A stretch of 64,000 bases of DNA from an uncultured Methanosarcinales archaeon. GTDB lineage: Archaea > Halobacteriota > Methanosarcinia > Methanotrichales > Methanotrichaceae. Both the position numbers and the translations under genes were made by a program. Every line of letters begins with the position of its first letter. Position 1 is the stretch's first letter. The stretch spans positions 192,001 through 256,000 of the forward strand of contig CAWJKV010000002.1 of the NCBI GenBank assembly GCA_963843555.1, in the 5' to 3' direction. The notes under the pieces were generated by a model. The model was not told the DNA's origin. It was given only the letters and a program-made list of their open reading frames with translations, and made no database searches. Below are positions 1 through 64,000 of this stretch, one piece after another.

Positions 1-187
1 AATGTCGATATGCCAGTCCAGGCTTGCCCTATTGACGGGCAATTTCAAATGATGTGATCTGAAAAGAAATCAGTTAAGGCGACTTGAAAGCTTTAAGCAA
101 GTGCTATTATCGGGGGGGCAATTCGCAGCCACAAACCTCATAATAGTATTTCGTCAAGACAAAAATGAAGCTAAAGGAGAGTGTATC

Positions 188-730
188 ATGGATACAATCA
201 AGAAAACATTTAGCGTAGCATCTTTGATTGCGGTATTCATTCTGGCATGCAGCGTTAACGTAATGGGTGCTGAATATTCTGTAGGACCGGGAAATGACAG
301 CTGGTGGACAACATATCCTGATCAGTCCTCTGGGGCTGGCGGCGAGGTCAGCCATCCTACCTGGGTCTTGGACGCTCTGGAAAATAAGCCTGTGGTGATC
401 TACGCTCACAAAGGCTGCAGCTACTGTAAACCTCAGACAGAAGCCATGGCAAAAATAGTTGACGATATAGGAAATGAATTCACATACTTCGACTTATCCG
501 CGGACGGGAGCGATGCCAGATCGGAGGAAGCCCTGCGGGCATACGATCCCAACGGCGGCGGCATGTATGTGCCCTTGACCGTAATTGTAACTCTGGCTCC
601 GAACTCGGAGGGAGAGGTCGTGCCGGTATGGCACAGCACTGATGAGGTCACGGGCGAAGACTGGATCAAGAAATATATCGAGGACGCATTAGTCTACTAT
701 AACGAGAACTCCGCTGACTGGAATAAGTGA
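188..730 (+). CDS. Exported thioredoxin-like protein (CSYC)
   Basis: Signal-peptide-like N-terminus from ATG 188, with KPVVIYAHKGCSYCKP thioredoxin CxxC and a YVP cis-Pro-like motif. Confidence 0.75.
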   Translation: MDTIKKTFSVASLIAVFILACSVNVMGAEYSVGPGNDSWWTTYPDQSSGAGGEVSHPTWVLDALENKPVVIYAHKGCSYCKPQTEAMAKIVDDIGNEFTYFDLSADGSDARSEEALRAYDPNGGGMYVPLTVIVTLAPNSEGEVVPVWHSTDEVTGEDWIKKYIEDALVYYNENSADWNK

Positions 731-757
731 AGGATGACCGGATAAGGAATAGCAGTC

Positions 758-2155
758 ATGTCTTCGAGGAGTAAAAGATCTCTGAATTTGGGGCCTATCA
801 CCCTTTTTTTCGTCTTATGTTCCCTCTGCTTCTTGAGCTTGTCGACTGGTCTAGCAAAGGAGGCTAAAGCCCCTGATTTTCAGGCAGTGGACCTTGATGG
901 AAAGAATGTCTCCCTGAGCGACTACCGTGGTGAGGTCGTCCTTCTGCACATCACCAATATTGAGAATCCTCTCTGCAGGGAGTGCGAGAACGCACTGAAC
1001 GCCCAGACCCGGGAGCTTTCCCTTTTAAAGCAGAAGGATCCCGGCATTAATATCATAACTCTCAATGTCCGGAAGAACCCATACTCAGACGACGGCCGGG
1101 CTCTGGCCGCTTTCTGGTGGAACATCAATGCAACCTGGCCCTGGATTGAGGACTTTGAGCCCTATCCTCTTACCGGCAAGTACATCGACTACTCTACCCT
1201 GGAGGGCGGCTTTGCCAACCCTACGCTGATCCTGATAGATAAAGAAGGAAATGTGACGGGTCTGTATCATGTCTTCCAGCTCGGCAAGGGCGAGATCGAC
1301 GGCATCCAGAGCGCTGATTCTCTTTACAGTGACCTGAAAAGCATGGAGAGCGATGAGGCTTCCGGATTTGCAGGAATCGCATCCAGCCAGGGCGTAAACT
1401 ACCTGGGCATGTTCGTCCTGGGCATTGTAACCTCGCTTTCGCCATGCTCCGTGGCCCTGCTCCTGGCGATGTTCTCCTATGTCATGACTGCCCGCCGGAA
1501 AGAGGAGTACCTCAAGAAGTCAGCAACGGCCTCCAAAGAGGGTTTCATGATCGGGGTGGCCTTTACTCTGGGTATGGCCTTGGTTTTCTTCGTGCTGGGG
1601 CTTTTTCTCGCAGACATCGGCGTCTTCATCCGACAGGCCCGCTTCTTTGACCTGGCAGCCGGCCTCTTGATGATCATCCTGGGAATAAATATTATCAAAC
1701 CCATAGGCGAGATCATTGAGCCGGTCAGGTCGCACTTCTCCTTCCGCAAAGCCGATCCGGATGACTCTCCAGTGCAGAAGAAGGGCATAATGGAGAGGCT
1801 GGTTCACTTCTCTATGGGCCTTTTCGAGTATTCGGCCTTCATTGGAGCTTTCACCCTGGGCGTCTTCTTCGCTCTGGGCTGGGCACCCTGCGCCGTGTCG
1901 CTGGTCTTCCCGGTGCTCATCTGGCTCATCTCCCAGGACGTGACACCCCTGGTCGGAGGCCTGATGCTCTTCGCCTTCGGATTGGGCCACGGCGTGCCTG
2001 TGATTCCCATTTCCACCTTCTCCAGGGCGGTGGGCGGGCAGATCGGTGAGAAGTACATCTATGCCGGAAAGTATGTGACCAAGATCTTCGGGGTGGCGGT
2101 GATTGTGATCGGGGTCGTATATGCGGTGAGGTACCTGGGATTCAAGATGTGGTGA
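758..2155 (+). CDS. Redoxin (AhpC/TSA-like) fused to CcdA/DsbD transmembrane domain
   Basis: APDFQAVDLDGKNVSLSDYRG...PLCREC redoxin domain; C-terminal TM region with the two CcdA cysteines (SLSPCS, GWAPCA). Confidence 0.8.
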   Translation: MSSRSKRSLNLGPITLFFVLCSLCFLSLSTGLAKEAKAPDFQAVDLDGKNVSLSDYRGEVVLLHITNIENPLCRECENALNAQTRELSLLKQKDPGINIITLNVRKNPYSDDGRALAAFWWNINATWPWIEDFEPYPLTGKYIDYSTLEGGFANPTLILIDKEGNVTGLYHVFQLGKGEIDGIQSADSLYSDLKSMESDEASGFAGIASSQGVNYLGMFVLGIVTSLSPCSVALLLAMFSYVMTARRKEEYLKKSATASKEGFMIGVAFTLGMALVFFVLGLFLADIGVFIRQARFFDLAAGLLMIILGINIIKPIGEIIEPVRSHFSFRKADPDDSPVQKKGIMERLVHFSMGLFEYSAFIGAFTLGVFFALGWAPCAVSLVFPVLIWLISQDVTPLVGGLMLFAFGLGHGVPVIPISTFSRAVGGQIGEKYIYAGKYVTKIFGVAVIVIGVVYAVRYLGFKMW

Positions 2156-2219
2156 GAGCGGAGAAAATATTTTTTATTTTTAAAATGGATACCACTTGAT
2201 AGCAAGCCATCGACATTTT

Positions 2220-2498
2220 TCATTCTCCAAGGCTCTCCCTGGCCAGCTCCCTCAGCCTCTGCAAAACGTCCCTTGCCCTCTGGACGCTGTCGCATTGAGA
2301 GAGGTCCTTGGGATTGCAGGAGGCCAGCAGGTCCATAGCTCTGTCCGCCAGCCGATTGCATCCTGAGTCCTCCAATCTCTGTAGCAGCAGGGCTGCACGG
2401 TGGTTGAACTCCCGGCACTCCGAGGACTGGGTGATCTTCTCGTGCATATTGCAGAGCGCCTCGATCTCCTGCAGGATTTCTCTTTCGTTCCGGCACAT
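2220..2498 (-). CDS. Small Cys-containing helical hypothetical protein (paralogue of 40478-40780)
   Basis: Shares LC..HE, CREFN.R, ADR.MDLLA.C.PKD.S.CD with the 40478-40780 product. Confidence 0.7.
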   Translation of the reverse strand: MCRNEREILQEIEALCNMHEKITQSSECREFNHRAALLLQRLEDSGCNRLADRAMDLLASCNPKDLSQCDSVQRARDVLQRLRELARESLGE

Positions 2499-2632
2499 CC
2501 TTGATCATCCTCTTCCTCTGCAAAAAGAGCACAGGAGGTTACAATATAGCTTCTGCCTGTAAGCTATAATCAAGCATCAAAGCACTTCAAAATACTTTTC
2601 CCGAGAATTGGCTCGAATCCAGTCACTGCATT

Positions 2633-4301
2633 TCACAGATACGCTTCCGTCACATACCTGCGCATCATCCGGTGGCTGTTGAAGAAAGATGCAACCATTC
2701 CAATGGAGTTATTCATCATCCGGATCCATTCGTCTCTCCTGTGATAGAACATGGGGATAATTATATGCTCCAGCTTGCCATAAAAATCCTCAAGTTCCCT
2801 ATTCCGGGCCTCTTCATAGGAGACCTTTTCTCCAGGCTCCGGCCCGATAGACCAGCCCGTCACTCCTTCTATCCAGCCTTCGATCCACCAGCCATCCAGG
2901 ACCCCGAAATTGATCACACCGTTGTGCGCCGCTTTCATGCCGCTTGTGCCCGAGGCCTCCTGAGGTGGTAATGGAGTATTTAGCCAGACGTCTACTCCGG
3001 AAACCATTTTAAGAGCCAGATCCATATCATAGTTCTGAAGATATGCAACCCGGATCTCATCCTTCAGAGTTCTTTTAATTTCAAAGACCTTTTCGATTGC
3101 CTTCTTCCCTTTTTCGTCTCTGGGATGGGCTTTTCCTGCCATCACAACCTGGATACGGCCTTTGTGGTTAACCTTCCTGAGCCTTTCCAGGTCCGAGAAG
3201 ATAAATGTGGTTCTCTTATACTCGGCTGCTCTTCTGGCAAATCCTATGGTCAAGGATTCGTAGTCCATATCCACGTTCGTCTCTTTGTTTACATAGTCGA
3301 TCAGAGTTCTCTTTGCATTCATGTGTGCTTCCCAGATATCTCCATCCGGGCTGTTGTCGACCCGGAGAAGCATCTCGGGCTCATTGGCCCAACCAGGCAT
3401 GTATTCATCGAAGATCTTTTGGAAGTAAGGGCAGGTCCAGGTGAAAGAATGAACGCCGTTGGTAATGGAATGGATCTCATAACCGGGGAACATCTGCATT
3501 GATGTCGCCCTATGCCTCTTCGCAACACCGTTTATGTAATTGGATAGGTTCAGTGCCAGATGAGTCATATTCAGGCTGTCGACCCCTCCGAACTTTTTTA
3601 GAACACTGGCATCTATAAAATCTCCCATCAGGTCATCGACCAAGTGCATAATCGAACTTATCATGGCCAGCTTCCACAGGCGTATGGGTGGTGAATACGC
3701 ATAGCTCTTTGACGGCCTCTGTGTCCATTGCATGTCTCTTTAATAGTTCCAGCGTCAGCAGGCCGGATTGCCCTTCATTCATGTGATACTTCCTGATCTC
3801 AAAACCTAAGGAATCGAGAATCCGGACACCGCCGATTCCGAGGATTATCTCTTGCTTCAACCTGTAACTCTCATCTCCTCCGTAGAGATAATGGGTAATC
3901 GTTCTATCATCAGGGCTGTTTCCTTCCAGGTCTGTATCCAGGAAAAGCACGGGAACCTCTCCGCCAGTAGGGCTTTGCAGATTGTATTGCCAGGCACCAA
4001 CCTTGACGTCCCTATTTTGGATCTGCACCGTTGCCTCAGCCTGCAATTTCACCAGAAAGTCCGAAGGATTCCATTCTATCGAATGCTCAATCTGTTTTCC
4101 ACTCGAATCAAGTTCCTGGCGAAAATACCCGCGTCTGCTAATGAGGGTGAGAGCAACCAGGGGAAGATTCAGGTCGGCACTCGACTTTATGACGTCACCG
4201 GCTAAAATTCCCAGTCCGCCGGAGTAGGTGGGAATATCTCTTAACAAACCTATCTCCATGGAGAAATAGGCAATCTTCTTCTTCCTCAGGATACCCGTCA
4301 T
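2633..4301 (-). CDS. glgP: Alpha-glucan (glycogen) phosphorylase, frameshifted near 3680
   Basis: AYFSMEIGL..PTYSGGLGILAGD, HMNEG, FTTHTP, GFARRAAEYKR, GKAHP, EASGTSGMKAA motifs across two overlapping ORFs. Confidence 0.92.
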
Positions 4302-4530
4302 AAATGGAGATGGCTTGAGGATTTTACCCGTCTTGCTGAAAATTTATACATATATATCACGGAAGATAAATGGGCTTAATTCATTAAAGCCTTTTCCATC
4401 GCTGTTCCTCGGGATTGCAGGCGAACAGGGGGTCCATCGTCCTATCCGCCAGCCGATAGTACCCAGAGTCTTCCAATCTTACATAACAATCAAAATGCTG
4501 ATCTATTATGAAGAACATTAAGAGTATAAG

Positions 4531-4994
4531 ATGACATCAACTGCGAAGATGGGGATAAGGAGAAGGTTCTCTTTCTCTGCACTCACAACTCCGCTCGCTC
4601 CCAGATGGCCGAAGGCCTCTTGCGGGCCATGTACGGTGATCGATACGAGGCATACAGCGCTGGCGTTGAGGCCACATCTGTCGATCCTCGCGCCGTGCAG
4701 GTCATGCTGGAAATCGGCATCGATATCTCAGGTCAGCGATCCAAGTCTTCATTGGAATTTCAGGATACGGTATTCGATCTGGCGGTCACTGTCTGCGACC
4801 GGGCCAAACAGGCCTGCCCGATCTGCAGCACAGAGCTTGAGCTTCCTGCCAAATCTCCCAAAGCAAGAGAAGTCATTCACAGAAGCTTCGAGGACCCTGC
4901 CCTGGCCACAGGCTCTGCGGAGGAGCAGCTCGAGGTCTTCCGACGAGTCAGAGACGAGATAAAAGACTGGATCTCCCAGAATTTGGGGAGATAA
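4531..4994 (+). CDS. arsC: Thioredoxin-dependent arsenate reductase (LMW-PTP fold); start ATG out of frame
   Basis: VLFLCTHNSARSQMAEG reads in frame upstream of ORF 4605; TVCD..KQACP and FEDPA motifs. The only nearby ATG (4531) is in another frame. Confidence 0.88.
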
Positions 4995-5054
4995 TGCCAG
5001 GGTTGGAGGCTTTTTGTCGCCGAGCAGGACAGGATGGAATAGCCATCAGCTTTT

Positions 5055-5393
5055 TTATTTATTGTCTTCAATCTCCTTTTTATCCATCTGTTTCAATTCC
5101 AGGTTAAGGGAATAGCCAACCACAGTCCTGATAGCAACTATTATCCCCAAGATTATTACTTCATCCAGGCTGGGCGTAAGGATGCTCTTTATTAAATCGC
5201 CTGCAATAAAAAATTCCAGGCCCATCATGATTTGGGATGTGAAATCTATCCTAACTGCATTGTAATCGAGTTTTTTCCTGCCAATTCCACTCAGGACTTT
5301 AATTATCGCCCATATGCCACCAAATATGATGACTGCAGCACCAAATGAGGACAGAAAGAGAGCTACTCCATCAACGATTGTCTTGTAATCCAT
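5055..5393 (-). CDS. DUF1622-family membrane protein
   Basis: Hydrophobic 112 aa with GLEFFIAGDLIKSI and IVAIRTVVGYSL motifs. Confidence 0.8.
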   Translation of the reverse strand: MDYKTIVDGVALFLSSFGAAVIIFGGIWAIIKVLSGIGRKKLDYNAVRIDFTSQIMMGLEFFIAGDLIKSILTPSLDEVIILGIIVAIRTVVGYSLNLELKQMDKKEIEDNK

Positions 5394-5776
5394 CGCCCTT
5401 AATTAGCATGCAAAAAGACTTAAGAGTTTTGTATTGTGCTTAATTTGAATGGGATAGAGTGCATACATATTATGCTTAGGAATAGACTAGATCGATAAGC
5501 GCAGTCTCCATGCGGGGCACTCGCATGCCCTGCTGCTTGCCGTAGGTACGCTGATGCGGTTTGATTCCGGAGATCCTCCTGAGTTTTTTTGTATCCTGAA
5601 AGGTTTAGTACATGCCATAATTCCCGTGCTGCGTCCTCCGACATTGACAAGTCGCAGGCCAGCGATGCGCTTTCCGCAGCAGCCATAACTCGGAAAATTA
5701 GTCCATGAATTTCATGCGGAATTTATATACAGTTTCACATTGATAATAGTAACAGTATCAAAAGGAGCTATCTGCA

Positions 5777-6560
5777 ATGGGACGAGTAGAAGGCAAAGTG
5801 GCCATAGTCACAGGATCGACCTATGGAATAGGCGAGGCCATAGCCAGGATTCTGGCCAGAGAAGGTGCTGTGTCCATAATCACTGGCCGGAGCCAGGAAG
5901 AAGGAAAGAAAGTCGTCGAGGAGATCACTGAGTGCTGGAGGCAGGGCTGAGTACTATCCGTTGGATGTAACCGATGAGAAGAGAATTGAGGACGTAACCA
6001 AAGCCGTTTACGAAAAATACGGCAGAATCGATATCCTGGTGAACAATGCAGGCGTAGCAGGTCCCAACAAGCCCACACATGAGTATACCCGTGCTGAATG
6101 GGAATGGGTCTTTGATGTGAATGTTACCGGTGCCTTTCTCTGCACCAAGTATGCAGTGCCTTATATGCAAAAGCAGAAGAGCGGAAATATTGTCTACATG
6201 TCCTCTATCTACGGCATCATCGGCGCTCCTGATCTTCCTGCCTATCATGCCACCAAGGCCGCCAACAGGGTCATGGCCAAGATCGATGCCCTGCTTTATG
6301 CGAAGGACAATATCCGCGTCAACTCAGTTCATCCCGGATTCATCTGGACTCCTCTGGTCGAGAATTTCCTCCAGGAGCAGTCTGCGAAGTCGGGGATAAG
6401 CTGCGAGGAGCTGAAAAAGCAGCTGGACTCCAAGCATCCCATAGGCCACATCGGGGAGCCGGACGATATCGCTTATGGCGTGCTTTACCTGGTATCGGAT
6501 GAGGCCAAATTTGTGACGGGGACGGAGCTGATCATCGACGGTGGTTACACCGCTACCTGA
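5777..6560 (+). CDS. Short-chain dehydrogenase/reductase, frameshifted near 5930
   Basis: [19 protein letters not shown] from 5777; NNAG, YHATK, VNSVHPG, DGGY in the downstream frame. Confidence 0.9.
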
Positions 6561-6603
6561 TCTCTTTTGATGCAATAAAATAGACCGGTGAGGCCATCCG
6601 GCC

Positions 6604-8198
6604 TTAACCGGTCACCTCTATATCCAGGACATCTGCAAAGGTTTTCAAGCTGCCAGATGCAGTCGCCGCTATGCTTACTGTGTAGGTCCCGGGTGCCACA
6701 TTGGCATTCCAGATCCCCATATATTGGTATGCAGAGGTGCGCAGCAGGCTCGTCCTTGCTATCTCGGAACCGTCAGGGGCGTTTATGATGGCGGTGCAGC
6801 GCAAGGCGCTATCGACAGCCTGCGACCCGCCGGACTGCGATGTCCTGCCGGATGAGCCCAACTGGACAATCCCAGAATCGTTCCCGGAGGCGCCGGAGGC
6901 ACCAGGGGTGCCGAGAGCGAATCCCTCAAATCCGCAGGTTGCGCATCCTTTGATTGTGAGCTTGACCTCTCCGTTTTGCGATGAATTCCCGGCAGCGTTA
7001 GTCTGCACCTCCTGGAAAGATGCCGTTATAGTCGTAGCTGAGCCAGACCTTACTGGGTTGGGCTGGGCCTCAACATTCTCCAGCTCGAATTTGAATTTGG
7101 GCTGATTTTCAACCCAGTCTCGCCAGGAATACAGTCTGCCATCATATCCGCTGAGATTTAAGGCAAACCAGACCAGCGAGGCCTCGACTCCTATATTGGT
7201 ATAAACCACCACAGGCTGGTCCTTCTTCAGTCCGGTGAAGACCTTCTGCAGATCCTCCTGCGGCTTTATACTCTCATTCTCCAGCACATTCTCGTAAGGA
7301 ATGTTTATGGCTCCTGGAATAGACCCCATTCCATAGTCCCTGGCAGACCTCGCATCAACGATCTGAGCCCCTCCGTTAACGACATAGTCAAAGGTAGCGA
7401 GAAGCTTCAGTATTGAGCTGGGGAGTATAGTTCGTCTTCGGCCTTGTGGCAGACTTATTGCTGGTGTTTAGCCCGGCTGCCGTCCAGTCATCGATGCTGC
7501 CATCCAGAACTCTTACCTTTTCATGCCCCAGGTAATTGAGCAGCCAGTAGGTGAAGATAGCAGGGGAAGGCCCGCCACCACAGGGAAGACACTCACCTGC
7601 GATCACCAGGGAGTCGTTGCTGGATATGCCTGCTTCGCCCAGCAACGTGGCCATCTCTGAGACGGACTTGAACTGACCGCCTTCGCCCATAAATTCCTCG
7701 TAATTGATATTAACAGCGCCTTCAATGTATCTGGCAGCGCTGGGGCTGATGTCGAGCACAATGTCGTCAGAGGAGACCTCCGTGGGAGATGCGAGCACCT
7801 CGGCGAACTTGCCCGTTCGCATCTTTGAGGCATTGTTCTGAACCGGATCGCCTGCATCAGGGAGCGGTGCAGAAATCGATGCAGGGGTCGCATTCTGCGT
7901 CTTCAGAATCGTCTCTTGGTTCCGAGGCTGTGTTTCTTGTTGCTGCTCTTGCTGTTCTTGCTCATAGACGGCCTTCTTAGCCTGCCATCCGTCCAGATCG
8001 GTCCAGTCGGGACAGGTGGGGCAGAATTCGCCTGTTTCCGTACCAGCCAAAACGAGCGCAGCTCAAGACCAAACTATGCACAAGGATGGAAATGATACCG
8101 TAAATGAGCATCATCTTCGTCATGGCAGCGAATCCCTTTCGTTCCGCTCGGCAGGAATCGGGTTTTACTATCATTCTTTTCTCCACAGAGGCCTTCAT
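6604..8198 (-). CDS. Exported tandem-rhodanese protein with C-terminal beta-sandwich-like extension (frameshifts near 8050 and 7395)
   Basis: YIEGAVNI, LGHEKVRVLDGS, IVDAR..GSIPGAINIPY and LSGYDGRLY.W rhodanese motifs; hydrophobic N-terminus; CPTC, CLPC and CATC motifs. Confidence 0.8.
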
Positions 8199-8218
8199 AC
8201 ACTTCTCTTTACCTGTTC

Positions 8219-9343
8219 CTAATCGCCTTTGGGTGGTTGATTCTCTACCCAATCCTGGTAGTTGTAGAGCCTGGCATCATAGCCCATCATCTCCAGGGCG
8301 AACCAGACCACAGAGGCTTTCATTCCAGTGCTGGTAAAGACAACTACCGGCTGGTCTTTGTCCAGAATCATGAAAACCTTATTCAGCTGGTCCTCGCCTT
8401 TGATCTTTTTCCCGTTCAGCACGCTGGTATAGGGTATGCTGATCGATCCCGGTATGCTTCCGGACCCAAACTCCTGCAAAGTCCTGGCGTCCACGATCTG
8501 CGCCTGGCCGCTCTTTACGAACTCATAAGTTGCCGTGTAATTTGCCGTTTCTGAGGGAGTGTAGACTTTGCTGGGGAGTATCTGGGCGTCTTTCGTGGTG
8601 TCACGTCCCGTTGCCTCCCAATCTTCAGCCGTTCCATCCAGGACCATAACCTTCTCATGACCCAGACTCTTCATCATCCGGTAGATGTAAGTCGCAACAG
8701 ACGGGCCTCCTCCGCAAGGCAGGCATTCGCCGTAGATCACAACTTTATCATCCTGAGAGATTCCGGCATCTCCAAGGATCTTAGTGATTTCAGGCACGGG
8801 TTTCAAAACTCCCGCCTGCACATCAAACTCCATATAAGGTATGACCACTGATCCAGCAATATGCGCGCTGGAGTTCTCGCTCACGTCCAGCAGAATATCA
8901 CCATCTGTGACCGCGTCCAATGGAGCGAGAATCGTTTTTGCCTCAGGGCTGCGTACTTTGCTCGCAGGATCCTCTGCAGCCTTTACAGGTATGGCTTTCT
9001 GAGCAGGCGCTTCAGCCTTCTCAGGGGTCTCAGAGGCCGTGTTCTCTTCATCCTCCGAGCCGGAGTCATTCATGTTCCATCTCATCTGCCTCGATTTCTC
9101 CGGCCACTTGACTCCGGCCTGCTGCTGGCTGTTAGTGGTTGGTTTTCCTATCTCATCCAGCTTGGCCATGGGGTCCCAGTCGCCACCGTCGTCACAACCA
9201 CCGCCCAGGGATGCACATTCAGCTCCGGCATATGCGCTTTGTGTAAGGGCCATGACCGCCAATAAGGTCCCGCAGACTATGCAAATCAGCATCAGCTTTG
9301 ATTTCAATAAATTCATTTCATTCCACCAGTATTTAATCCTCAT
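8219..9343 (-). CDS. Exported tandem-rhodanese protein
   Basis: Signal peptide; HIAGSVVIP, GECLPCGGGPS, LGHEKVMVLDG, IVDART..FGSGSIPGS motifs; start overlaps the thioredoxin stop. Confidence 0.85.
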   Translation of the reverse strand: MRIKYWWNEMNLLKSKLMLICIVCGTLLAVMALTQSAYAGAECASLGGGCDDGGDWDPMAKLDEIGKPTTNSQQQAGVKWPEKSRQMRWNMNDSGSEDEENTASETPEKAEAPAQKAIPVKAAEDPASKVRSPEAKTILAPLDAVTDGDILLDVSENSSAHIAGSVVIPYMEFDVQAGVLKPVPEITKILGDAGISQDDKVVIYGECLPCGGGPSVATYIYRMMKSLGHEKVMVLDGTAEDWEATGRDTTKDAQILPSKVYTPSETANYTATYEFVKSGQAQIVDARTLQEFGSGSIPGSISIPYTSVLNGKKIKGEDQLNKVFMILDKDQPVVVFTSTGMKASVVWFALEMMGYDARLYNYQDWVENQPPKGD

Positions 9344-9576
9344 TTCTTGAGCATCTTCTTGATCTCTTCCACAGTGCCGGTTTTTCCAACCATTTTGGAC
9401 TCGCCGTCAATGAAGAGCGCCGGAGTCATCATTACGCCCCGGTTCATGATCTCCTGGATGCTGTCCACTTTGACGATCTCTGCCTGAGTGCCAGACTCAG
9501 AGACTGCTTTCTCCACGTTCTTCAAGAGGCTCTTGCACTTGGCGCAGCCTGTTCCCAGCACTTCGATCTTCACCAT
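9340..9576 (-). CDS. MTH895/TM0996-type small thioredoxin-like protein
   Basis: KIEVLGTGCAKC...GVMMTPALFIDG. Confidence 0.9.
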   Translation of the reverse strand: MVKIEVLGTGCAKCKSLLKNVEKAVSESGTQAEIVKVDSIQEIMNRGVMMTPALFIDGESKMVGKTGTVEEIKKMLKK

Positions 9577-9674
9577 TTCTCCATCACCCGAATCTTTTGT
9601 CGGTATCGTTCAGTATATCGCATTGTTCGTGCTCTTTATTCTATTCTATATATTAGCTTCACCTAAACAATAGC

Positions 9675-10753
9675 TCAGACAATTGCTCCATATATCATGC
9701 CGGCCAGGGTCGACATTATGACAACCAGAACTATGTACACGCCGCCTTTCTTCAGACCAATTACTCTGGTGATCACTATCATGCTGGGCAGGCTCAAAGA
9801 CGGCCCGGCAAGCAAGAGCGATAGCGCGGGGCCGGCGGCGGTATCGCCGGTGCTGTAGCCGAAGAGAGTTCCCACAATGGGGACCTCCAGCAGCGTGGGC
9901 ATGTAGAGCAGAGCGCCTATGACCGAGGCCAAAAAGCAGGACGAAAAGCTGCTGGTGCCAAAGACGGCGCGAATCCATTCCATGGGCATGAAGTAACCGA
10001 TAACGCCGGTGAGGAATGTGCCCACTACCAGCAAGGGAAAGATCTTCTTGGTCAGCCACCAGGTCTCGGATAGGAACTCATCTCTCTCTTCGGGCAGGTA
10101 GTAGGTCTTCATCAGGAAAACGGCTGATAATACCAGTGCTCCTACGATTATCGATTTAGGCAATAATGCGAAGAAGCTGGTTGTGGCCACGAGCAATATG
10201 GCCACCAGGATGGCCATGAATAAGCCTGTGATATAGCCGGGACGGCTCTTCGACTCGGAGTTGGAATCTATCTGGGGGGTTGCAGCGGGTTCGATTCACA
10301 TTTTTTTTCAGATTTCTGGAATATGGCAGCCATGATGAGGCCGATGACGACAGCCATGGTGACCGCCGCTACTGCCCTGGCTATACCCAGATCCAGGCCC
10401 AAGACCCGTGCCGTGAGTATTATGGCCATGATGTTGATGGCTGGACCCGAGAAGAGAAAGGCCGTGGCCGGGCCGATTCCTGCGCCTCTCTTTTCTATTC
10501 CTGCAAACATGGGCAGGATGGTGCAGCTGCATACAGCCAGGATCGTTCCTGAAGTGGCAGCCACGCTGTAGCAGAGCCATTTGGGCGCGTCAGCTCCGAA
10601 ATATTTGAGCACCGTCTCCTTATGCAGGAGTGTGGAAATGGCGCCGGCTATGAAGAATGCGGGAATCAGGCAGGTCAAAACGTGGGCCGATAGATATTCC
10701 AGCAATGTTGCGAAGCCTGCTTGCAGAGCCGCCATAATTGTGTATGTAACCAT
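9675..10753 (-). CDS. arsP: ArsP/DUF318 permease, frameshifted near 10265
   Basis: HVLTCLIPAFFIAGAI, AVCSCTILP, FLFSGPAIN, LLLAGPSLSLPS; lies in an operon after arsR. Confidence 0.85.
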
Positions 10754-10767
10754 TTGAAGATCAGCAC

Positions 10768-11130
10768 CTATGGAAGTTGCGCCGAGAATTGAGTATTGCT
10801 GAGGGATTTTTCCAGAATCTTTCCGGCTTCATTAAGCTGGGATATCTGCCTCAGAGCCAGTACATCCACCATTCTGATCAGATCAAATACCTGGGGATCT
10901 TTTATTCTGTAGATGGTCCTCTTGCCGTCTATCTTTCTTTCCAGGATGCCTGCTTCGTGGAGGATGTTGAGATGTTTGGATATGGTGGATTGAGATCTCT
11001 GAAAGGCAGGGATGATCTCGCAGACGCAACGCTCTCCCTGGGAGAGATATTCCAACAGCTCCAGCCTGGTGGGATCTGAAAGTGCATCAAGGATCTTGAT
11101 TCGTAGATCCGAGACAGATTTTTGGGTCAT
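10768..11130 (-). CDS. arsR: ArsR/SmtB-family transcriptional regulator
   Basis: ALSDPTRL, GERCVCEI, SQSTISKHL..L..AG. Confidence 0.9.
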   Translation of the reverse strand: MTQKSVSDLRIKILDALSDPTRLELLEYLSQGERCVCEIIPAFQRSQSTISKHLNILHEAGILERKIDGKRTIYRIKDPQVFDLIRMVDVLALRQISQLNEAGKILEKSLSNTQFSAQLP

Positions 11131-11356
11131 GGTGAGAGATACTCTACATATCTACATATAAACCTATCGCGATAAGACGATATGATATCCTTGACTCCCA
11201 CTGCCCTAAAAAAAGATATTCATTTGAAAATAAAGGCATGAGAAGGGATCGGATGGCATTCTGAAGGAATCATCCAGATGTTGAAGCATCGATTTATCTA
11301 TCACTATCATATAAAAAAAATTGTGAGGCAGATGAAACTACCCCAAAAGTTGTCAG

Positions 11357-11734
11357 CTAGTTGCCGCAGCCGGCCGCAGGGCTAGCAGCACAGCCGCAAG
11401 CTTGACAGCCGCAGGCAGATCCGCAATTAGCGCTGGGATAATTAACTGCGCATGAAGATGCCACACTAGCTCCTTGGGCACATGAGCCTCCGCAGTTCTT
11501 CAAGCATCCTGATTGCGAACAGGATGCACTGTTGGGGCAGGTACATGATTCTGCTTGTCCGGGAACCACTCCAATTCCTGCAGCTTCTTGGGCACATGAG
11601 CCTCCGCAGTTCTTCAAGCATTCTGATTGCGAACATGATACACTGTTGGGGCAGATACACGATCCTGCTTGTCCGAGAGCCATTCCCATTCCTGCAAGCA
11701 GCAGGACTATTGAGACGATTGCCAGTTTCTTCAT
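11357..11734 (-). CDS. Exported Cys-rich repeat protein (19 Cys in 125 aa)
   Basis: Signal peptide, two 38-aa repeats with 6 Cys each, CGC-rich tail. Confidence 0.7.
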   Translation of the reverse strand: MKKLAIVSIVLLLAGMGMALGQAGSCICPNSVSCSQSECLKNCGGSCAQEAAGIGVVPGQAESCTCPNSASCSQSGCLKNCGGSCAQGASVASSCAVNYPSANCGSACGCQACGCAASPAAGCGN

Positions 11735-11735
11735 T

Positions 11736-11777
11736 TTATACCACTCTACTCATCTTATACCACTCTACTCATCTTAT
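11736..11777. repeat. 19-bp tandem duplication (TTATACCACTCTACTCATC x2) immediately upstream of the Cys-rich gene start
   Basis: Direct reading: units at 11736-11754 and 11755-11773. Confidence 0.9.
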
Positions 11778-12069
11778 GAACGTCGCACGTTGACAACAGC
11801 TGATGATCACTATAGCATATGACGATTTGGATTTAGGCAAGATCCTTGGGACCATTAGACGAGAATGTGATTTAAATTGGAAGTGCATTCATTTTTAATC
11901 TTATTCTTTGCGGCTATTTTCCTTTCAGATTATTATTCTCACAGGAAAGACGGCAAGGGATCATGTAAATGAATTTGTCTGTTCAGGAGCTTAGAAAACC
12001 CTTTATACTTCGACGATCGTCTTATACAGGAGAGTTCACAATTGTGATGAACCAGCGCAAGGAGGAGTT

Positions 12070-12657
12070 ATGAAGATCATTAGCCTGCTAGGAGCATTTG
12101 CAGTTTTCAGCCTCATGATGGCGCCTGCCTTCTCGCAGCCGAGCCTGTCGGGCTGTGAATGCATGCTTGAGGATTGCCATGGGGAGCCTATTGAGAATTG
12201 CTGCAGCAAGGCCCTAGATAACTGCTGCATCTCACTGAACTGCACCTGTCCTGGGCTGACTGCGTCATACCCGGGGATGGAATATTATGATCCCGGTTAC
12301 TCTCAATTTGGCAAGAGCAGCTCGCGTTCGCCTGCCAGACCCGGATCGAGTGGTCTGCCAAGCTCCAGCAATGCCGGTGCGTCCTTCCCAGCGTCTCTGG
12401 TTGCTGCTGATAACATCGGACCGCCGGACCCGGATGTGGTAGAATATCTTCCCCCTTCGGCAAAGCAGGTATTCCTGGTTCTCGCATCAGACGGCCCTCT
12501 GACGCAGAAGGACATCATAAGTAAAACCGATCTTCCGCCCAGGACAGTGAGATATGCCCTGGGCAGACTCAAAGGAGAAGAGATGCTGGAGGAGCGTTTC
12601 TGCTTCAGCGATGCCCGGCAAAGCCTCTACAGCCTGTTTGGAATAGATACGAGGTAG
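12070..12657 (+). CDS. Signal peptide + Cys-rich domain + C-terminal archaeal winged-HTH
   Basis: 9 Cys in residues ~29-60; LPPSAKQVF..L...GPLTQKDI...LPPRTVRYAL..L...DARQSLY wHTH. Confidence 0.7.
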   Translation: MKIISLLGAFAVFSLMMAPAFSQPSLSGCECMLEDCHGEPIENCCSKALDNCCISLNCTCPGLTASYPGMEYYDPGYSQFGKSSSRSPARPGSSGLPSSSNAGASFPASLVAADNIGPPDPDVVEYLPPSAKQVFLVLASDGPLTQKDIISKTDLPPRTVRYALGRLKGEEMLEERFCFSDARQSLYSLFGIDTR

Positions 12658-12711
12658 ATGGCCTGGTTGTTAAAGGTTGACATAGTCTAAAGAGAATTTA
12701 CCCTCTCTCAA

Positions 12712-13884
12712 TCACTGTATCCCCCGTTTGGCTTTAATCCTCAGGGTGGAGAGTTTTTGCAGGGCATCATCTAAAGTCTCTATTTTTTTGGCAAAGTGGA
12801 AGCGTATCAAATGTCTTACATCCTCCCGGAAGAAACTGGAGCCCGGAACGGCTGCCACGCCCACCTCTTTTGCCATCCATTCACAGAAGGCGGTATCGTC
12901 CGCACATCCGAACTCGGATATATCCATCATTACATAATAGGCCCCCTGGGGAAAGGTGTATGTGAGCCCTTCCGCATTCAGTCCTTTGATGAAGAAGTCT
13001 CTCTTCTGCGTGTACATCTCGCAAAGGTTCGCATAATATTCATCCGGAAAGCCAAGTGCTGTGACGGCCGCCTCCTGCAAGGGTGCTGGCGCGCCTACGG
13101 TCAGAAAGTCATGCACCTTTCTCGCGCCATCGGTGATAGCCGGCGGAGCTATCAGATATCCCAGCCTCCAACCTGTGATGGAATAGGTCTTGGATAAGGA
13201 GCTGCAGGAAATGGTCCTCTCGAACATGCCCGGGAGAGATGCGAAATAGATATGTTTATACGGTTTATAGACAATATGCTCGTAGACCTCATCGGTTATC
13301 ACGAATACATCGTATTGATCTGCCAGTTCGGCGATTAACTTCAGCTCCTTTAACGTGAAAACCTTTCCCGTAGGATTGGAGGGATTGCATAGAATCAATG
13401 CCTTGGGTCTCTGCTGAAATGCCCTCGTCAGCTCTTCTTCATCAAATGAGAAGTCAGGAGGATACAGGGGCACATAGATCGGTTCGGCACCGGATAGTAT
13501 GGCATCTGCACCATAATTCTCATAGAAAGGCGAGAAGACTATGACCTTATCACCCGGATTGCAGACCGTCATCATAGCTGCCATCATGGCCTCCGTGCTT
13601 CCGCAAGTGACAACGATCTCTCTCTCCGGGTCGATAGGTATTTTCATAAATTTGGACTGCTTTTTAGCCAGAGCTTCACGAAAATTTTGAGCACCCCAGG
13701 TTACTGCATACTGATGCGGCCCCTTCATTGCGACATCTTCCAGAGCCCGCAAAAGCGGCTCTGGCGGCTGGAAATCCGGAAAGCCCTGGGAGAGATTGAT
13801 AGCTCCATGTGCGTTGGCAATTCGGGTCATTTTGCGGATGACCGATTCGGAGAAACATTCCGTGCGGCGGCTTAATGACGGCAT
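12712..13884 (-). CDS. PLP-dependent aminotransferase class I/II
   Basis: INLSQGFPDF, CNPSNPTG, TDEVY, SLSKTYSITGWRLG. Confidence 0.92.
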   Translation of the reverse strand: MPSLSRRTECFSESVIRKMTRIANAHGAINLSQGFPDFQPPEPLLRALEDVAMKGPHQYAVTWGAQNFREALAKKQSKFMKIPIDPEREIVVTCGSTEAMMAAMMTVCNPGDKVIVFSPFYENYGADAILSGAEPIYVPLYPPDFSFDEEELTRAFQQRPKALILCNPSNPTGKVFTLKELKLIAELADQYDVFVITDEVYEHIVYKPYKHIYFASLPGMFERTISCSSLSKTYSITGWRLGYLIAPPAITDGARKVHDFLTVGAPAPLQEAAVTALGFPDEYYANLCEMYTQKRDFFIKGLNAEGLTYTFPQGAYYVMMDISEFGCADDTAFCEWMAKEVGVAAVPGSSFFREDVRHLIRFHFAKKIETLDDALQKLSTLRIKAKRGIQ

Positions 13885-14286
13885 AATAAATTGACCTCAG
13901 AGTTAGGGAATCCAACATTTTGCTAGATTATATAATATGTGGGTCTGATGCCGCCCTTGAATTAATCAATCTTTTCATTTGTATGTAGCTCCCCGGAAGG
14001 TCGGCTTTATCCAGAAGATTGTGGTATGAAGGGCTCGATGAGCACCGGACGCTGGATCTGGGCTTCATGCTTCCAACGGCCGCGTACTTCTTGCCCTTTC
14101 CCGCCTGACCGCAGGAGGCACGAGGCACGTAAGCTCTTGGAGTCTGCGAGCGCGGGATGCACGCCAAAACGGGAGAAGTCACTCATTCCAGCACTTTTTT
14201 GGCTCCCTTGAGCCTCTTGCCAACCAGATCTTCTGTGAGCCTCTGTCACCTAGAAGTAAGTGCATATTGTTTCACTAATCAGCATA

Positions 14287-14313
14287 TTCTGATTTGTCAG
14301 AAATGTTTAAATA
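14287..14313 (+). promoter_or_regulatory. Inverted repeat TTCTGA-N4-TCAGAA next to TATA-like TTTAAATA
   Basis: IR at 14287-14302 and TATA-like box at 14306-14313, upstream of the AbrB-like gene. Confidence 0.5.
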
Positions 14314-14342
14314 TTCAGAAATATCCTATTGCTTGAGGTTTA

Positions 14343-14618
14343 ATGACGGCTGCTGAAGACGAGTTGGGATCCTGTTGCACGCCCAAAGGAATAGGCTGCT
14401 GCAGAGTGGAATCGATAGTGACCATAGACGAGAGGGGGCAGATGGTGCTTCCTAAAGAGATTCGAGAAAGGGCGTTGATAAAGTCGGGAGATAAGCTGGC
14501 CGTGCTGAGCCTGGAGAAGGACGGCAAGATCTGCTGCCTATCTCTGATCAAGGTTGAAGAGCTTGAAGGCATGGTGAAGTCCAGGCTTGGGCCTGTCATG
14601 AATGAAGTTTTTAAGTGA
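14343..14618 (+). CDS. AbrB-fold, CC-motif small protein resembling the HgcAB-associated HgcC family
   Basis: CCRVESIVTIDERGQMVLPKEIR...GDKL...CCL; three CC pairs. Confidence 0.75.
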   Translation: MTAAEDELGSCCTPKGIGCCRVESIVTIDERGQMVLPKEIRERALIKSGDKLAVLSLEKDGKICCLSLIKVEELEGMVKSRLGPVMNEVFK

Positions 14619-14679
14619 TAAATTAATTTAAATCCTAATTTGACTATCTAATTAAAAGAATTCTGATTCAGGTGGAAAT

Positions 14680-15513
14680 ATGAAAGAAAAAGATGAAAAA
14701 TTGAAGATGGCTGTAAGAGAGAGCTATGGGCGCGTTGCAGAGCAATCCGGATCCTGTTGTTCGTCCGGCTGCTGTGGTTCAGCCAAGCCAGAGGAGATCG
14801 CAAAGAAGATTGGCTACACGGAAGAGGAAGTGCAAGCTGTGCCAACGGGCTCAAACCTGGGACTCGGCTGTGGCAATCCAATCGCATTGGCCTCTCTGGC
14901 GGAAGGGGAGACCGTGCTGGACCTGGGATCAGGTGCTGGTTTCGATTGCTTCCTGGCATCCAACATCGTCGGCCCGAAAGGAAAGGTCATCGGAGTGGAC
15001 ATGACTATGGAGATGATAGCCAGGGCAAGAGACAATGCCCTCAAAGGAGGCTACGACAATGTGGAGTTCAGGTTGGGCGAGATCGAGGCTCTGCCGGTTG
15101 AGGATAACTCCATCGATATAATCATATCCAACTGCGTCATTAATCTGGTGCCGGATAAGAAGAAGGCCTTCCGGGAAGCTTTCCGGGTTCTCAAACCCAA
15201 AGGCCGTCTGATGGTCTCAGATATTGTCCTGCAGAAAAAGCTCCCTGATTCTGTGCTGGATTCGATTGAAGCCTATGTCGGTTGTGTTGCGGGTGCCTCG
15301 ACGAGGACTGGGTATTTGGATGCCATAAATTCGGCTGGATTTCGGGATGTAACAGTGATCAAAGAGACAAACTTCCCTCTGGATTGTATGACCAGCGATC
15401 CGAACGGCCAGGCGATCTTGTCCAGCCTGAAAGGATCTGCCGAGGAGATCAAAAAGATTGAGGGATCGATATCCAGCATAAAGGTCAGGGCCGTCAAGCC
15501 GGGACAGGGATGA
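14680..15513 (+). CDS. arsM: Arsenite S-adenosylmethionine methyltransferase
   Basis: SCC..CC N-terminus, NLGLGCGNP, VLDLGSGAGFDCF, IISNCVINL, YVGCVAGA. Confidence 0.93.
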   Translation: MKEKDEKLKMAVRESYGRVAEQSGSCCSSGCCGSAKPEEIAKKIGYTEEEVQAVPTGSNLGLGCGNPIALASLAEGETVLDLGSGAGFDCFLASNIVGPKGKVIGVDMTMEMIARARDNALKGGYDNVEFRLGEIEALPVEDNSIDIIISNCVINLVPDKKKAFREAFRVLKPKGRLMVSDIVLQKKLPDSVLDSIEAYVGCVAGASTRTGYLDAINSAGFRDVTVIKETNFPLDCMTSDPNGQAILSSLKGSAEEIKKIEGSISSIKVRAVKPGQG

Positions 15514-15856
15514 ACGGATAGAGCCGCTTTGTTCCAGGCAATGGCCTGCCGGAAATTGCAGCCATTCTTTTTTGCTTTTTTTGCTTTTTCTCATTTGGCG
15601 TAACTTGATGCCAAAGCTTCGTATGATCTTTTATGGCTCCCTCCCAAAGTTTCGACGACTTGGGGATAGAGGTCCAAATTATAATATTCCGTGAAAAAAT
15701 AACTTGTTGTTGTCTGGTGGATGGCAAGTTGGGTTCCGCTACTGGATATTCTTGTGAATCTTATATCAGAACTGGCATGCTACCCACGCTACTAGAATTT
15801 ATCTTGATGCAATCGATCTTTAAGACATATAATTCGATGAACGATATGCTTATCTA

Positions 15857-15874
15857 ATTGAACGATCGTTCAAT
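15857..15874. promoter_or_regulatory. Perfect 18-bp palindrome ATTGAACGATCGTTCAAT (likely autoregulatory operator)
   Basis: Direct reading, 6 nt before the MNT start. Confidence 0.7.
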
Positions 15875-15880
15875 ATTTTG

Positions 15881-16424
15881 ATGGCTTCTCTGAGAAAGTT
15901 CGTGGGCTTCAGAGTGCTCGAATTCTTTCTGACCCATCCTTCTTTAGAGATTCATCTCAATGAGCTGGCAAGATCTCTGGAGATCGCCAGGGGAAGTGCC
16001 AAGAGCTACTGCGATGCCCTTGTCGATGAGGGGCTGATCCTTAATAGAAATAAAGCCAATCTCCGGCTTTTCAGATTGAACAGGGATGATTTTGCCGTCA
16101 GAGAGATAACGAAGGCCTACTATCTTCTAAAGCTCAAACATTTAGGTGTCGAGCGCCTGGCTGAAGGCTGCATATCTCTGGCAATCTATGGGAGCTTTGC
16201 CCGAGGTGACATTGACGAACGAAGCGATCTCGATCTTCTGATTATAGGCGAGGAATCTGATGTGAATAGAGATGGAATCCTGAAACTCCAGGATTCCCTG
16301 CGATAGAGAGGTCCAGCTAACCGTTTTGCCATACTACCAATGGGAAACCATGAAAAAAGATGGCGATGGATTCGCAGAGAGCGTCTTGAGGAAACACGTC
16401 CTTGTGAGCGGTGTCCAGCTATGA
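15881..16424 (+). CDS. wHTH + minimal nucleotidyltransferase (MNT antitoxin), frameshifted near 16300
   Basis: N-terminal HTH; YGSFARG....SDLDLLIIG; shifted frame ends at a TGA overlapping the HEPN ATG. Confidence 0.85.
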
Positions 16425-16831
16425 GGTTAGAAGAATGCCTCGATAAAGGTCTTATCAAGAAGGATCCCCAGGCAAGCGAAAGGGTAGAAAGCTCTCTGAT
16501 GATTGCAGAGAGATTTCTCAGATCTTCAAGCCGTAACCTGGAGATCGATGAGCATGAGATGGCAGAAATTGCAGCCTACAATAGCGCATTTCATGCAGGG
16601 AGGGCTCTGCTTTTTGCGAAAGGGTATACCGAGCGCAGCCACTTTTGTCTCGGTGTTGCTCTAAAAGGTTTGTACAGAGGGAAAATCCTCGATCTTCTAA
16701 ATATTTTTGATAAAATCCGGATATCCCGACATAATGTTCAATATGGAGGAGCGCTCGTCAGAGAAGATGAGGCGGCGTTTGTAGTGGAATATTGCGCAGG
16801 ATTTTTTAGATGCAGCCAAAACGGAACTTAA
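16421..16831 (+). CDS. HEPN-domain toxin
   Basis: AYNSAFHAGRALL, RSH, R-x3-RH-x3-Y (RISRHNVQY); C-terminus probably frameshifted. Confidence 0.85.
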   Translation: MRLEECLDKGLIKKDPQASERVESSLMIAERFLRSSSRNLEIDEHEMAEIAAYNSAFHAGRALLFAKGYTERSHFCLGVALKGLYRGKILDLLNIFDKIRISRHNVQYGGALVREDEAAFVVEYCAGFFRCSQNGT

Positions 16832-16996
16832 TGAAAACAAGTGATCCAACTATTACTATGAAGTGGAACTGCAGTCGTCCGCCCATCTTTGGAACTGAGC
16901 CGCATGTGAGAGTCCTTCATCCGGATGATGACGAATCCAATATCCTTTCAGGAATCTCAAGAGTTCCTGGGATTCAATCGCAGGAAGCTTTTGCAT
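16828..16996 (-). pseudogene. hicA: HicA toxin, frameshifted and C-terminally truncated
   Basis: MQKLPAI..ELLRFLK/GFVIIRMKDSHMRL...VPLH then an early stop; GSH reads DSH. Confidence 0.7.
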
Positions 16997-17210
16997 CTTG
17001 GACGACTTCCAGCTCTCTGAAACCGACGAATGTATTGATGGTCTCGATCTTTGTCTCTTCCAGACACATCTCAACAACTTCCAATATGTTTTTCATGGCT
17101 TCTTCTACGGTCTCGCCCCAGGAGTGACATCCCTTAAAAAGCGGGCAGCTAACTATGTATAGGCCATCTTCATCGATTTCAATGAGAATTGGCAAGTGCA
17201 GCTTTTCCAT
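16974..17210 (-). CDS. hicB: HicB-family antitoxin
   Basis: DEDGLYIVSCPLFKGCHSWGETVEEAMKNI.E. Confidence 0.88.
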   Translation of the reverse strand: MEKLHLPILIEIDEDGLYIVSCPLFKGCHSWGETVEEAMKNILEVVEMCLEETKIETINTFVGFRELEVVQDAKASCD

Positions 17211-17444
17211 GATTGGATCAACCCATTTAGTCTTGCGAGCTGCAGACTTAAAGGTATTTCGCAATAGTTACAGTGCTTAACCCAATGAGATCCCAAAAGG
17301 CAAAATTAGGTTTGAGCAGGCGGGACCAGAGCTTATCTGTCTGCTCAGTAGCTGAGACGATCTGGATCGTAGGTCGTCGCCAATCGGTTTTCTGGATCTC
17401 TATTACTGGATGGGCACTGCTGATATGCGCCGCTGATTCGCAGT

Positions 17445-17505
17445 GGGCGCAGCGCGCGAAAAACGCGCGGTACAGTCTGGGCGCCTCAACGCCGGACAGG
17501 CTTGG
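17445..17505 (+). repeat. Structured dispersed repeat, copy 1
   Basis: GGGCGC-[CGCGCG AAAAA CGCGCG]-...GGGCGCCTCAACGCCGGACAGGCTTGG. Confidence 0.85.
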
Positions 17506-17612
17506 ACAAAACGATAGAGAAGGTTTAGTCTAGGTCCGGGCCATCGCAGGAGGTGACCGTGCCGCAGATCGTTATCATCGAGCCTCGCATGCCTGCGGCA
17601 TAGGTGCCCCCA

Positions 17613-18836
17613 TCAATAAGCCACATCCCTCCTTTTCCTCTCGGGGCTCGTCAGCCATGAATGCAAATCCGCCAGCACATTTTCTCCTATCGGCCCCAGG
17701 GGTTGAATCCAGTTCTTTGATGGATAGAAGGTGTGTCCCAGCCCAGGATAGATGATCAGGGTATGGTCGGGGTGGTTGACCTCCACTAATTTCTGCTCGA
17801 GCAGCATGGCCTGCTGGACAGGAACCTGGGTGTCATTCTCTCCCTGGAGGATCAGGATGCTGGCAGAGACATTGCCGATGATCTCGGTGGTATTGTTCAG
17901 GGCGAAGTAGGACTGCAACCATATACTTCCTGGGAACGTCTCGTTGGAGAGCAAAATTTGGGACTGCTTAATTATCAGTGGTTTCAGGTCATCCTGAATG
18001 CTGATGTTGCCCGTCTGGTTGGAGGTTATGACCGAGTGCCACTGGTACTGGTCGGTCGTATTGTTCTTCTCGACAAGGCCTGCAGACGGAAGCGGAGCAA
18101 TATTCTCGCCAGGTGTTGCCATGATCGCTTCCACTTCCTTTATGGACAACAGGCCATCATGGTTGGTGTCAATGATCTGATCTGCATATAATAGTGGCCT
18201 GGTTATCAACTGGAATTCCAGAAGGTTCCTCAGATTCTCTGCTGTCGCAGACATGAGAACTATATTCTTGACCTCTTTATTCTCCAGGGCAATCCTAGGG
18301 GCGACTATTGCTCCTTCGCTGTGGCCGAGCACAGTTATGTCGTTCCTGTCTACCTCAGGCTGGGCTATGAGTACCTTCAGGGCCTTCTCGGCATCGCTCT
18401 TATAATTCTCGTAAGTAGCATTGTTGACGATACTGGCATTAAGGATAGTACCGTTCAGACCTACCCCACGTTTATTGAACCGGAGGACGGCAATGCCTCT
18501 CGATGAGAGGTATTCGGCTATCTGCAGAAACGGCCTTGAAGGTTCACTTGATCCGGTGACTATTGGCGGAAGGTACTCGTTCATGTCTGTCGCCCCACTG
18601 CCCTGAATGAGAAGAACCCCTGGGAAGGGGCCTTCCCCCACTTTGGGCAGAGTGAGCTGGGCATCTGTATTCAGGCCGTCTCCAAGATCTATTACCAGGT
18701 CACGAGCTGCGAACTCCTGAGCACCTGCATTGGGAAGAGACTGCAGAATGATCAGGACGACGATCAAGGGAAAAGAGGCGAATGCTATGCGTTTCTTCTT
18801 TTCGGGTTTAAGCTGGCTGTTTTTGAAAGAGATCAT
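17613..18836 (-). CDS. Exported alpha/beta hydrolase
   Basis: Signal anchor, LLIQGSG, GHSEG nucleophile, QGENDTQV, GLGH. Confidence 0.88.
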   Translation of the reverse strand: MISFKNSQLKPEKKKRIAFASFPLIVVLIILQSLPNAGAQEFAARDLVIDLGDGLNTDAQLTLPKVGEGPFPGVLLIQGSGATDMNEYLPPIVTGSSEPSRPFLQIAEYLSSRGIAVLRFNKRGVGLNGTILNASIVNNATYENYKSDAEKALKVLIAQPEVDRNDITVLGHSEGAIVAPRIALENKEVKNIVLMSATAENLRNLLEFQLITRPLLYADQIIDTNHDGLLSIKEVEAIMATPGENIAPLPSAGLVEKNNTTDQYQWHSVITSNQTGNISIQDDLKPLIIKQSQILLSNETFPGSIWLQSYFALNNTTEIIGNVSASILILQGENDTQVPVQQAMLLEQKLVEVNHPDHTLIIYPGLGHTFYPSKNWIQPLGPIGENVLADLHSWLTSPERKRRDVAY

Positions 18837-18933
18837 ATTGAGATGTTGTCTCCACGGGTTTTAAGTTTTGGCCTCCTTGCTATGTGGGCGAACTTAATGA
18901 TTGTAAATCAATATCAGCTTCGCACTTTCTTCC

Positions 18934-19005
18934 GGGGTTCCGCGAGTCGGCCTTCTGGGCCTCCCGCGCTGTGGCTGGGGCCCCCTCAACGCCGGGAAGG
19001 CTCGG
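18934..19005 (+). repeat. Structured dispersed repeat, copy 2
   Basis: GGGGTTCC...GGGGCCCCCTCAACGCCGGGAAGGCTCGG; closest to copy 5. Confidence 0.85.
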
Positions 19006-19265
19006 ATAATGGTGGTGAATGGTTGATGCTATCTGGCCATGTTTGCTCTTCCGATTGCAGGTGATTAAGCTGCAGACTGATAGAGGGTCAGAATGTCGGC
19101 CCCTGTGTTTGAAACGTCGTAGCCCATTGATTGGCCAAATGGTTACGAATTGCCACCACAGAGCCACAGAGCGCACGGAGGACTAACAGAGGACTCGACT
19201 ATTCCATTCCAGGCAATATGTTGCAGCGCAGGATTAAATACGAGCACAAGACATGTATAATTTAG

Positions 19266-19499
19266 ATGAGAACGCTTCGTTATAGAATTCTGATCAGGCT
19301 GGAGACTGACGGAACATATACGGTTATTGTCCCGTCTCTACCAGGATGTTTGACCTTTGGCAATACTATTGAGGAAGCTTTAGAGATGGCAAAAGAAGCC
19401 ATCGAAGTATATATCGAAAGCCTTGCCGCCAGAGGCAAAGAGATCCCTGTCGAAGAAGATCAGATCGAAGCAACTATAACAGTTGTTGCAAATGCATAA
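19266..19499 (+). CDS. hicB: HicB-family antitoxin
   Basis: YTVIVPSLPGCLTFGNTIEEALEMAKEAI. Confidence 0.9.
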   Translation: MRTLRYRILIRLETDGTYTVIVPSLPGCLTFGNTIEEALEMAKEAIEVYIESLAARGKEIPVEEDQIEATITVVANA

Positions 19500-19715
19500 G
19501 TTGCCCGTCCTGTCACCAGAGAAGCTTGCCAGAGCTCTTGAAAAGAAGGGATTTGTGCTAGACAGGATTAGGGGCAGCCATCATGTTTATTGCCATCCTG
19601 ATCTTGATGTCACGGTTACAATTCCGTTCCACAAAAAGAGGTAGGCAAAGGACTGCTTATCGAAATCATGAAACAGGCAGGAATAACACGCGAAGAGCTA
19701 TTGGATCTCTTATAA
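19492..19715 (+). CDS. hicA: HicA toxin (1-nt shift in the A-run near 19635)
   Basis: MHKLPVLSPEKL..ALEKKGF...RGSHH...IPFH / VGKGLL..I.KQAGITREELLDLL. Confidence 0.85.
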
Positions 19716-19909
19716 ACGAGGGAGTGCGAATTATCGGGTACTTCCCCCGTTTGCGACCTTTCCATCTGGCTGATCGGGGTTCCACCTGCCCGAATCCCAC
19801 GCAAGACCGACCGACGCCTGCGAGAACGCTCCAGCCGCGAGCTTGCGATTCGAGCCTCTTTTCATGAATAGTAGTAACCGTGATTTGGTATCCCTAACTC
19901 TCCTAGCTT

Positions 19910-22000
19910 TCATTCATTCGGTCGCCCTGGAAGATATGTTTCCCCAACAATCTTCTCCGCTGCTCGGAAAGCAAATGCAGCTATCAGCATAGTAGGATTT
20001 ACTCCCGGCGACTCCGGCAGAACGGATCCATCGACTACAAACATGTCGGGATACACTTTGACTTTGTCAGGTGTGCCGTCGTTCCAAAAGACCTGGCCGT
20101 AGCTGTTGACCGCTCCTTCATCCATATTGGCGCCCATGGGACATCCGCCAAGAGGATGAAGAATTACTGCCGTGCTGCTCTTGGGATCCTTGAAATTCCA
20201 GAAGGGAGTATAGACCCTATTTGCACCACCGGCATCCATCTCTCCTGCCAGCTTTTTCATTCCGTCAACAGTAGCCTTAAGAACCTGGTTGTTATCTGCC
20301 GCCGGCCATTTGACGAATATCTTCTCGCCTGGATCGTTCGTGGTCTCCAGGTCTTTCCACTTGGGTTTGAGGCTAATGGATCCTGACTTTTCACCTCTGC
20401 CCATTCCCGAAAAGGCGTAGAACCTGGAGATGCGCTCCTCAGGAGACGCAAATGGATCGGTACGGTCGGTTGAGACCCAGGTCAGCAGTGCTTCCATGAA
20501 ATTTCGTGTGGATTCGTCCTTTGCAGTGCCGGTTTTGAGGATATCAACCAGGACCTTCCTGGCTGAAGGATCGTTCCAAATGGTGGTGAACAGACGAACC
20601 AGTGATGTGGTGGATATGCCCCCTGATAGGATGCCCAAAACCCCGAATTTGAACAGTAAATTCAGGTCCTTAGTCAGATCATCCAGGTGGTTTAGATTTA
20701 CTTCCTTTGCGCCATGAGCGAGCAGTTCCAACATCGTTGCAACAAGTGGTGCGACCATCTTGGGAAGAGTCGTGTCTTCAATGGCAAAAGCGAAATCGTT
20801 GCCCCCGGTCTTAAAAGAGACATACGATGTATTTATGGGCCCTCGGGTCACATCCAGTGTTCTGTGCTCCAGGGTCATGAACCCGAAGATGTCGCCATTT
20901 GTTACGAATCTTGTACCCAGTGCTTTGCTCAATTTGAGGCTGCCTCTTGCAGAGCACTTCAGGAGCAGCTCTGTAGAACCCAGTGAGCCTGCCGCGATTA
21001 TTAACGACCTGGCGAGGACATATTTCTGCGTTCTTTGCTCAGTTTTAGGATCGTACTGGAAGTATTTTATCTTATACTGATATTCGTCCCCTTCTTTGAA
21101 TTCGATATCATAAACTTCACACAGCTCGCGAACCTCCATGGGCTTGGGCTTTTTGGGTGGCTCAGGATTTATGGCGTCGAATAGCTGATGGCTGAAAGTA
21201 TGTCTGGCATTGGGAACGCACCCCAGAACGCATCGCCCCTGTCGCTGGCAGACGTTTTCCTGGCTTTTCAGTAGCCTCTTGAGCTCATCAAGGGGCGGAT
21301 TTGAGGCATCAAATAGGCCTGCTGGGACATTAGTTGTCGTTAGATCCAGATCGAAATCCCCTACCAATTTACCGTCTTCGTTTTTGACGTTGACAATATC
21401 GGTGTTCCCGCCATCGATCAGCGCCTGGCCGGCATCCTGAAAGGCTTTTGTCTTTTCTAGCAGGTTTCGGCTTAGACCGGCATTGGTTGTTATCCTGTTC
21501 ACGACAAGAAATTGCAAAACCTTATCGAAATAGTCTTCAAGTTTCTTGCCCTCAAATTGGGTCGGCCAGTTCTTGTAAACGCTGCTAGGCGGCTCGAGTG
21601 TGACATTGGAATAAACCAGAGAACCGCCACCTACACCACTGGCCTGTATTGAATGTACGTTGCCTAAAACCTTGTAATCGTAAAGCCCTGTCTTGGAGAG
21701 CGTTCTATTGGCAGACAGGAGTTCCAGAAGACCGGAAGTGTTATCCGGATGGGGCCAGAAGTGATAGGGCCTGCCGTTATCTTCAAGAAATTCGCGCATG
21801 TTGGGGGACGTCTTTCTGCTTGCTTTGGGAACGAAATTCATCTCATGGGAGAGCCACCATTGTCCTCGTTCGAAGACACAAACCTTTTTGTCGGTACCAT
21901 TTTTGGTGTTATCATCCTGGAACTTATTCGCAAGAGACAAGGCGAGTATGGTCCCTCCGAATCCTGAGCCCACAACCACCGCCTCGAAATTATCAGTCAT
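19910..22000 (-). CDS. GMC oxidoreductase, cholesterol-oxidase-like
   Basis: VVGSGFGG, ERG, GVGGGSLVYSNV, C..QGRC..GC, HPLGGC, VVDGS, GVNP. Confidence 0.88.
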   Translation of the reverse strand: MTDNFEAVVVGSGFGGTILALSLANKFQDDNTKNGTDKKVCVFERGQWWLSHEMNFVPKASRKTSPNMREFLEDNGRPYHFWPHPDNTSGLLELLSANRTLSKTGLYDYKVLGNVHSIQASGVGGGSLVYSNVTLEPPSSVYKNWPTQFEGKKLEDYFDKVLQFLVVNRITTNAGLSRNLLEKTKAFQDAGQALIDGGNTDIVNVKNEDGKLVGDFDLDLTTTNVPAGLFDASNPPLDELKRLLKSQENVCQRQGRCVLGCVPNARHTFSHQLFDAINPEPPKKPKPMEVRELCEVYDIEFKEGDEYQYKIKYFQYDPKTEQRTQKYVLARSLIIAAGSLGSTELLLKCSARGSLKLSKALGTRFVTNGDIFGFMTLEHRTLDVTRGPINTSYVSFKTGGNDFAFAIEDTTLPKMVAPLVATMLELLAHGAKEVNLNHLDDLTKDLNLLFKFGVLGILSGGISTTSLVRLFTTIWNDPSARKVLVDILKTGTAKDESTRNFMEALLTWVSTDRTDPFASPEERISRFYAFSGMGRGEKSGSISLKPKWKDLETTNDPGEKIFVKWPAADNNQVLKATVDGMKKLAGEMDAGGANRVYTPFWNFKDPKSSTAVILHPLGGCPMGANMDEGAVNSYGQVFWNDGTPDKVKVYPDMFVVDGSVLPESPGVNPTMLIAAFAFRAAEKIVGETYLPGRPNE

Positions 22001-22099
22001 AGGGTTAAATTGTGCGCTGAAGATATTTAGATGTAGCGAATTTTGCATACCGGCAAGCATAAGTTAGCGAAATGCAATACTGTATGCTGAAGCGGTTTG

Positions 22100-23089
22100 A
22101 TGATTGAAATAGATGGTTCTTTTGGGGAAGGCGGAGGCCAGATCGTCCGAACAGCCGTGGCGCTATCCGCAGTGACGGGAAAGCCCGTCCGCATAGCCAG
22201 GATCCGGCAAGGTCGGCCTAAACCGGGCCTTGCCCCCCAGCATACATGGGCGATACTCGCCCTGGCGGAACTGTGCGATGCCAAAACCTCAGGTATTGCG
22301 CCAGGATCATCAGAGATCACCTTTGCGCCGGGAGAGATCCGCGGAGGCAGCCACAAAGTAAAGATAGGAACAGCCGGGAGCGTTACTCTTCTTATGCAGT
22401 GCCTTCTGCCCGCAATGCTCAAGACCGATATCCCTGTGTCTCTGGAGGTTCAGGGCGGCACTGATGTGCAGTGGGCCCCCACGGTGGATTATTTCAAAAA
22501 TGTCTTCTTGCCGGCGGTGGGGTGCTTTGGCGCCAGAGTCAGCCTTGAGGTGAGACAGAGAGGATATTATCCCAGGGGACAGGGAAGCGCGCTCTTAAAG
22601 GTCGATCCCGCGAAGCTGAAGGCCGCCCACTTAATTGGCATGACCAAAGACACTGTAATGGGAATATCTCACTGCTCGAATTTGCCGGAGCATGTGGCCA
22701 GAAGGCAGGCTGAAGCCGCACTAAAGGAGCTGCATGTTTCGGGCTATGAGGCCAGAATTGCTCTGGAGGCCCTCCGCCTGCCTTCCATGGGTAGCGGCAT
22801 AACCCTCTGGTCAGGCTTCAAAGGCGCAAGCCATCTTGGTGAGCGGGGGCTCCCTGCAGAAACTGTAGGGAAAAAAGCTGCAGAAGCGCTTATACTTGAG
22901 CTGAAATCCGGGGCATCAGTGGATGTGCATCTCGCGGATCAGCTTATTCCCTATCTTGCGCTGGCAGGCGGGAGCTATACCTCTAGGGAGATCTCCCCCC
23001 ATGCCAGAACCAACATCTGGACAGCGGAGCATTTTCTGGACCGGAAGATCTCTCTATCTGGTGAAGGGATCATCAAGCTCGAAGCTTGA
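22100..23089 (+). CDS. rtcA: RNA 3'-terminal phosphate cyclase
   Basis: IDGSFGEGGGQIVRTA, GTAGS, GGTDV, RGYYP.G.G, VDVHLADQL, HARTN. Confidence 0.95.
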   Translation: MIEIDGSFGEGGGQIVRTAVALSAVTGKPVRIARIRQGRPKPGLAPQHTWAILALAELCDAKTSGIAPGSSEITFAPGEIRGGSHKVKIGTAGSVTLLMQCLLPAMLKTDIPVSLEVQGGTDVQWAPTVDYFKNVFLPAVGCFGARVSLEVRQRGYYPRGQGSALLKVDPAKLKAAHLIGMTKDTVMGISHCSNLPEHVARRQAEAALKELHVSGYEARIALEALRLPSMGSGITLWSGFKGASHLGERGLPAETVGKKAAEALILELKSGASVDVHLADQLIPYLALAGGSYTSREISPHARTNIWTAEHFLDRKISLSGEGIIKLEA

Positions 23090-23111
23090 ATTCATGCCGG
23101 TGGGGCAGAAA

Positions 23112-23798
23112 TTAGGCAGAGCTGTATCGCTTCAAATAGGATTCTATGTATTTTCCGATCTCTTTGCCCCTGTAAATTCCAGCATGCCCCTCGCAGAGCA
23201 CATCCGCCTTGAGGTCAAGCAGCTTTTGCATGGATGCTCTCCATTGCGCCAGGTCTGAGCCCCAGGCGGGTGAGAACGGGCCGTGAATGTCCTGGCCGAA
23301 GAGGACCCTGCCGTCCCTGGTATCGATATAAACGGAAATGCTCCCGGGCGTGTGGCCGGGCGTGTGCAGGAAGTTGAACTCCAGATCGCCAATATGCATC
23401 CCTGCGCGCTCCCCCTTAAGGATTGTGTCCACCTTGACCGGCTTGTAGTCCACGCCGTACATGCTTGCCGCGGTGAGATCGTTATTCTCGCCTTCGATTC
23501 CCGCTCGATCAAGTTCATGAGCGATTACTTTGCATCCATAGCGCTCCTTCCAGAGGGACAGGCCTCCGATGTGGTCGATGTGGCAATGCGTAGCGATAAT
23601 ATGCCAGATCTGGGCGGGCTCAAATCCCAGGGACCGAATGTTATCCTCAATTTTGCCCGCGGCATAGCCGACGCCGGCGTCAATCAGTAATAGCTCGCTA
23701 TCTGCATCCACAAGATAGACATAGGCGTCTTCAGGCGCAGAGAGGCCTGGCCCGCCGACAGCGTAAACCCGATCACATATGGCCTTTGGTTTAGACAT
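23112..23798 (-). CDS. MBL-fold metallo-hydrolase
   Basis: THCHIDHIGG, HTPGHTPG, EGH. Confidence 0.9.
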   Translation of the reverse strand: MSKPKAICDRVYAVGGPGLSAPEDAYVYLVDADSELLLIDAGVGYAAGKIEDNIRSLGFEPAQIWHIIATHCHIDHIGGLSLWKERYGCKVIAHELDRAGIEGENNDLTAASMYGVDYKPVKVDTILKGERAGMHIGDLEFNFLHTPGHTPGSISVYIDTRDGRVLFGQDIHGPFSPAWGSDLAQWRASMQKLLDLKADVLCEGHAGIYRGKEIGKYIESYLKRYSSA

Positions 23799-23815
23799 TG
23801 CATCTCCTCATTGAA

Positions 23816-24490
23816 TTATCGAGTCTTCTTTTTCATCTCATTCTCTTCCTTCATCCTTGAGGCCCTGAGCTTTCTGATGCTGAAGTAGTACTCCACCAGC
23901 AGGGCAAGGCCTGCCAGGGCCAGAATGGAGAGGATCAAAGCTAATGCCTGCGGAGCATTTTTCCGGTAGTAATCCACTTCTATATACGAAATAGAAGTCG
24001 TATTATTCCAGATGAGAATTTTTCCCGCATCGTCCTCAGTGATCTCGTCCGGAGATGGCCGGGCGATCCCCAGGCTGCGGTCTCCTGTGGTGTATCCCTT
24101 GGGCAAAATTATGCGCACCGGTCGGTGGTCTTTAATGGGAAGTACGAACTGCTGGCCCTGCAGGGTTATGTTGTAGACCAGCCTTCCTGTGACAGGTCTC
24201 TCAAAGTTCAGGCTGTAGGTATAGTCACCTTGCCAGAATTCAAAACTGCTGTTGAAGGCCACGCTCTTGCCTTTTTCGTCAAAGAGCGTCATATTCCCTA
24301 CATTTTCAGTCAGAGTGAGATTCAATTCACTGGCATTAATAGGCACAACGACCTCTGCCACTCTCTCGCCAAGAATGTAGGTAGTTCCGTTGAACTCAGT
24401 CCCGTTTAACTCAGCTCCAATAGAGATCGTGCAGATGATGGCCAGGGTGATGAGAGCCCGTGCGCCCACCTTGAGGAGAAGATCGTACAT
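23816..24490 (-). CDS. Membrane-anchored exported protein (DUF5803-like)
   Basis: Signal peptide, LPKGYTTG..LG...P motif, C-terminal TM followed by a basic tail. Confidence 0.6.
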   Translation of the reverse strand: MYDLLLKVGARALITLAIICTISIGAELNGTEFNGTTYILGERVAEVVVPINASELNLTLTENVGNMTLFDEKGKSVAFNSSFEFWQGDYTYSLNFERPVTGRLVYNITLQGQQFVLPIKDHRPVRIILPKGYTTGDRSLGIARPSPDEITEDDAGKILIWNNTTSISYIEVDYYRKNAPQALALILSILALAGLALLVEYYFSIRKLRASRMKEENEMKKKTR

Positions 24491-24648
24491 CGTTAGACTT
24501 GAGGATACACTCCAGCTTTATCAAGGGCGCGCCTATCTCCTTCCAGAATGAGTCACGAAGATATAATTCCAAGAAGAACAACTACGCTCTGAAGATGTGC
24601 TTCGAAAGACATGGGCGTTAAAAGATATAAGCTTCAGGAGATGACGGC

Positions 24649-25431
24649 TTGAGATGCAATCGATGCAAGATTCAATCATATCTTATTGATCTTGATGGTG
24701 TTCTTTATGTGGGCAAGAATCCCGTTCCCGGGGTCAGGGAGTGCCTGGAGAAGGTGGAAGAGAGTGGATACGGCATAAGATTTGTCTCCAACTCAACGCG
24801 CAGATGTCGAGGCTCAGTAGCTATGCGCCTCAAGGGCCTGGGATACGATATTCCTTCGAATAGTATCTTCACACCATCATTGAGGGCTATCGAATACATG
24901 AAGAAATCAGAAAGAGAAAGATGCTTCCTGCTTACCGCTGGAGATGTCTTCAGGGATTTCGAGGATGCCAAGATTCGCACAAGTGAAGAGGATGTGGACT
25001 ATGTAGTCGTGGGGGATGCCGGCAATGGCTTTACCTTTGAGCGCTTAAATCAGGCCCTGCGTCTGATCTTGGACGGGGCTGATATCCTGGCCCTGGAGAT
25101 GGATAGATACTGGAAAGAGCCGGAAGGGCTGGTTTTATCCGCAGGTCCTTTTGTTGCGGCTCTCGAATATGCCTCAGGAAAAAAGGCAGAGCTGATGGGT
25201 AAACCGTCTCCGGAATTCTTCCAAATGGCTCTGAACGACCTGGAGGTTGGGCCCAAAGATGCTGCAATGGTTGGAGATGATATCCTGACCGATGTGCTGG
25301 GAGCTCAGAAGATGGGCATGCAGGGAATTCTGGTCAAGACAGGCAAGTATCGCGAGGATCTGGCAGCCAGCTCTGGCGTTTTGCCCGATTTAGTTCTGGA
25401 GTCGCTGGCTGGCCTTGCCAGGCACATTTGA
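24649..25431 (+). CDS. HAD-IIA hydrolase (LHPP/HDHD2-like)
   Basis: IDLDGVLY, SNS, GKPS..FF, MVGDD...DV.GA, VKTGKY. Confidence 0.9.
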   Translation: MRCNRCKIQSYLIDLDGVLYVGKNPVPGVRECLEKVEESGYGIRFVSNSTRRCRGSVAMRLKGLGYDIPSNSIFTPSLRAIEYMKKSERERCFLLTAGDVFRDFEDAKIRTSEEDVDYVVVGDAGNGFTFERLNQALRLILDGADILALEMDRYWKEPEGLVLSAGPFVAALEYASGKKAELMGKPSPEFFQMALNDLEVGPKDAAMVGDDILTDVLGAQKMGMQGILVKTGKYREDLAASSGVLPDLVLESLAGLARHI

Positions 25432-25442
25432 AGAATTCAGAT

Positions 25443-27735
25443 TCAGCCTCTTCGATTCTTTATGATCTGTTCATATGCATCTGCGGCAGGAGTTCTCTTA
25501 CGAGTCAATGCTGGATCATGATCCAGATCGATGTTATACAGCCCGAAATCACTGGCATCATTAAACTCAAGATCCCATTCCCGGTTGGATGTTATGGCCC
25601 AATAGAGATAGGCATCTACCTTCATTCCGTCCTTTATTGCTCTTTGTACCTGCAACACATGCTCTCGAATATATTTTACCCTCTCCCATCCGTCTGCTAC
25701 CTTTACTGAGCCATTTTCGCATATGACTATAGGATGATTTGGGAATTTTTGGTTCAGATCTTTCAAAATATCGTAGAGAGCTCCAGGCCAGACCGGCGCC
25801 TGATCGAAGCGCTTGTAAGAAGCATCTATCAATCGTTGAATACGCTCAATGTGCAGGCTCGATATGCCCCAATAATAATCCAGGCCGACGAAGTCCATCT
25901 TCTTTTCGCAACCATGAGGACACAGATATTCTTCCAGCTCACCCGCCATGCCCATATACCACCAATTGGTTAACATAATTGTGGATAGGATCGTGTATTG
26001 CCTGAAGGTCCAATCGAGCAGGCTCGGCACGGGCTCCACTGCGGTCATGCGATTCTGAATGGCCACGGATTTTAGCTGAACTTTCTCTGAATTGCCAAAT
26101 ATCCTCTCTGCCAGGGCATGGGCCAGGTCGATCTCGAGCCCCTCAAGATCGCCCGTTTCGGGGTTGCGGTATCCGAAGCCGGGAAGGTCTTCTCTGACTG
26201 CGACGACCAGGTGGCCACGATCCTGTATGCGACGCAGAGCTGTTCCTGTAGGGGCTTTGGGTACGGGCTCTTTTGGTAACGGCTCTTTGGCTTCTTCGTG
26301 CCGTGCCAACGAAGCTTTTGGGCTGGATTCGCCAAATGCAAGCCTTCGAGCAGACCTCAAGGGCTTCTCAATCGCAAGACCCGTGATTTTCTCGTATTTG
26401 TCCCTCCATTGCGCCGTCTCTGCCGACTCATTGAAGTCTCTAATAACGGAATTGACCACCTTCAGCAGTCCGCTGTCGCCCTTGGCAATCGCTGCTGCAT
26501 ATTTTTCACTGCTTGTTGGTTGCAGCTCAATGATCCTGTATCTCCCAGGGTGTTGCACTATCAGCCCGGAAAGGATTGTATTGTCGGAAAGAAGGGCGAC
26601 GTTTCCCATCTGGTCAAGGTATCGTAGATGCCTTCGGATAATCGTCCAGGACTATGGATTGAGAATCCTTTAGGAGTAGTGGGAGGTTTTTCTCCGCTGT
26701 AGTTCCCTTGACCACAACAATCTCTCCCGTCAGGTCCTGGACGCTCGCCACACCGCTGCCGGACTCTACTAAGAGCTGCTGGCGGGTTATGAAATAATCA
26801 TCGGAGAATGCAACCTGCTCTTCGCGTTCGGGGGTCCTGGTTAGAGCTGCCAGGACAACATCTGGTTTGTTCTTATCCGAGACATTAGCCCTAAGTCTAC
26901 TGATTCTGTCCCCTCTGATCAGGTCTCGCTTCAGAGCCAGGCGATCTGCCTGTTTTTGCAGGTCCTTGTCTCCCTTTATGACCGATGCATTTCTGTTGAC
27001 GAGCTTCTGCAACCATAAAGGCAAACCGAAGAAATACTGATTAGCGCCTATCAGGGCATGCGGATTTTCGGCTTTGATGATCTCATATGCTCTCTTATGG
27101 GATAAAAACAGGTTGCGAATCAGTTTGCCTACTTCATCCATCTGTTCAGTCGTCGAAGTGCCCGCAGCGAGGCCAGGAGGAGCGGCGTAATATTCGTCCC
27201 ACCAGGGCTTGAGGTAACCGCCCATCAATAGATTCGGTTCGTTGAAGGTGATCCAGTAGGGCACATCTTTGGCAAAGTGCCTGGCTACCTCACTCACGTA
27301 ATTAGCAAATATATCCGGAAATCCTTCCGCCGTCATTCCTCCGCGTTCTTGCACATGTACCGGCCAGGTGAAGTGGTGGAGCGTCAATACCGGCTTCATA
27401 TGGCAAGAGATGATCTTGGCAATCAGCTTTCTATAGTGTTCAATGGCTTCCTGGTTGAACTGGCCCGGCGCAGGTTCAATGCGAGACCAGGCGATTGAGA
27501 AGCGAAATGCTGAACAACCGAGCTTCTCTGCTATGTCAATATCCTCCCCATACCGATGCCAAAAGTCAGTAGCCTTTCCTCGCGCTGCTTTGGGATCACG
27601 CATCCCCTCCCACCAGTCACGGATGTCAACACATTTTGAGTTAAAAGCCTCGCATTGATGATCTGCAGTGGCAACTCCAAATATGAAAGAATCCGGAAGA
27701 GGAGGATGGTCGCCTTTATTGAACAAACCTGCCAA
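25443..27735 (-). CDS. GH1 glycoside hydrolase with inserted SBP_bac_3-like domain; frameshift near 26615
   Basis: FIFGVATADHQCE, FRFSIAWSRIEP, LHHF, ITFNEP, DFVGLDYY, ICENG, YLYW, FGLY; amino-acid-binding motifs lie between them. Confidence 0.85.
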
Positions 27736-27889
27736 AGACTCTTTTATTGTCGTCTCCCATCAACCCCTATCAATCGATCCGCTTATGTCCGCTTATAATT
27801 GAGCGAATACTATCTGATTATATTTTAATCCTTCTGCTTGACAGAACGAAAACTCGATTAAATCATCCAAAAGGAGTTTTATGATCTAT

Positions 27890-28405
27890 CTAATCAGGAA
27901 CTGCATTTTCGTCCATGCTGAAGAGCTTGAATTTTGAGGAGACATACAAGTGCCTGGATTTCTCAGGGTTGCCGCCAGTACCTACGACCTTGCCGACAAA
28001 GACCGTATGATCGCCTGTCTCGAACTGATCTACCACCTTGCATTCAAATGCGGCTGTGACTCCTTCAATGGTGGGAACCTTCACACCAACCGAATCTACC
28101 AGCTTAAGCCCTGCAAGCTTTATCTTATCACCATCACGACCCGATTTCGTGCCGCAGATCAAAGCGGCATCAGATTGATCGCTGCAGGGATAGTTGACAA
28201 CAAACTCCTTGTGCGTCTGGATACCTTCATGGGAGTACCGTCTGCGATCGATAGAGATCAATATCATAAATGGCTCGAAGGAAGTCCTGGTAACCCATGC
28301 TACGCCCATGGCGTTGGGTCGCCCATTCTTATCCAATGAGGTTACCAATACATAAGGAAAAGGCGCGGATAAAGCTATGGCTTCAGATTCTTTCAAATTC
28401 TGCAT
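27890..28405 (-). CDS. Flavin reductase/flavoredoxin family
   Basis: PNAMGVAW, CGTKSGRDGDK, FECKV...GDHTVFVG. Confidence 0.88.
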   Translation of the reverse strand: MQNLKESEAIALSAPFPYVLVTSLDKNGRPNAMGVAWVTRTSFEPFMILISIDRRRYSHEGIQTHKEFVVNYPCSDQSDAALICGTKSGRDGDKIKLAGLKLVDSVGVKVPTIEGVTAAFECKVVDQFETGDHTVFVGKVVGTGGNPEKSRHLYVSSKFKLFSMDENAVPD

Positions 28406-28705
28406 CTTGAACACCTTGAAGAATGTGGCATGAGATAGAATAAATAGTCTTCTCAAACTCTTTTCGGAAAATTTCTATATTTTCCCTTTTATGAGTTCTG
28501 TAAGTAAAAATTTTCGTTCAAAGAAAGATCATCTTCAATTTGGTGATACGAGGCTCTACTGTCACTCATTGCCATCAGTAGATCGCAATACCTCTCCGTC
28601 ATTAAGTCGGTTACCTGCCAATAAGAGCCGATGCCATTTCGGAAATGGGGAATGAAATGTTCCCCACCCAACGATTCAGATCGACTTCACCAAACTGTCT
28701 TCAGG

Positions 28706-29218
28706 CTATCCTGATAATATCTTTTCGTATTCAAGCTCGTCTTTGGGAATGGGCGCTTTCTTCTCATCCGGATAGCCAAAGGCGATCATGGATTCCACCT
28801 TCAAATTTTCTGGAAGACGCAGAGCTTTTTTGATATAATCTTCGGATGATTGATCGCTGTTGTGCATTCTATTTCTGATCTGGATCCAGCAGGAGCCAAG
28901 ACCCATGCTCTGACCTGTGAGCTGCAGTATAATCGATGCGATAGAGCAATCCTCGACCCAAACATCAGACTCTTCTTCCACAGCAGAGATGACCACACCC
29001 AGTCGTGCCCCTTTCAGGAAGCCTGAGCCGCTCGGTTTGGCTCGGGAGAGCTCTTCTAGCAATGCTCTATCTGTGACAAAAAAGAAGCGCCAGGGGTTGC
29101 TGCCGCGAGACGTTGGAGAGCGCAGAGCAGCCTCTTTGAGCCGTTCGATCAACTCCTGTTCTATCTCTTTATCTTTGAAGGTCCTGATACTGCGTCGGTT
29201 TCTCAATATGTCGAGCAC
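28706..29218 (-). CDS. Nitroreductase family
   Basis: RRSIRTF, SPTS..NPW.F, GLGSCWIQ, FGYP. Confidence 0.9.
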   Translation of the reverse strand: MLDILRNRRSIRTFKDKEIEQELIERLKEAALRSPTSRGSNPWRFFFVTDRALLEELSRAKPSGSGFLKGARLGVVISAVEEESDVWVEDCSIASIILQLTGQSMGLGSCWIQIRNRMHNSDQSSEDYIKKALRLPENLKVESMIAFGYPDEKKAPIPKDELEYEKILSG

Positions 29219-29407
29219 AATAATCTCCCCAATATATACTAAACAATGCTTGCATGATTCAAATATCTTTCAGTCGCACCTTGATTGGCACAGAGATAGC
29301 AGACAGTTAGTTGATCAACAGTATTTGAGGCAACCTCCATTTCGAACTGCTCTGCAAACGCATTTTCGAATTGATTTTCTAACGACTTGGCCGTGCGTTT
29401 ATGCTCT

Positions 29408-29570
29408 CGGGCGTGCTCTCGCATGGCGCGCATGCCCGCGTGGGCTTGCCGCCTGGGGGGCCAGGTGGCCGGTCGGACAATGCGGTCGAGGGGCTTGCCT
29501 ACGGAAGGGCGGCGTTTTGAGGGGGGGGGCTGGATTGCCTGAACTCCGGAGTCCGCCGCCCGTTGTCCGG
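29408..29570 (+). other. GC-rich highly base-paired intergenic element (candidate ncRNA)
   Basis: Four predicted helices of 7-9 bp, three with a G-T pair on the + strand. Confidence 0.45.
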
Positions 29571-29860
29571 GATGTCCGAGCCACGACCGTCGGGCGGGCG
29601 GCTCATTTCTTGCTCAGCAGATGCAGGACTGGTCGCTGACAGAGCCGCTGGGCAACAATCCACTTTCAGCTTGACGTTTCATCTGCGCCTACTGATTTAA
29701 CTTCAGAAAAATCCTCATTAGATCTGGCTTCCGTAACATAGTGCTCTAGAACCCGCCATATTCGAGTGATTGGGAAAAATGTCGGGAGTTCGAGAGAAGG
29801 GCTCCTGGCATGCGAAAGCCTTTTATTGCTACGTTTGAATCTAGCCCTGGTGGGGTCAGT

Positions 29861-30418
29861 ATGAAGACTGCATTTGCAGTAGTGGTGGCATTACTAATAG
29901 CATGCCTTTTGGCCGCGGGCTGTTTTGCCCAGAGCACGAGCCGTTTCCAGGGTGTGGGTGGAGACTACGGTAGAAACGTATTAAATAGCCTGAATGCTTC
30001 AAATCCCCAGCCGACTGCAGCAAGCAATAGCAATAACAGCCTGTGGAATTGGGGAGGCGCGCCCAAAGGAAGAATATTGATCGATGGTAATCTCATTGGC
30101 GATCCCAGATACACAATGAAGAATCTCAGCGTTACAAACAACTGGCTGGGCGATTCACTCGTGGACCCGTATGGGGACACTCCTGCTTATTCCTATACAG
30201 ATCCAGTAACTGGCAAGCCGGTTAAGACCTATGTGGACCCGAACACCGGGCAGACTTACTACACATATACAGATTCCAAGACGGGAAGACTGGTTTACGT
30301 CTACTTCAACCCTGAGACTGGGGAGCCGACGTATGCAAGCTTTACTCCCATTTCCGGCCAGTATGTAGAACAGGAGCAGTTTGCTCTGCCGCCGATCTTC
30401 AGATCCAGTGGTCTCTGA
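29861..30418 (+). CDS. Exported hypothetical protein with YxDPxTG repeats
   Basis: Signal peptide, FQGVGGDYG, LWNWGGAPKG; paralogue of the next gene. Confidence 0.75.
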   Translation: MKTAFAVVVALLIACLLAAGCFAQSTSRFQGVGGDYGRNVLNSLNASNPQPTAASNSNNSLWNWGGAPKGRILIDGNLIGDPRYTMKNLSVTNNWLGDSLVDPYGDTPAYSYTDPVTGKPVKTYVDPNTGQTYYTYTDSKTGRLVYVYFNPETGEPTYASFTPISGQYVEQEQFALPPIFRSSGL

Positions 30419-30470
30419 AATGCGAAAGCCTTTTATCGTGCTGCACTAATGTTAGAATGGTGGGTTCAGA

Positions 30471-30944
30471 ATGAAGACTGCTTTAGCAGTAATGGTGATG
30501 ACAATAGCTTGTCTCTTGGTGCTGGACTGCTCCGCACAAAGCATGGGCAGTTTCCAGAGTGTGGGTGGAGATTTCGGCAAAAATGTGCTGACCAGCCTGA
30601 ATGCTCCGAATTCCCAATCGAATGCTACAAATGCAACTAACGCGACCAACGCAACGAGCGATAATAACAGCCTGTGGAACTGGGGAAGTGTGCCCAAGGG
30701 AAGCCTGCTGGCGAATGGAAAGCTCGTAGCTGATCCATTCAATACCTGGATGTCTACCGATTTCGCCAACAGCGGGATGGCTCAGGTTGGAGTCGATCCT
30801 TATAAAGGATATCCGATCTATGCCTACGAAGTTCCCAATACTGGCGAGACCAAGTATTTCTATATGGATCCTTTGACCGGTGAGCCATTCTATCTGGAAG
30901 GGTATAATGGCGCTGTTGCTCCAGATACAGCCCCAGAGTGGTAG
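30471..30944 (+). CDS. Exported hypothetical protein, paralogue with NAT repeats
   Basis: FQSVGGDFG, (NAT)4, LWNWGSVPKG. Confidence 0.75.
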   Translation: MKTALAVMVMTIACLLVLDCSAQSMGSFQSVGGDFGKNVLTSLNAPNSQSNATNATNATNATSDNNSLWNWGSVPKGSLLANGKLVADPFNTWMSTDFANSGMAQVGVDPYKGYPIYAYEVPNTGETKYFYMDPLTGEPFYLEGYNGAVAPDTAPEW

Positions 30945-31113
30945 CTACGCATTGCCGCCGGTGTTCAGATAGAGTGTTCTTCGGACAGATGGCATAGGCA
31001 GTCTGAATGTATGAGTCCACGTATCTCGCAGCGGCTTATGAAGTCTCAGTTCAATGTTATTGGCAGCGACTGCTGCCATTAATGCATGTGATAAATTAAG
31101 GAGTGATTGATAG

Positions 31114-31548
31114 ATGAAGTATATTGCGATATTTTTATGTTTAGTAGGCCTGGTTGTGGCCCAGGGTTATACCGAATGGCAGCAGGGAGCCTCAGAGGGC
31201 CTCAAGATCGGCTTTGAAATGGGCCAGGCATACGAGAAGGCCCAAAATGGAATCGATATCAGTGGCTTCAATGCTCATGGTAGACAGATACAACGCCTGG
31301 GTTAGAGAGCACTTCGGAGAAGATCCCAATCTGCTCATGCAGAAGATAACAAGCTCCACTGACCTCAGCAAACCGATCCTGATTGCCAATAATACGACAT
31401 TCCAAGGGGATAGTCCATGCGATAGACGGCAACACTCTGCCAGAAGGGACATACACGACCAATGACATGAACCTTTTGCCGGATAGCGCAGTGCTACAGA
31501 ACTCCAGGACCTTCCGGAGAGGGCGGGGCTTGGCTGGGTGGAATCTAG
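31114..31548 (+). CDS. Exported hypothetical protein, frameshifted
   Basis: Signal peptide MKYIAIFLCLVGLVVA; continues in an overlapping frame (VDRYNAWV..HFGEDP). Confidence 0.5.
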
Positions 31549-31940
31549 AGCTTCCAGCCCATTTCCTTTATTTTCTTTTCTCGGCTCATTTGCTATTTTG
31601 GTTCAATATGGATCCAGATCGCTCTTTTCCTTGTTCGTATTTGCCTGAGAGGCACTGCATGCATGATGATGAGAAGTACCACAGTATTTTATAGTTTTAG
31701 GGTACCATAAGTATACGGAGAGAAAAATGCAAGCTCAGGCTAATATACTTTAATAATTAAGTAATATTACCTGTAAAAATATACATTAGATGGCCAGGTT
31801 GTGGAGCTGTGGGGGACGGTTCTTGAAAACAGCCGGCAATCGGTGTTAGACTTCACCAACCACCACTGGGAACGAGTGACTGAGTATCGAATGGCTTCTG
31901 ATAAAAGGCCCTGCCTTGAGCAGGTTTGAGAACCAAAGAA

Positions 31941-33800
31941 ATGAAGACACAAAACAGTAAGAAGGCCACCTCTAACCTGAGGCAGCACACCGAGAATAAG
32001 GTGACGGGAGAAGGGACAATCGACCTCGCTTTCTGAGGCGGATGTGAGGGCGTTCTGTCACGAGCTCGAGGTCCACCAGATCGAACTGGAGATGCAAAAT
32101 GAGGAGCTCAGGCGGGTGCAGGCTGAGCTTGCCGCATCGGAGGAGAAGTACCGCGACCTCTACGAGTTCGCGCCCATCGGCTACTTCACCCTTGAATCGT
32201 CAGGGCAGATTCGAGAGGCAAATCTCGCCGGCGCTTCTCTCCTGGGAGTGGAGCGATCCTGCCTGGTGAACAACCGGTTCCAGTCCCATCTTGACCAGAG
32301 GAGTCTTCCGGAGTTCAATGACTTCTGCCGCCGTGTGATGGAGTCGGATGCTAAGCAGACGGCAATGTTCCGGCTTAATGGCACGGCAAGAAAAGAGAAA
32401 GCTGAACTCTGGGTGCTGATTGAAGCCCGGGCGATCCAGGATGGAATCAGCCACGGCTTCAGGATGGCGGTCATCGACATCACAGAGCGCAAGCGAATGG
32501 AAGAAGAGATAATGGAGAGGACTGCAGAGCTGGTGTTGGCCAAAGAGAATGCAGAGGCTACAACCAGGACCAAGGCAGCGTTCCTGGCCAACATGTCCCA
32601 TGAACTCAGGACGCCCATGAACGCAGTGATTGGATTCTCCGGCCTCCTCCTGGAAGAATCCATGACTGCAGAGCAGAATGAGTTCATCGAAGGCATCAGG
32701 AAAGGAGGCGAAGCTCTCCTGGCCATAATCAATGATATCCTGGATTTCTCCCGGGTGGAAAAAGAGATGGGGCTGGAACGGAGCATCAACCGTTCAGCCT
32801 CAAGGACTGCATCGATGAGTCCCTGGACCTGGTGGCGGTCCAGGCCAGCAATAAGGGTCTCTCTCTGTCCAGCATCATCTTTGACGGCACTCCGGAGGCC
32901 ATCGTCGGAGACCATGGCAGGCTCAGACAGATCCTGGTCAACCTGCTCGCCAACGCCGTCAAGTTCACAGACATGGGAGATGTATCTGTGTCGGTCTCCT
33001 CAAAAACCCTCGAAGATAACAGGCACGAGCTATCCTTTAAGGTTACGGATACCGGCATTGGCATACCCCAGGACAGGATAAACGAAATCTTTGAGCCGTT
33101 TACGCAGGTTGAACGGAATGCAAGACGCAAGCGTGAAGGTGTTGGCCTGGGCCTGGCCATATCCAGGCAGCTTGTGGAGCTCATGGGCGGGAAGATAAAA
33201 GCCGAGAGCGTTCCCGGCCGGGGCACGACCTTTAGCTTCTCAATCCAGGCCGAGACACTTCAAGGCAGACAGCTTGATTCTGGAGAAAAAAAGAAGGAAG
33301 CATCCTTTGAGGTCGCTCCCAAAGGGAAATCTTTACGGGTACTCGTGGCTGAAGACGACCCGCTGAACCAAAAAGTGCTCATGGAGATGCTAAAGCGATT
33401 AGGCTGCAAGCCAGAGGCTGTGTATGATGGTCTGGAAGTCCTCCAGGCCCTGCAAAGCCAGGATTACGATCTGGTGCTGATGGATCTCAGTATGCCGGAA
33501 ATGGATGGGATCACTGCCACTCAGGCGATACGAAAAATTCGGCCAGGGAACGGGCCCAGGATTGTTGCCGTCACAGCCTATGCTCTTAAGGGCGACCGCG
33601 AGAAGTGTCTCGAAGCCGGCATGGACGACTACATCAGCAAACCGGTACAAAAGAAGGAGCTGGAAGCCATTCTGAGGAATATTCATGCCTTCGGAAAGAC
33701 TGCTGAGCTGCTTATCGTGGAAATATTGAAGATATTACTATTGATATTGTCAAAGTGTCTTATTGAAATTGATTTTCCATCTTCCGGCCAAAGGAAGTAA
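31941..33800 (+). CDS. PAS-HisKA-HATPase-REC hybrid histidine kinase, frameshifted
   Basis: [60 protein letters not shown]. Confidence 0.9.
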
Positions 33801-33809
33801 ATACGATTA

Positions 33810-33828
33810 TGCTATCATTTTGATATCA
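33810..33828. promoter_or_regulatory. FitA-type operator TGCTATCA-N3-TGATATCA
   Basis: Imperfect IR 10 nt upstream of the RHH antitoxin start. Confidence 0.6.
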
Positions 33829-33838
33829 AGGAGGCGTT

Positions 33839-34069
33839 ATGGCCCAGATCATTGTGCGAAATCTTGACGAGGCCGTAGTTGATCGGCTAAAGGCCCGCGC
33901 TAGAACTAATGACCGTTCCCTGGAAGCAGAAGTAAGGCTTATCCTGGAACAATCGGCCAAAGTGGATACGGTTCAGGCTCGCCAGATAGTAATGGAGAGG
34001 CGCAAAAAGCTGCAAGGAAGGGAGTTTGTTGATAGCGTTGATCTGATACGCGAGGACAGAGATAGATGA
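33839..34069 (+). CDS. FitA-like ribbon-helix-helix antitoxin
   Basis: MAQIIVRNLDE.V..RLKARA...RSLEAEVR.IL. Confidence 0.9.
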   Translation: MAQIIVRNLDEAVVDRLKARARTNDRSLEAEVRLILEQSAKVDTVQARQIVMERRKKLQGREFVDSVDLIREDRDR

Positions 34070-34500
34070 TAATAGTAATCGATGCCAGCGTAGCTGCAAA
34101 GTGGTTCTTCGATGAAGAACACTCTATGGCGGCTCTAAATCTCCTAGACAATCCTTTTGAGCTTAACGCACCTGATTTCTTCTTTCTGGAAATGAACAGC
34201 CTCCTCTGTAAGAGAGCTCGTCGCCTGGAGCTATCCACCACAGAGGCATTCGAGATGGACGACGAGATCGGATCCATGCCGATTCAATCCTATCCGTCAA
34301 CAGCACTGCGAGAGAGAGCATTTGAGCTGGCTCTGGAAACGAAAAGCAGCATCTACGACTGCCTTTATCTGGCACTCGCCGAAGTGCTTGAGGCGAAAAT
34401 GATCACAGCCGATAGAAAATTTTTCCAGGCGATGCAGACAGTTCCTGCAGGCCGTCGAACGATCTGGGTAGAAGATGTTGAAATTGGTCTTGAGAAATGA
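34066..34500 (+). CDS. vapC: VapC/PIN toxin
   Basis: IVIDASVAAKW, IYDCLYLALA, ITAD; ATGA overlap. Confidence 0.9.
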   Translation: MIIVIDASVAAKWFFDEEHSMAALNLLDNPFELNAPDFFFLEMNSLLCKRARRLELSTTEAFEMDDEIGSMPIQSYPSTALRERAFELALETKSSIYDCLYLALAEVLEAKMITADRKFFQAMQTVPAGRRTIWVEDVEIGLEK

Positions 34501-34586
34501 CAGGCATTTCTGAGTTAGACTTCACTGACAGCCGCCGGGAACGGGTGACTTGATGGATCAAATGGCCGAGAAGGGGACCCTGCCTG

Positions 34587-37500
34587 ATGCAGGATCAAGA
34601 ACCGAAGAAAGAAGAATTGGGAAAAACCCAGGCGGAAGAGCCGGAGGAGGGCCCTCTCGCAGTCGTCGGCATTGGGGCCTCAGCCGGCGGCCTGGAGGCT
34701 TTAAAAGAGTTCTTCACACACATGCCTGCAAAGAGCGGGATGGCGTTCGTCGTCATCTCTCACCAGGATCCGGCACAGACCAGCCTTCTGCCCGAGATCC
34801 TCCAGAGGTACACCGAGATGCCCGTAGTTGAGGTCGGTGAGGATGGAGTGCAAGCCAGGCAAAACACAGTCTATACCAAGCCTTCAGACTCCGACCTCGC
34901 AATCTTCCATGGTAGACTTGTCCTCCTCAAATCCGCCAGGGCAGGCGGAGTGGAAACGACCGTCGATATCTTCTTCAGGCACCTCGCAGAGGACCGGGAC
35001 GGAAAGGCAGTGGGCATAATCCTATCCGGCATGGGGGACGATGGAACTTTGGGCATCCAGGCCCTGAAAGAGTATACTGGCATGGCCATGGCCCAGGACC
35101 CGTCTACAGCCAAGTTCGGGTCCATGCCTCAGAGCGCGATTGCCACCGGGCTGGTGGATTACATCGCTCCTGCCGAGGACCTTCCACGACCGCCTTATTG
35201 AATATATCAGCACCAGGTCGCAGCTAATGCAGGTGCGCCCCATTCAGACAGAGACCCCGGTTCCTGAGAACGCCCTGTCCAGGATCTTCGCCCTTAATTC
35301 GCACCAAGACCCAGCCAGGACTTCTCCCAGTACAAGCGAAGCACTGTCATGCGAAGAATCGAGCGCAGGATGAGCCTGCACCAGCTGACCCGGATGGATG
35401 ACTACATCCGCTACCTCCAGGAGAATCCGCCAGAGGTCGAGATTCTGGCAAAGGAGATGCTCATTGGAGTCACTCAGTTCTTCCGGGACCCCGCTGCCTG
35501 GGAGCGACTTATGCCCGCGCTTTCAGCTCTGATTCAATCCAAACCCGAAGGCAGCATGCTGAGAGTCTGGATAGTGGGCTGCTCAACAGGGGAGGAGGCA
35601 TACACAATGGCCATTATGCTCCAGGAGTACCTCGAGTTCCCTGGGCAAGGTTGGAATTATCCAGTTCCAGATCTTTGCCACGGATACCGATCGAGAGGCC
35701 ATCGATATAGCACGGAGTGGGAAAGTATCCGGCAAACATCGAGGTGGATGTCTCTCCCGCGCGGCTGGAACACTTCTTCACCAGAGAGAACGGGACCTAT
35801 CAGATCAGCGAACGCCTGAGAGAGAACGTGATCTTTGCTCCTCACAATATCATCAGTGATCCGCCGTTCACCCGCCTGGACGTTCTATCCTGCCGGAACC
35901 TCATGATTTACCTGTCCACAGAACTGCAAAAGAAGCTCATTCCGCTCTTCCATTACGCACTGAACCCCGGTGGAATTCTCTTCCTCGGGACTGCTGAATC
36001 GATCGTCGGGTACAAAGACCTCTTCAGGGCTCTGGACAGCAAATGTAAGATCTTCCAGAGGAGCGACGTTCTCACCCATGACGGCCCTGGTGAGCTGCCT
36101 ACGGTATTTGCAGCACCGCTTATCTGCACATGAAGCTCAGGCGTTCCCTGCTGTGGCTAAAGGGCCTTCCATCACCGCGATTGCCCAGGAACAGCTGCTT
36201 GAGAGGTTTGCTCCGCCTGCAGTCATTGTCACCGAGAAGGGCGATATTGTTTACTTCCACGGACATACCGGACCAGTATCTGGAGCCGTCCCCGGGGAAA
36301 GGCAAACCTGAACATCTTTGCCATGGCCCGGGAGGGCCTGAGGTACTCCATACTCTCTGCCCTCCGCACTGCATCCAGAGAGAGTGCGCGAGGTCGGAGC
36401 GGAAGAGCTGATAAGAACGGAGAGCGGGCCAAAAAGGGTCCGCATGACAGTGCAGCCGATACCAAAGCGTCCCAGAATGGCGAATCTCTTCATGGTGACA
36501 TTTGAAGAGGTCCAGGAACCCGAGCCCATGCAGACTCAGGCCGCAGAGCCGGGCAGAGAAGCGCATCTTGCCGGATGCGCGCATTGCAGAGCTGGAGAGA
36601 GAGCTTGTCGATGCCAGAGCACAGTTGCAGCACATGGCCGAGGATATGCAGTCCTCTCAGGAGGAACTGACCAGCATGAATGAGGAGCTCCAATCTGCGA
36701 ATGAGGAACTCCAGAGTACGAACGAGGAGCTGACCACAAGCAAAGAGGAGCTCCAATCGATGAATGAGGAGATGCTCACAGTGAACGCCGAGCTCCAGGC
36801 CAAGATCGAGGAGCTGACCCACAACCAGGACGATATGCGTAACCTGCTGCAGGGCACAAGGATACCCGTTGCTCTTCCTGGACAAAGATCTCCAGGTGCG
36901 TCGGTTCACAGATGAAGCGAAACAGGTCGTCCGACTGATCGAGAATGATATCGGCCGCCCAATCACAGACCTCAAGAGCGAACCTGCTGGATGAGTCCTT
37001 TGCCAGAGATTTGCGAGAGGTGCTGGACACGTCTGCAGTCCAGAGAGAAACAGGTAGAAGACGACTGAAGGGAAATGGTTTCAGATGCGGATCCTGCCCT
37101 ACCGCACCTCCGAGAACCGCATCGATGGCCTGGTCGTCACGTTCAGCGATATCACGGAGATCAAGCAGCTTGAGCATGTCCATTCAGGATGCACGTAACT
37201 ATGCCGAGAACATCATTGCGACCGTCATGGAACCCCTTGTGGTGCTGAACGCTGATTTGAGGGTCGTCTCCGTGAACCGATCGTTCTATACCACATTCAA
37301 AGTAACCCCTGAGGAGACGGAAGGAGAGCTCCTGTTACTCCATTGGAAATGGCCAATGGGATTTGCCGGAGCTCCGCCATCTTCTCGACAGATATTCTTG
37401 AAAAGGATACCGAGTTTGAAGGATTCAAGATAGAGCAGGACTTCCCAGGGATCGGACACCGCACCATGTTGCTGAATGCCCGGAGAATCCATTCCGATCT

Positions 37501-37600
37501 GGGACCTGAGCTGATCCTCCTTGCCATCGAAGATATCACCCATCAGGGCTCCTGCCTCTGCCCAGGAACTCCACAGGGGAGCCGAGAAAGAACCGGAGAT
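34587..37600 (+). CDS. CheB-CheR-coiled coil-PAS fusion protein, multiply frameshifted
   Basis: GIGASAGG, ILSGMGDDG, GCSTGEEAY, DPPF..LD..SCRN, EELQSANEELQSTNEEL repeats, PAS segments. Confidence 0.88.
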
Positions 37601-37608
37601 ACACTAAG

Positions 37609-39388
37609 ATGCAAAATGATAAGACTGCGGCCATCTCTGACCTGAGGCAGCACGCCGAAAACGCAGCGACGAGAGAAGGGACGATCTGATTGGCTCCCTG
37701 AAGCGGATGTGAGAGCGCTCTGCCACGAGCTCGAGGTCCATCAGATCGAACTGGAGCTGCAAAATGAGGAGCTTCTGAGGGTGCAGGCAAAGCTTGCCGC
37801 CTCTGAGGAGAAGTACCGTGACCTCTACGAGTTTGCTCCCATTGGATATCTTCACTCTTGGACCTTCCGGGGAGATTCTGGAAGCAAATCTCTCTGCAGC
37901 CTCTCTCCTGGGAACGGAGCGGGCAAACCTGGTGAATAACCGGTTCCAGGCTTATCTCGACCAGGGCAGCATTCAGGAGTTCGATGACTTCTGCCGCAGT
38001 GTGATAGGAGTCGGATACAAAGCAGACTTCAGAGTTCCGGCTTTACAGCGGGGGAAGGAGAGAGCAAAATCCCCTCTAGTTGCTGATAGAGGCCCGGGCG
38101 ATTCAGGATGGAGTCCATAGCAGTTTCAGGATGGCAATTGTCGATATCACTGTGCGCAAGCGCATGGAAGAAGAGCTCAAAAAGAGGACTGTAGAGCTGG
38201 TGGCGGCCAATGAGGCGGCTCTGGCCGCAACCAAGGTCAAGGCAGCGTTCCTGGCCAACATGTCCCACGAGCTGCGCACGCCCATGAACGCGGTGATAGG
38301 GTTCACAAGTCTCCTCCTCGATGATTACTATGGCTCCAGAGCAGAAGGAGTTCATTGAGGGAATCAGGGAGGGAGGTGAAGCCCTCCTGGCCATAATCAA
38401 TGACATTCTGGATTTCTCCAGGCTGGAAAAGGGGATCGAGCTTGAGAATCATCCATTCAGCCTCAAGCAATGCATTAACGAATCCATGGACCTGGTTGCC
38501 GTCCAGGCCGGTGATAAGGGTCTGAATCTGTCCAGCACCGTCAGATACGGTACACCGGACACAATCGTCGGAGACCACGGCAGGCTGAGACAGATCCTGG
38601 TCAACCTGCTCGCCAATGCCGTCAAGTTCACGGATAAGGGAAGAGTTTCTGTGTCGGTTTCCTCAAGAAGCCTGGAAGATAACAGGCACGAGCTCTCCTT
38701 TAGGGTCGCGGACACAGGCATTGGAATACCCCGGAGCAAGATAGAAGAGATCTTTGAGCCGTTCAATCAGGTTGAAAGTAGCATAAGCCACCAGCAAGGT
38801 GGTGTCGGCCTGGGTCTGGCCATATCCAGGCAGCTTGTAGAGCTCATGGGCGGGAAGATCAAAGCCGAGAGCACTCCTGGCAGTGGCACGACCATCAGCT
38901 TCATAATCCAGGCTGTTGCCGTTCCGGGCAGAAAGCCTGATTTTGCGGAAATTGAAAAGCATGAGTCCGTCGTGGGCGAGGGTAGACTGGAAAAGAAATC
39001 TTTGCGGATACTTGTAGCCGAGGATAACCCATCGAACCAGAAGATGCTCTTGCAGATGCTGAAAAGATTGGGCTACAAGGCAGACGCTGTGGCTGACGGG
39101 CTGGAAGTCCTTCAGTCCCTCAAACGCCAGGATTATGATCTGGTGCTGATGGATGTTCGCATGCCGGAGATGGACGGGATCACTGCCACCCGGGAGATAC
39201 GAAAATTATGGCCCGAGAACGGTCCCAGGATTATTGCCGTCACTGCCTATGCTCTTAAGGGGGACCGCGAGAGGTGTCTTGAAGCCGGCATGGACGACTA
39301 CATCAGCAAACCTATACAAAAAAAAGAGCTGGAGGCCATTCTCAGGAATTATTCGGTGCTTGCTGAAGAGACTGGTGGAAACCGATGA
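37609..39388 (+). CDS. PAS-HisKA-HATPase-REC hybrid kinase, paralogue of 31941-33800, frameshifted
   Basis: Same motifs and long near-identical DNA stretches. Confidence 0.9.
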
Positions 39389-39541
39389 CACTCGTTGAGT
39401 TGAAAGCTGATTCCTTGGTATCGACATCAACAAATCAGGGATTATTGCCTTTCCATTTGTTGAACTCTTAGATGCTGACTTTGCATCCGTTCCCAACATA
39501 TATATTTTCGAAATGCCTATGTTAATTAACGTTTATGGAAG

Positions 39542-40150
39542 ATGGCCATGATGACGAAAGACCTTGAGAGCCTCCTCTCCGAGTTGAAGACCGTTCATGA
39601 CGACCTGCGGCTCATACCCACAGAGACGGTAGTTGTTGCCGATTGGGTTCGGCTGAAATGCAGATACGGCTGCAACAACTATGGAAAGCATCTTTGCTGC
39701 CCGCCCTACACTCCCACTCCAGAGGAGACAAGAAATGTCCTTTCCGAGTACCGGCATGCTGCCCTGGCCCGCTTCGAGGCCAGGCCGGATCAGAAGCTGC
39801 CACCCAAGACCGCCAGCCGGGCTCTCAGCAATTCTGTGGCCAAGATGCATAAGACCGTATCCGAGTTGGAGCGAACTGCATTCCTCGCGGGTTTCTACAA
39901 AGCCTTTGCAATGAATGCTATGCCCTGCGTCTTTTGCGAGAGCTGCGTCATTGAGGAGATGCTGAAAAAAGATCAGGCTGTATTCGATCTGGATAGCGTG
40001 AAATGCAGAAATAAGGAGATCATGCGCCCATCCATGGAGGCCTGCGGCATCGATGTCTTCAAGACAGTGCAAAACGCCGGATACAAGCCCAAAGTGCTCA
40101 AAGATTGCAGGGAATCGGTAGAACTCTTCGGGCTGATACTGCTGGACTAG
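39542..40150 (+). CDS. DUF2284 predicted metal-binding protein
   Basis: KCRYGC..YGK..CCPP, PC..C..C, RPSMEACGIDV. Confidence 0.85.
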   Translation: MAMMTKDLESLLSELKTVHDDLRLIPTETVVVADWVRLKCRYGCNNYGKHLCCPPYTPTPEETRNVLSEYRHAALARFEARPDQKLPPKTASRALSNSVAKMHKTVSELERTAFLAGFYKAFAMNAMPCVFCESCVIEEMLKKDQAVFDLDSVKCRNKEIMRPSMEACGIDVFKTVQNAGYKPKVLKDCRESVELFGLILLD

Positions 40151-40218
40151 AGTTGCAGCGAATATGCCAATAAACCAATGAGCTAATATAATATACCATC
40201 AGGTCTTGTGAAGAACTG

Positions 40219-40491
40219 ATGCAATGGGAATTAGTCGGCTGGGGCGCGGCCGTTTTGACCATGTTCGGATTTGTGCCCCAGATCCTCAAGATCTACAGCA
40301 CGAAGTCGGCAGAAGATGTAAGCCTCTTTATGCTCCTGCAGTTCTGTTTGGGAATCTTCCTCTGGCTGCTTTACGGCCTGCATATCCAGGATGACATTCT
40401 CATCGCCTCCAATACGGTCTCCTTTATAACACTGGTGACAACCGTGGGATTGTGCTGGAGGTACAGAAACAATAATATCAGTTGCCATTAG
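40219..40491 (+). CDS. SemiSWEET/PQ-loop transporter
   Basis: FVPQILK...KSA.DVS, LWLLYG, SN; three TM helices. Confidence 0.85.
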   Translation: MQWELVGWGAAVLTMFGFVPQILKIYSTKSAEDVSLFMLLQFCLGIFLWLLYGLHIQDDILIASNTVSFITLVTTVGLCWRYRNNNISCH

Positions 40492-40780
40492 AACTCTTTT
40501 CCATTCTTTCCCGAATCCTATCCTGCAACCGTTCTAGAGAACCTTTGGTGTTCAGGCGGTTATCGCAGGGAGAAAAATCCTTGGGGCTGCAGCCGGCCAG
40601 AAGATCCATTACTCTGTCCGCGATATCAAAAGCCTCCAGCTCTTCCAGCCGCTCTAGAAAGAGCGAAGAGCGCGAGTTGAACTCCCGGCATTTCCCAGGC
40701 TCTGAGGCACCTAACTCATGCAGTTCGCAGAGTTGATCCAGCTCCTTTTGGATCTCTGTCCAATGTTGTCTATCCATCAT
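40478..40780 (-). CDS. Small Cys-containing hypothetical protein (paralogue of 2220-2498)
   Basis: Shared motifs as noted for 2220-2498. Confidence 0.7.
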   Translation of the reverse strand: MMDRQHWTEIQKELDQLCELHELGASEPGKCREFNSRSSLFLERLEELEAFDIADRVMDLLAGCSPKDFSPCDNRLNTKGSLERLQDRIRERMEKSSNGN

Positions 40781-40787
40781 ATTCAAT

Positions 40788-41045
40788 CTAATGTGCGGCT
40801 CCAAAGACAAAAAGCAATATATCCAACGCAGTCAGAGCTACTATTAATGCAATCCAGTAAAGAGGCTTATTGAAGTACCATGTCCTTGCATTGCGAGCAT
40901 AGATGTAGGCCACATAAGGGATCAATGGCACAATAGACAATAGCGGGTGGGGCTCGACCTTCAAAAGGTAAGTGAAGACGTATCCCTGAATTAGGAGACA
41001 GGCGACGGTTACCAGGCCGACCTTGGCTTGGTTGTTAATTCTCAT
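40788..41045 (-). CDS. Small membrane protein
   Basis: 85 aa with three hydrophobic segments. Confidence 0.6.
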   Translation of the reverse strand: MRINNQAKVGLVTVACLLIQGYVFTYLLKVEPHPLLSIVPLIPYVAYIYARNARTWYFNKPLYWIALIVALTALDILLFVFGAAH

Positions 41046-41156
41046 GGCCTATGCTTCCTCGGCTCTGATTAATAAGCTTTTCAATAGAGAAATATCCGTC
41101 ACCAGATCCCGTATCTGGAAACTATAGGTTCTTTTGCGGCCGATGGTTATTGCCGG

Positions 41157-42881
41157 CTATTTGAGCGCTTTTAGCAGCTCCTGCAGACTCATGGCGTTGA
41201 GCAGATCCTTCTTCTCCAGCCAGGCTCGTCTGGCAACATTCACACCGTACTTCATGCCCAGGAGCTGTTTAGCATCGTGAGCATCGGTATTGATGCTCAT
41301 CTTCACACCCATTTCCTTAGCTGCCCTGGCATTGATATCGTTCAGGTCCAGGCGGCTGGGGTAGGCATTGATCTCCAGAGCGGCCCCCGTTCTTGCCGCC
41401 GCTTCCAGAACAGCCTGAAGATCGAGGCTGTAAGGCTCGCGCTGGTTGATGACCCTTCCTGTGGGGTGACCGATTATATCTACGAACTCATTTTCTATGG
41501 CCGAGATCAACCTTCCTGTTATGGCCCTCTCGGTCTGCTGCTGGCCCATGTGCACCGAGGCTACAACCACGTCGCAACGGGCCAATAGCTCGTCGGGATA
41601 GTCCAGTTCTCCATCGGCTTTAATGTCCACTTCAGTCCCCATCAGAACCGTAATCCCTTCCAGGACTTCATTTGCAGCAGCTATAGCCTCGATCTTCTCC
41701 TCCAGCTTTTCGGGCGCGAGGCCACCGGCAATGCCGACTGAAGGCGAATGGTCACAAAGGGCAATGTACTCGTAGCCCAAAGCCCTGGCTGCCTCTGCCA
41801 TCTCCAGAACGGATGCTCTGCCGTCCGACCAGTTGCTGTGCACATGCAGATCGCCTCGCAAGTCCTCCAGCTCAATGATAGCCGGAAGACGTCCTTGCAT
41901 TGCCGCCTCGATTTCTCCGTTGTCCTCCCTCATCTCCGGAGGGATGTACTGCAGACCCAGAGCCGCGTAAATGTCCTCCTCATTCTCGTAGAAAAGGTCA
42001 TAGGAGTCAGCCAAACGCGTCAGTGAGTACTCATTCAGGGAATAGCCGCGATCAAGAGCTAACTGGCGCATTCTCACATTGTGATCTTTTGAGCCGGTAA
42101 AATACTGCAGAACTGTGCCGTAGGATCTATGCTCCACAATTCTCAGGTCAACCTGAATCGTCTCCTGTACGATGACGCTCGCTTTGGTGGGGCCTTTGGC
42201 CAGAACCTCCTCCACCATGGGCATGCGCACGAATGCTGCCACGACCTCCTCGGGCCTGGTGGCGGTAGCCAGTATATCTATATCGCCCACTGTCTCCCGC
42301 CCCCGGCGAAAGCTTCCTGCGGCAGTGATATGCTCCAGGCCTTCCATCCCTCGCAGATAGGCCAGGGTCTCATTGACTACGGGTTCGGCTGTGCTGTAGA
42401 GAATTCGAACACTTCGTTTCTTGTATCTTTCAATGGATTTTAAGATGTTCTTCTCGCGGGTCTCTCCCATTCTGGGAAGCCTGCGGATGCGATGTTCCAG
42501 GGCTGCCTTCTCTAGCTCATTCAGGTCGGTTATGTTCAACTTCTCATGCAACATGAAGATGGTCTTGGGGCCAAGACCCGAGATCTTAAGAAGTTCGCTA
42601 AGGCCTGATGGCGTTTGTGCCAGAAGCTCCTGATGAGACTGAATCTGGCCGGTGCGCAGATACTCTTCAACCTTCTGGGCGATGGCTTTTCCCACACCAG
42701 GAATGGACTGCAATCTCTTTTCCCGACAGACCTTGATAATGTCTTCCTTCAATGATTCGATAGCCCTTGCAGCTCTGCTGTAGGCTATTATCTTGAAGCG
42801 GTTCTCTGCATGCAGCTCCAGCAATTCTGCCATCTCATAAAGAACGGCGGCAATCTCGCGATTCCGAACGGAATTGGTCAC
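41157..42881 (-). CDS. polX: DNA polymerase X with PHP domain
   Basis: HhH repeats, GSFRRGRETVGDIDIL, VDLR, YFTGSK.HN, DLHVHS, GHPTGR, TDAH. Confidence 0.95.
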   Translation of the reverse strand: MTNSVRNREIAAVLYEMAELLELHAENRFKIIAYSRAARAIESLKEDIIKVCREKRLQSIPGVGKAIAQKVEEYLRTGQIQSHQELLAQTPSGLSELLKISGLGPKTIFMLHEKLNITDLNELEKAALEHRIRRLPRMGETREKNILKSIERYKKRSVRILYSTAEPVVNETLAYLRGMEGLEHITAAGSFRRGRETVGDIDILATATRPEEVVAAFVRMPMVEEVLAKGPTKASVIVQETIQVDLRIVEHRSYGTVLQYFTGSKDHNVRMRQLALDRGYSLNEYSLTRLADSYDLFYENEEDIYAALGLQYIPPEMREDNGEIEAAMQGRLPAIIELEDLRGDLHVHSNWSDGRASVLEMAEAARALGYEYIALCDHSPSVGIAGGLAPEKLEEKIEAIAAANEVLEGITVLMGTEVDIKADGELDYPDELLARCDVVVASVHMGQQQTERAITGRLISAIENEFVDIIGHPTGRVINQREPYSLDLQAVLEAAARTGAALEINAYPSRLDLNDINARAAKEMGVKMSINTDAHDAKQLLGMKYGVNVARRAWLEKKDLLNAMSLQELLKALK

Positions 42882-42922
42882 AAAAAGAAAATATCCCAGG
42901 TGGTATAAGAATATCGCTTTCT

Positions 42923-43648
42923 CTAGATCAGCTCCTCGATATGCTTCATCTCTGAGACGTCAGTCAGGTCGCTGATCGACTCATGCTGCACATCTATATG
43001 GCATTCCCGAGCGGCAGCCACCAGATTCGTTCCGCCGACCAGAGCTATTCCCACATGATCCCGATCCACAGAGACGCCCAGAACATTCATATTCGGCGCT
43101 CCCAGTTCAAGGACACCGGCGAACCCTCCCGAGGCCAGAAGGTCGAGCACCCCCTCGATTCTGTCCCTGGCAATCATGGGGGCTTCCTGAAGGTTGCCCA
43201 GGATCCGTCCGTTTCCTGTGCGCATCATTCCCGTAATATCCATCAGGCCCTGAGCCATGAGAACGTCTATAGGATCGATGGTAGTTGCCCAATACATGAG
43301 CATATCTGTAAACCTGGTAGGCTCACGATTCACCACCTCGATCAGGCCGCCTCCTTTAGGATGCACCGGTATGCCGTGCTTGAGCAAAACACCACAGATA
43401 GTAAGGCTGCAAGCGGTCTTGATTTTTATCGAACCTTTTTCCTCTGCGATCTTGATCATAGGCGAGACAGCGAGGCCGCTCTGCATGGCATCATAAAAGA
43501 CATTCAGAGTTTCATCGAGGCGCTCCTTTTTAACAAGGGATGTATTGGTGATGATTTTGCCAATCATCTCGACCGGATTGAAACTCACCTGATGCATGAG
43601 GTTCTCAATCCTGGCCAGAGTGAAGACTAGAGGTAGCGATGGTTTCAC
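42923..43648 (-). CDS. NrpR regulatory-domain protein (DUF128, NrpRII-like, no wHTH)
   Basis: TACSLTICGVLLKHGIP...GGG, TTIDP..V, G.ILGN, GGTN. Confidence 0.8.
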   Translation of the reverse strand: MKPSLPLVFTLARIENLMHQVSFNPVEMIGKIITNTSLVKKERLDETLNVFYDAMQSGLAVSPMIKIAEEKGSIKIKTACSLTICGVLLKHGIPVHPKGGGLIEVVNREPTRFTDMLMYWATTIDPIDVLMAQGLMDITGMMRTGNGRILGNLQEAPMIARDRIEGVLDLLASGGFAGVLELGAPNMNVLGVSVDRDHVGIALVGGTNLVAAARECHIDVQHESISDLTDVSEMKHIEELI

Positions 43649-43712
43649 ATATTCTAATCTACAAAGGGATTTATTAGCTTTTCATTAGAAGCTATCTTAT
43701 ATCACTTCGTCC

Positions 43713-44438
43713 ATGCTATTGGCAATGTTGCGCCAAAGGTTCGTGCTGGATACAACAGCTCTCACGGACTCTCTGGCCTGGGAGAGCGAGGGGGCCACCA
43801 ACATCTGCGAGGGGATGAACGCCATCTTGGATCGCGTGGCCGAAGGAAGGCTTCACCTGGGGATCAGCTGCTACATCCCATATCCTTCCGTTTACAACGA
43901 GATCAAGGATTTCGCCAGGCATAATAATTGTGATTCCCGTGTTTTGGGCAAGGTCGATACCTGGCTCGTCAAGAAGAGCCCTGACAGGTACAAAGTCAAA
44001 GTGCCTTCAAAGATATTTTACGAATATGTTGATTATATGCGTAGCCGCATAAACAAGGGAATGAATATCTCTGAGGAGGCTATATGGGAATCTGTCTCCA
44101 GGTGCATCGCTATGAGCGATGGCGGCAGCGATTTGAAGGAGATGAAGGACGAGATAGAAAGGGAGATCGTTGGCAGCATAATACGCAAATTTCGGGAGAA
44201 ATATAGAGCAGCGCTTCGTTATGGAATCCTGGATAGTGCACCGGATATCGACGTCCTGCTATTGGCGAAGGAACTGGATGCGGCCGTGATATCTCAAGAC
44301 CTGGGCATCCAGCGCTGGGCTGAGCAGCTCGGTCTTCGCTTCATGGAGTCCAGATCTTTTCCCATTATGATTAAGGAGTACATGAATGCGTTGCCAGAGA
44401 ACCATATAGAAGAGAAGGAAGCGGACAGGATGATCTGA
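43713..44438 (+). CDS. RNA-free ribonuclease P (HARP, UPF0278 PIN domain)
   Basis: RFVLDTT, KKSPDRY, RINKG, REKYR.ALR.GILDS..D.DVLLLAKELDA, D.GI..WAE.LG. Confidence 0.9.
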   Translation: MLLAMLRQRFVLDTTALTDSLAWESEGATNICEGMNAILDRVAEGRLHLGISCYIPYPSVYNEIKDFARHNNCDSRVLGKVDTWLVKKSPDRYKVKVPSKIFYEYVDYMRSRINKGMNISEEAIWESVSRCIAMSDGGSDLKEMKDEIEREIVGSIIRKFREKYRAALRYGILDSAPDIDVLLLAKELDAAVISQDLGIQRWAEQLGLRFMESRSFPIMIKEYMNALPENHIEEKEADRMI

Positions 44439-44477
44439 TAATTTAATTATTTCTCATTTTGGATATTAAGCCTTTAC

Positions 44478-47400
44478 CTACAAAACTTCCATACATCTTT
44501 CCAGGGCCAGTTTTAGCTCCTCTATTTGGATCGGTTTGCTGAGATAGTCATCCATCCCTGCATTTAAGAATTCTTCGCGATCTCCTTCCAGGGCATAGGC
44601 AGTCATGGCTATGATGCAGGGCTGCCTATCCAGTCTCTTTTTTCGAATGCAGCGTGTGGCATCCAGCCCGTCCATATTCGGCATTTGTATATCCATTAGA
44701 ATGACATCATAAGGCCTTCTATCCAGAGCCGCCAGGACGTCCAGGCCGTTCCCGGCCACATCAGCTTTATAATCCAGATGTTTTAGCATGCTGAGTGCCA
44801 CTTTCTGGTTTATGGGATTATCTTCTGCCAGGAGAATGGCAAGATCGCCGCCTTTTTCCGGTTGAGTTGAGGGCAGGCCGTCAGTATCCTTTACCTCTTT
44901 GTATTTCGGCATGATTAAGCTCTGCAGAAGACTCTTGAGCTGGCGCGGCTTGACCGGCTTGCTCAGCCAGCCAGAGACTGAATCGTCCCGCTGCACTTTG
45001 CTTCCCATCTGGCTTATCATGATAATAAATGCGTTATTCCCGTTTTTTGCCCTTATCTGCCTGGCCAGAAGAGGTCCGTCCATATCCAGCAAGATTGCAT
45101 CAGAAATCACAAAATCATAGACCTCTCTCTCCAGATTTTCCAATGCAACCTTACCTGTTGCCAGAGCCGTTATCTCCATTCCCCAGGACAGAACGATTTT
45201 GGCGAGCATATTTCTGACCGACTCATTTCCTTCTACTATTAGCACTCTCTTACCTGCAAGTTTCGAATCCGAAGATATTGAGGTTGCCTTTTGGCTATGT
45301 TCAACACAGCGAATGGTGAAATGGAAAATGCTGCCCACTCCTCTCTCGCTCTCCGCCCAGATTTCACCTCCCATCATCTCCACCAGCCTGCGGCTTATGG
45401 CCAAACCCAGGCCGGTTCCACCGTAATGCCTGGTGGTCGAGGAATCAACCTGAGTGAAGAACTGAAAGAGCTTGCTCAAGTTTTCTTGGGATATACCAAT
45501 TCCCGTATCTTTAACTTCGAAGTGAAGCACTACTTTTCCATCATCCAGCGGAGATGAGCTCACAGAGAGCATTACCTCACCTTTTTCCGTAAACTTCACA
45601 GCATTTCCCAGGAGATTTATCAGAATCTGACGCAGCCGGATCTCATCGCCTCTGATCATCGTGGGCACATCATCTTTCTGGAAATAGGTCAGCTCCAGGC
45701 CCTTCTCTGCAGCCTTGGCAGCAACCAGGTCCATGGAGATCTCAATGCATCCTGTCAGATCAAACGGCAGAGCCTCCAGTTCCAGTTTATTTCCATCGAT
45801 CTTGGAGTAATCAAGAATATCGTTGATTACGGCAAGCAAGGCAGTTCCGCTGTTACGGATGGTCTCAAGGTAGTCACGCTGTTCCAGCTTCAAATCCGTC
45901 TCCATGAGAAGGCCGGTCATACCTATGACAGCATTCATCGGTGTGCGAATCTCATGACTCATATTGGCCAGGAATTTCGACTTGGACTTGGTGGCCGATT
46001 CAGCCCGGTCTCTCGCACTCTTAAGATCCTCCTCGGCCATTTTTGCCTCTGTAATGTCGCGAATGGTCTCGATTGCTCCGTAGATCTTCCCCTCCGAATC
46101 ATAGAGAACCGTCGCACTTCCCAGAAGGTAGACCGCTTTCCCATTAAGGTCGGAGATGAAAGACTCACCGACTATGGTGTTGCCATCCTGCCTCTTAATG
46201 CTCTCATAATCTCCCTCCAAATTCAGGTCGGGTTTCATGACAAGATCGATCAATATCGGCTTTCTTTCTCCGTAGAAAGAGAGAGAGTACTCGTAGTTGT
46301 CCTTTGCCAGGATGTTCTCCGCCTTGATGCCTGTCATCTTCTCTATGGCACGGTTCCAGGCAATTACGTTGCCTTCCTTATTGATGACAAAGGTGGCATC
46401 GGGCAGGAAATTGATGATATCCGCCAATCTGCGCTCGGAGTCTTTCAGGGCCGCCTCTGCCTGTATCCTCTCCTGTACCTCACTTTGCAGCTCTCTATTG
46501 GCAGTCTCAAGCTCCTCCGTGCGCCGGGCTACACGCCCTTCCAAGTCTTCGTTGAGGCGGACGATCTCCTGCTGAACACGTTTGCGTTCCTTGAGATCCT
46601 CTTGCGCTTCATGATAGAATTTAACGTTTTCATCCAGTACCAGGATCTGGCGCACTAGGACCAATCCAATTATAATGGCTACCGCCCCGGCTAAGATGGA
46701 GAATGATAGACTAATGGGATGATAACGGCTCCAGATGAGCAAAGCAAATGCGCCTGCCGCGCAAATATAAGGTAGATAAAGAGGCCAGGTCAGCTGTCCG
46801 TAGCGAGGTTGCACATTCTCAGAGGGCCGGGAGGAATTCCTTGCTGCGGCATCAGCCTGAAACAAACCCGCCAGGCCGATCAGGATGGAGGAAAGAGGCC
46901 AGCCTATATCCAGCAGCCCTCCGGCGGCATATGTCTCCTCTAATGTCTGGCGAAAGAATATGGAATCAGTTATGATCAGAACAATCATTCCGCCGGCAAG
47001 AAGCAATAAGGGAGTTTGTTCGTCCTGATAGATCCTCTTGAAAAGCAACATAAGTACAGAGAATAGTAAAACCAAATCCGCTACAGGATAGGCAACATAA
47101 ATGGCTAAAGCGAGAGGATCACTGTTTCCGGATTGCTGGATGATTGGGCCAATGATAAGGCTCCAGACAATAATAACTGCTACAACCATGACTATTACGG
47201 TATCCAGCGTCATCTTGAACCGCTCGGTGTGGGCAAATTTTATAGCAGGCAGTGTGAAGATTCCCAATAAAAATAGCGGGTAGAAGGCTAAGAAGAAATA
47301 GTTCGCAATAGACAGAGTAGGGTCCTCTTTGAGGACTATCTCGACATAGGCCCAAATGGCATCACCGATGGCGAAGATGAACATGGCCACGGTAAGAATC

Positions 47401-47717
47401 AGCCAGGCTGAATAGACCCTTTTTCTACAGAAATAAGAGATCATGGCACCATAAAAAAGAGCCAGGGTAACAAGGCCATTGATTAAAAAAGTGGCAATGT
47501 CAGTAAAGGCGGTGTTTGCATCTTGATCATTTCTTAAGAACCACATAACCAGGACAAAAGAGATGATGATCAAGGCTCCCGCTGCCAATGAATAGCGAAA
47601 AGGCAAAACCCATTTTAATGCTAAAGATCTGACACCCGCAAACATAATGCCGCCGGCGTCGGATGATGAATTTGCGATTGCTTTTTTTGCTTCACCAGTA
47701 GATTGCATACTCATCAT
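44478..47717 (-). CDS. Multi-TM sensor-PAS-HisKA-HATPase-REC-REC hybrid kinase
   Basis: About 10 hydrophobic segments, [21 protein letters not shown], two receiver domains. Confidence 0.92.
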   Translation of the reverse strand: MMSMQSTGEAKKAIANSSSDAGGIMFAGVRSLALKWVLPFRYSLAAGALIIISFVLVMWFLRNDQDANTAFTDIATFLINGLVTLALFYGAMISYFCRKRVYSAWLILTVAMFIFAIGDAIWAYVEIVLKEDPTLSIANYFFLAFYPLFLLGIFTLPAIKFAHTERFKMTLDTVIVMVVAVIIVWSLIIGPIIQQSGNSDPLALAIYVAYPVADLVLLFSVLMLLFKRIYQDEQTPLLLLAGGMIVLIITDSIFFRQTLEETYAAGGLLDIGWPLSSILIGLAGLFQADAAARNSSRPSENVQPRYGQLTWPLYLPYICAAGAFALLIWSRYHPISLSFSILAGAVAIIIGLVLVRQILVLDENVKFYHEAQEDLKERKRVQQEIVRLNEDLEGRVARRTEELETANRELQSEVQERIQAEAALKDSERRLADIINFLPDATFVINKEGNVIAWNRAIEKMTGIKAENILAKDNYEYSLSFYGERKPILIDLVMKPDLNLEGDYESIKRQDGNTIVGESFISDLNGKAVYLLGSATVLYDSEGKIYGAIETIRDITEAKMAEEDLKSARDRAESATKSKSKFLANMSHEIRTPMNAVIGMTGLLMETDLKLEQRDYLETIRNSGTALLAVINDILDYSKIDGNKLELEALPFDLTGCIEISMDLVAAKAAEKGLELTYFQKDDVPTMIRGDEIRLRQILINLLGNAVKFTEKGEVMLSVSSSPLDDGKVVLHFEVKDTGIGISQENLSKLFQFFTQVDSSTTRHYGGTGLGLAISRRLVEMMGGEIWAESERGVGSIFHFTIRCVEHSQKATSISSDSKLAGKRVLIVEGNESVRNMLAKIVLSWGMEITALATGKVALENLEREVYDFVISDAILLDMDGPLLARQIRAKNGNNAFIIMISQMGSKVQRDDSVSGWLSKPVKPRQLKSLLQSLIMPKYKEVKDTDGLPSTQPEKGGDLAILLAEDNPINQKVALSMLKHLDYKADVAGNGLDVLAALDRRPYDVILMDIQMPNMDGLDATRCIRKKRLDRQPCIIAMTAYALEGDREEFLNAGMDDYLSKPIQIEELKLALERCMEVL

Positions 47718-48113
47718 CCATTGAACTATTCAACATCACTCCATAGAATGTCTAACGGGTCATTCCATTTTCGACCCTATGGCTATTTATTTGTTTAAAC
47801 GTCTTCGTATAACAATATATCCATTGGTTCCAGTTCATGAAATTGCAAAATTATAATTGAAAAAATATGCATTTTTAAACAGAAGTCAATGATCTTGAAG
47901 CCAGACTCAATCCAAGCTTATTTCTCACACTAACATTATTAATGATTACGGCGACATCTCATTTTGACTATATTAACCTAATTTTAGCTCCTCGTAAGCT
48001 ATGGGCCCAAATTTCAAAAGTCTCCACCTCAATAACCAAAAAGAGGTTTTTGATGCCAAATAGATCAATATACCAGAAAGTATATATGCGTAAGAACCAG
48101 TCAATGGAGAATT

Positions 48114-48269
48114 ATGCCTAAGACTACATTGACCTTATCCGAACCGGTAGCCAAAACCTTGAAGATTTATACCGTACAGGCTAAAAGCAGTATGCGTGCT
48201 CAAAGCCAGGTAATAGAAGAAGCATTAAAAGAGTTCTTCGAGAATCATGGGGTCAAGATCGAGCAATAA
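48114..48269 (+). CDS. 51-aa ribbon-helix-helix protein (below ORF-track cutoff)
   Basis: Hand translation MPKTTLTLSEPVAKTLKIYTVQAKSSMRAQSQVIEEALKEFFENHGVKIEQ; GGAG and a TATA-like box upstream. Confidence 0.65.
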   Translation: MPKTTLTLSEPVAKTLKIYTVQAKSSMRAQSQVIEEALKEFFENHGVKIEQ

Positions 48270-48309
48270 TTCATCTGGAGCCAAAATTGGAGAAGGATCA
48301 GTGGTGCTC

Positions 48310-49281
48310 TTATTTTGGCCTCAATAAATGGCATGATCCTCCGCCCTGCTTCTCAAAATAGTCCTGATGATACTCTTCAGCTTCATAGAAATTCGATGCC
48401 GGGACGATCTGGGTTGTGGCTTTATTTGTATAGGCTCCTGATCGGTCAAATTCCTCTTTTGATTCTTCTGCGGACTTCTTTTGCAGCTCATTGTGGTAAA
48501 ATATGGCGGAGCGGTACTGGGTGCCGACATCAGGACCCTGTCGGTTGGGCGTGGTAGGATCATGTATTCTCCAGAATAGGGAAAGCAACTCTTGATAAGA
48601 TACAATCCGGGGATCATATTTTATCAGTACTGCCTCTGCATGGCCTGTAATCCCGGTGCAAACCGCTCTGTAGGAGGGATTGGGGACGGTTCCGCCCGTA
48701 TAACCAACCGTTGTCTCTATCACGCCTTTGACCTGTTTGAAAGCCGATTCCACGCCCCAGAAACAGCCGGCGGCAAACGTGGCCAGCTCATAATTCGAAT
48801 CATCTTTCTGGGAGCCCTCAGTGGATTCATTCTTAGACTCTTCCTTTTCAAATTGGCTCAGGTATTGGCCATAGCCCTCTTTTTCCATATCTTCCACCGG
48901 TACAAAGCGTAAAGATGCTGAATTGATGCAGTAGCGCATTCCTGACGGTTTTGGCCCATCTTCAAATACATGGCCTAGATGAGACCTGGCGATTTTGCTC
49001 TGCACCTCTACCCGTCTCATATTGTAGCTGTTGTCAACATCCTCTACAATATTGTCCTCCTTCAAGGGCTTTGTGAAGCTGGGCCAGCCGGTTCCAGAAT
49101 CAAATTTATCCTCTGAGCTGAAGAGCGGTTCACCTGAGACCACATCCACATAAATACCCGGTTTTTTATTATTCCAGAATTCATTCTGGAAGGGCGGCTC
49201 TGTACCGCATTGTTGCGTCACTCGATACTGAATAGGGGTTAATTTCTTTTTGAGATCATTATCCGAATCATTCGTGTTCAT
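48310..49281 (-). CDS. msrAB: Methionine sulfoxide reductase MsrB-MsrA fusion
   Basis: [45 protein letters not shown]. Confidence 0.95.
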
Positions 49282-49722
49282 GGGCGCTCCTCTTTTCGAG
49301 ATCTTATTAGGGATTCAGGGATTCTTCTTGAAGCATGACCTTTCGGTTTTAGTATGAGGCTAACTCATGATCAAACTGCATTATTTCTCAATAATGGGAT
49401 AAATTCTTTTGGGACCAGTAGCTCTATCAGAACTGAAGATCGGGGTCCGCATAACTCTCTTGGAAAAACTGCAATGATGAGATACAATAATCAGAGATGC
49501 TGCAACGTACCTAAATTTTTATATACTATCGATGCATATATGATTACCGATCCAATTTATGATTGTCGATGTGTATGCGATAAAACTTCGATCTATCCAA
49601 ATGAGATTGATTTGAGAGACAAATATATGTAAAAAATGCATTGAATAATAGCGCCAATTGATCTACTAGATTGTAGTTGAAAGCTGGATTGGAGTCCAGA
49701 AAATAGAAAAGAAGGTGTTATT

Positions 49723-50355
49723 ATGAAGATTGGAATAATCGGTTCCGGGAACGTCGGCAGCGCTTTGGGCAAGATCTGGGCGGAGAAGGGACATGAGGTC
49801 ATGTTCAGTTCACGTCACCCGGAAAAGTCCAAAGCTCTGGCTCAGTCGGTGGGAAACAATGCAAGTTATGGGCTTCCGGTGGACGCTGTTAAGTTTGGCG
49901 ACATAGTTGTCCTGGCAGTGCCCTGGAGCGAGGCAGAGAATGCTCTGAAGTCGGCCGGCTCTCTTGACGGCAAGATCTTGATCGACTGCACCAACCCTCT
50001 GAAACCGGATTTCAGCGGACTGGCTATTGGTCTTACGACTTCGGCCGGCGAGGAGGATGCAAAGGTAGCCAAAGGAGCAAGGGTTGTGAAGGCCTTCAAT
50101 ACCACTTTTGCCGTTCTGATGGCCTCTGAATCGCGCCTTTTCGGTGAAGTGTCACCTACAGGATTCTATTGTGGCGACGATGCTGCGGCCAAGGCAGTTG
50201 TCTCCGATCTCATCAAAGATACAGGCCTGGAACCTGTTGATGCCGGACCTCTGGAGATGTCTCGCTGCCTTGAGCCTCTGGCCTTTCTCATGATGGATCT
50301 CGGATTCAATCAAAAGATGGGGACAAATATTGCATTGCGCCTTCTGAAACGATGA
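49723..50355 (+). CDS. NADPH-dependent F420 reductase-like dinucleotide-binding protein
   Basis: IGIIGSGNVG, LAVP, IDCTNP, VVKAFNT, CGDD, DAGPL. Confidence 0.85.
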   Translation: MKIGIIGSGNVGSALGKIWAEKGHEVMFSSRHPEKSKALAQSVGNNASYGLPVDAVKFGDIVVLAVPWSEAENALKSAGSLDGKILIDCTNPLKPDFSGLAIGLTTSAGEEDAKVAKGARVVKAFNTTFAVLMASESRLFGEVSPTGFYCGDDAAAKAVVSDLIKDTGLEPVDAGPLEMSRCLEPLAFLMMDLGFNQKMGTNIALRLLKR

Positions 50356-50427
50356 ATCTAAGAAATTGTTTACGGCATTTAGACATTTACGGTCAGGAAT
50401 AAAATTGTGGGGGGCTGATCTTCAATC

Positions 50428-51261
50428 ATGGAAATGGATGGAAAGGTCGTTTTGGTTAGCGGTTCGACAGATGGCATTGGCAAGCAGACAGCGCATATTA
50501 TTGCCAGCAAAGGCGCAATAGTCCTTTTGCACGGTCGCAATCCCATAAAAGGAGAGATGGTGCAAGAGGAGATTCGGCGCACGACCGACAACAATCGCTT
50601 GCAATTCATCCCGGCCGAACTGTCCTCCGCTAAGGAGATCCATAGACTTGGAAATTTGATCAGAGAAGGCCACGACCATCTGGATGTCCTTATTAACAAT
50701 GCAGGTACCTTCGAGCGGGATCGAAAGGTAACTGAAGACGGATTGGAGACTACGTTTGCCGTCAACTATCTGGCCCAGTTCCGGCTTGTTCATGAGCTGC
50801 TGGATCTGTTGAAGAAAAGCGCCTCCGGCAGAATCGTCAATGTGGCCTCCGCTACTCACTGGAATGCCCGGACGGTGGACCTGAGCCATCTGCAGGGCGA
50901 AGAGCACTACGACGGTTATAAGGCTTATGCCCAGTCGAAGCTGGCTGTTGTCCTCTTCACCTATGCCCTGGCACGGCGGCTGGAGGGAACAGGCATGACT
51001 GCCAACTGTCTGCATCCTGGTGTGATAAAGACCAAAATGCTCCGAGCGGGGTTTGGCGACCATCCCGGAGACACGCCGGAAAAGGGAGCCAGAACCTCTG
51101 TCTACCTTGCCTTATCACCGGATGTCGAGGGGATCTCGGGCAGATACTTCGAAGAATGCAAACCTGTGCAGTCCTCTCCCATAAGCCGCAACCTGGAGCT
51201 GCAAGAGAAGCTCTGGCGGATCAGCGAAGAGCTGACGGGGTTGGTCCGAGAACCAATCTGA
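50428..51261 (+). CDS. SDR (retinol-dehydrogenase-like)
   Basis: SGSTDGIG, NNAG, YAQSK, LHPG. Confidence 0.9.
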   Translation: MEMDGKVVLVSGSTDGIGKQTAHIIASKGAIVLLHGRNPIKGEMVQEEIRRTTDNNRLQFIPAELSSAKEIHRLGNLIREGHDHLDVLINNAGTFERDRKVTEDGLETTFAVNYLAQFRLVHELLDLLKKSASGRIVNVASATHWNARTVDLSHLQGEEHYDGYKAYAQSKLAVVLFTYALARRLEGTGMTANCLHPGVIKTKMLRAGFGDHPGDTPEKGARTSVYLALSPDVEGISGRYFEECKPVQSSPISRNLELQEKLWRISEELTGLVREPI

Positions 51262-51290
51262 GAATCAATCTGAGAATCAATCGGAGGATT

Positions 51291-52007
51291 ATGACTACTG
51301 TTATCAGAAAACCGGAGAGCATCCATCAGGCCCAGGGGAGAATTCAAAAGGGCACATTTCAAGGCCGCTGGCACTTCAGCTTCGATGATTATTTTGATCC
51401 CAATTTTATGAGTTTCGGGTCTCTGCGCGTCTTCAATGATGACACGCTCTCGCCCGGAGCCATCTGGCCCCTCCATCCCCACCAGGAGATCGAGGTGGTG
51501 ACTTACTGTGCCGAAGGTGAGTTCAGGCACGCAGATGAACGGGGGGAAGGCGGCGTTTTGCAGAAGGGATGGGTCCAGCATACCACCGTGGGCAGGGGCA
51601 TGTGGCACTCAGAGATCAACAACCGCCAGGATATGCCCATGAGGTTCATCCAGATGTGGTTTCGCCCAACCGCCCAGAACCTCCCGCCATCGGTAGAGCA
51701 GATGAAAGTGGAGGCTCCCGAGAGGACAAACAGGTTTCTGCCATTGGTCTCCAATGCTCACCCAGGAGCTTTGCACATCTACTCCCAGGGAAGAGTCTTC
51801 TCCTGCTTTCTTCAGGCAGGCCACGTGGTTTCCCATCAGTTGGAGCCTGGTTGGGGAGCTTATCTCTATCTCCTGGAGGGAGGAGAGGTCGAAGTAAACA
51901 ATAAGTCCCTCTCTGTCTATGGATCGGCACTAATAAATGATCAGATTGGGATCGACATCGCCGCAGGGGGAGACAGCGAGCTGTTGATGGTGGAGGTCGA
52001 GGTCTGA
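51291..52007 (+). CDS. Pirin-family protein
   Basis: FSF.DY.DP, LRVFNDD, HPH..IE, H.D, G.WHSE, IQMW. Confidence 0.9.
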   Translation: MTTVIRKPESIHQAQGRIQKGTFQGRWHFSFDDYFDPNFMSFGSLRVFNDDTLSPGAIWPLHPHQEIEVVTYCAEGEFRHADERGEGGVLQKGWVQHTTVGRGMWHSEINNRQDMPMRFIQMWFRPTAQNLPPSVEQMKVEAPERTNRFLPLVSNAHPGALHIYSQGRVFSCFLQAGHVVSHQLEPGWGAYLYLLEGGEVEVNNKSLSVYGSALINDQIGIDIAAGGDSELLMVEVEV

Positions 52008-52094
52008 TTTGAATATTGAATATTGAATAATAGATTGAACAAAATCTGTGCAATAACACCTGTTATCAGTATCACCAACTGGAGGTATAAAGAC

Positions 52095-52850
52095 ATGAAA
52101 CGATTGGCAATATGCTTGCTGATGATTGCCTTTGTTGCAATCTCAGGATGTGCCCAAATGGATAAACCAGTGGAGCAGGTCAAGAATGAGAGCCTGAATA
52201 TATCCAGCGGAGATATGACCTATCCCGCCTACCTTGCCGCGCCGACTGCGACCGGCAAGTGGCCGGGAGTGGTCATGATTCACTCTTTCAACGGTCTTGA
52301 GCCCGGCTACCTGACCCTGGCGGACAATTTTGCCCGGGAGGGGTTCGTGGTCATCGCTCCCAAGTGGCAGACCTTCAACAGCTCGCCCAATGACGAAGTT
52401 GTCGGTCAGCTCATTAAAGATTCTGTAGATTATCTGAAGTCGAGAGATGATGTTGATGTCGACAATCTGGGGCTGACCGGCTTTTGTGCCGGAGGGCGGT
52501 ACACTATGCTCTTCCTGCCCCAGATGGACTTCAAATCAGGAGTTGCTTTCTATGGGTTCCCCTACTCGGGAGGCTTCGCCAATGAGTCCAAGCCGGCAGA
52601 CTATATCAACCAACTTGATTCGCCCATGCTGATAATTCATGGAACCCATGATCAATACAGCAATATCTCAGATATCTACCGTTACGCCACTGAATTGAAT
52701 GCCTCGAATAAGTACTTCGAGATGAAGGTTTATCAGGGTGAGCCGCACGGCTTCATGGTCCAGAATGGCACTCTGTCGCAGAGCTTCCCGGCAAAGGATG
52801 CCTTCTGGCAGATGACGAGCTTCTTCAATAGAACTCTAAAGCAAAGTTAA
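52095..52850 (+). CDS. Dienelactone hydrolase family lipoprotein
   Basis: Lipobox ISGC, GFCAGG, HGTHD, HGF. Confidence 0.88.
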   Translation: MKRLAICLLMIAFVAISGCAQMDKPVEQVKNESLNISSGDMTYPAYLAAPTATGKWPGVVMIHSFNGLEPGYLTLADNFAREGFVVIAPKWQTFNSSPNDEVVGQLIKDSVDYLKSRDDVDVDNLGLTGFCAGGRYTMLFLPQMDFKSGVAFYGFPYSGGFANESKPADYINQLDSPMLIIHGTHDQYSNISDIYRYATELNASNKYFEMKVYQGEPHGFMVQNGTLSQSFPAKDAFWQMTSFFNRTLKQS

Positions 52851-52887
52851 TTGTATCTTTTCTCACTTTTTTTAGTCCTATTGAAGG

Positions 52888-53823
52888 TCATGAAACCATG
52901 CTCGACAACCTTTTTTCAATATAGGCATCCATCTCCGTGCAGTAGCCATGTTGAGTGCAGCCTACTATATCGAAGCTCTTCGGCTGGTAGGCCATGGCAT
53001 AGGTTTTCTCTGCCAGCTGGCGAGGTATGACGGTATCATTCGAGGAATGAATCATGGCGAGCGGCCGGGGTGGAATTTTGAAGAGATATGTCTCAGGGTC
53101 AATGGATCTGTAGAACCGGATAATGTCCTTATCTATCATTCCCGCCGAGGCGATGGCTGCATCCGTTCCATAGCCGCTGGTGCTGATAGCCAGAACGCCC
53201 CGCGATCTCGCATCCAGGGCGCTGGCGATGATGGCAAAGCGGCCTCCGTTGCTCTCCCCTGCATAGATTATGCCATCAGGATCGATTCCTGGCTGTAGGC
53301 GCAGAATCCCGGCGGCAGCTAATGCATCATAGACCATCTTATGTTCAATCGGTTCACTGCCTTTAATGAAGAGCTGCAGATCGCTATCCGGATCAATGGC
53401 CCCGAGATTGCGCTGGTCAAGGGTCAGTGTGGCGTAACCCAGGTCTGCCAGGCGCTTTGCCAGCCCCTGCTCTCTCTCTTTGGTCACAGTGGCTCCGGGC
53501 AGCAGCACAACCCCGGGAATGCGACTCGCCCTTTCATCCGAATTCTGCCCGGGCCTGGCTTGCATAGGGATTCTCAGGAGACCTGCCATTTGCATACCCC
53601 GGCTTTGGAATTGGACTGTGGAGAGGGTGGTGTTGCCATCACTTCTTGGCTCGCTCAGATTGTATTGGGGCATGGAGACCGAATAAGATAGAATTCCCTC
53701 ATCAGAGACTGTCCAATCCCCGCCGTTAATCGCTGATGTGTCGCCGGAATTGAGCGATCCCATCAACATAGCTATGATGATGCCTGCAATCAGCAGTACT
53801 GCGCCAATTCTATAGCTCGCCAT
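52888..53823 (-). CDS. Exported alpha/beta hydrolase
   Basis: LLPGA, GESNGG, HSSNDTVI, HG. Confidence 0.8.
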   Translation of the reverse strand: MASYRIGAVLLIAGIIIAMLMGSLNSGDTSAINGGDWTVSDEGILSYSVSMPQYNLSEPRSDGNTTLSTVQFQSRGMQMAGLLRIPMQARPGQNSDERASRIPGVVLLPGATVTKEREQGLAKRLADLGYATLTLDQRNLGAIDPDSDLQLFIKGSEPIEHKMVYDALAAAGILRLQPGIDPDGIIYAGESNGGRFAIIASALDARSRGVLAISTSGYGTDAAIASAGMIDKDIIRFYRSIDPETYLFKIPPRPLAMIHSSNDTVIPRQLAEKTYAMAYQPKSFDIVGCTQHGYCTEMDAYIEKRLSSMVS

Positions 53824-53957
53824 TTTCCCCAGATTCTCTTTAAAATCTTGATTTTGGATTCATGCCGTGATATTTGTTCGTTGGGCTATTTTGGTTGTTT
53901 TCGTTCCCTGTTTTCCAATCCTTGCTTTCCTAAGCTCGCCCCCGGATACCTGGAGTT

Positions 53958-54119
53958 TCATAGGGTATCCAGTATCGAATCTATCTCATCAATTACGTGG
54001 TCCCTTGTCATCGTTGGATTTTCAACGGACTTTATGAGCAACATGAGTATAGCATCTCTCGCTATCCTTTTTCTCTTTACAATGTCGAAATCAGCTACTA
54101 TTACCCTATCGTCATCCAT
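53958..54119 (-). CDS. 53-aa hypothetical protein
   Basis: Hand translation MDDDRVIVADFDIVKRKRIARDAILMLLIKSVENPTMTRDHVIDEIDSILDTL; purine-rich upstream. Confidence 0.4.
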   Translation of the reverse strand: MDDDRVIVADFDIVKRKRIARDAILMLLIKSVENPTMTRDHVIDEIDSILDTL

Positions 54120-54293
54120 ACCTGCCCATCTCCTGTTTCGATTCTATCCTTACATTCGCGGAATTTGCCACGGACATTTCAGCTAATCCTTTTTGCGGTC
54201 CAATGTTCATATTTTAATCCTTGATTTCTTGGACATTGCTTTCCTGGACACGATCTTGGACAATTGCATTTTGCTCTTGCTGATCGCTGCGGT

Positions 54294-54357
54294 GGGGCGA
54301 CGCGCGCGGGTGTTGCGCGAGGGGGGAAGGGGCGCCCTCAACGCCGGGCAGGCTTGG
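54294..54357 (+). repeat. Structured dispersed repeat, copy 3
   Basis: GGGGCGAC..GGCGCCCTCAACGCCGGGCAGGCTTGG. Confidence 0.9.
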
Positions 54358-54443
54358 CAAACAATAGAAAAGGTTGATTTTTAAAATCTTGTTTTAAAGT
54401 TGCCTTTGGACTTGGGTATGTACTGTTAAATCCAGGAAAAATA

Positions 54444-54776
54444 TCACAGATAGTCATATAGACACGTTATTTTGTCCAGCAGCTCAATTATTCTATCCTT
54501 CTGGAGGATCTCAGCAGTCTTCCCATAAGCCTCATCATGATGCCCAACATATAAGAACACAATACAGTTACCTATTATCATATAGGCAATAACAAAAGGA
54601 TCAACATGGATACCGCGAACCCCTTTGAGTCCATAGCTTTTAGGCTCCCCTATCTCAGGATTAGTTAATATCTGATCAATTTTATCGATGAACCTGTCTT
54701 TAAGAGCCTTGTTCTTCCTGGTTAGCTTAATGAACTGTTTGTCAAACTCAGGAGCCCTGTGGTAGATATAGTCCAT
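54444..54776 (-). CDS. RelE/ParE-family toxin
   Basis: EFDKQF.KL, NPEIGEPK...LKG.R..HV.PFVI.Y, VGHHDEAY. Confidence 0.82.
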   Translation of the reverse strand: MDYIYHRAPEFDKQFIKLTRKNKALKDRFIDKIDQILTNPEIGEPKSYGLKGVRGIHVDPFVIAYMIIGNCIVFLYVGHHDEAYGKTAEILQKDRIIELLDKITCLYDYL

Positions 54777-54789
54777 AATAAAAGAGTGG

Positions 54790-54960
54790 CTACAGGTCTC
54801 TGAGAGAGTTTAGGAACTCATCTTTGTTTTTGTATGTCTTCCCCTTACCAGCTTTAAACTCCTTTATACCTCTGATAACTCCTGATGCAAACTCATTGGC
54901 TTTAAGTTCTTCCAGGTCAGATTCTTCTCTCCTTGGAGCAGGCTGAACTACCGTCTTCAT
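54790..54960 (-). CDS. 56-aa putative antitoxin
   Basis: Hand translation ...VIRGIKEFKAGKGKTYKNKDEFLNSLRDL, directly upstream of the RelE gene. Confidence 0.7.
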   Translation of the reverse strand: MKTVVQPAPRREESDLEELKANEFASGVIRGIKEFKAGKGKTYKNKDEFLNSLRDL

Positions 54961-55103
54961 CCTGTTACATATGAGTGGCGAGAATATTTAAAATCACCTA
55001 TCTGGTGGACGCCAAAATCTAAGCCACCAATTTATATCGAATGTCTCTGGCAAGTGCTTCAATTCGTGTCTATGTGCAACTTGACCTCGGACAATTGCAT
55101 TTT

Positions 55104-55834
55104 AATACATAGGGAGTGCGGAGGGTCACGAATTCCCCATCCTTTAGGGTGGGGATGAAGTGAACCCTCGCCCATTCTTTGTGCTCACCAAAATTGATTA
55201 AACATCACTTCTTTTAGGATGAGTTTATACTTGGCACCTTAGCCACAGGTGGTGCCACCCACCTAGGGCTAGGATGTGATAAGCTTGGAATTGCGCAGCT
55301 TCAGCCATGGCTATGGTCAAATCACCTACCACATCGTGTTGGTGCCCAAGTATCGATACAAAATATTCTATGATAGGCGAGTTAAAAAGGATTGCGAGTT
55401 GATCCTCAAAGATATTTGCATGGAGCAAGGATATAAAATTCATGCTATAGAAATTGTGGCGGATCATATTCACTTGTTCTTGGAATTCCACCCAAGCACT
55501 TCCCTATCAAGAGTCGTTCAATATTTGAAAGGAGGCAGCTCGAATAGGTTGTTCAAGCTTCATCCTGAATTGAAGAAACGCTATTGGGGTGGAAGCCTAT
55601 GGTCAAGTGGCAAGTTCTTTCGATCTGTAGGAAATGTGACTGCGGATACAATCAAGCACTATATTGAGGAATCTCAGGGGCAACCGAAAGCAGAGATTCA
55701 GTCATGCGGATCTGGGGGATCTGGGCAGCGAAGACTCGACGATTTCTGGATTCCATAAAACCGGGCGTGAGGGCGTGCGGCCCGAAGCATACCCCATCCT
55801 TTAGGGTGGGGTGGCCGCACGCAGTTTGATTTTT
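55104..55834 (+). mobile_element. IS200/IS605-family element (tnpA only, no tnpB)
   Basis: Identical subterminal hairpins CCCCATCCTTTAGGGTGGGG at 55135-55154 and 55792-55811; ends inferred by comparison with the uninterrupted flank at 54258. Confidence 0.88.
55276..55758 (+). CDS. tnpA: Y1 HUH transposase
   Basis: YHIVLVPKYR, DHIHLF, LKGGSS, LWS..F, IKHYIE. Confidence 0.95.
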   Translation: MISLELRSFSHGYGQITYHIVLVPKYRYKIFYDRRVKKDCELILKDICMEQGYKIHAIEIVADHIHLFLEFHPSTSLSRVVQYLKGGSSNRLFKLHPELKKRYWGGSLWSSGKFFRSVGNVTADTIKHYIEESQGQPKAEIQSCGSGGSGQRRLDDFWIP

Positions 55835-55849
55835 GCAGCTGGCTACATC

Positions 55850-55912
55850 GGGGCACTGCGCGCGGGTGTTACGCGCGGGGGGAGGGGCGCCCTCAACGCC
55901 GGGCAGGCTTGG
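55850..55912 (+). repeat. Structured dispersed repeat, copy 4
   Basis: Near-identical to copy 3. Confidence 0.9.
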
Positions 55913-56009
55913 ATACTTTGGTGGCATCCTCTAGCGCTGGGTCTCGGATGTTGTAGCGGCATAGACGAACATCCAGAAAGTCAGGAATCCAGAAAGTAAG
56001 GAGGCCATA

Positions 56010-56423
56010 TCAAATTCCAAGCAGGGGAAGAATATCTTTCGTGGTTAAGACCCTGGCGGCATTTTGTCTTTTGAAATGAGCGTCATTGCTCCAGATAGGT
56101 GCATCGAGGAGCATGGCCAATGCCAAGAATGGCGAATCGGCGATGTCAATATCCATCATTATGCCTGTGGCCCTATCCCGAAAGGGCTCAATATCCTGTA
56201 AAGGAACCAGGCTCATTCTGCCGAAGATCAATTGAATCAAGTATCCAAATTGTTCGTCAGTGAGCTTCGATTTATAGATCAATTCTGCGTTATGCTTCAG
56301 GATCTCCTCTTGAGCAAAAGCAAGAGTATACATATCGAACGGGGATAAAAGAATAATCTTCCTCGTGAGACCATCTCTTAGCAGCGCGGAGATCATTATA
56401 TTTGTATCCACTACGATCTCCAT
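56010..56423 (-). CDS. PIN-domain toxin
   Basis: IVVDTNIMISAL, D..DSPFLALA, IWSND.HF. Confidence 0.88.
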   Translation of the reverse strand: MEIVVDTNIMISALLRDGLTRKIILLSPFDMYTLAFAQEEILKHNAELIYKSKLTDEQFGYLIQLIFGRMSLVPLQDIEPFRDRATGIMMDIDIADSPFLALAMLLDAPIWSNDAHFKRQNAARVLTTKDILPLLGI

Positions 56424-56665
56424 CGCAACTTCTCCACAATTCCTCTCTTTATCTTATGATCGATCTCGTCAACGTCCTCTTCGTTCAGCTCACTCTCCTT
56501 GAGGAGATCATCGCAGATCATGGAGATGAATACGTCATTTTTTACATCTGTTGATATCTGATGTTCTATCCTTCTTTTCACCAGAACATCAAGTTCTTTG
56601 CTCGCTTTGATTTTGAGCTCCAATTCTTTTGGAATATCGACTTCGATGGACATCTTTGAACCCAT
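56411..56665 (-). CDS. Putative antitoxin of the PIN toxin
   Basis: Overlaps the toxin start; LLKESEL.EEDV.EI..KIKRG motif typical of archaeal antitoxins. Confidence 0.7.
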   Translation of the reverse strand: MGSKMSIEVDIPKELELKIKASKELDVLVKRRIEHQISTDVKNDVFISMICDDLLKESELNEEDVDEIDHKIKRGIVEKLRWRS

Positions 56666-56982
56666 AAGAGAATTGTCCGACTTGAATTTAAATCTGCCTG
56701 CTTGGCTCCTGATCTTCCCAGACATCTTCATCGCTGGCGCCGTTCGCCAATGAATCCAATAGCGTGCAAGCTAGCCCATCGGTCGCTTCCGATGCCCCGG
56801 GCAGCGCTCGTGGCCGCTGCATCTGGGCAGGGCTGTTCCGGAACTGCAAACACTATTGTTTGGTCGGCAGCCGCTTCTGAAACCTGCCACCAGATCCGGG
56901 GGGACGCTTGGAAAGATCTGATATAGCGGAAGACCGGCCAGTGATTGATCAGTCTCTCGTTGATCAGCTTCCGTGCTTTTCC

Positions 56983-57054
56983 GGGGTGCCGCGAGTCGGC
57001 CCTGCGGGCCTCCTGCGCTATTGTAAGGGCGCCCTCAACGCCGGGCAGGCTTGG
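56983..57054 (+). repeat. Structured dispersed repeat, copy 5
   Basis: GGGGTGCC...GGGCGCCCTCAACGCCGGGCAGGCTTGG. Confidence 0.9.
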
Positions 57055-57120
57055 ATACTTTTGGGCCGAAAGCGATCCAATCTAATGCTTAACTCAAGGC
57101 ATTTTTTATCTGATTAGGAT

Positions 57121-57279
57121 TCAAGGTTCAAAAAAGCAAGTTCTGGGCTTCGCCAGCTCCCTTATCCTCCAGGAATCAGCTTCAAGCTTGTCTAATAATG
57201 GGCTATCTTTGAGTGCGCCAAAATATTCAGATAGGTCCACCTTGTCTTCCTTTTTGGAACTCTCTATTTTCATATTCAT
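57121..57279 (-). CDS. Orphan VapB-like antitoxin or fragment
   Basis: GGAGGTGA RBS; DLSEYFGALKDS.LLD.LE; no toxin follows. Confidence 0.5.
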   Translation of the reverse strand: MNMKIESSKKEDKVDLSEYFGALKDSPLLDKLEADSWRIRELAKPRTCFFEP

Positions 57280-57378
57280 ATCATGGCTCACCTCCAAGGA
57301 GCAATGCAGCAATAACGCAAGACCAAGCACGTGGTCGCTGTGCCTTCCGGCTTCACTCACCGTCATATTTTCAAAGCT

Positions 57379-58165
57379 TCATATTGTTATCGTGCCCTCC
57401 ATATAGAGAGCCGCCTGGCCGGATATCTTCACGCGCTCGCCCGCATGGGTGCAGAACAGCTCGCCGCCCCGTTTCGAGACCTGGAAAGCATGCAGATCAT
57501 TCTTGCCCAGCTTTCCCGCCCAGTAGGGAGCCAGAACAGAGTGGCTGGAGCCCGTAACCGGGTCCTCCGGTATGCCCAGTCGGGGCGCGAAGAAGCGTGA
57601 TACGAAGTCGCACCGCTCCCCGCGGGCTGTAATGATGACGCCTCGACACTCTATCCTGGCCAGAGCGAGGAAATCGGGCTGCACCTCTCGCACCGCCTTC
57701 TGGCTATCCAGCACAACCAGCAGATCCTCTGCGCTGCCGAGCGTCTCTTGAGGTGTGACTCCCAAGGCCTCCATGAGCCCGGCGGGAGGGCTTATGATGT
57801 GGGCTGCAATTGCCGGAAAGTCCATTTCGAGGAGATCACCTCGCCTGGTCACCACCAGCTCTCCGCTCCGGCGTGTCTGAAATCGGATGCATTCCCCGGG
57901 CCAATTTCGGCAATTGAAGAGGACAAAAGCGCTCGCCAGTGTTGCATGGCCGCAAAGCGCAACCTCTGTGGCCGGAGTGAACCATCTGAGATCAAAGCCT
58001 TCGGCGTTGGGGACCAGGAACGCCGTATCAGAGAGGTTGTTCTCGACAGCTATGGCCTGAAGGATCGGGTCGTCGAGCCAGCGATCTAGGAGGCATACTG
58101 CAGCAGGGTTGCCGGAAAAGACTTCGGAGGTGAAGGCATCGACCTGGTATATGCGGTATTCTCAT
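57379..58165 (-). CDS. PhzF-family epimerase (1-nt shift just after the start)
   Basis: YQVDAFT...GNPAAV, NLSDTAF, RWFTP..EV.LCGHATL, EDPVTGS. Confidence 0.9.
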
Positions 58166-58309
58166 TGGATCACGCTTCTTTTACGGGCTGGATGGTGTTG
58201 CCCCAGGGTCGCTCAGGACTATCAGGTTCTCGACGGCGATTCCTATATGCTCGATCCCATACTTTTTCATGGCAATATTATCTTAGCGCACTGAGCTTGT
58301 TCTTCCTTT

Positions 58310-58750
58310 TCTCATCTATCTCGCTGGCGTATTCTTGGTTGCACAGACCACAGCGTGAATGTTCCTGGGAAGCCTTTCATAGCTACGCCATCGTGCCGCT
58401 GCCATCCTAACTGTTTGTGCTGCACGGCACCGAGCCGATCGATGTCTTCTTTGGCCCGATCGCTGAGCCAGATTTCTGCGTCTTTAAGGCGCCGACCACG
58501 CGGGCGGCGAAGTTCACGGTGCCACCAAACACATCGCTTTCCTCCACATGCATCGGCCCGATATGAATGCCGGCACGGATTTGTATCTGCGGATGGCCCG
58601 TGTTTCTCTGAAATGCCCTCGCATAGTCCAGCGCTGCGTCTGCGGACTTGAACGCTGCCATGAAGCTGTCGCCAACGGTTTTGATTTCTCGGCCATTGAA
58701 CTGGGCGATCAGCTTGCGGCTTTGGGCAAAGTGCGCTCGTCGAACTTTCC
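58310..58750 (-). pseudogene. 5'-truncated class III nucleotide cyclase fragment
   Basis: IKTVGDSFMAAF, RAGIHIG, DVFGGTVNFAARV, MKGF; no FTD..GST motif upstream. Confidence 0.75.
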
Positions 58751-58810
58751 TTAGGATGTTTTCTGAGCCAGTTATGACATTAAAATGCCGACTTGCATTT
58801 GGGCCTAGCT

Positions 58811-61800
58811 CTAAATGATCCGATTATCGCTAAGACGCTCCAAGAGTTCGGAGAGCGCTTTGCCCTCGGGTGTGGTCCATTTCTTATCCAACCAATGAGC
58901 ACGTTGAAACAGCTCCATATCGCTAAGGCGCATACAAATACCATGCGATCACCAAGACAGCGATTTTCTCTGTTTCGTCTTTTAGCTGGTCAAATGCTTC
59001 AAGTATACCATGAAGCTCTTCACGCGGAACGGAGGCACAATTCCACCCAACATCTCGAGATACTACTGGTTGGCTGGCAATGGCCCAATAAGTTATCCTC
59101 TGCACGGTCGCATTGGTACTTTGCCGCCAAAGCATATACAGTCTACTCAACACGTCAAGCTCTGGTGGTGGCAGCCAAACACGGCAAGCTCCGAGCCAGA
59201 CAAGCGCCCAGGTTGCAGCAAATTGCTCCGCTTTGTGCTCACTGTTCAGAGTTTTCACAAACGCATCACCAGCGAGGCGAAGAGATCCACTGCAGGCCCT
59301 AATGCCATCTGGATAATCATTTAGCCGATAACAAAGATACATAATACCGAGGCAGCCTTCGCACTTAGTGATCCTCTCCGGTGATTCTAGCATCTTAACA
59401 AGATGCTCGGCTGCTTTAGCCCATCCGGCATCATCTTCGGTTTCGATCAACTGCCAATAGACAACCATAGCCATAGGGTCCCCAGCATCTAACGGATCAG
59501 TAGCCCCAGGTGCAAGGAATGACTTGCGGGACTCCTCACGTAATTCTTTGCCATATCTGCCCCTAGCTAACATCGTGCCGAAATCGGCAACATCGAACGA
59601 CCCTGATCGGACAAGTTCTCGAATAGCCGCCCGAATAGTTTCTGGTCGCGCGGCCGCTTCGTCAGCCAAGCAATTGCCAAGGGCCTGAGACAGAGTATAT
59701 TTTTCATTCAAATTTTCGCGCGTGACCGATCCTGTCTTCTCCGTGAGTCGCTTAATCAGCATCTCAGTCGCTTTTCCACCCAACACCGCGGCGAGCGGTA
59801 TGACCTCGTGCCACGCCTCCTTTTCGAAATGTGGTTCAAGCACATCGGCCAACGTATCCGTGTCTTTCGCATCGCGATGCCAGCCCTTAACCATTGCTTG
59901 CGCGGTGAGGAACTCCTGGAATGTGAGGTGTCGAAACTCAAAGAACTCAACAAGTCGGCCGTCCTCCACATCGTGCCCAGCCATTTGGAGCAAGCTGCTG
60001 CGGTCTTCAACCCGATGGACGAACTGATCCACCGTGTCGCTAACGTAACCAAGTTCGGTGGGCATCGCATCACGGGCCTCCTGGAGAAGTGCAGTCAGCT
60101 TGGGGCGACTGATTTTCTGCACGCCGTCGAGCATCGTCGTGGAGGCCACGTAACAGAGTTGTGGCAGGGCTTCTTCCTTCGGAATCGGTTCGTAGCCTTC
60201 GGTGTTCCACGTCATGAGCAGTACTCTCGACCGCCTCGCCGTGGAGCCACAGCCCCGGCGCGTGGGTAGTGAGCCAACCCATCGCTTGACCAATAGTAGA
60301 GTGGTGAAGAAGCAGCGGGTTAACAGCGAGACCCTTGATACGGTCGTTCTTAAGGATCGCATCTGCGAGCTTTTCGGCTTCGATGCGAACTTTCTCCGTA
60401 TCGTCTACCACTTCCCGGTGCCAAGCTACACAAAGGCGTAGGATATCGTTTGAGTCAAATTCTGAAATAGTTGCGTGAGTGCAAATAGGCGCCAAATGCG
60501 CTGCTATATGTCTGAAAACCGGCTTCGCGAGACGTGATAACCGTGGCGATGCCCGGGTATGCTTGTAGCGCAGCGCGCAATGTGCATACGAATGCGGCAC
60601 GGTCGCCAGGGATCGGAGTATCTCATCCAAACCGTCTATAAGTAGTAAGACACGACCAGCGAGTAACTCATGATCCACATAGTTGCGGAAAACTGCAGCA
60701 TTCTGGCGGACTGGCTCACGCTGAGATATTGCTTCAAGCAATTGTGCAAAAGAGCCGCGGGCTAGGTCTCGCAATTCACGGCAGCGGAAGAAGAGTGGCA
60801 ACCAAACTTTTTGAGGGAGGCTGTCATCTATCTGCTCTCGCCTTGCCGGATCGGCATAGGCGATCGCAAGCCGCTTAACGAGCGTGGATTTGCCGCCACC
60901 TGGTGCGGCAAGCAGCGCAAGTCGTGGATGCTCTGCAAGTACTGCACCCATATCTTGACGCTGTGTCATTTTCTGTTGACCTCCTGTTTTGACCGTGACG
61001 TCTAAGTGAAGAGGCACAAAGAGATTCTCAAGTCTGAGTCGGCGTGAACCAACATCGCTATCTGCAGGGAGTCCGTCTAATTGGATGAAGCCACATTCGC
61101 TATCGAGGTATTTGCAATAAGCGGCAAGGGCTTCGGCGACACGAGCTTCTGTGTCTAGACCAGATGGCGGTTCGGGATTTAGGCAGATGAGTCTATCGAG
61201 TCCGCCTCTGCATTCTCGGTCAGCAGCAATGACTTCTTCAGCAAGCGCACGGGCGAGTGGGGTTCCGTCTGAGTGAATCAAGGCAAAGTGGGTGCGTGCT
61301 TTGCCCTGTGGTATAGTAGATGGCCCAAATCCATCCTCGTTCGTGAGCCAAGAGCTCGGCCTGAGGATCAAGATTGAGAGCCTAGAGGGATGCACTGCAT
61401 CGGCCAGCGAGTTCAGTCGCGTGGTCTTTCGGTATGAGAATACGACCATCCACCAATTCTCTGACAACCTGTGATCCATAAGGGTACTATCTTCGTCTGC
61501 CGCTGCTTCTCCTGTTCGATGGCTGTTTCTTTGAAGCCACCTAGCGAGATGAAATAGCCCGTGACAGGATGCTTGCCTTCTTGTTCCGCATCAAGAGCGC
61601 CTACGAACTTATTCAAGTCATCACCGCCGATTGGCTCTGAAGTGGCCTTGCACTCTCCAATGGCGCGGCGAGGTTCGAGGCGGTGGTCCGCTGAGAGGTC
61701 GAGTTCGCGCCCGGACTTGTGAATGTTAAGGCGGGGCAGATCGTAACCGAGTGCAACAAAGAGGTCAGCCATCAGTCGCCCGAAGAGATCACCGCGACGA

Positions 61801-61844
61801 TTGGAGTCCTTTTCAAGAATACGGATCGAGATTGAATCTTGCAT
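58811..61844 (-). CDS. Mrr-like restriction endonuclease-NACHT (STAND) protein, multiply frameshifted
   Basis: RELDL...IGECKA PD-(D/E)xK; LLAAPGGGKSTL Walker A; LLLIDGLDE Walker B; NPLLL; FRHLTFQEFLTA; helical C-terminus. Confidence 0.85.
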
Positions 61845-62160
61845 AGGGTCGCTACCTTAATGTATATAATTACTATTGCTCGTTAGAGCTCACTAACAGT
61901 TCTCTTGTGCTTCGGGCTATTGACATTAAATCGTCCAGCTAACGCCTCACCATTCGACTTCTGCCATCTCGATTTGGGCTGTCGAGTAGTCTAACACCTT
62001 GCGAGCATTATAGAGATAATCGCCGTTCCTTGCTGGATACTGTTCAGGACACGTAATAGGATCAAACTACAGTCTTGCCAAGCAAAGCCTTCCCCCTACC
62101 GCATTCCTCGTGATTTCCAACCTGTGCACGGCCGCTCCCGTCGGCATCCCTCATGCCGGA

Positions 62161-63307
62161 TCATCCAGTCCCGTGCGACTGTGACCCCAAATGAAAGTTC
62201 CTGCGCTTGTGGCTTTCATTCCAATTCAAGACAGCGAAACAGGCATCCCCAGAAATCCGCCATACCGCTCTACAGCCACAGATCAGAGCATCCTTCTCAT
62301 CATCATCGAGCGGTCTGAATAGCCTTGTCCTGATAACAACCCCATCATTCTTTCTCTCTTTTCTCCAGCCGCCGACAGCTATGCCATTGATGATAATCGT
62401 ATAATTGAAAGCGATGTTTCCCCTCGGAGCCAGCTTCCCGGAATATGCTGCCGGGAACATGGCACTGCGATCCTTATAGCCGATCATATATTCGTCAAAA
62501 TTGGGCAGCAAACAGGCGATCGGCGACCCATCTTCCCCATCAGGAACAGACAGACGGCGAGAACCAGTAGTTCTTGCCATCAACTACCTCCTGCATTAGC
62601 TCCGCCTTGACCATCTCCAGACCCGCCTTCGCGTCCGCTGCCGCAAGCCCCGTCCACCAGATGAAATCCTGCAGCGTTGCCGGACCGTGGCCGGTGAAGT
62701 AGCGCCTGGCAATTTCCGCCAGCGCTTCATCCCGCTCCAGCCTCTTGCTATCGGCTACCCACTCATCAAACAGCACAAATGTCTGCTGCTTGCCTTCCCG
62801 GGCGCCAAGGCAAATGACTCCTTTTTGAGCCAGGTGTCCGAGAATATGATAACTGCGCTGACCTTCCGGGGAGATGCCGCCTTTGGCAAGCACATCGTAC
62901 AGTGCCTCACGCGTCAGCTGCCTGCCGCCCTCAAGCGCCTGGGAGATCAGCTTTTCACTTCGTTCAAATATCTCATCGTTCAGGCCCAGTTCTTTGTAGC
63001 GCCTCGCACTCCGTCTGATAACGCGCGGGGTCAGTAACTCCAGCATCCATCTGGCATCCCGTGCCGGGACAAAATGCAGGGTGCCTCGCATCGGCCAGGT
63101 GCGGATGATCTTTCGCTCGTTCAGTGCCTTTTCGATATCGACGAGCGTCGAGCCGGGCAGGCGAAGCCCGATGCCCCACAGGCCGCCGGAATAGTCCTGC
63201 GACTGCACAGCACCCAGGCACTCGACTATCTCCTCAGGCTTACGAAACTTGGTGCCGGCAATCTGCTGGTTGTAGAGCCGATAGCGAATGATGTCAGAAC
63301 TCTTCAT
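62161..63307 (-). CDS. HTH_42 / AlkZ-like DNA glycosylase, frameshifted near 62545
   Basis: AVQSQD (QxQ), RTWPMRGTLH, GPAT..DF.WWTG, LLPNFDEY..GY.DR. Confidence 0.88.
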
Positions 63308-63407
63308 CGTCTTCTCTCATGTCCATCCACTATCTGGCCACTTCCATACATCCGTACCATACTCATAGCCGCAAGTTATATTTCTTTATCTGCAATTTAT
63401 GCTTACT

Positions 63408-63641
63408 ATGAGGACTCTTAGTTATCGAATCACTCTTAGAAAAGAACCAGAAGGAGGTTATACCGTGCTCGTTCCGTCACTTCCCGGATGTGTCACTTAC
63501 GGAAAGACTGTGGAAGAGGCCATAGAGATGGCCAGGGATGCAATCACGGGATATGTGGAGAGCCTCATTGAGGATGGCGAGGCGGTCCCCATAGAGGATG
63601 ACCTCATCGAGTGCAGAGTGACTGTGGAGGCTCATGCCTAA
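63408..63641 (+). CDS. hicB: HicB-family antitoxin
   Basis: GGYTVLVPSLPGCVTYGKTVEEAIEMA. Confidence 0.92.
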   Translation: MRTLSYRITLRKEPEGGYTVLVPSLPGCVTYGKTVEEAIEMARDAITGYVESLIEDGEAVPIEDDLIECRVTVEAHA

Positions 63642-63858
63642 GCTGCCACCTCTTTCTCCTCAAAAAGTAATAGCCATACTGGAAAAGAAAGGCTTCGTAC
63701 TGAAGAAAGTCACAGGGAGCCATTATATCTTCACGCATGCTGATACTAAGAGGCGAGTGACAGTTCCTTTTCACAGCCAGGATGTGGCCAGAGGCACACT
63801 TCTTCAGATTCTAAAGGATGCCGGAATCAGTAGAGAAGAACTGCAGGATCTTCTCTAA
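63634..63858 (+). CDS. hicA: HicA toxin
   Basis: LEKKGF...GSH, VTVPFH, GTL..ILKDAG. Confidence 0.92.
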   Translation: MPKLPPLSPQKVIAILEKKGFVLKKVTGSHYIFTHADTKRRVTVPFHSQDVARGTLLQILKDAGISREELQDLL

Positions 63859-64000
63859 TTTCCCGCGAATTTTTAGAACATCAATATTTTGATTCCGAGA
63901 TTTCTCTTCATGCCACTTTTACCCACCCCAGCTTCTCACGACTACGTCCTGACATTGGAACTCTCGATTAGTCTGCAGCTGAATCGCCGTCGCTTGGCCG

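Follow-up and report, generated by a model that had tools for sequence, protein, structure and literature searches.

A GH1 glycosidase of methanogens and bacteria with a circularly permuted amino-acid-binding domain between its catalytic glutamates

The window, that is, the whole analysed stretch of 64,000 nucleotides of archaeal DNA, carries on its minus strand a gene in which a circularly permuted SBP_bac_3 domain (positions 26871-26040; SBP below) is built into a GH1 glycosidase between the two catalytic glutamates. This architecture is real and conserved and, as far as our literature searches reach, undescribed. No description of a GH1-SBP fusion was found in the literature searched, which took in few subscription journals, and the accessible main text of a review on SBP signalling contains none of the strings "fused", "hydrolase" and "permut" (PMC8050422); sequence databases annotate both domains automatically. 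Taking all the data together, we regard it as an even call whether the protein is a cytoplasmic glycosidase of the type acting on lipophilic glycosides, modulated by glutamate or aspartate through a permuted clamshell after strand 6 of the barrel. The parts of the gene and one of its neighbours are as follows.

25443-27735, minus strand: whole GH1-SBP fusion gene, about 763 codons, in two frames in the present assembly
27022-27699, minus strand: GH1 N-terminal half, barrel strands 1-6 (PF00232 4-218, E 1.5e-38)
26875-27021, minus strand: helices specific to the subfamily that lead into the insert; uninserted members (L077, for example) have them too
26382-26871, minus strand: SBP piece 1, the normally C-terminal 165 residues, comprising part of lobe 1 and all of lobe 2
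26627-26629, minus strand: single surplus base interrupting the frame, in all probability introduced by the assembly
26250-26381, minus strand: Pro/Lys-rich linker from the native C-terminus of the SBP to its N-terminus, variable and of low pLDDT
26040-26249, minus strand: SBP piece 2, the normally N-terminal 70 residues (PF00497 1-55)
25926-26039, minus strand: exit helix, moderately hydrophobic, with an NWW motif; it rejoins the GH1 helix after strand 6 and aligns with BGPh from residue 224 onward
25446-25925, minus strand: GH1 C-terminal half with Y618, the nucleophile E670, W709, E716, W717 and F727 (PF00232 335-451, E 1.7e-16)
19910-22060, minus strand: cholesterol-oxidase-like GMC oxidoreductase, 3.4 kb downstream of the fusion gene

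The gene is read in two pieces on the minus strand, an ORF of 373 aa at 27735-26614 and one of 388 aa at 26609-25443, along which Pfam finds, in this order, PF00232 4-218, PF00497 55-98, PF00497 1-55 and PF00232 335-451, so that the split and reversed PF00497 matches anticipated in an earlier note on this DNA are indeed present and flanked by PF00232. The two catalytic motifs named there also lie on either side of the SBP insert, TFNEP with the acid/base glutamate at 27240-27238 and ICENG with the nucleophile at 25718-25716. Residue numbering throughout is that of P0001, a metagenomic protein of 760 aa that serves as an intact stand-in for the window gene and agrees with its first frame at 95% over residues 1-366 and with its second at 91% over residues 365-760, both without gaps. 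The catalytic glutamates are 507 residues apart in P0001 (E163 and E670) versus 169 in BGPh, a membrane-bound GH1 beta-glycosidase from Pyrococcus horikoshii (E155 and E324); about 277 of the extra residues form the SBP and about 60 the helices common to uninserted subfamily members. The start of the window gene is probably the TTG at 27735, since the GTG start of two relatives (L012 and L013) reads ACG at 27753 here. A tblastn search found no paralogues of the fusion gene in the genome of the window, PF00497 had no matches beyond the two pieces in that genome, which is 82% complete, and no transporter genes were seen by eye next to the gene in the ORF list of the window.

The GH1 part is clearly recognizable. 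Its halves score 132.8 and 60.2 bits with PF00232 against a gathering cut-off of 22.6, and in the AF2 model of whole P0001 (pLDDT 86.6, pTM 0.83) the barrel is predicted to close around the insert, superimposing on BGPh (1VFF) with Z 41.8 and rmsd 3.1 over 381 residues spanning 6-760 of the model; Foldseek with the whole model returned GH1 structures only. The N-terminal half carries Q24, H118 and the N162-E163 acid/base motif. Among the best 120 of 600 relatives, H118, N162, E163, Y618, E670, W709, E716, W717 and F727 are each found in all 120, and Q24 in 116, the other four having gaps. BGPh was both the best single-domain sequence match (E 1.1e-43) and the best structural match, and it shares the TLHHFT, NEP and ENG motifs with the window protein; BGTl, a steryl glucosidase, is its relative. 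BGPh differs in having no insert and is 30% identical, and the window subfamily adds a D22-R715 pair and extra helices around the insertion site. As judged by sequence, the fusion protein is best read as a retaining beta-glycosidase of the cytoplasm, belonging to a GH1 subfamily that has no name and lies close to BGPh. By eye, no signal peptide was visible in the N-termini of 20 relatives, as the earlier note had held for the window protein. For comparison with the BGPh type, which is marked by a hydrophobic mound, membrane association and a preference for long-chain aglycones, the most hydrophobic 19-residue stretch (566-584) has a mean hydropathy of only 0.86.

The subfamily stands apart from the curated GH1 models. 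No NCBIfam model passes its cut-off for this subfamily, and the TIGR03356 BGL equivalog cut-off of 478.5 is missed by P0001 (195.1) and by the uninserted L077 (194) alike. Loss of the glycone-binding Glu before Trp is one criterion for a 6-phospho-beta-glycosidase, besides the score with the curated models; this assignment was rejected, E716 being kept in all of the best 120 of 600 relatives and the scores reaching at most 142.6 bits versus curated values of 561-686. Asp22 (window 27663) and Arg715 (25583, in TSNREW) occur in 69 of 74 members and in none of 33 outgroup GH1s; the two may pair as a salt bridge next to the glycone site, or else make a pocket that accepts an anionic sugar.

The permutation of the inserted domain follows from the comparison of a profile built from 53 inserts with SBP structures. 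Profile positions 2-167 correspond to residues 75-240 of the glutamate-bound 5EYF of E. faecium and positions 199-270 to its residues 4-75, and GlnH (6H1U) is likewise covered at residues 110-280 and then 35-111. The two pieces thus tile one domain with a single cut, because both structures are matched completely, in swapped order; the native ends are closed by a variable linker of about 40 residues. With PF00497 the pieces score 33.1 and 33.2 bits (cut-off 26.4), and 5EYF is the top SBP structure by profile (E 9e-59), GlnH and PEB1a being within the top seven. The circular permutation proposed earlier is thereby borne out by the profile and by Pfam. Modelling points in the same direction: the insert of L012 alone gave pLDDT 88.1 and pTM 0.87 in AF2, with 94-97 for piece 2. 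The structural match of the insert model, found with Foldseek and VIA-align, both of which are sequential aligners, covers residues 1 to about 175 at Z of about 14. Since a floating second piece would be unlikely to give such a pTM, the two pieces are predicted to fold into one bilobed domain, and the pTM gives no sign of the failure to assemble that the earlier note had envisaged as a refutation. Lobe 2 comprises residues 33-124 of the insert model (6GPM match), and both junctions lie on lobe 1, 3-10 residues from ligand-contacting side chains: R559 stands three residues before the exit junction, positions 294 and 296 (T294/T296, with A294 in methanogens) follow just after the entry junction, T296 at about 10 residues.

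A probable origin of this topology is suggested by tandem SBP-SBP proteins. A search of representatives brought up two tandem SBP proteins. In P0164 and P0261 the middle part runs colinear with the insert and contains the linker as well; residues 269-545 of P0051 align with 135-418 of P0164 (40% identity over 285 columns, E 9e-62). By sequence, a tandem SBP-SBP gene is the probable source of the permutation, its middle having been kept through duplication and trimming, and P0164 would fit a feasible type of donor, not the donor itself. Tandem SBPs, including SBD1-SBD2 of GlnPQ (6H30), keep their outer ends and form two domains, and the insert model fits 6H30 only with an rmsd as large as 19.6. 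Members of the methanogen clade have an additional 14 residues or so at the entry junction (window 26875-26925), resembling the SBP helix that bears the equivalent of R559; BLAST aligns them to P0164 and P0261, and their Arg is poorly conserved. They may be a partial duplicate or a chance likeness.

The residues of the binding site have been retained to a large extent. According to the accessible text on GlnH, S164, R169 and D250 hold the ligand's amino and carboxyl groups, and R147, W232 and T162 contact the side chain of Asp or Glu, R147 binding its carboxylate (PMC6069109). Profile alignment makes T296 the equivalent of S164, R301 of R169, D381 of D250, R559 of R147, Y363 of W232 and position 294 of T162; the window has T, R, D, R and Y at 296, 301, 381, 559 and 363 and A at 294. 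Four of these residues lie in piece 1 (T296 at 26841, R301 at 26826, Y363 at 26640 and D381 at 26585), and piece 2 ends right after R559 (26051-26049). In the best 120 of 600 relatives, R559 is invariant, R301 is found in 119, D381 is Asp in 119 and Glu in one, T296 is Thr in 115 and Ser in four, Y363 occurs in 99, and position 294 is Thr in 72, Ala in 36, Asn in 10 and another residue in two, so that five of the six GlnH ligand positions are kept or conservatively replaced in most rows; for comparison, the mean column conservation in the insert is 0.61-0.72. In the Verrucomicrobiota clade the linker is short, and several ligand positions have changed. Between the window and L012, dN/dS is 0.21 and 0.16 for the SBP pieces and 0.19 and 0.16 for the GH1 halves, and the SBP pieces of nine of 10 other pairs stay at or below 0.18. 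Purifying selection on both pieces is therefore seen in 10 of 11 pairs, the exception being L057/L065 (0.47 for piece 1), a pair of low divergence. These alignments support an intact site of the Asp/Glu type, from which we infer that the domain binds L-Glu or L-Asp.

Homologues with the same arrangement are numerous. A search for longer relatives yielded 600 proteins at E of 0.001 or below among 5379 candidates, and all of the best 120 examined have the order GH1N, SBP-C, SBP-N, GH1C. A GTDB scan with two patterns from the GH1 part confirmed 447 stretches, of which 70 loci were looked at: 34 in Cyanobacteriota, 14 in Verrucomicrobiota, 10 in Chloroflexota, six in Methanobacteriota and six in others, spanning Methanotrichaceae, Nostocales, Chloroflexota and Verrucomicrobiota. 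The full domain order lies within one ORF in 59 of the 70, and the rest are split, cut by a contig end, divergent (L076) or insert-free (L077); hence the 447 stretches include insert-free members. The search for homologues of the same architecture, which had been proposed with the first description, has therefore succeeded. The clusters returned by the ESM Atlas were all of the same architecture or GH1, some with both Pfam families. An Anaerolineae homologue (L079:7899-12740, 1614 aa) has a KAP-family P-loop NTPase fused at its C-terminus; this single case could be a read-through or an assembly artefact.

When a quick tree was computed from only the GH1 columns of 74 of 107 rows, the subfamily formed one clade with SH-aLRT 100, and P0001 falls into a 10-row clade (100) with a Methanosaeta protein, nested among bacterial sequences with moderate support. 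The gene is present in eight of 105 genomes of the window's family, Methanotrichaceae, and was not found in 40 other genomes of a first draw of relatives searched with the 3' ORF. The protein had been called unexpected in a methanogen; this is explained by a probable transfer, the family being mostly bacterial, so that methanogens likely received the gene from bacteria. Seven insert-free members are scattered on the quick tree, where the insert needs six changes; an AU test did not reject a single origin without full loss of the insert (p 0.11). As judged by eye, P0137, whose sister in the tree (99) bears the insert, seems to have lost lobe 2 and to retain just a degenerate lobe 1; its GLP and NWW motifs are 186 residues apart, whereas full inserts have 275-394 residues there and members without an insert 55-108.

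The substrates may be lipophilic glycosides (alkyl, steryl or other lipid glycosides), the aglycone of which would be processed by adjoining oxidases, lipases and patatins; we put this forward tentatively, as somewhat less probable than its opposite. According to the accessible text of the source, BGPh is membrane-associated and prefers long alkyl glucosides, and a close relative cleaves steryl glucosides (PMC4687101); an identity of 30% to BGPh is too low for transferring substrate specificity. The neighbouring genes agree with it in part. Of the 447 stretches, the 70 loci studied include 35 with a GMC, lipase-like, patatin or P450 gene; a GMC oxidoreductase is found in 21 (16 cyanobacterial, three of Chloroflexota, one of Dormiibacterota and one of a methanogen). 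These GMCs are mostly cholesterol-oxidase-like, this being the best NCBIfam model for the seven scanned, far below its cut-off. Since there are several divergent types, mutually only 22-34% identical, a repeated association is suggested, though most cases come from related Nostocales. Each of the four cyanobacterial genomes inspected, which were chosen with adjacency known or suspected, has a single cholesterol-oxidase-like GMC, at a distance of 1-10 kb from the gene, and the insert-free L077 lies beside two GMCs and a patatin. A universal link with GMCs was rejected: none occurs in the 14 Verrucomicrobiota loci, and five of five other host genomes gave no match. The GMC of the window, a cholesterol-oxidase-like flavoprotein of 716 aa in a methanogen, occurs in nine of the 105 family genomes, and only four of the eight family genomes with the fusion gene, which are kin and not independent, also have it; it is possibly linked in function to the fusion gene and does not form one operon with it.

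Other neighbours were recorded as well. A second Nostocales arrangement upstream of the gene (L018-L020, L024, L027-L030, L035, L038 and L039) consists of a lipase-like hydrolase, an unknown protein of 490 aa, a RoxA-like cytochrome c, a P450 and an AHL-lactonase-like MBL enzyme, and looks like an uncharacterised pathway cluster. A GT28/UDPGT glycosyltransferase lies immediately upstream in an Acidobacteriota locus (L043:6642-7931), and GH31 genes occur near the fusion gene in two cyanobacteria (L056:4844-7210 and L057:10211-12577). On the plus strand of the window, 29810-30944 encodes a pair of short, mutually similar proteins side by side, whose N-termini look like signal peptides; the first gives no more than a weak PepSY match (E 0.074).

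How the SBP might act on the enzyme can be considered from the positions of the junctions. The permuted clamshell of the Asp/Glu type sits in the loop after barrel strand 6. R559 and T296 flank the junctions, so a bound amino acid would bridge both junction segments; in the proposed mechanism, the ligand could hold these segments to each other and thereby give order to the helices that line the way in for the substrate. As the models place both junctions on lobe 1, closure of the clamshell would not directly separate them, which counts against a simple lever, and the coupling is not geometrically obvious. By an alternative route, lobe 2 would swing relative to the substrate entrance; by neither route would the barrel be pulled apart. 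Cytoplasmic glutamate is in the millimolar range. GlnH, as given in the accessible text of the review mentioned above, binds Asp with a Kd of 5 uM and Glu with a Kd of 15 uM (PMC8050422). In the cytoplasm, saturation of a micromolar site would be expected, and the SBP could work as a sensor only with a weakened site, which the permutation together with the change of Thr to Ala or Asn could supply. The enzyme can do without the insert, because seven members lack it and P0137 keeps only lobe 1. Against modulation speak the changed ligand positions in Verrucomicrobiota and the Ala of methanogens at the equivalent of GlnH T162. In our opinion, the chances that binding of Glu or Asp modulates hydrolysis, in the manner of the ligand gating proposed in the earlier note, are about even. 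For the wider picture, they are slightly below even: a natural switch of several phyla, built just as engineers build theirs, in which a permuted clamshell from a tandem SBP within a TIM-barrel glycosidase would gate hydrolysis of glycolipids or steryl glycosides by amino-acid status. Transfer would have passed it on among soil and wetland cyanobacteria, Chloroflexota, Verrucomicrobiota and methanogens, and lineages would show retuning, loss of a lobe and full loss of the sensor.

It may be asked whether the SBP switches anything at all. It could bind Glu or Asp constitutively, as a stabilising or oligomerising module the removal of which usually harms the fold and which decays in some lineages. 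The placement of both junctions on one lobe, the insert-free and lobe-1-only members, the drift of ligand residues in Verrucomicrobiota and the saturation of a tight site by cytoplasmic glutamate would all suit such a module. The clean insert-free forms mean, on the other side, that the domain can be lost, and still purifying selection has preserved the whole bilobed domain with its polar cleft residues in several phyla; we consider this explanation rather unlikely. In GH1 enzymes, the loop that received the insertion frames the aglycone entrance, and the SBP could thus recruit a substrate or product, namely a glycosylated or acylated amino-acid conjugate held in the clamshell by its Asp or Glu part, with which the lactonase-like, hydrolase, P450 and oxidase neighbours, fitting small-molecule processing, would agree. 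Against this, T296, D381 and R301, which serve the alpha-amino and alpha-carboxyl group of a free amino acid, and R559, which serves the side-chain carboxylate, have all been retained, and the ligand of GlnH, described in the accessible text as buried between the lobes, leaves little space for a conjugate (PMC6069109); a recruiting role is unlikely in our view.

Doubts of another kind arise from the assembly, in which the gene is broken. The break is one extra base at 26627-26629; the earlier figure of about 26615 marks the stop codon that ends the first ORF. We aligned contigs of four public runs, for the most part 90-97% similar to the window, with the gene, and the base at 26627 or 26629 is absent from those of all four runs. 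A protein 92% identical to the window's, P0001, is intact as well. In a control set of 126 ORFs of at least 200 aa from 200 kb of a congener, some of which may be antisense shadows, 14 of 66 orthologues in the window's genome are frameshifted (22 shifts over 69,780 nt) and eight more contain a stop. With about one frameshift in every 3.2 kb of coding DNA, the odds for a gene of 2.3 kb are roughly even, and the break is probably an assembly error. Histidine-kinase-like and CheB/CheR-like genes, recognized by eye at window 32044-37433, are also broken into several frames, which fits this rate of indels. The surplus base, the ACG in place of the relatives' start codon and the split genes in six other loci of 70 (L013, L015, L047, L067, L069 and L080) could indicate that, with the family as described, the window's own copy has recently become a pseudogene or yields two separate proteins; given this error rate, the related contigs lacking the base and the dN/dS of 0.16-0.21 on both sides of the break (linker excluded), which gives no sign of relaxed selection downstream, we hold this to be very unlikely. 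A chimeric assembly or a chance similarity has next to no probability. No single contig of the four runs spans the whole gene, but each SBP/GH1 junction is bridged, because two contigs cross them separately: X2 covers 26251-27792 with a single gap and X6 covers 25400-26626. A chimera was also rejected on the strength of intact single-ORF homologues of the same order in many independent assemblies, including a complete chromosome (L018, from Chlorogloeopsis fritschii PCC 6912), and the fusion reported in the earlier note is real.

Each part of the fusion has known counterparts. 5EYF, GlnH and PEB1a (2V25) cover the whole domain and have the same ligand residues as the insert, and GlnH, in the accessible text, also acts as a sensor (PMC6069109). 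Such Asp/Glu SBPs are exported and have the native order, unlike the window domain, which is permuted at residue 75 of 5EYF, has no export signal and lies inside an enzyme. PF00497-type domains are reused in MltF and in the ligand-binding domains of ionotropic glutamate receptors, both weak matches here. In MltF the SBP is joined end-to-end in native order, in the receptors it is interrupted by the channel, and to our knowledge neither has a permuted SBP inside an enzyme. Engineered PBP switches (MBP-beta-lactamase, xylanase-XBP and a permuted GltI in RFP) have the same topology of permutation plus insertion, and the accessible text on the last describes it as a working glutamate sensor (PMC6335823). 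These are artificial, however, with the output mostly inside the PBP, whereas here the host is natural, a catalytic TIM barrel, and the coupling is putative.

GH1 is among the best-studied enzyme families, yet the fusion is undescribed in the literature searched. If the coupling is real, it would be a case of natural allostery arising by permutation and domain insertion, for which a comparison set is at hand, consisting of the probable tandem-SBP donor, insert-free sisters and a half-deleted intermediate, and it would provide a glutamate/aspartate reporter readable with cheap chromogenic substrates. The finding also points to an uncharacterised oxidase-lipase-patatin-glycosidase cluster in heterocystous cyanobacteria. 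If the proposed control is true, it would link amino-acid (nitrogen) status to the turnover of glycosides and glycolipids.

What the first reader, a model, noticed from the sequence alone, without database searches (positions are those of the whole stretch)
54258..57121. Cassette-like array: TA modules separated by a conserved, co-oriented structured repeat
Seen: three copies of a 63-72 bp repeat (54294, 55850, 56983) each sit 67-98 nt past the stop codon of a different minus-strand module (RelE pair, PIN pair, orphan VapB-like gene). Two more copies (17445, 18934) bracket a hydrolase gene and separate it from hicBA pairs on both sides. All five have the same orientation and none lies in housekeeping stretches. 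Inference: one site per accessory unit is the layout of a gene-cassette system, but the site lacks attC polarity (the AAC box follows the hairpin) and no integrase is in the window. It may be an undescribed archaeal recombination/capture site, a REP-like element or a processing RNA.
Basis: partly seen in the sequence, partly recalled or inferred. Interest (0 to 1): 0.8.

Follow-up and report, generated by a model that had tools for sequence, protein, structure and literature searches.

The report
Methanogen hairpin repeat shared with viruses
A short hairpin-plus-box DNA repeat, found only in the methane-making archaeon Methanothrix, its family and viruses that likely infect it, sits where toxin-antitoxin genes, CRISPR arrays and other accessory DNA differ between strains, and it likely serves as a recombination joint for swapping those genes, although no enzyme for it has been found.

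Summary
The five co-oriented copies are real, but the array is not an integron. There is no IntI in 59 genus genomes and no attC partner box.

The repeat belongs to a Methanotrichaceae family with 51 clusters in this genome: singlets, inverted heterodimers and tandem arrays. Of the 51, 16 lie within 600 bp of a TA gene (2.9 expected), but many lie between housekeeping genes. Relatives gain, lose or invert units at the repeat, without one fixed crossover base. Neighbouring copies are co-oriented in 59 of 61 pairs. One subtype carries GNA loops on one strand (102 of 129), a single-stranded-DNA signature. Copies often cap CRISPR trailer ends.

Unexpectedly, the same site lies in frame inside a viral gene, where 195 of 201 synonymous codons are unchanged (244 of 577 elsewhere).

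Best reading (0.5): an archaeal REP/BIME-like repeat that works like phage PeSL joints. Sequence look-ups found no earlier scan note. A Methanothrix MITE note from another genome may or may not be the same family.

The parts
17445..17530 (+). repeat copy 1 (B-type hairpin 17453-17469, box 17479-17505)
   Evidence: hairpin and box missing at the orthologous junction of G077 (L144)
18930..19156 (+). repeat copy 2 (A-type hairpin 18941-18968, box 18978-19005) with a D-type tail near 19066
   Evidence: window 18870-19205 absent in G021 and G005, inverted in G077
54212..54249 (-). decayed CRISPR repeat (same type as the array in L301)
   Evidence: alignment score 42 against a null 99th percentile of 24
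54259..54378 (+). repeat copy 3 (B-type hairpin 54301-54319, box 54330-54357)
54380..54411 (-). possible second decayed CRISPR repeat
   Evidence: score 26, barely above the null; L270 and L301 have an intact repeat at this position
54444..54776 (-). ParE/RelE-family toxin gene
   Evidence: PF05016 E=9e-11
54790..54960 (-). 56-aa putative antitoxin gene
   Evidence: no Pfam hit; the family recurs beside ParE at repeats in relatives
55058..55092 (-). decayed CRISPR repeat at the left of copy 4
   Evidence: score 38
55105..55830 (+).
   Evidence: PF01797 and NF033573; empty alleles in L142 and run X2
55831..55930 (+). repeat copy 4, right part (B-type hairpin 55859-55877, box 55885-55912)
   Evidence: the same box and right flank are joined to A-type left parts in G077 and G079 (L140, L143)
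56010..56423 (-). PIN-domain toxin gene
   Evidence: PF10130 E=3e-25
56411..56731 (-). putative antitoxin partner of the PIN gene
   Evidence: overlapping operon layout; no Pfam hit
56914..57061 (+). repeat copy 5 with its left linker (A-type hairpin 56990-57017, box 57027-57054)
   Evidence: the linker plus hairpin flank a different RelE-like module as direct repeats in L143
57121..57366 (-). orphan VapB-like gene (weak)
   Evidence: PF02697 E=0.0012, below cut-off
16974..17264 (-). hicB antitoxin gene (its hicA partner is frameshifted here)
   Evidence: PF15919; intact hicA in L144
17613..18836 (-). alpha/beta hydrolase gene bracketed by copies 1 and 2
   Evidence: PF12146
19266..19644 (+). 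hicB and truncated hicA
   Evidence: PF15919, PF07927
63815..64000 (-). start of a D-type member of the same family, after another hicBA pair; runs past the window end
   Evidence: G000:C2:255815-256153

Best explanation
The repeat is a non-coding hairpin-plus-box DNA element of Methanothrix, its family and viruses that likely infect it; it occurs as singlets, inverted pairs and tandem arrays at junctions where strains differ in accessory genes, and it likely works as a REP/BIME-like recombination joint whose folded single strand would be recognised by a protein not yet identified. Shown: the family, its three arrangements, its polarity, its enrichment at TA and CRISPR ends, and gain, loss and inversion of units at it. 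Inferred: a gene block lying between two co-oriented copies is looped out or in by recombination anywhere within the 30-150 bp of shared sequence, as with T4 PeSL cassettes, which leaves mosaic copies and co-oriented arrays. Inferred: the minus (gene) strand folds as single-stranded DNA, because A-type loops are GNA on that strand. Inferred: viruses that carry the same site ferry modules between genomes. The window locus is such a stack, built at the trailer end of a decayed CRISPR array, with an unrelated IS200 inserted later.
For: Family and range: 51 clusters against 0 in a shuffled genome. Box in 39 of 59 genus genomes, reversed-pattern control 0. 0 of 24 genomes of other families. D/E form in 2 further genera of the family, 33 of 105 genomes. 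REP/BIME-like layout: inverted A/D-B/E heterodimers around an AT-rich core, tandem arrays of 126-179 and about 350-380 nt period, and 16 of 49 element gaps between convergent genes against 205 of 1167 gaps. Joints: G077 lacks the ParE unit and IS200 (L140). G079 has another RelE-like module between direct repeats of copy 5's linker and hairpin (L143). G021 and G005 lack window 18870-19205, and G077 has that copy inverted. The radical-SAM site is empty in G027 and G029 but holds about 0.6-4 kb of different DNA in G000, G030, G077 and G079. 32 pairs of copies share only the right flank and 51 share only the left flank. ssDNA signature: GNA loop on the minus strand in 102 of 129 A-type stems and on the plus strand in 1; d(GNA) loops with a C:G closing pair are unusually stable in DNA (PMC3201870, passages). 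Constraint at nucleotide level inside a viral gene. A DUF4258 module (putative TA pair) between repeated element flanks in virus L138.
Against: No mobiliser found: IntI 0 of 59, RAYT over cut-off 0 of 59; element within the fetched flanks of 0 of 20 Y1, 1 of 30 tyrosine-recombinase and 1 of 30 IS110 loci. No GTAG or CGTC tag was seen by inspection (not scored). Whole-element folding is barely better than shuffles (z -0.6 to -0.95), and the B stem shows no compensatory changes. No excised circle was seen: the raw-read runs did not cover the test locus, and joints at the repeats have sides of only 29-36 nt. A purely selfish repeat does not explain invariant synonymous codons in the viral gene. 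The TA null does not correct for accessory genes clustering in islands. Gene calls came from my own hexamer model.
Confidence: 0.5

Rival explanations
1. The element is first a viral cis-acting DNA site (priming or origin, nick, packaging or operator site). Host copies are captured versions that a viral protein still acts on during infection, amplifying or circularising the adjacent module.
For: The motif is in frame in 13 of 15 homologues of a viral multi-HTH protein. Synonymous codons are identical in 195 of 201 comparisons inside the motif against 244 of 577 outside. For the one copy found by protein search alone (L399) the figures are 66 of 67 against 33 of 114. A second virus group carries it between divergent gene blocks near ardC (L137-L139, L055, L059). 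Inverted arms around an AT-rich core resemble origin layouts (recalled analogy, not tested).
Against: The motif is missing in 2 of 15 homologues and in L400. The gene lies near a primase-helicase in L136, but L424 shows no such gene in the 12 kb read; in both it is 2-3 kb before the terminase. Only 5 distinct IMG/VR records carried a true copy. The host genome has no homologue of the viral gene. Five of the six gene copies were picked by DNA pattern, which biases the codon count.
Confidence: 0.2
2. The element acts as RNA on the minus strand: a box followed by a hairpin that ends, stabilises, processes or antiterminates transcripts. Its repeated sequence causes rearrangements only as a side effect.
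For: The gene on the box side ends towards the box in 71 of 105 cases (p=0.0004). 14 of 15 nearby CRISPR arrays run along the minus strand, 10 with the element at the trailer end. In the viral gene it is on the sense strand.
Against: One third of box-side genes point the other way. There is no U-tract after the hairpin on that strand. The GNA triloop preference is a DNA feature. No compensatory changes and no Rfam match. The RNA runs were contigs and could not show transcript ends.
Confidence: 0.17
3. The copies are divergent attC sites of an integron array without integrase (CALIN).
For: Co-oriented spacing of 0.7-3 kb and TA cargo. On the gene strand the box starts with a TAWC triplet context (GAT in 188 and GTT in 7 of 267 on the plus strand, partly by selection). 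Archaeal CALINs with TA cassettes exist (PMC9668308, passages).
Against: The partner triplet at the far end occurs in 23 of 250 copies, against 34 of 250 at a control position. No conserved left box. No IntI in 59 genomes. Inverted doublets, empty tandem arrays and an in-frame viral copy are not attC behaviour.
Confidence: 0.05
4. The family is a MITE with terminal inverted repeats, moved by a DDE transposase.
For: Dispersed 350-480 nt doublets with inverted arms; empty orthologous sites. An earlier scan note describes a TA-inserting two-hairpin MITE in another Methanothrix genome (e1-3016780, unchecked).
Against: The inverted arms are internal and the outer ends fade. No target duplication or sharp end in the two filled/empty comparisons examined. 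No copy with a transposase between the arms was seen in this genome's clusters.
Confidence: 0.05
5. The copies are relics of a conserved CRISPR trailer segment, left behind as arrays decayed.
For: 42 repeat-like matches beside 267 copies, 41 in one orientation. Window copies 3 and 4 carry decayed repeats, and the G079 orthologue keeps real repeats.
Against: Most copies have no repeat nearby. At least two unrelated repeat types are involved. The viral gene copies scored none.
Confidence: 0.03

Closest known systems
REP/BIME (REPIN) repeats of bacteria, especially CGTC-type REPs without a dedicated transposase (PMC3733652, PMC6006769, PMC3184786; passages seen)
   Same: GC-rich hairpins between genes; singlets, inverted heterodimers with conserved spacers, and clusters; bias to convergent genes; some in-frame copies; an IS lands in one; no flanked transposase, as for CGTC REPs.
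   Different: Archaeal. Longer, with a 27-nt non-palindromic box. No GTAG/CGTC tag seen. No RAYT in the genus (PMC6006769 found only the IS200 subclass in Archaea). Tens rather than hundreds of copies. Enriched at TA and CRISPR ends. Constrained inside a viral gene.
PeSL cassettes of T4-type phages (PMC2839356; abstract and outline seen)
   Same: A repeated stem-loop cassette between accessory genes; recombination between copies shuffles modules, and the abstract reports mini-circles that may be packaged. This is the proposed working model here.
   Different: PeSLs are sigma70 promoter plus terminator units confined to phages. This element is on host chromosomes and viruses, has no promoter shown, and no circles were detected.
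Integron attC sites and archaeal CALINs (PMC9668308; passages seen)
   Same: Co-oriented sites about 1 kb apart, TA cargo, single-strand hairpin features.
   Different: No R'/R'' pair, no full-length hairpin, no IntI, no fixed crossover.
Rickettsia palindromic elements and other in-frame repeat insertions (PMC3184786, passage; the Methanocaldococcus example is recalled, not read)
   Same: A palindromic repeat read in frame inside a protein gene, in a variable linker.
   Different: Here it is in one viral gene family, with synonymous sites held fixed across proteins only 30-76% identical.

Membership tests
integron attC / CALIN | R'' and R' boxes (RYYYAAC ... GTTRRRY, or GWT variants) at both ends | tested here: not met
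   partner triplet in 23 of 250 copies against 34 of 250 at a control position; no conserved left box
integron attC / CALIN | IntI integrase in the genome or lineage | tested here: not met
   TIGR02249 0 of 59 genomes at E<=1e-20; nearby tyrosine recombinases score far below the IntI cut-off. A CALIN does not need one in cis.
integron attC / CALIN | co-oriented sites spaced by single gene units | tested here: met
   59 of 61 adjacent pairs co-oriented, many 0.7-3 kb apart; 9 pairs are empty repeats under 180 nt apart
integron attC / CALIN | fixed crossover base | tested here: inconclusive
   flank swaps map to the box region, but identity fades gradually on both sides; junctions differ between L140, L143, L144 and C14:84811-84928
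integron attC / CALIN | recombination by IntI, detection by IntegronFinder or HattCI | not testable with these tools
   needs the attC covariance model or a bench assay
REP/BIME/REPIN | extragenic GC-rich imperfect palindrome, multicopy, lineage-specific | tested here: met
   51 clusters covering 49 gaps of 150 bp or more; family-restricted
REP/BIME/REPIN | inverted heterodimers with conserved spacers, and tandem clusters | tested here: met
REP/BIME/REPIN | GTAG or CGTC terminal tag | tested here: inconclusive
   not seen in the consensus by inspection; not scored
REP/BIME/REPIN | REP-flanked RAYT gene | tested here: not met
   NF047646 over cut-off in 0 of 59; 0 of 20 Y1 loci carry the element
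MITE | terminal inverted repeats and target-site duplication | tested here: inconclusive
   none seen in two filled/empty comparisons between different species; same-species pairs not available
IS91/ISCR rolling-circle ends | Y2 transposase in the lineage | tested here: inconclusive
   PF04986 0 of 59, but the control genomes were silent too
PeSL | promoter plus terminator activity; mini-circles | not testable with these tools
   no usable raw reads
known structured RNA | Rfam match; covarying stem | tested here: not met
   no Rfam hit in the window; no compensatory pairs in the B stem of 53 copies

The most novel reading that the evidence does not exclude
A viral cis-acting single-stranded-DNA site, held fixed inside a Methanothrix virus gene, has been seeded across the host chromosome. 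There it serves as an integrase-free cassette joint: infection-borne proteins would circularise and package the TA, CRISPR and restriction modules lying between co-oriented copies, making a virus-driven gene-cassette system in archaea.
Probability: 0.2. Interest if true: 0.85.

Novelty: new variant of a known kind. Interest (0 to 1): 0.62.

Why it matters
Methanothrix is a main acetate-to-methane producer (own knowledge), and how archaea reshuffle defence genes without integrons is little known. A defined site of about 80 bp, shared by host and virus, polar, and found at strain-variable junctions gives a direct handle: it can be recoded in the viral gene, used as pull-down bait, or probed by outward PCR. 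REP-associated transposases are reported only from bacteria (PMC6006769), so an archaeal REP/BIME-like family implies another way of spreading such repeats. I found no description of it in the paper searches, in Rfam, or in the phage and plasmid collections. These searches miss most subscription papers, and I read no supplements.

Tried and rejected
Coding remnant: host copies show no codon periodicity and frames break between copies. The box profile is biased by the exact-match pattern and was not relied on.

Mobiliser searches (IntI, RAYT, Y2, IS110, tRNA-island integrases) found no recurring partner. The integrase beside L347/L451 belongs to a tRNA-targeted island, with the element on the other side of the tRNA (tRNA read by eye). 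Clustering 1182 called neighbours of 267 copies gave Cas1/Cas4, TPR, HicB, ParE, Mrr and PIN families, and no recombinase.

CRISPR leader: rejected, since 10 of 15 arrays have the element at the trailer end.

Read tests: raw-read runs X23 and X24 did not cover L228, so there was no test for circles. Joints at repeats in run X5 are too short to trust.

The first codon count had a wrong motif index and was redone. The stem was mis-registered in both structure calls: still covers four true C-G pairs, and one search is uninformative. The first B-type profile mis-sorted copies and was redone.

Searches for further viral gene copies by protein gave only L136's own record. Four of nine hits (L423, L425-L427) and the one hit (L269) were chance matches. 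The ESM Atlas gave no informative neighbour for the viral protein. Hits in bins labelled Micrarchaeota, Mesotoga and Nanosynbacter are probably misbinned contigs; not tested.
Full report
OBSERVATION. All five copies are present on the plus strand. Each has a CGCG-stem hairpin followed about 10 nt later by a 27-28 nt box. The stop codons of ParE, PIN and the VapB-like gene lie 86, 97 and 66 nt beyond the box, and the hydrolase stop 107 nt. Pfam supports the toxin, hicB and hydrolase labels, and VapB only weakly. An IS-free allele is seen in G079 and in one contig of run X2. A sixth, related element begins near 63815.

THE FAMILY. Titles of relatives' contigs name Methanothrix or Methanotrichaceae. 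In the window's genome (2.68 Mb, 82% complete) three profiles find 51 clusters, and none in a shuffled copy. There are two hairpin types: A, a bulged stem with an inner hairpin, and B, a simple CGCGCG stem. There are three box variants: C as in the window, and the related D and E. A/D and B/E halves often stand back to back around an AT-rich core of about 120 nt, and such units form tandem arrays of about 350-380 nt period. C-type copies also form short arrays. The C box is in 39 of 59 genus genomes, 1 to 31 copies each, with a reversed-pattern control of 0. It is in none of 24 genomes from other families. The D/E form reaches two more genera of the family (33 of 105 genomes). Host copies show no coding periodicity, no Rfam match, and no match in the phage or plasmid collections.

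WHERE IT SITS. Sixteen of 51 clusters are within 600 bp of a HicA, HicB, PIN or ParE hit, against a null mean of 2.9 (maximum 11 in 2000 draws). But 35 of 51 are not, and only 15 of 49 TA loci have an element. The null ignores island clustering, and the four families miss some TA genes. Many doublets lie between core genes, for example argH and eIF5A, phosphoribulokinase, DNA polymerase DP2, carB and the proteasome ATPase. Across 267 distinct C-type copies the commonest neighbours are Cas1/Cas4, TPR, HicB, ParE, Mrr and PIN proteins. Adjacent copies under 5 kb apart are co-oriented in 59 of 61 pairs. The gene on the box side ends towards the box in 71 of 105 cases. Of 15 element-array pairings within 1.2 kb, 14 have the CRISPR array on the minus strand and 10 have the element at the trailer end. 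Forty-two repeat-like matches flank the 267 copies, 41 in one orientation. Window copies 3 and 4 carry decayed repeats, and the G079 orthologue keeps real ones, so this locus is probably a former array end.

STRAIN COMPARISONS. G077 goes from the 53958 gene through an A-type left half to the box and flank of the PIN module, without the ParE unit and IS200. G079 has a different RelE-like module between direct repeats of copy 5's linker and hairpin. G021 and G005 join the hydrolase to hicB without window 18870-19205, and G077 has that copy inverted. G030 lacks window 15523-19929. A site beside a radical-SAM gene is empty in G027 and G029 and holds about 0.6-4 kb of different DNA in four other genomes, with the element seen in three of them. 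Among 179 copies, 32 pairs share only the right flank and 51 only the left. Identity fades gradually around the box, so no single crossover base emerges. These are different species, so ends may have eroded.

STRUCTURE. The inner loop of A-type stems is GNA on the minus strand in 102 of 129 cases and on the plus strand in 1. d(GNA) loops closed by C:G are unusually stable in DNA (PMC3201870, passages). B loops are mostly T-rich on the minus strand. Against a strong structure claim: whole-element folding is only slightly better than shuffles, and the B stem is invariant without compensatory change. The attC test fails: one end has a GAT/GTT triplet, but the partner triplet occurs in 23 of 250 copies against 34 of 250 at a control position.

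NO ENZYME FOUND. IntI: 0 of 59 genomes. RAYT over cut-off: 0 of 59. Y2: none, but the control was silent. The element lies within the fetched flanks of 0 of 20 Y1, 1 of 30 tyrosine-recombinase and 1 of 30 IS110 loci; these were the best-scoring loci, not all hits.

THE VIRAL LINK. Five IMG/VR records carry a true copy. In one group of head-tail viruses it lies between divergent gene blocks near ardC. In L138 a DUF4258 module (putative TA pair) sits between repeated element flanks. In a second group it is read in frame inside a multi-HTH gene 2-3 kb before the terminase. The peptide it encodes is an island in 13 of 15 homologues. Among six gene copies with DNA, codons for shared degenerate residues are identical in 195 of 201 pairwise comparisons inside the motif and 244 of 577 outside. 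For L399, found by protein profile alone, the figures are 66 of 67 and 33 of 114. The pairs are not independent and five copies were picked by DNA pattern, but L399 shows that the constraint is on the DNA. The host of these viruses is inferred from proviral copies in Methanothrix bins (L055, L059, L399).

MECHANISM. Shown: family, polarity, enrichment, unit turnover and viral constraint. Inferred: a protein recognises the folded minus strand, and recombination within the shared sequence moves the block between co-oriented copies, with viruses as carriers (0.5). Rivals are a viral cis-site that drives the process (0.2), an RNA-level 3' or antitermination element (0.17), attC (0.05), MITE (0.05) and CRISPR relic (0.03). 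No circle was observed, because the read runs gave no test.

COMPARISON. It is laid out like REP/BIME repeats, in particular the CGTC class that lacks a flanked transposase (PMC3733652, PMC6006769, PMC3184786; passages). It would work like PeSL cassettes (PMC2839356; abstract and outline). It is not filed as a REP, since there is no RAYT and no tag was seen, nor as attC (PMC9668308; passages). Paper searches showed no description in the listings, and no supplements were read. Scan look-ups by sequence, place and words found no note on this element. One note on a Methanothrix two-hairpin MITE in another genome could not be matched or excluded.

VERDICT. A real, apparently undescribed family: new variant of a known kind, interest 0.62. 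The viral constraint is the part a specialist would find surprising.

Noticed in passing
window 55105-55830: tnpA-only IS200 with close relatives in many genus genomes; contigs of runs X2 and X3 show internally deleted forms that keep only the two end hairpins (joint 55176-55811), i.e. possible non-autonomous derivatives.
   Followed up: partly
L136:4762-5592, L424:5816-7027, P0001-P0015: Unannotated viral multi-HTH protein family with swappable modules, lying before a few small genes and the terminase; only weak HTH/DUF7626 hits.
   Followed up: partly
L160-L165 (G084-G087): Head-tail viruses or proviruses of Methanothrix that encode ArdC, normally a plasmid anti-restriction protein; long GC-rich hairpins lie next to the repeat.
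   Followed up: partly
L004:5750-9700, L006:4500-7050 (G022): Several short CRISPR arrays in tandem, each capped at the trailer end by a 203-nt-period doublet of the repeat.
   Followed up: partly
L095:732-2219, L142:2407-3834: An IS110 element lying among CRISPR repeats in two genomes.
   Followed up: no
L236:3207-3591 (G027): A second copy of the 3' end of argH lies inside the variable block between argH and eIF5A.
   Followed up: no
G000:C14:84811-84928: An A-type and a B-type copy are fused head to head at the palindromic GGGCGCCC segment.
   Followed up: no
window 31964-33625 and 37629-39294; 34587-37433; 58407-61844: Duplicated histidine-kinase block (about 80% identity, 5.67 kb apart); fragmented genes including a CheR/CheB-like one (label by eye) and a Mrr-NACHT gene, possibly long-read assembly frameshifts.
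   Followed up: no
L222:18600-19290, L347:290-560: Copies of the repeat lie just upstream of a tRNA gene (read by eye) that is the target of an integrase island.
   Followed up: partly
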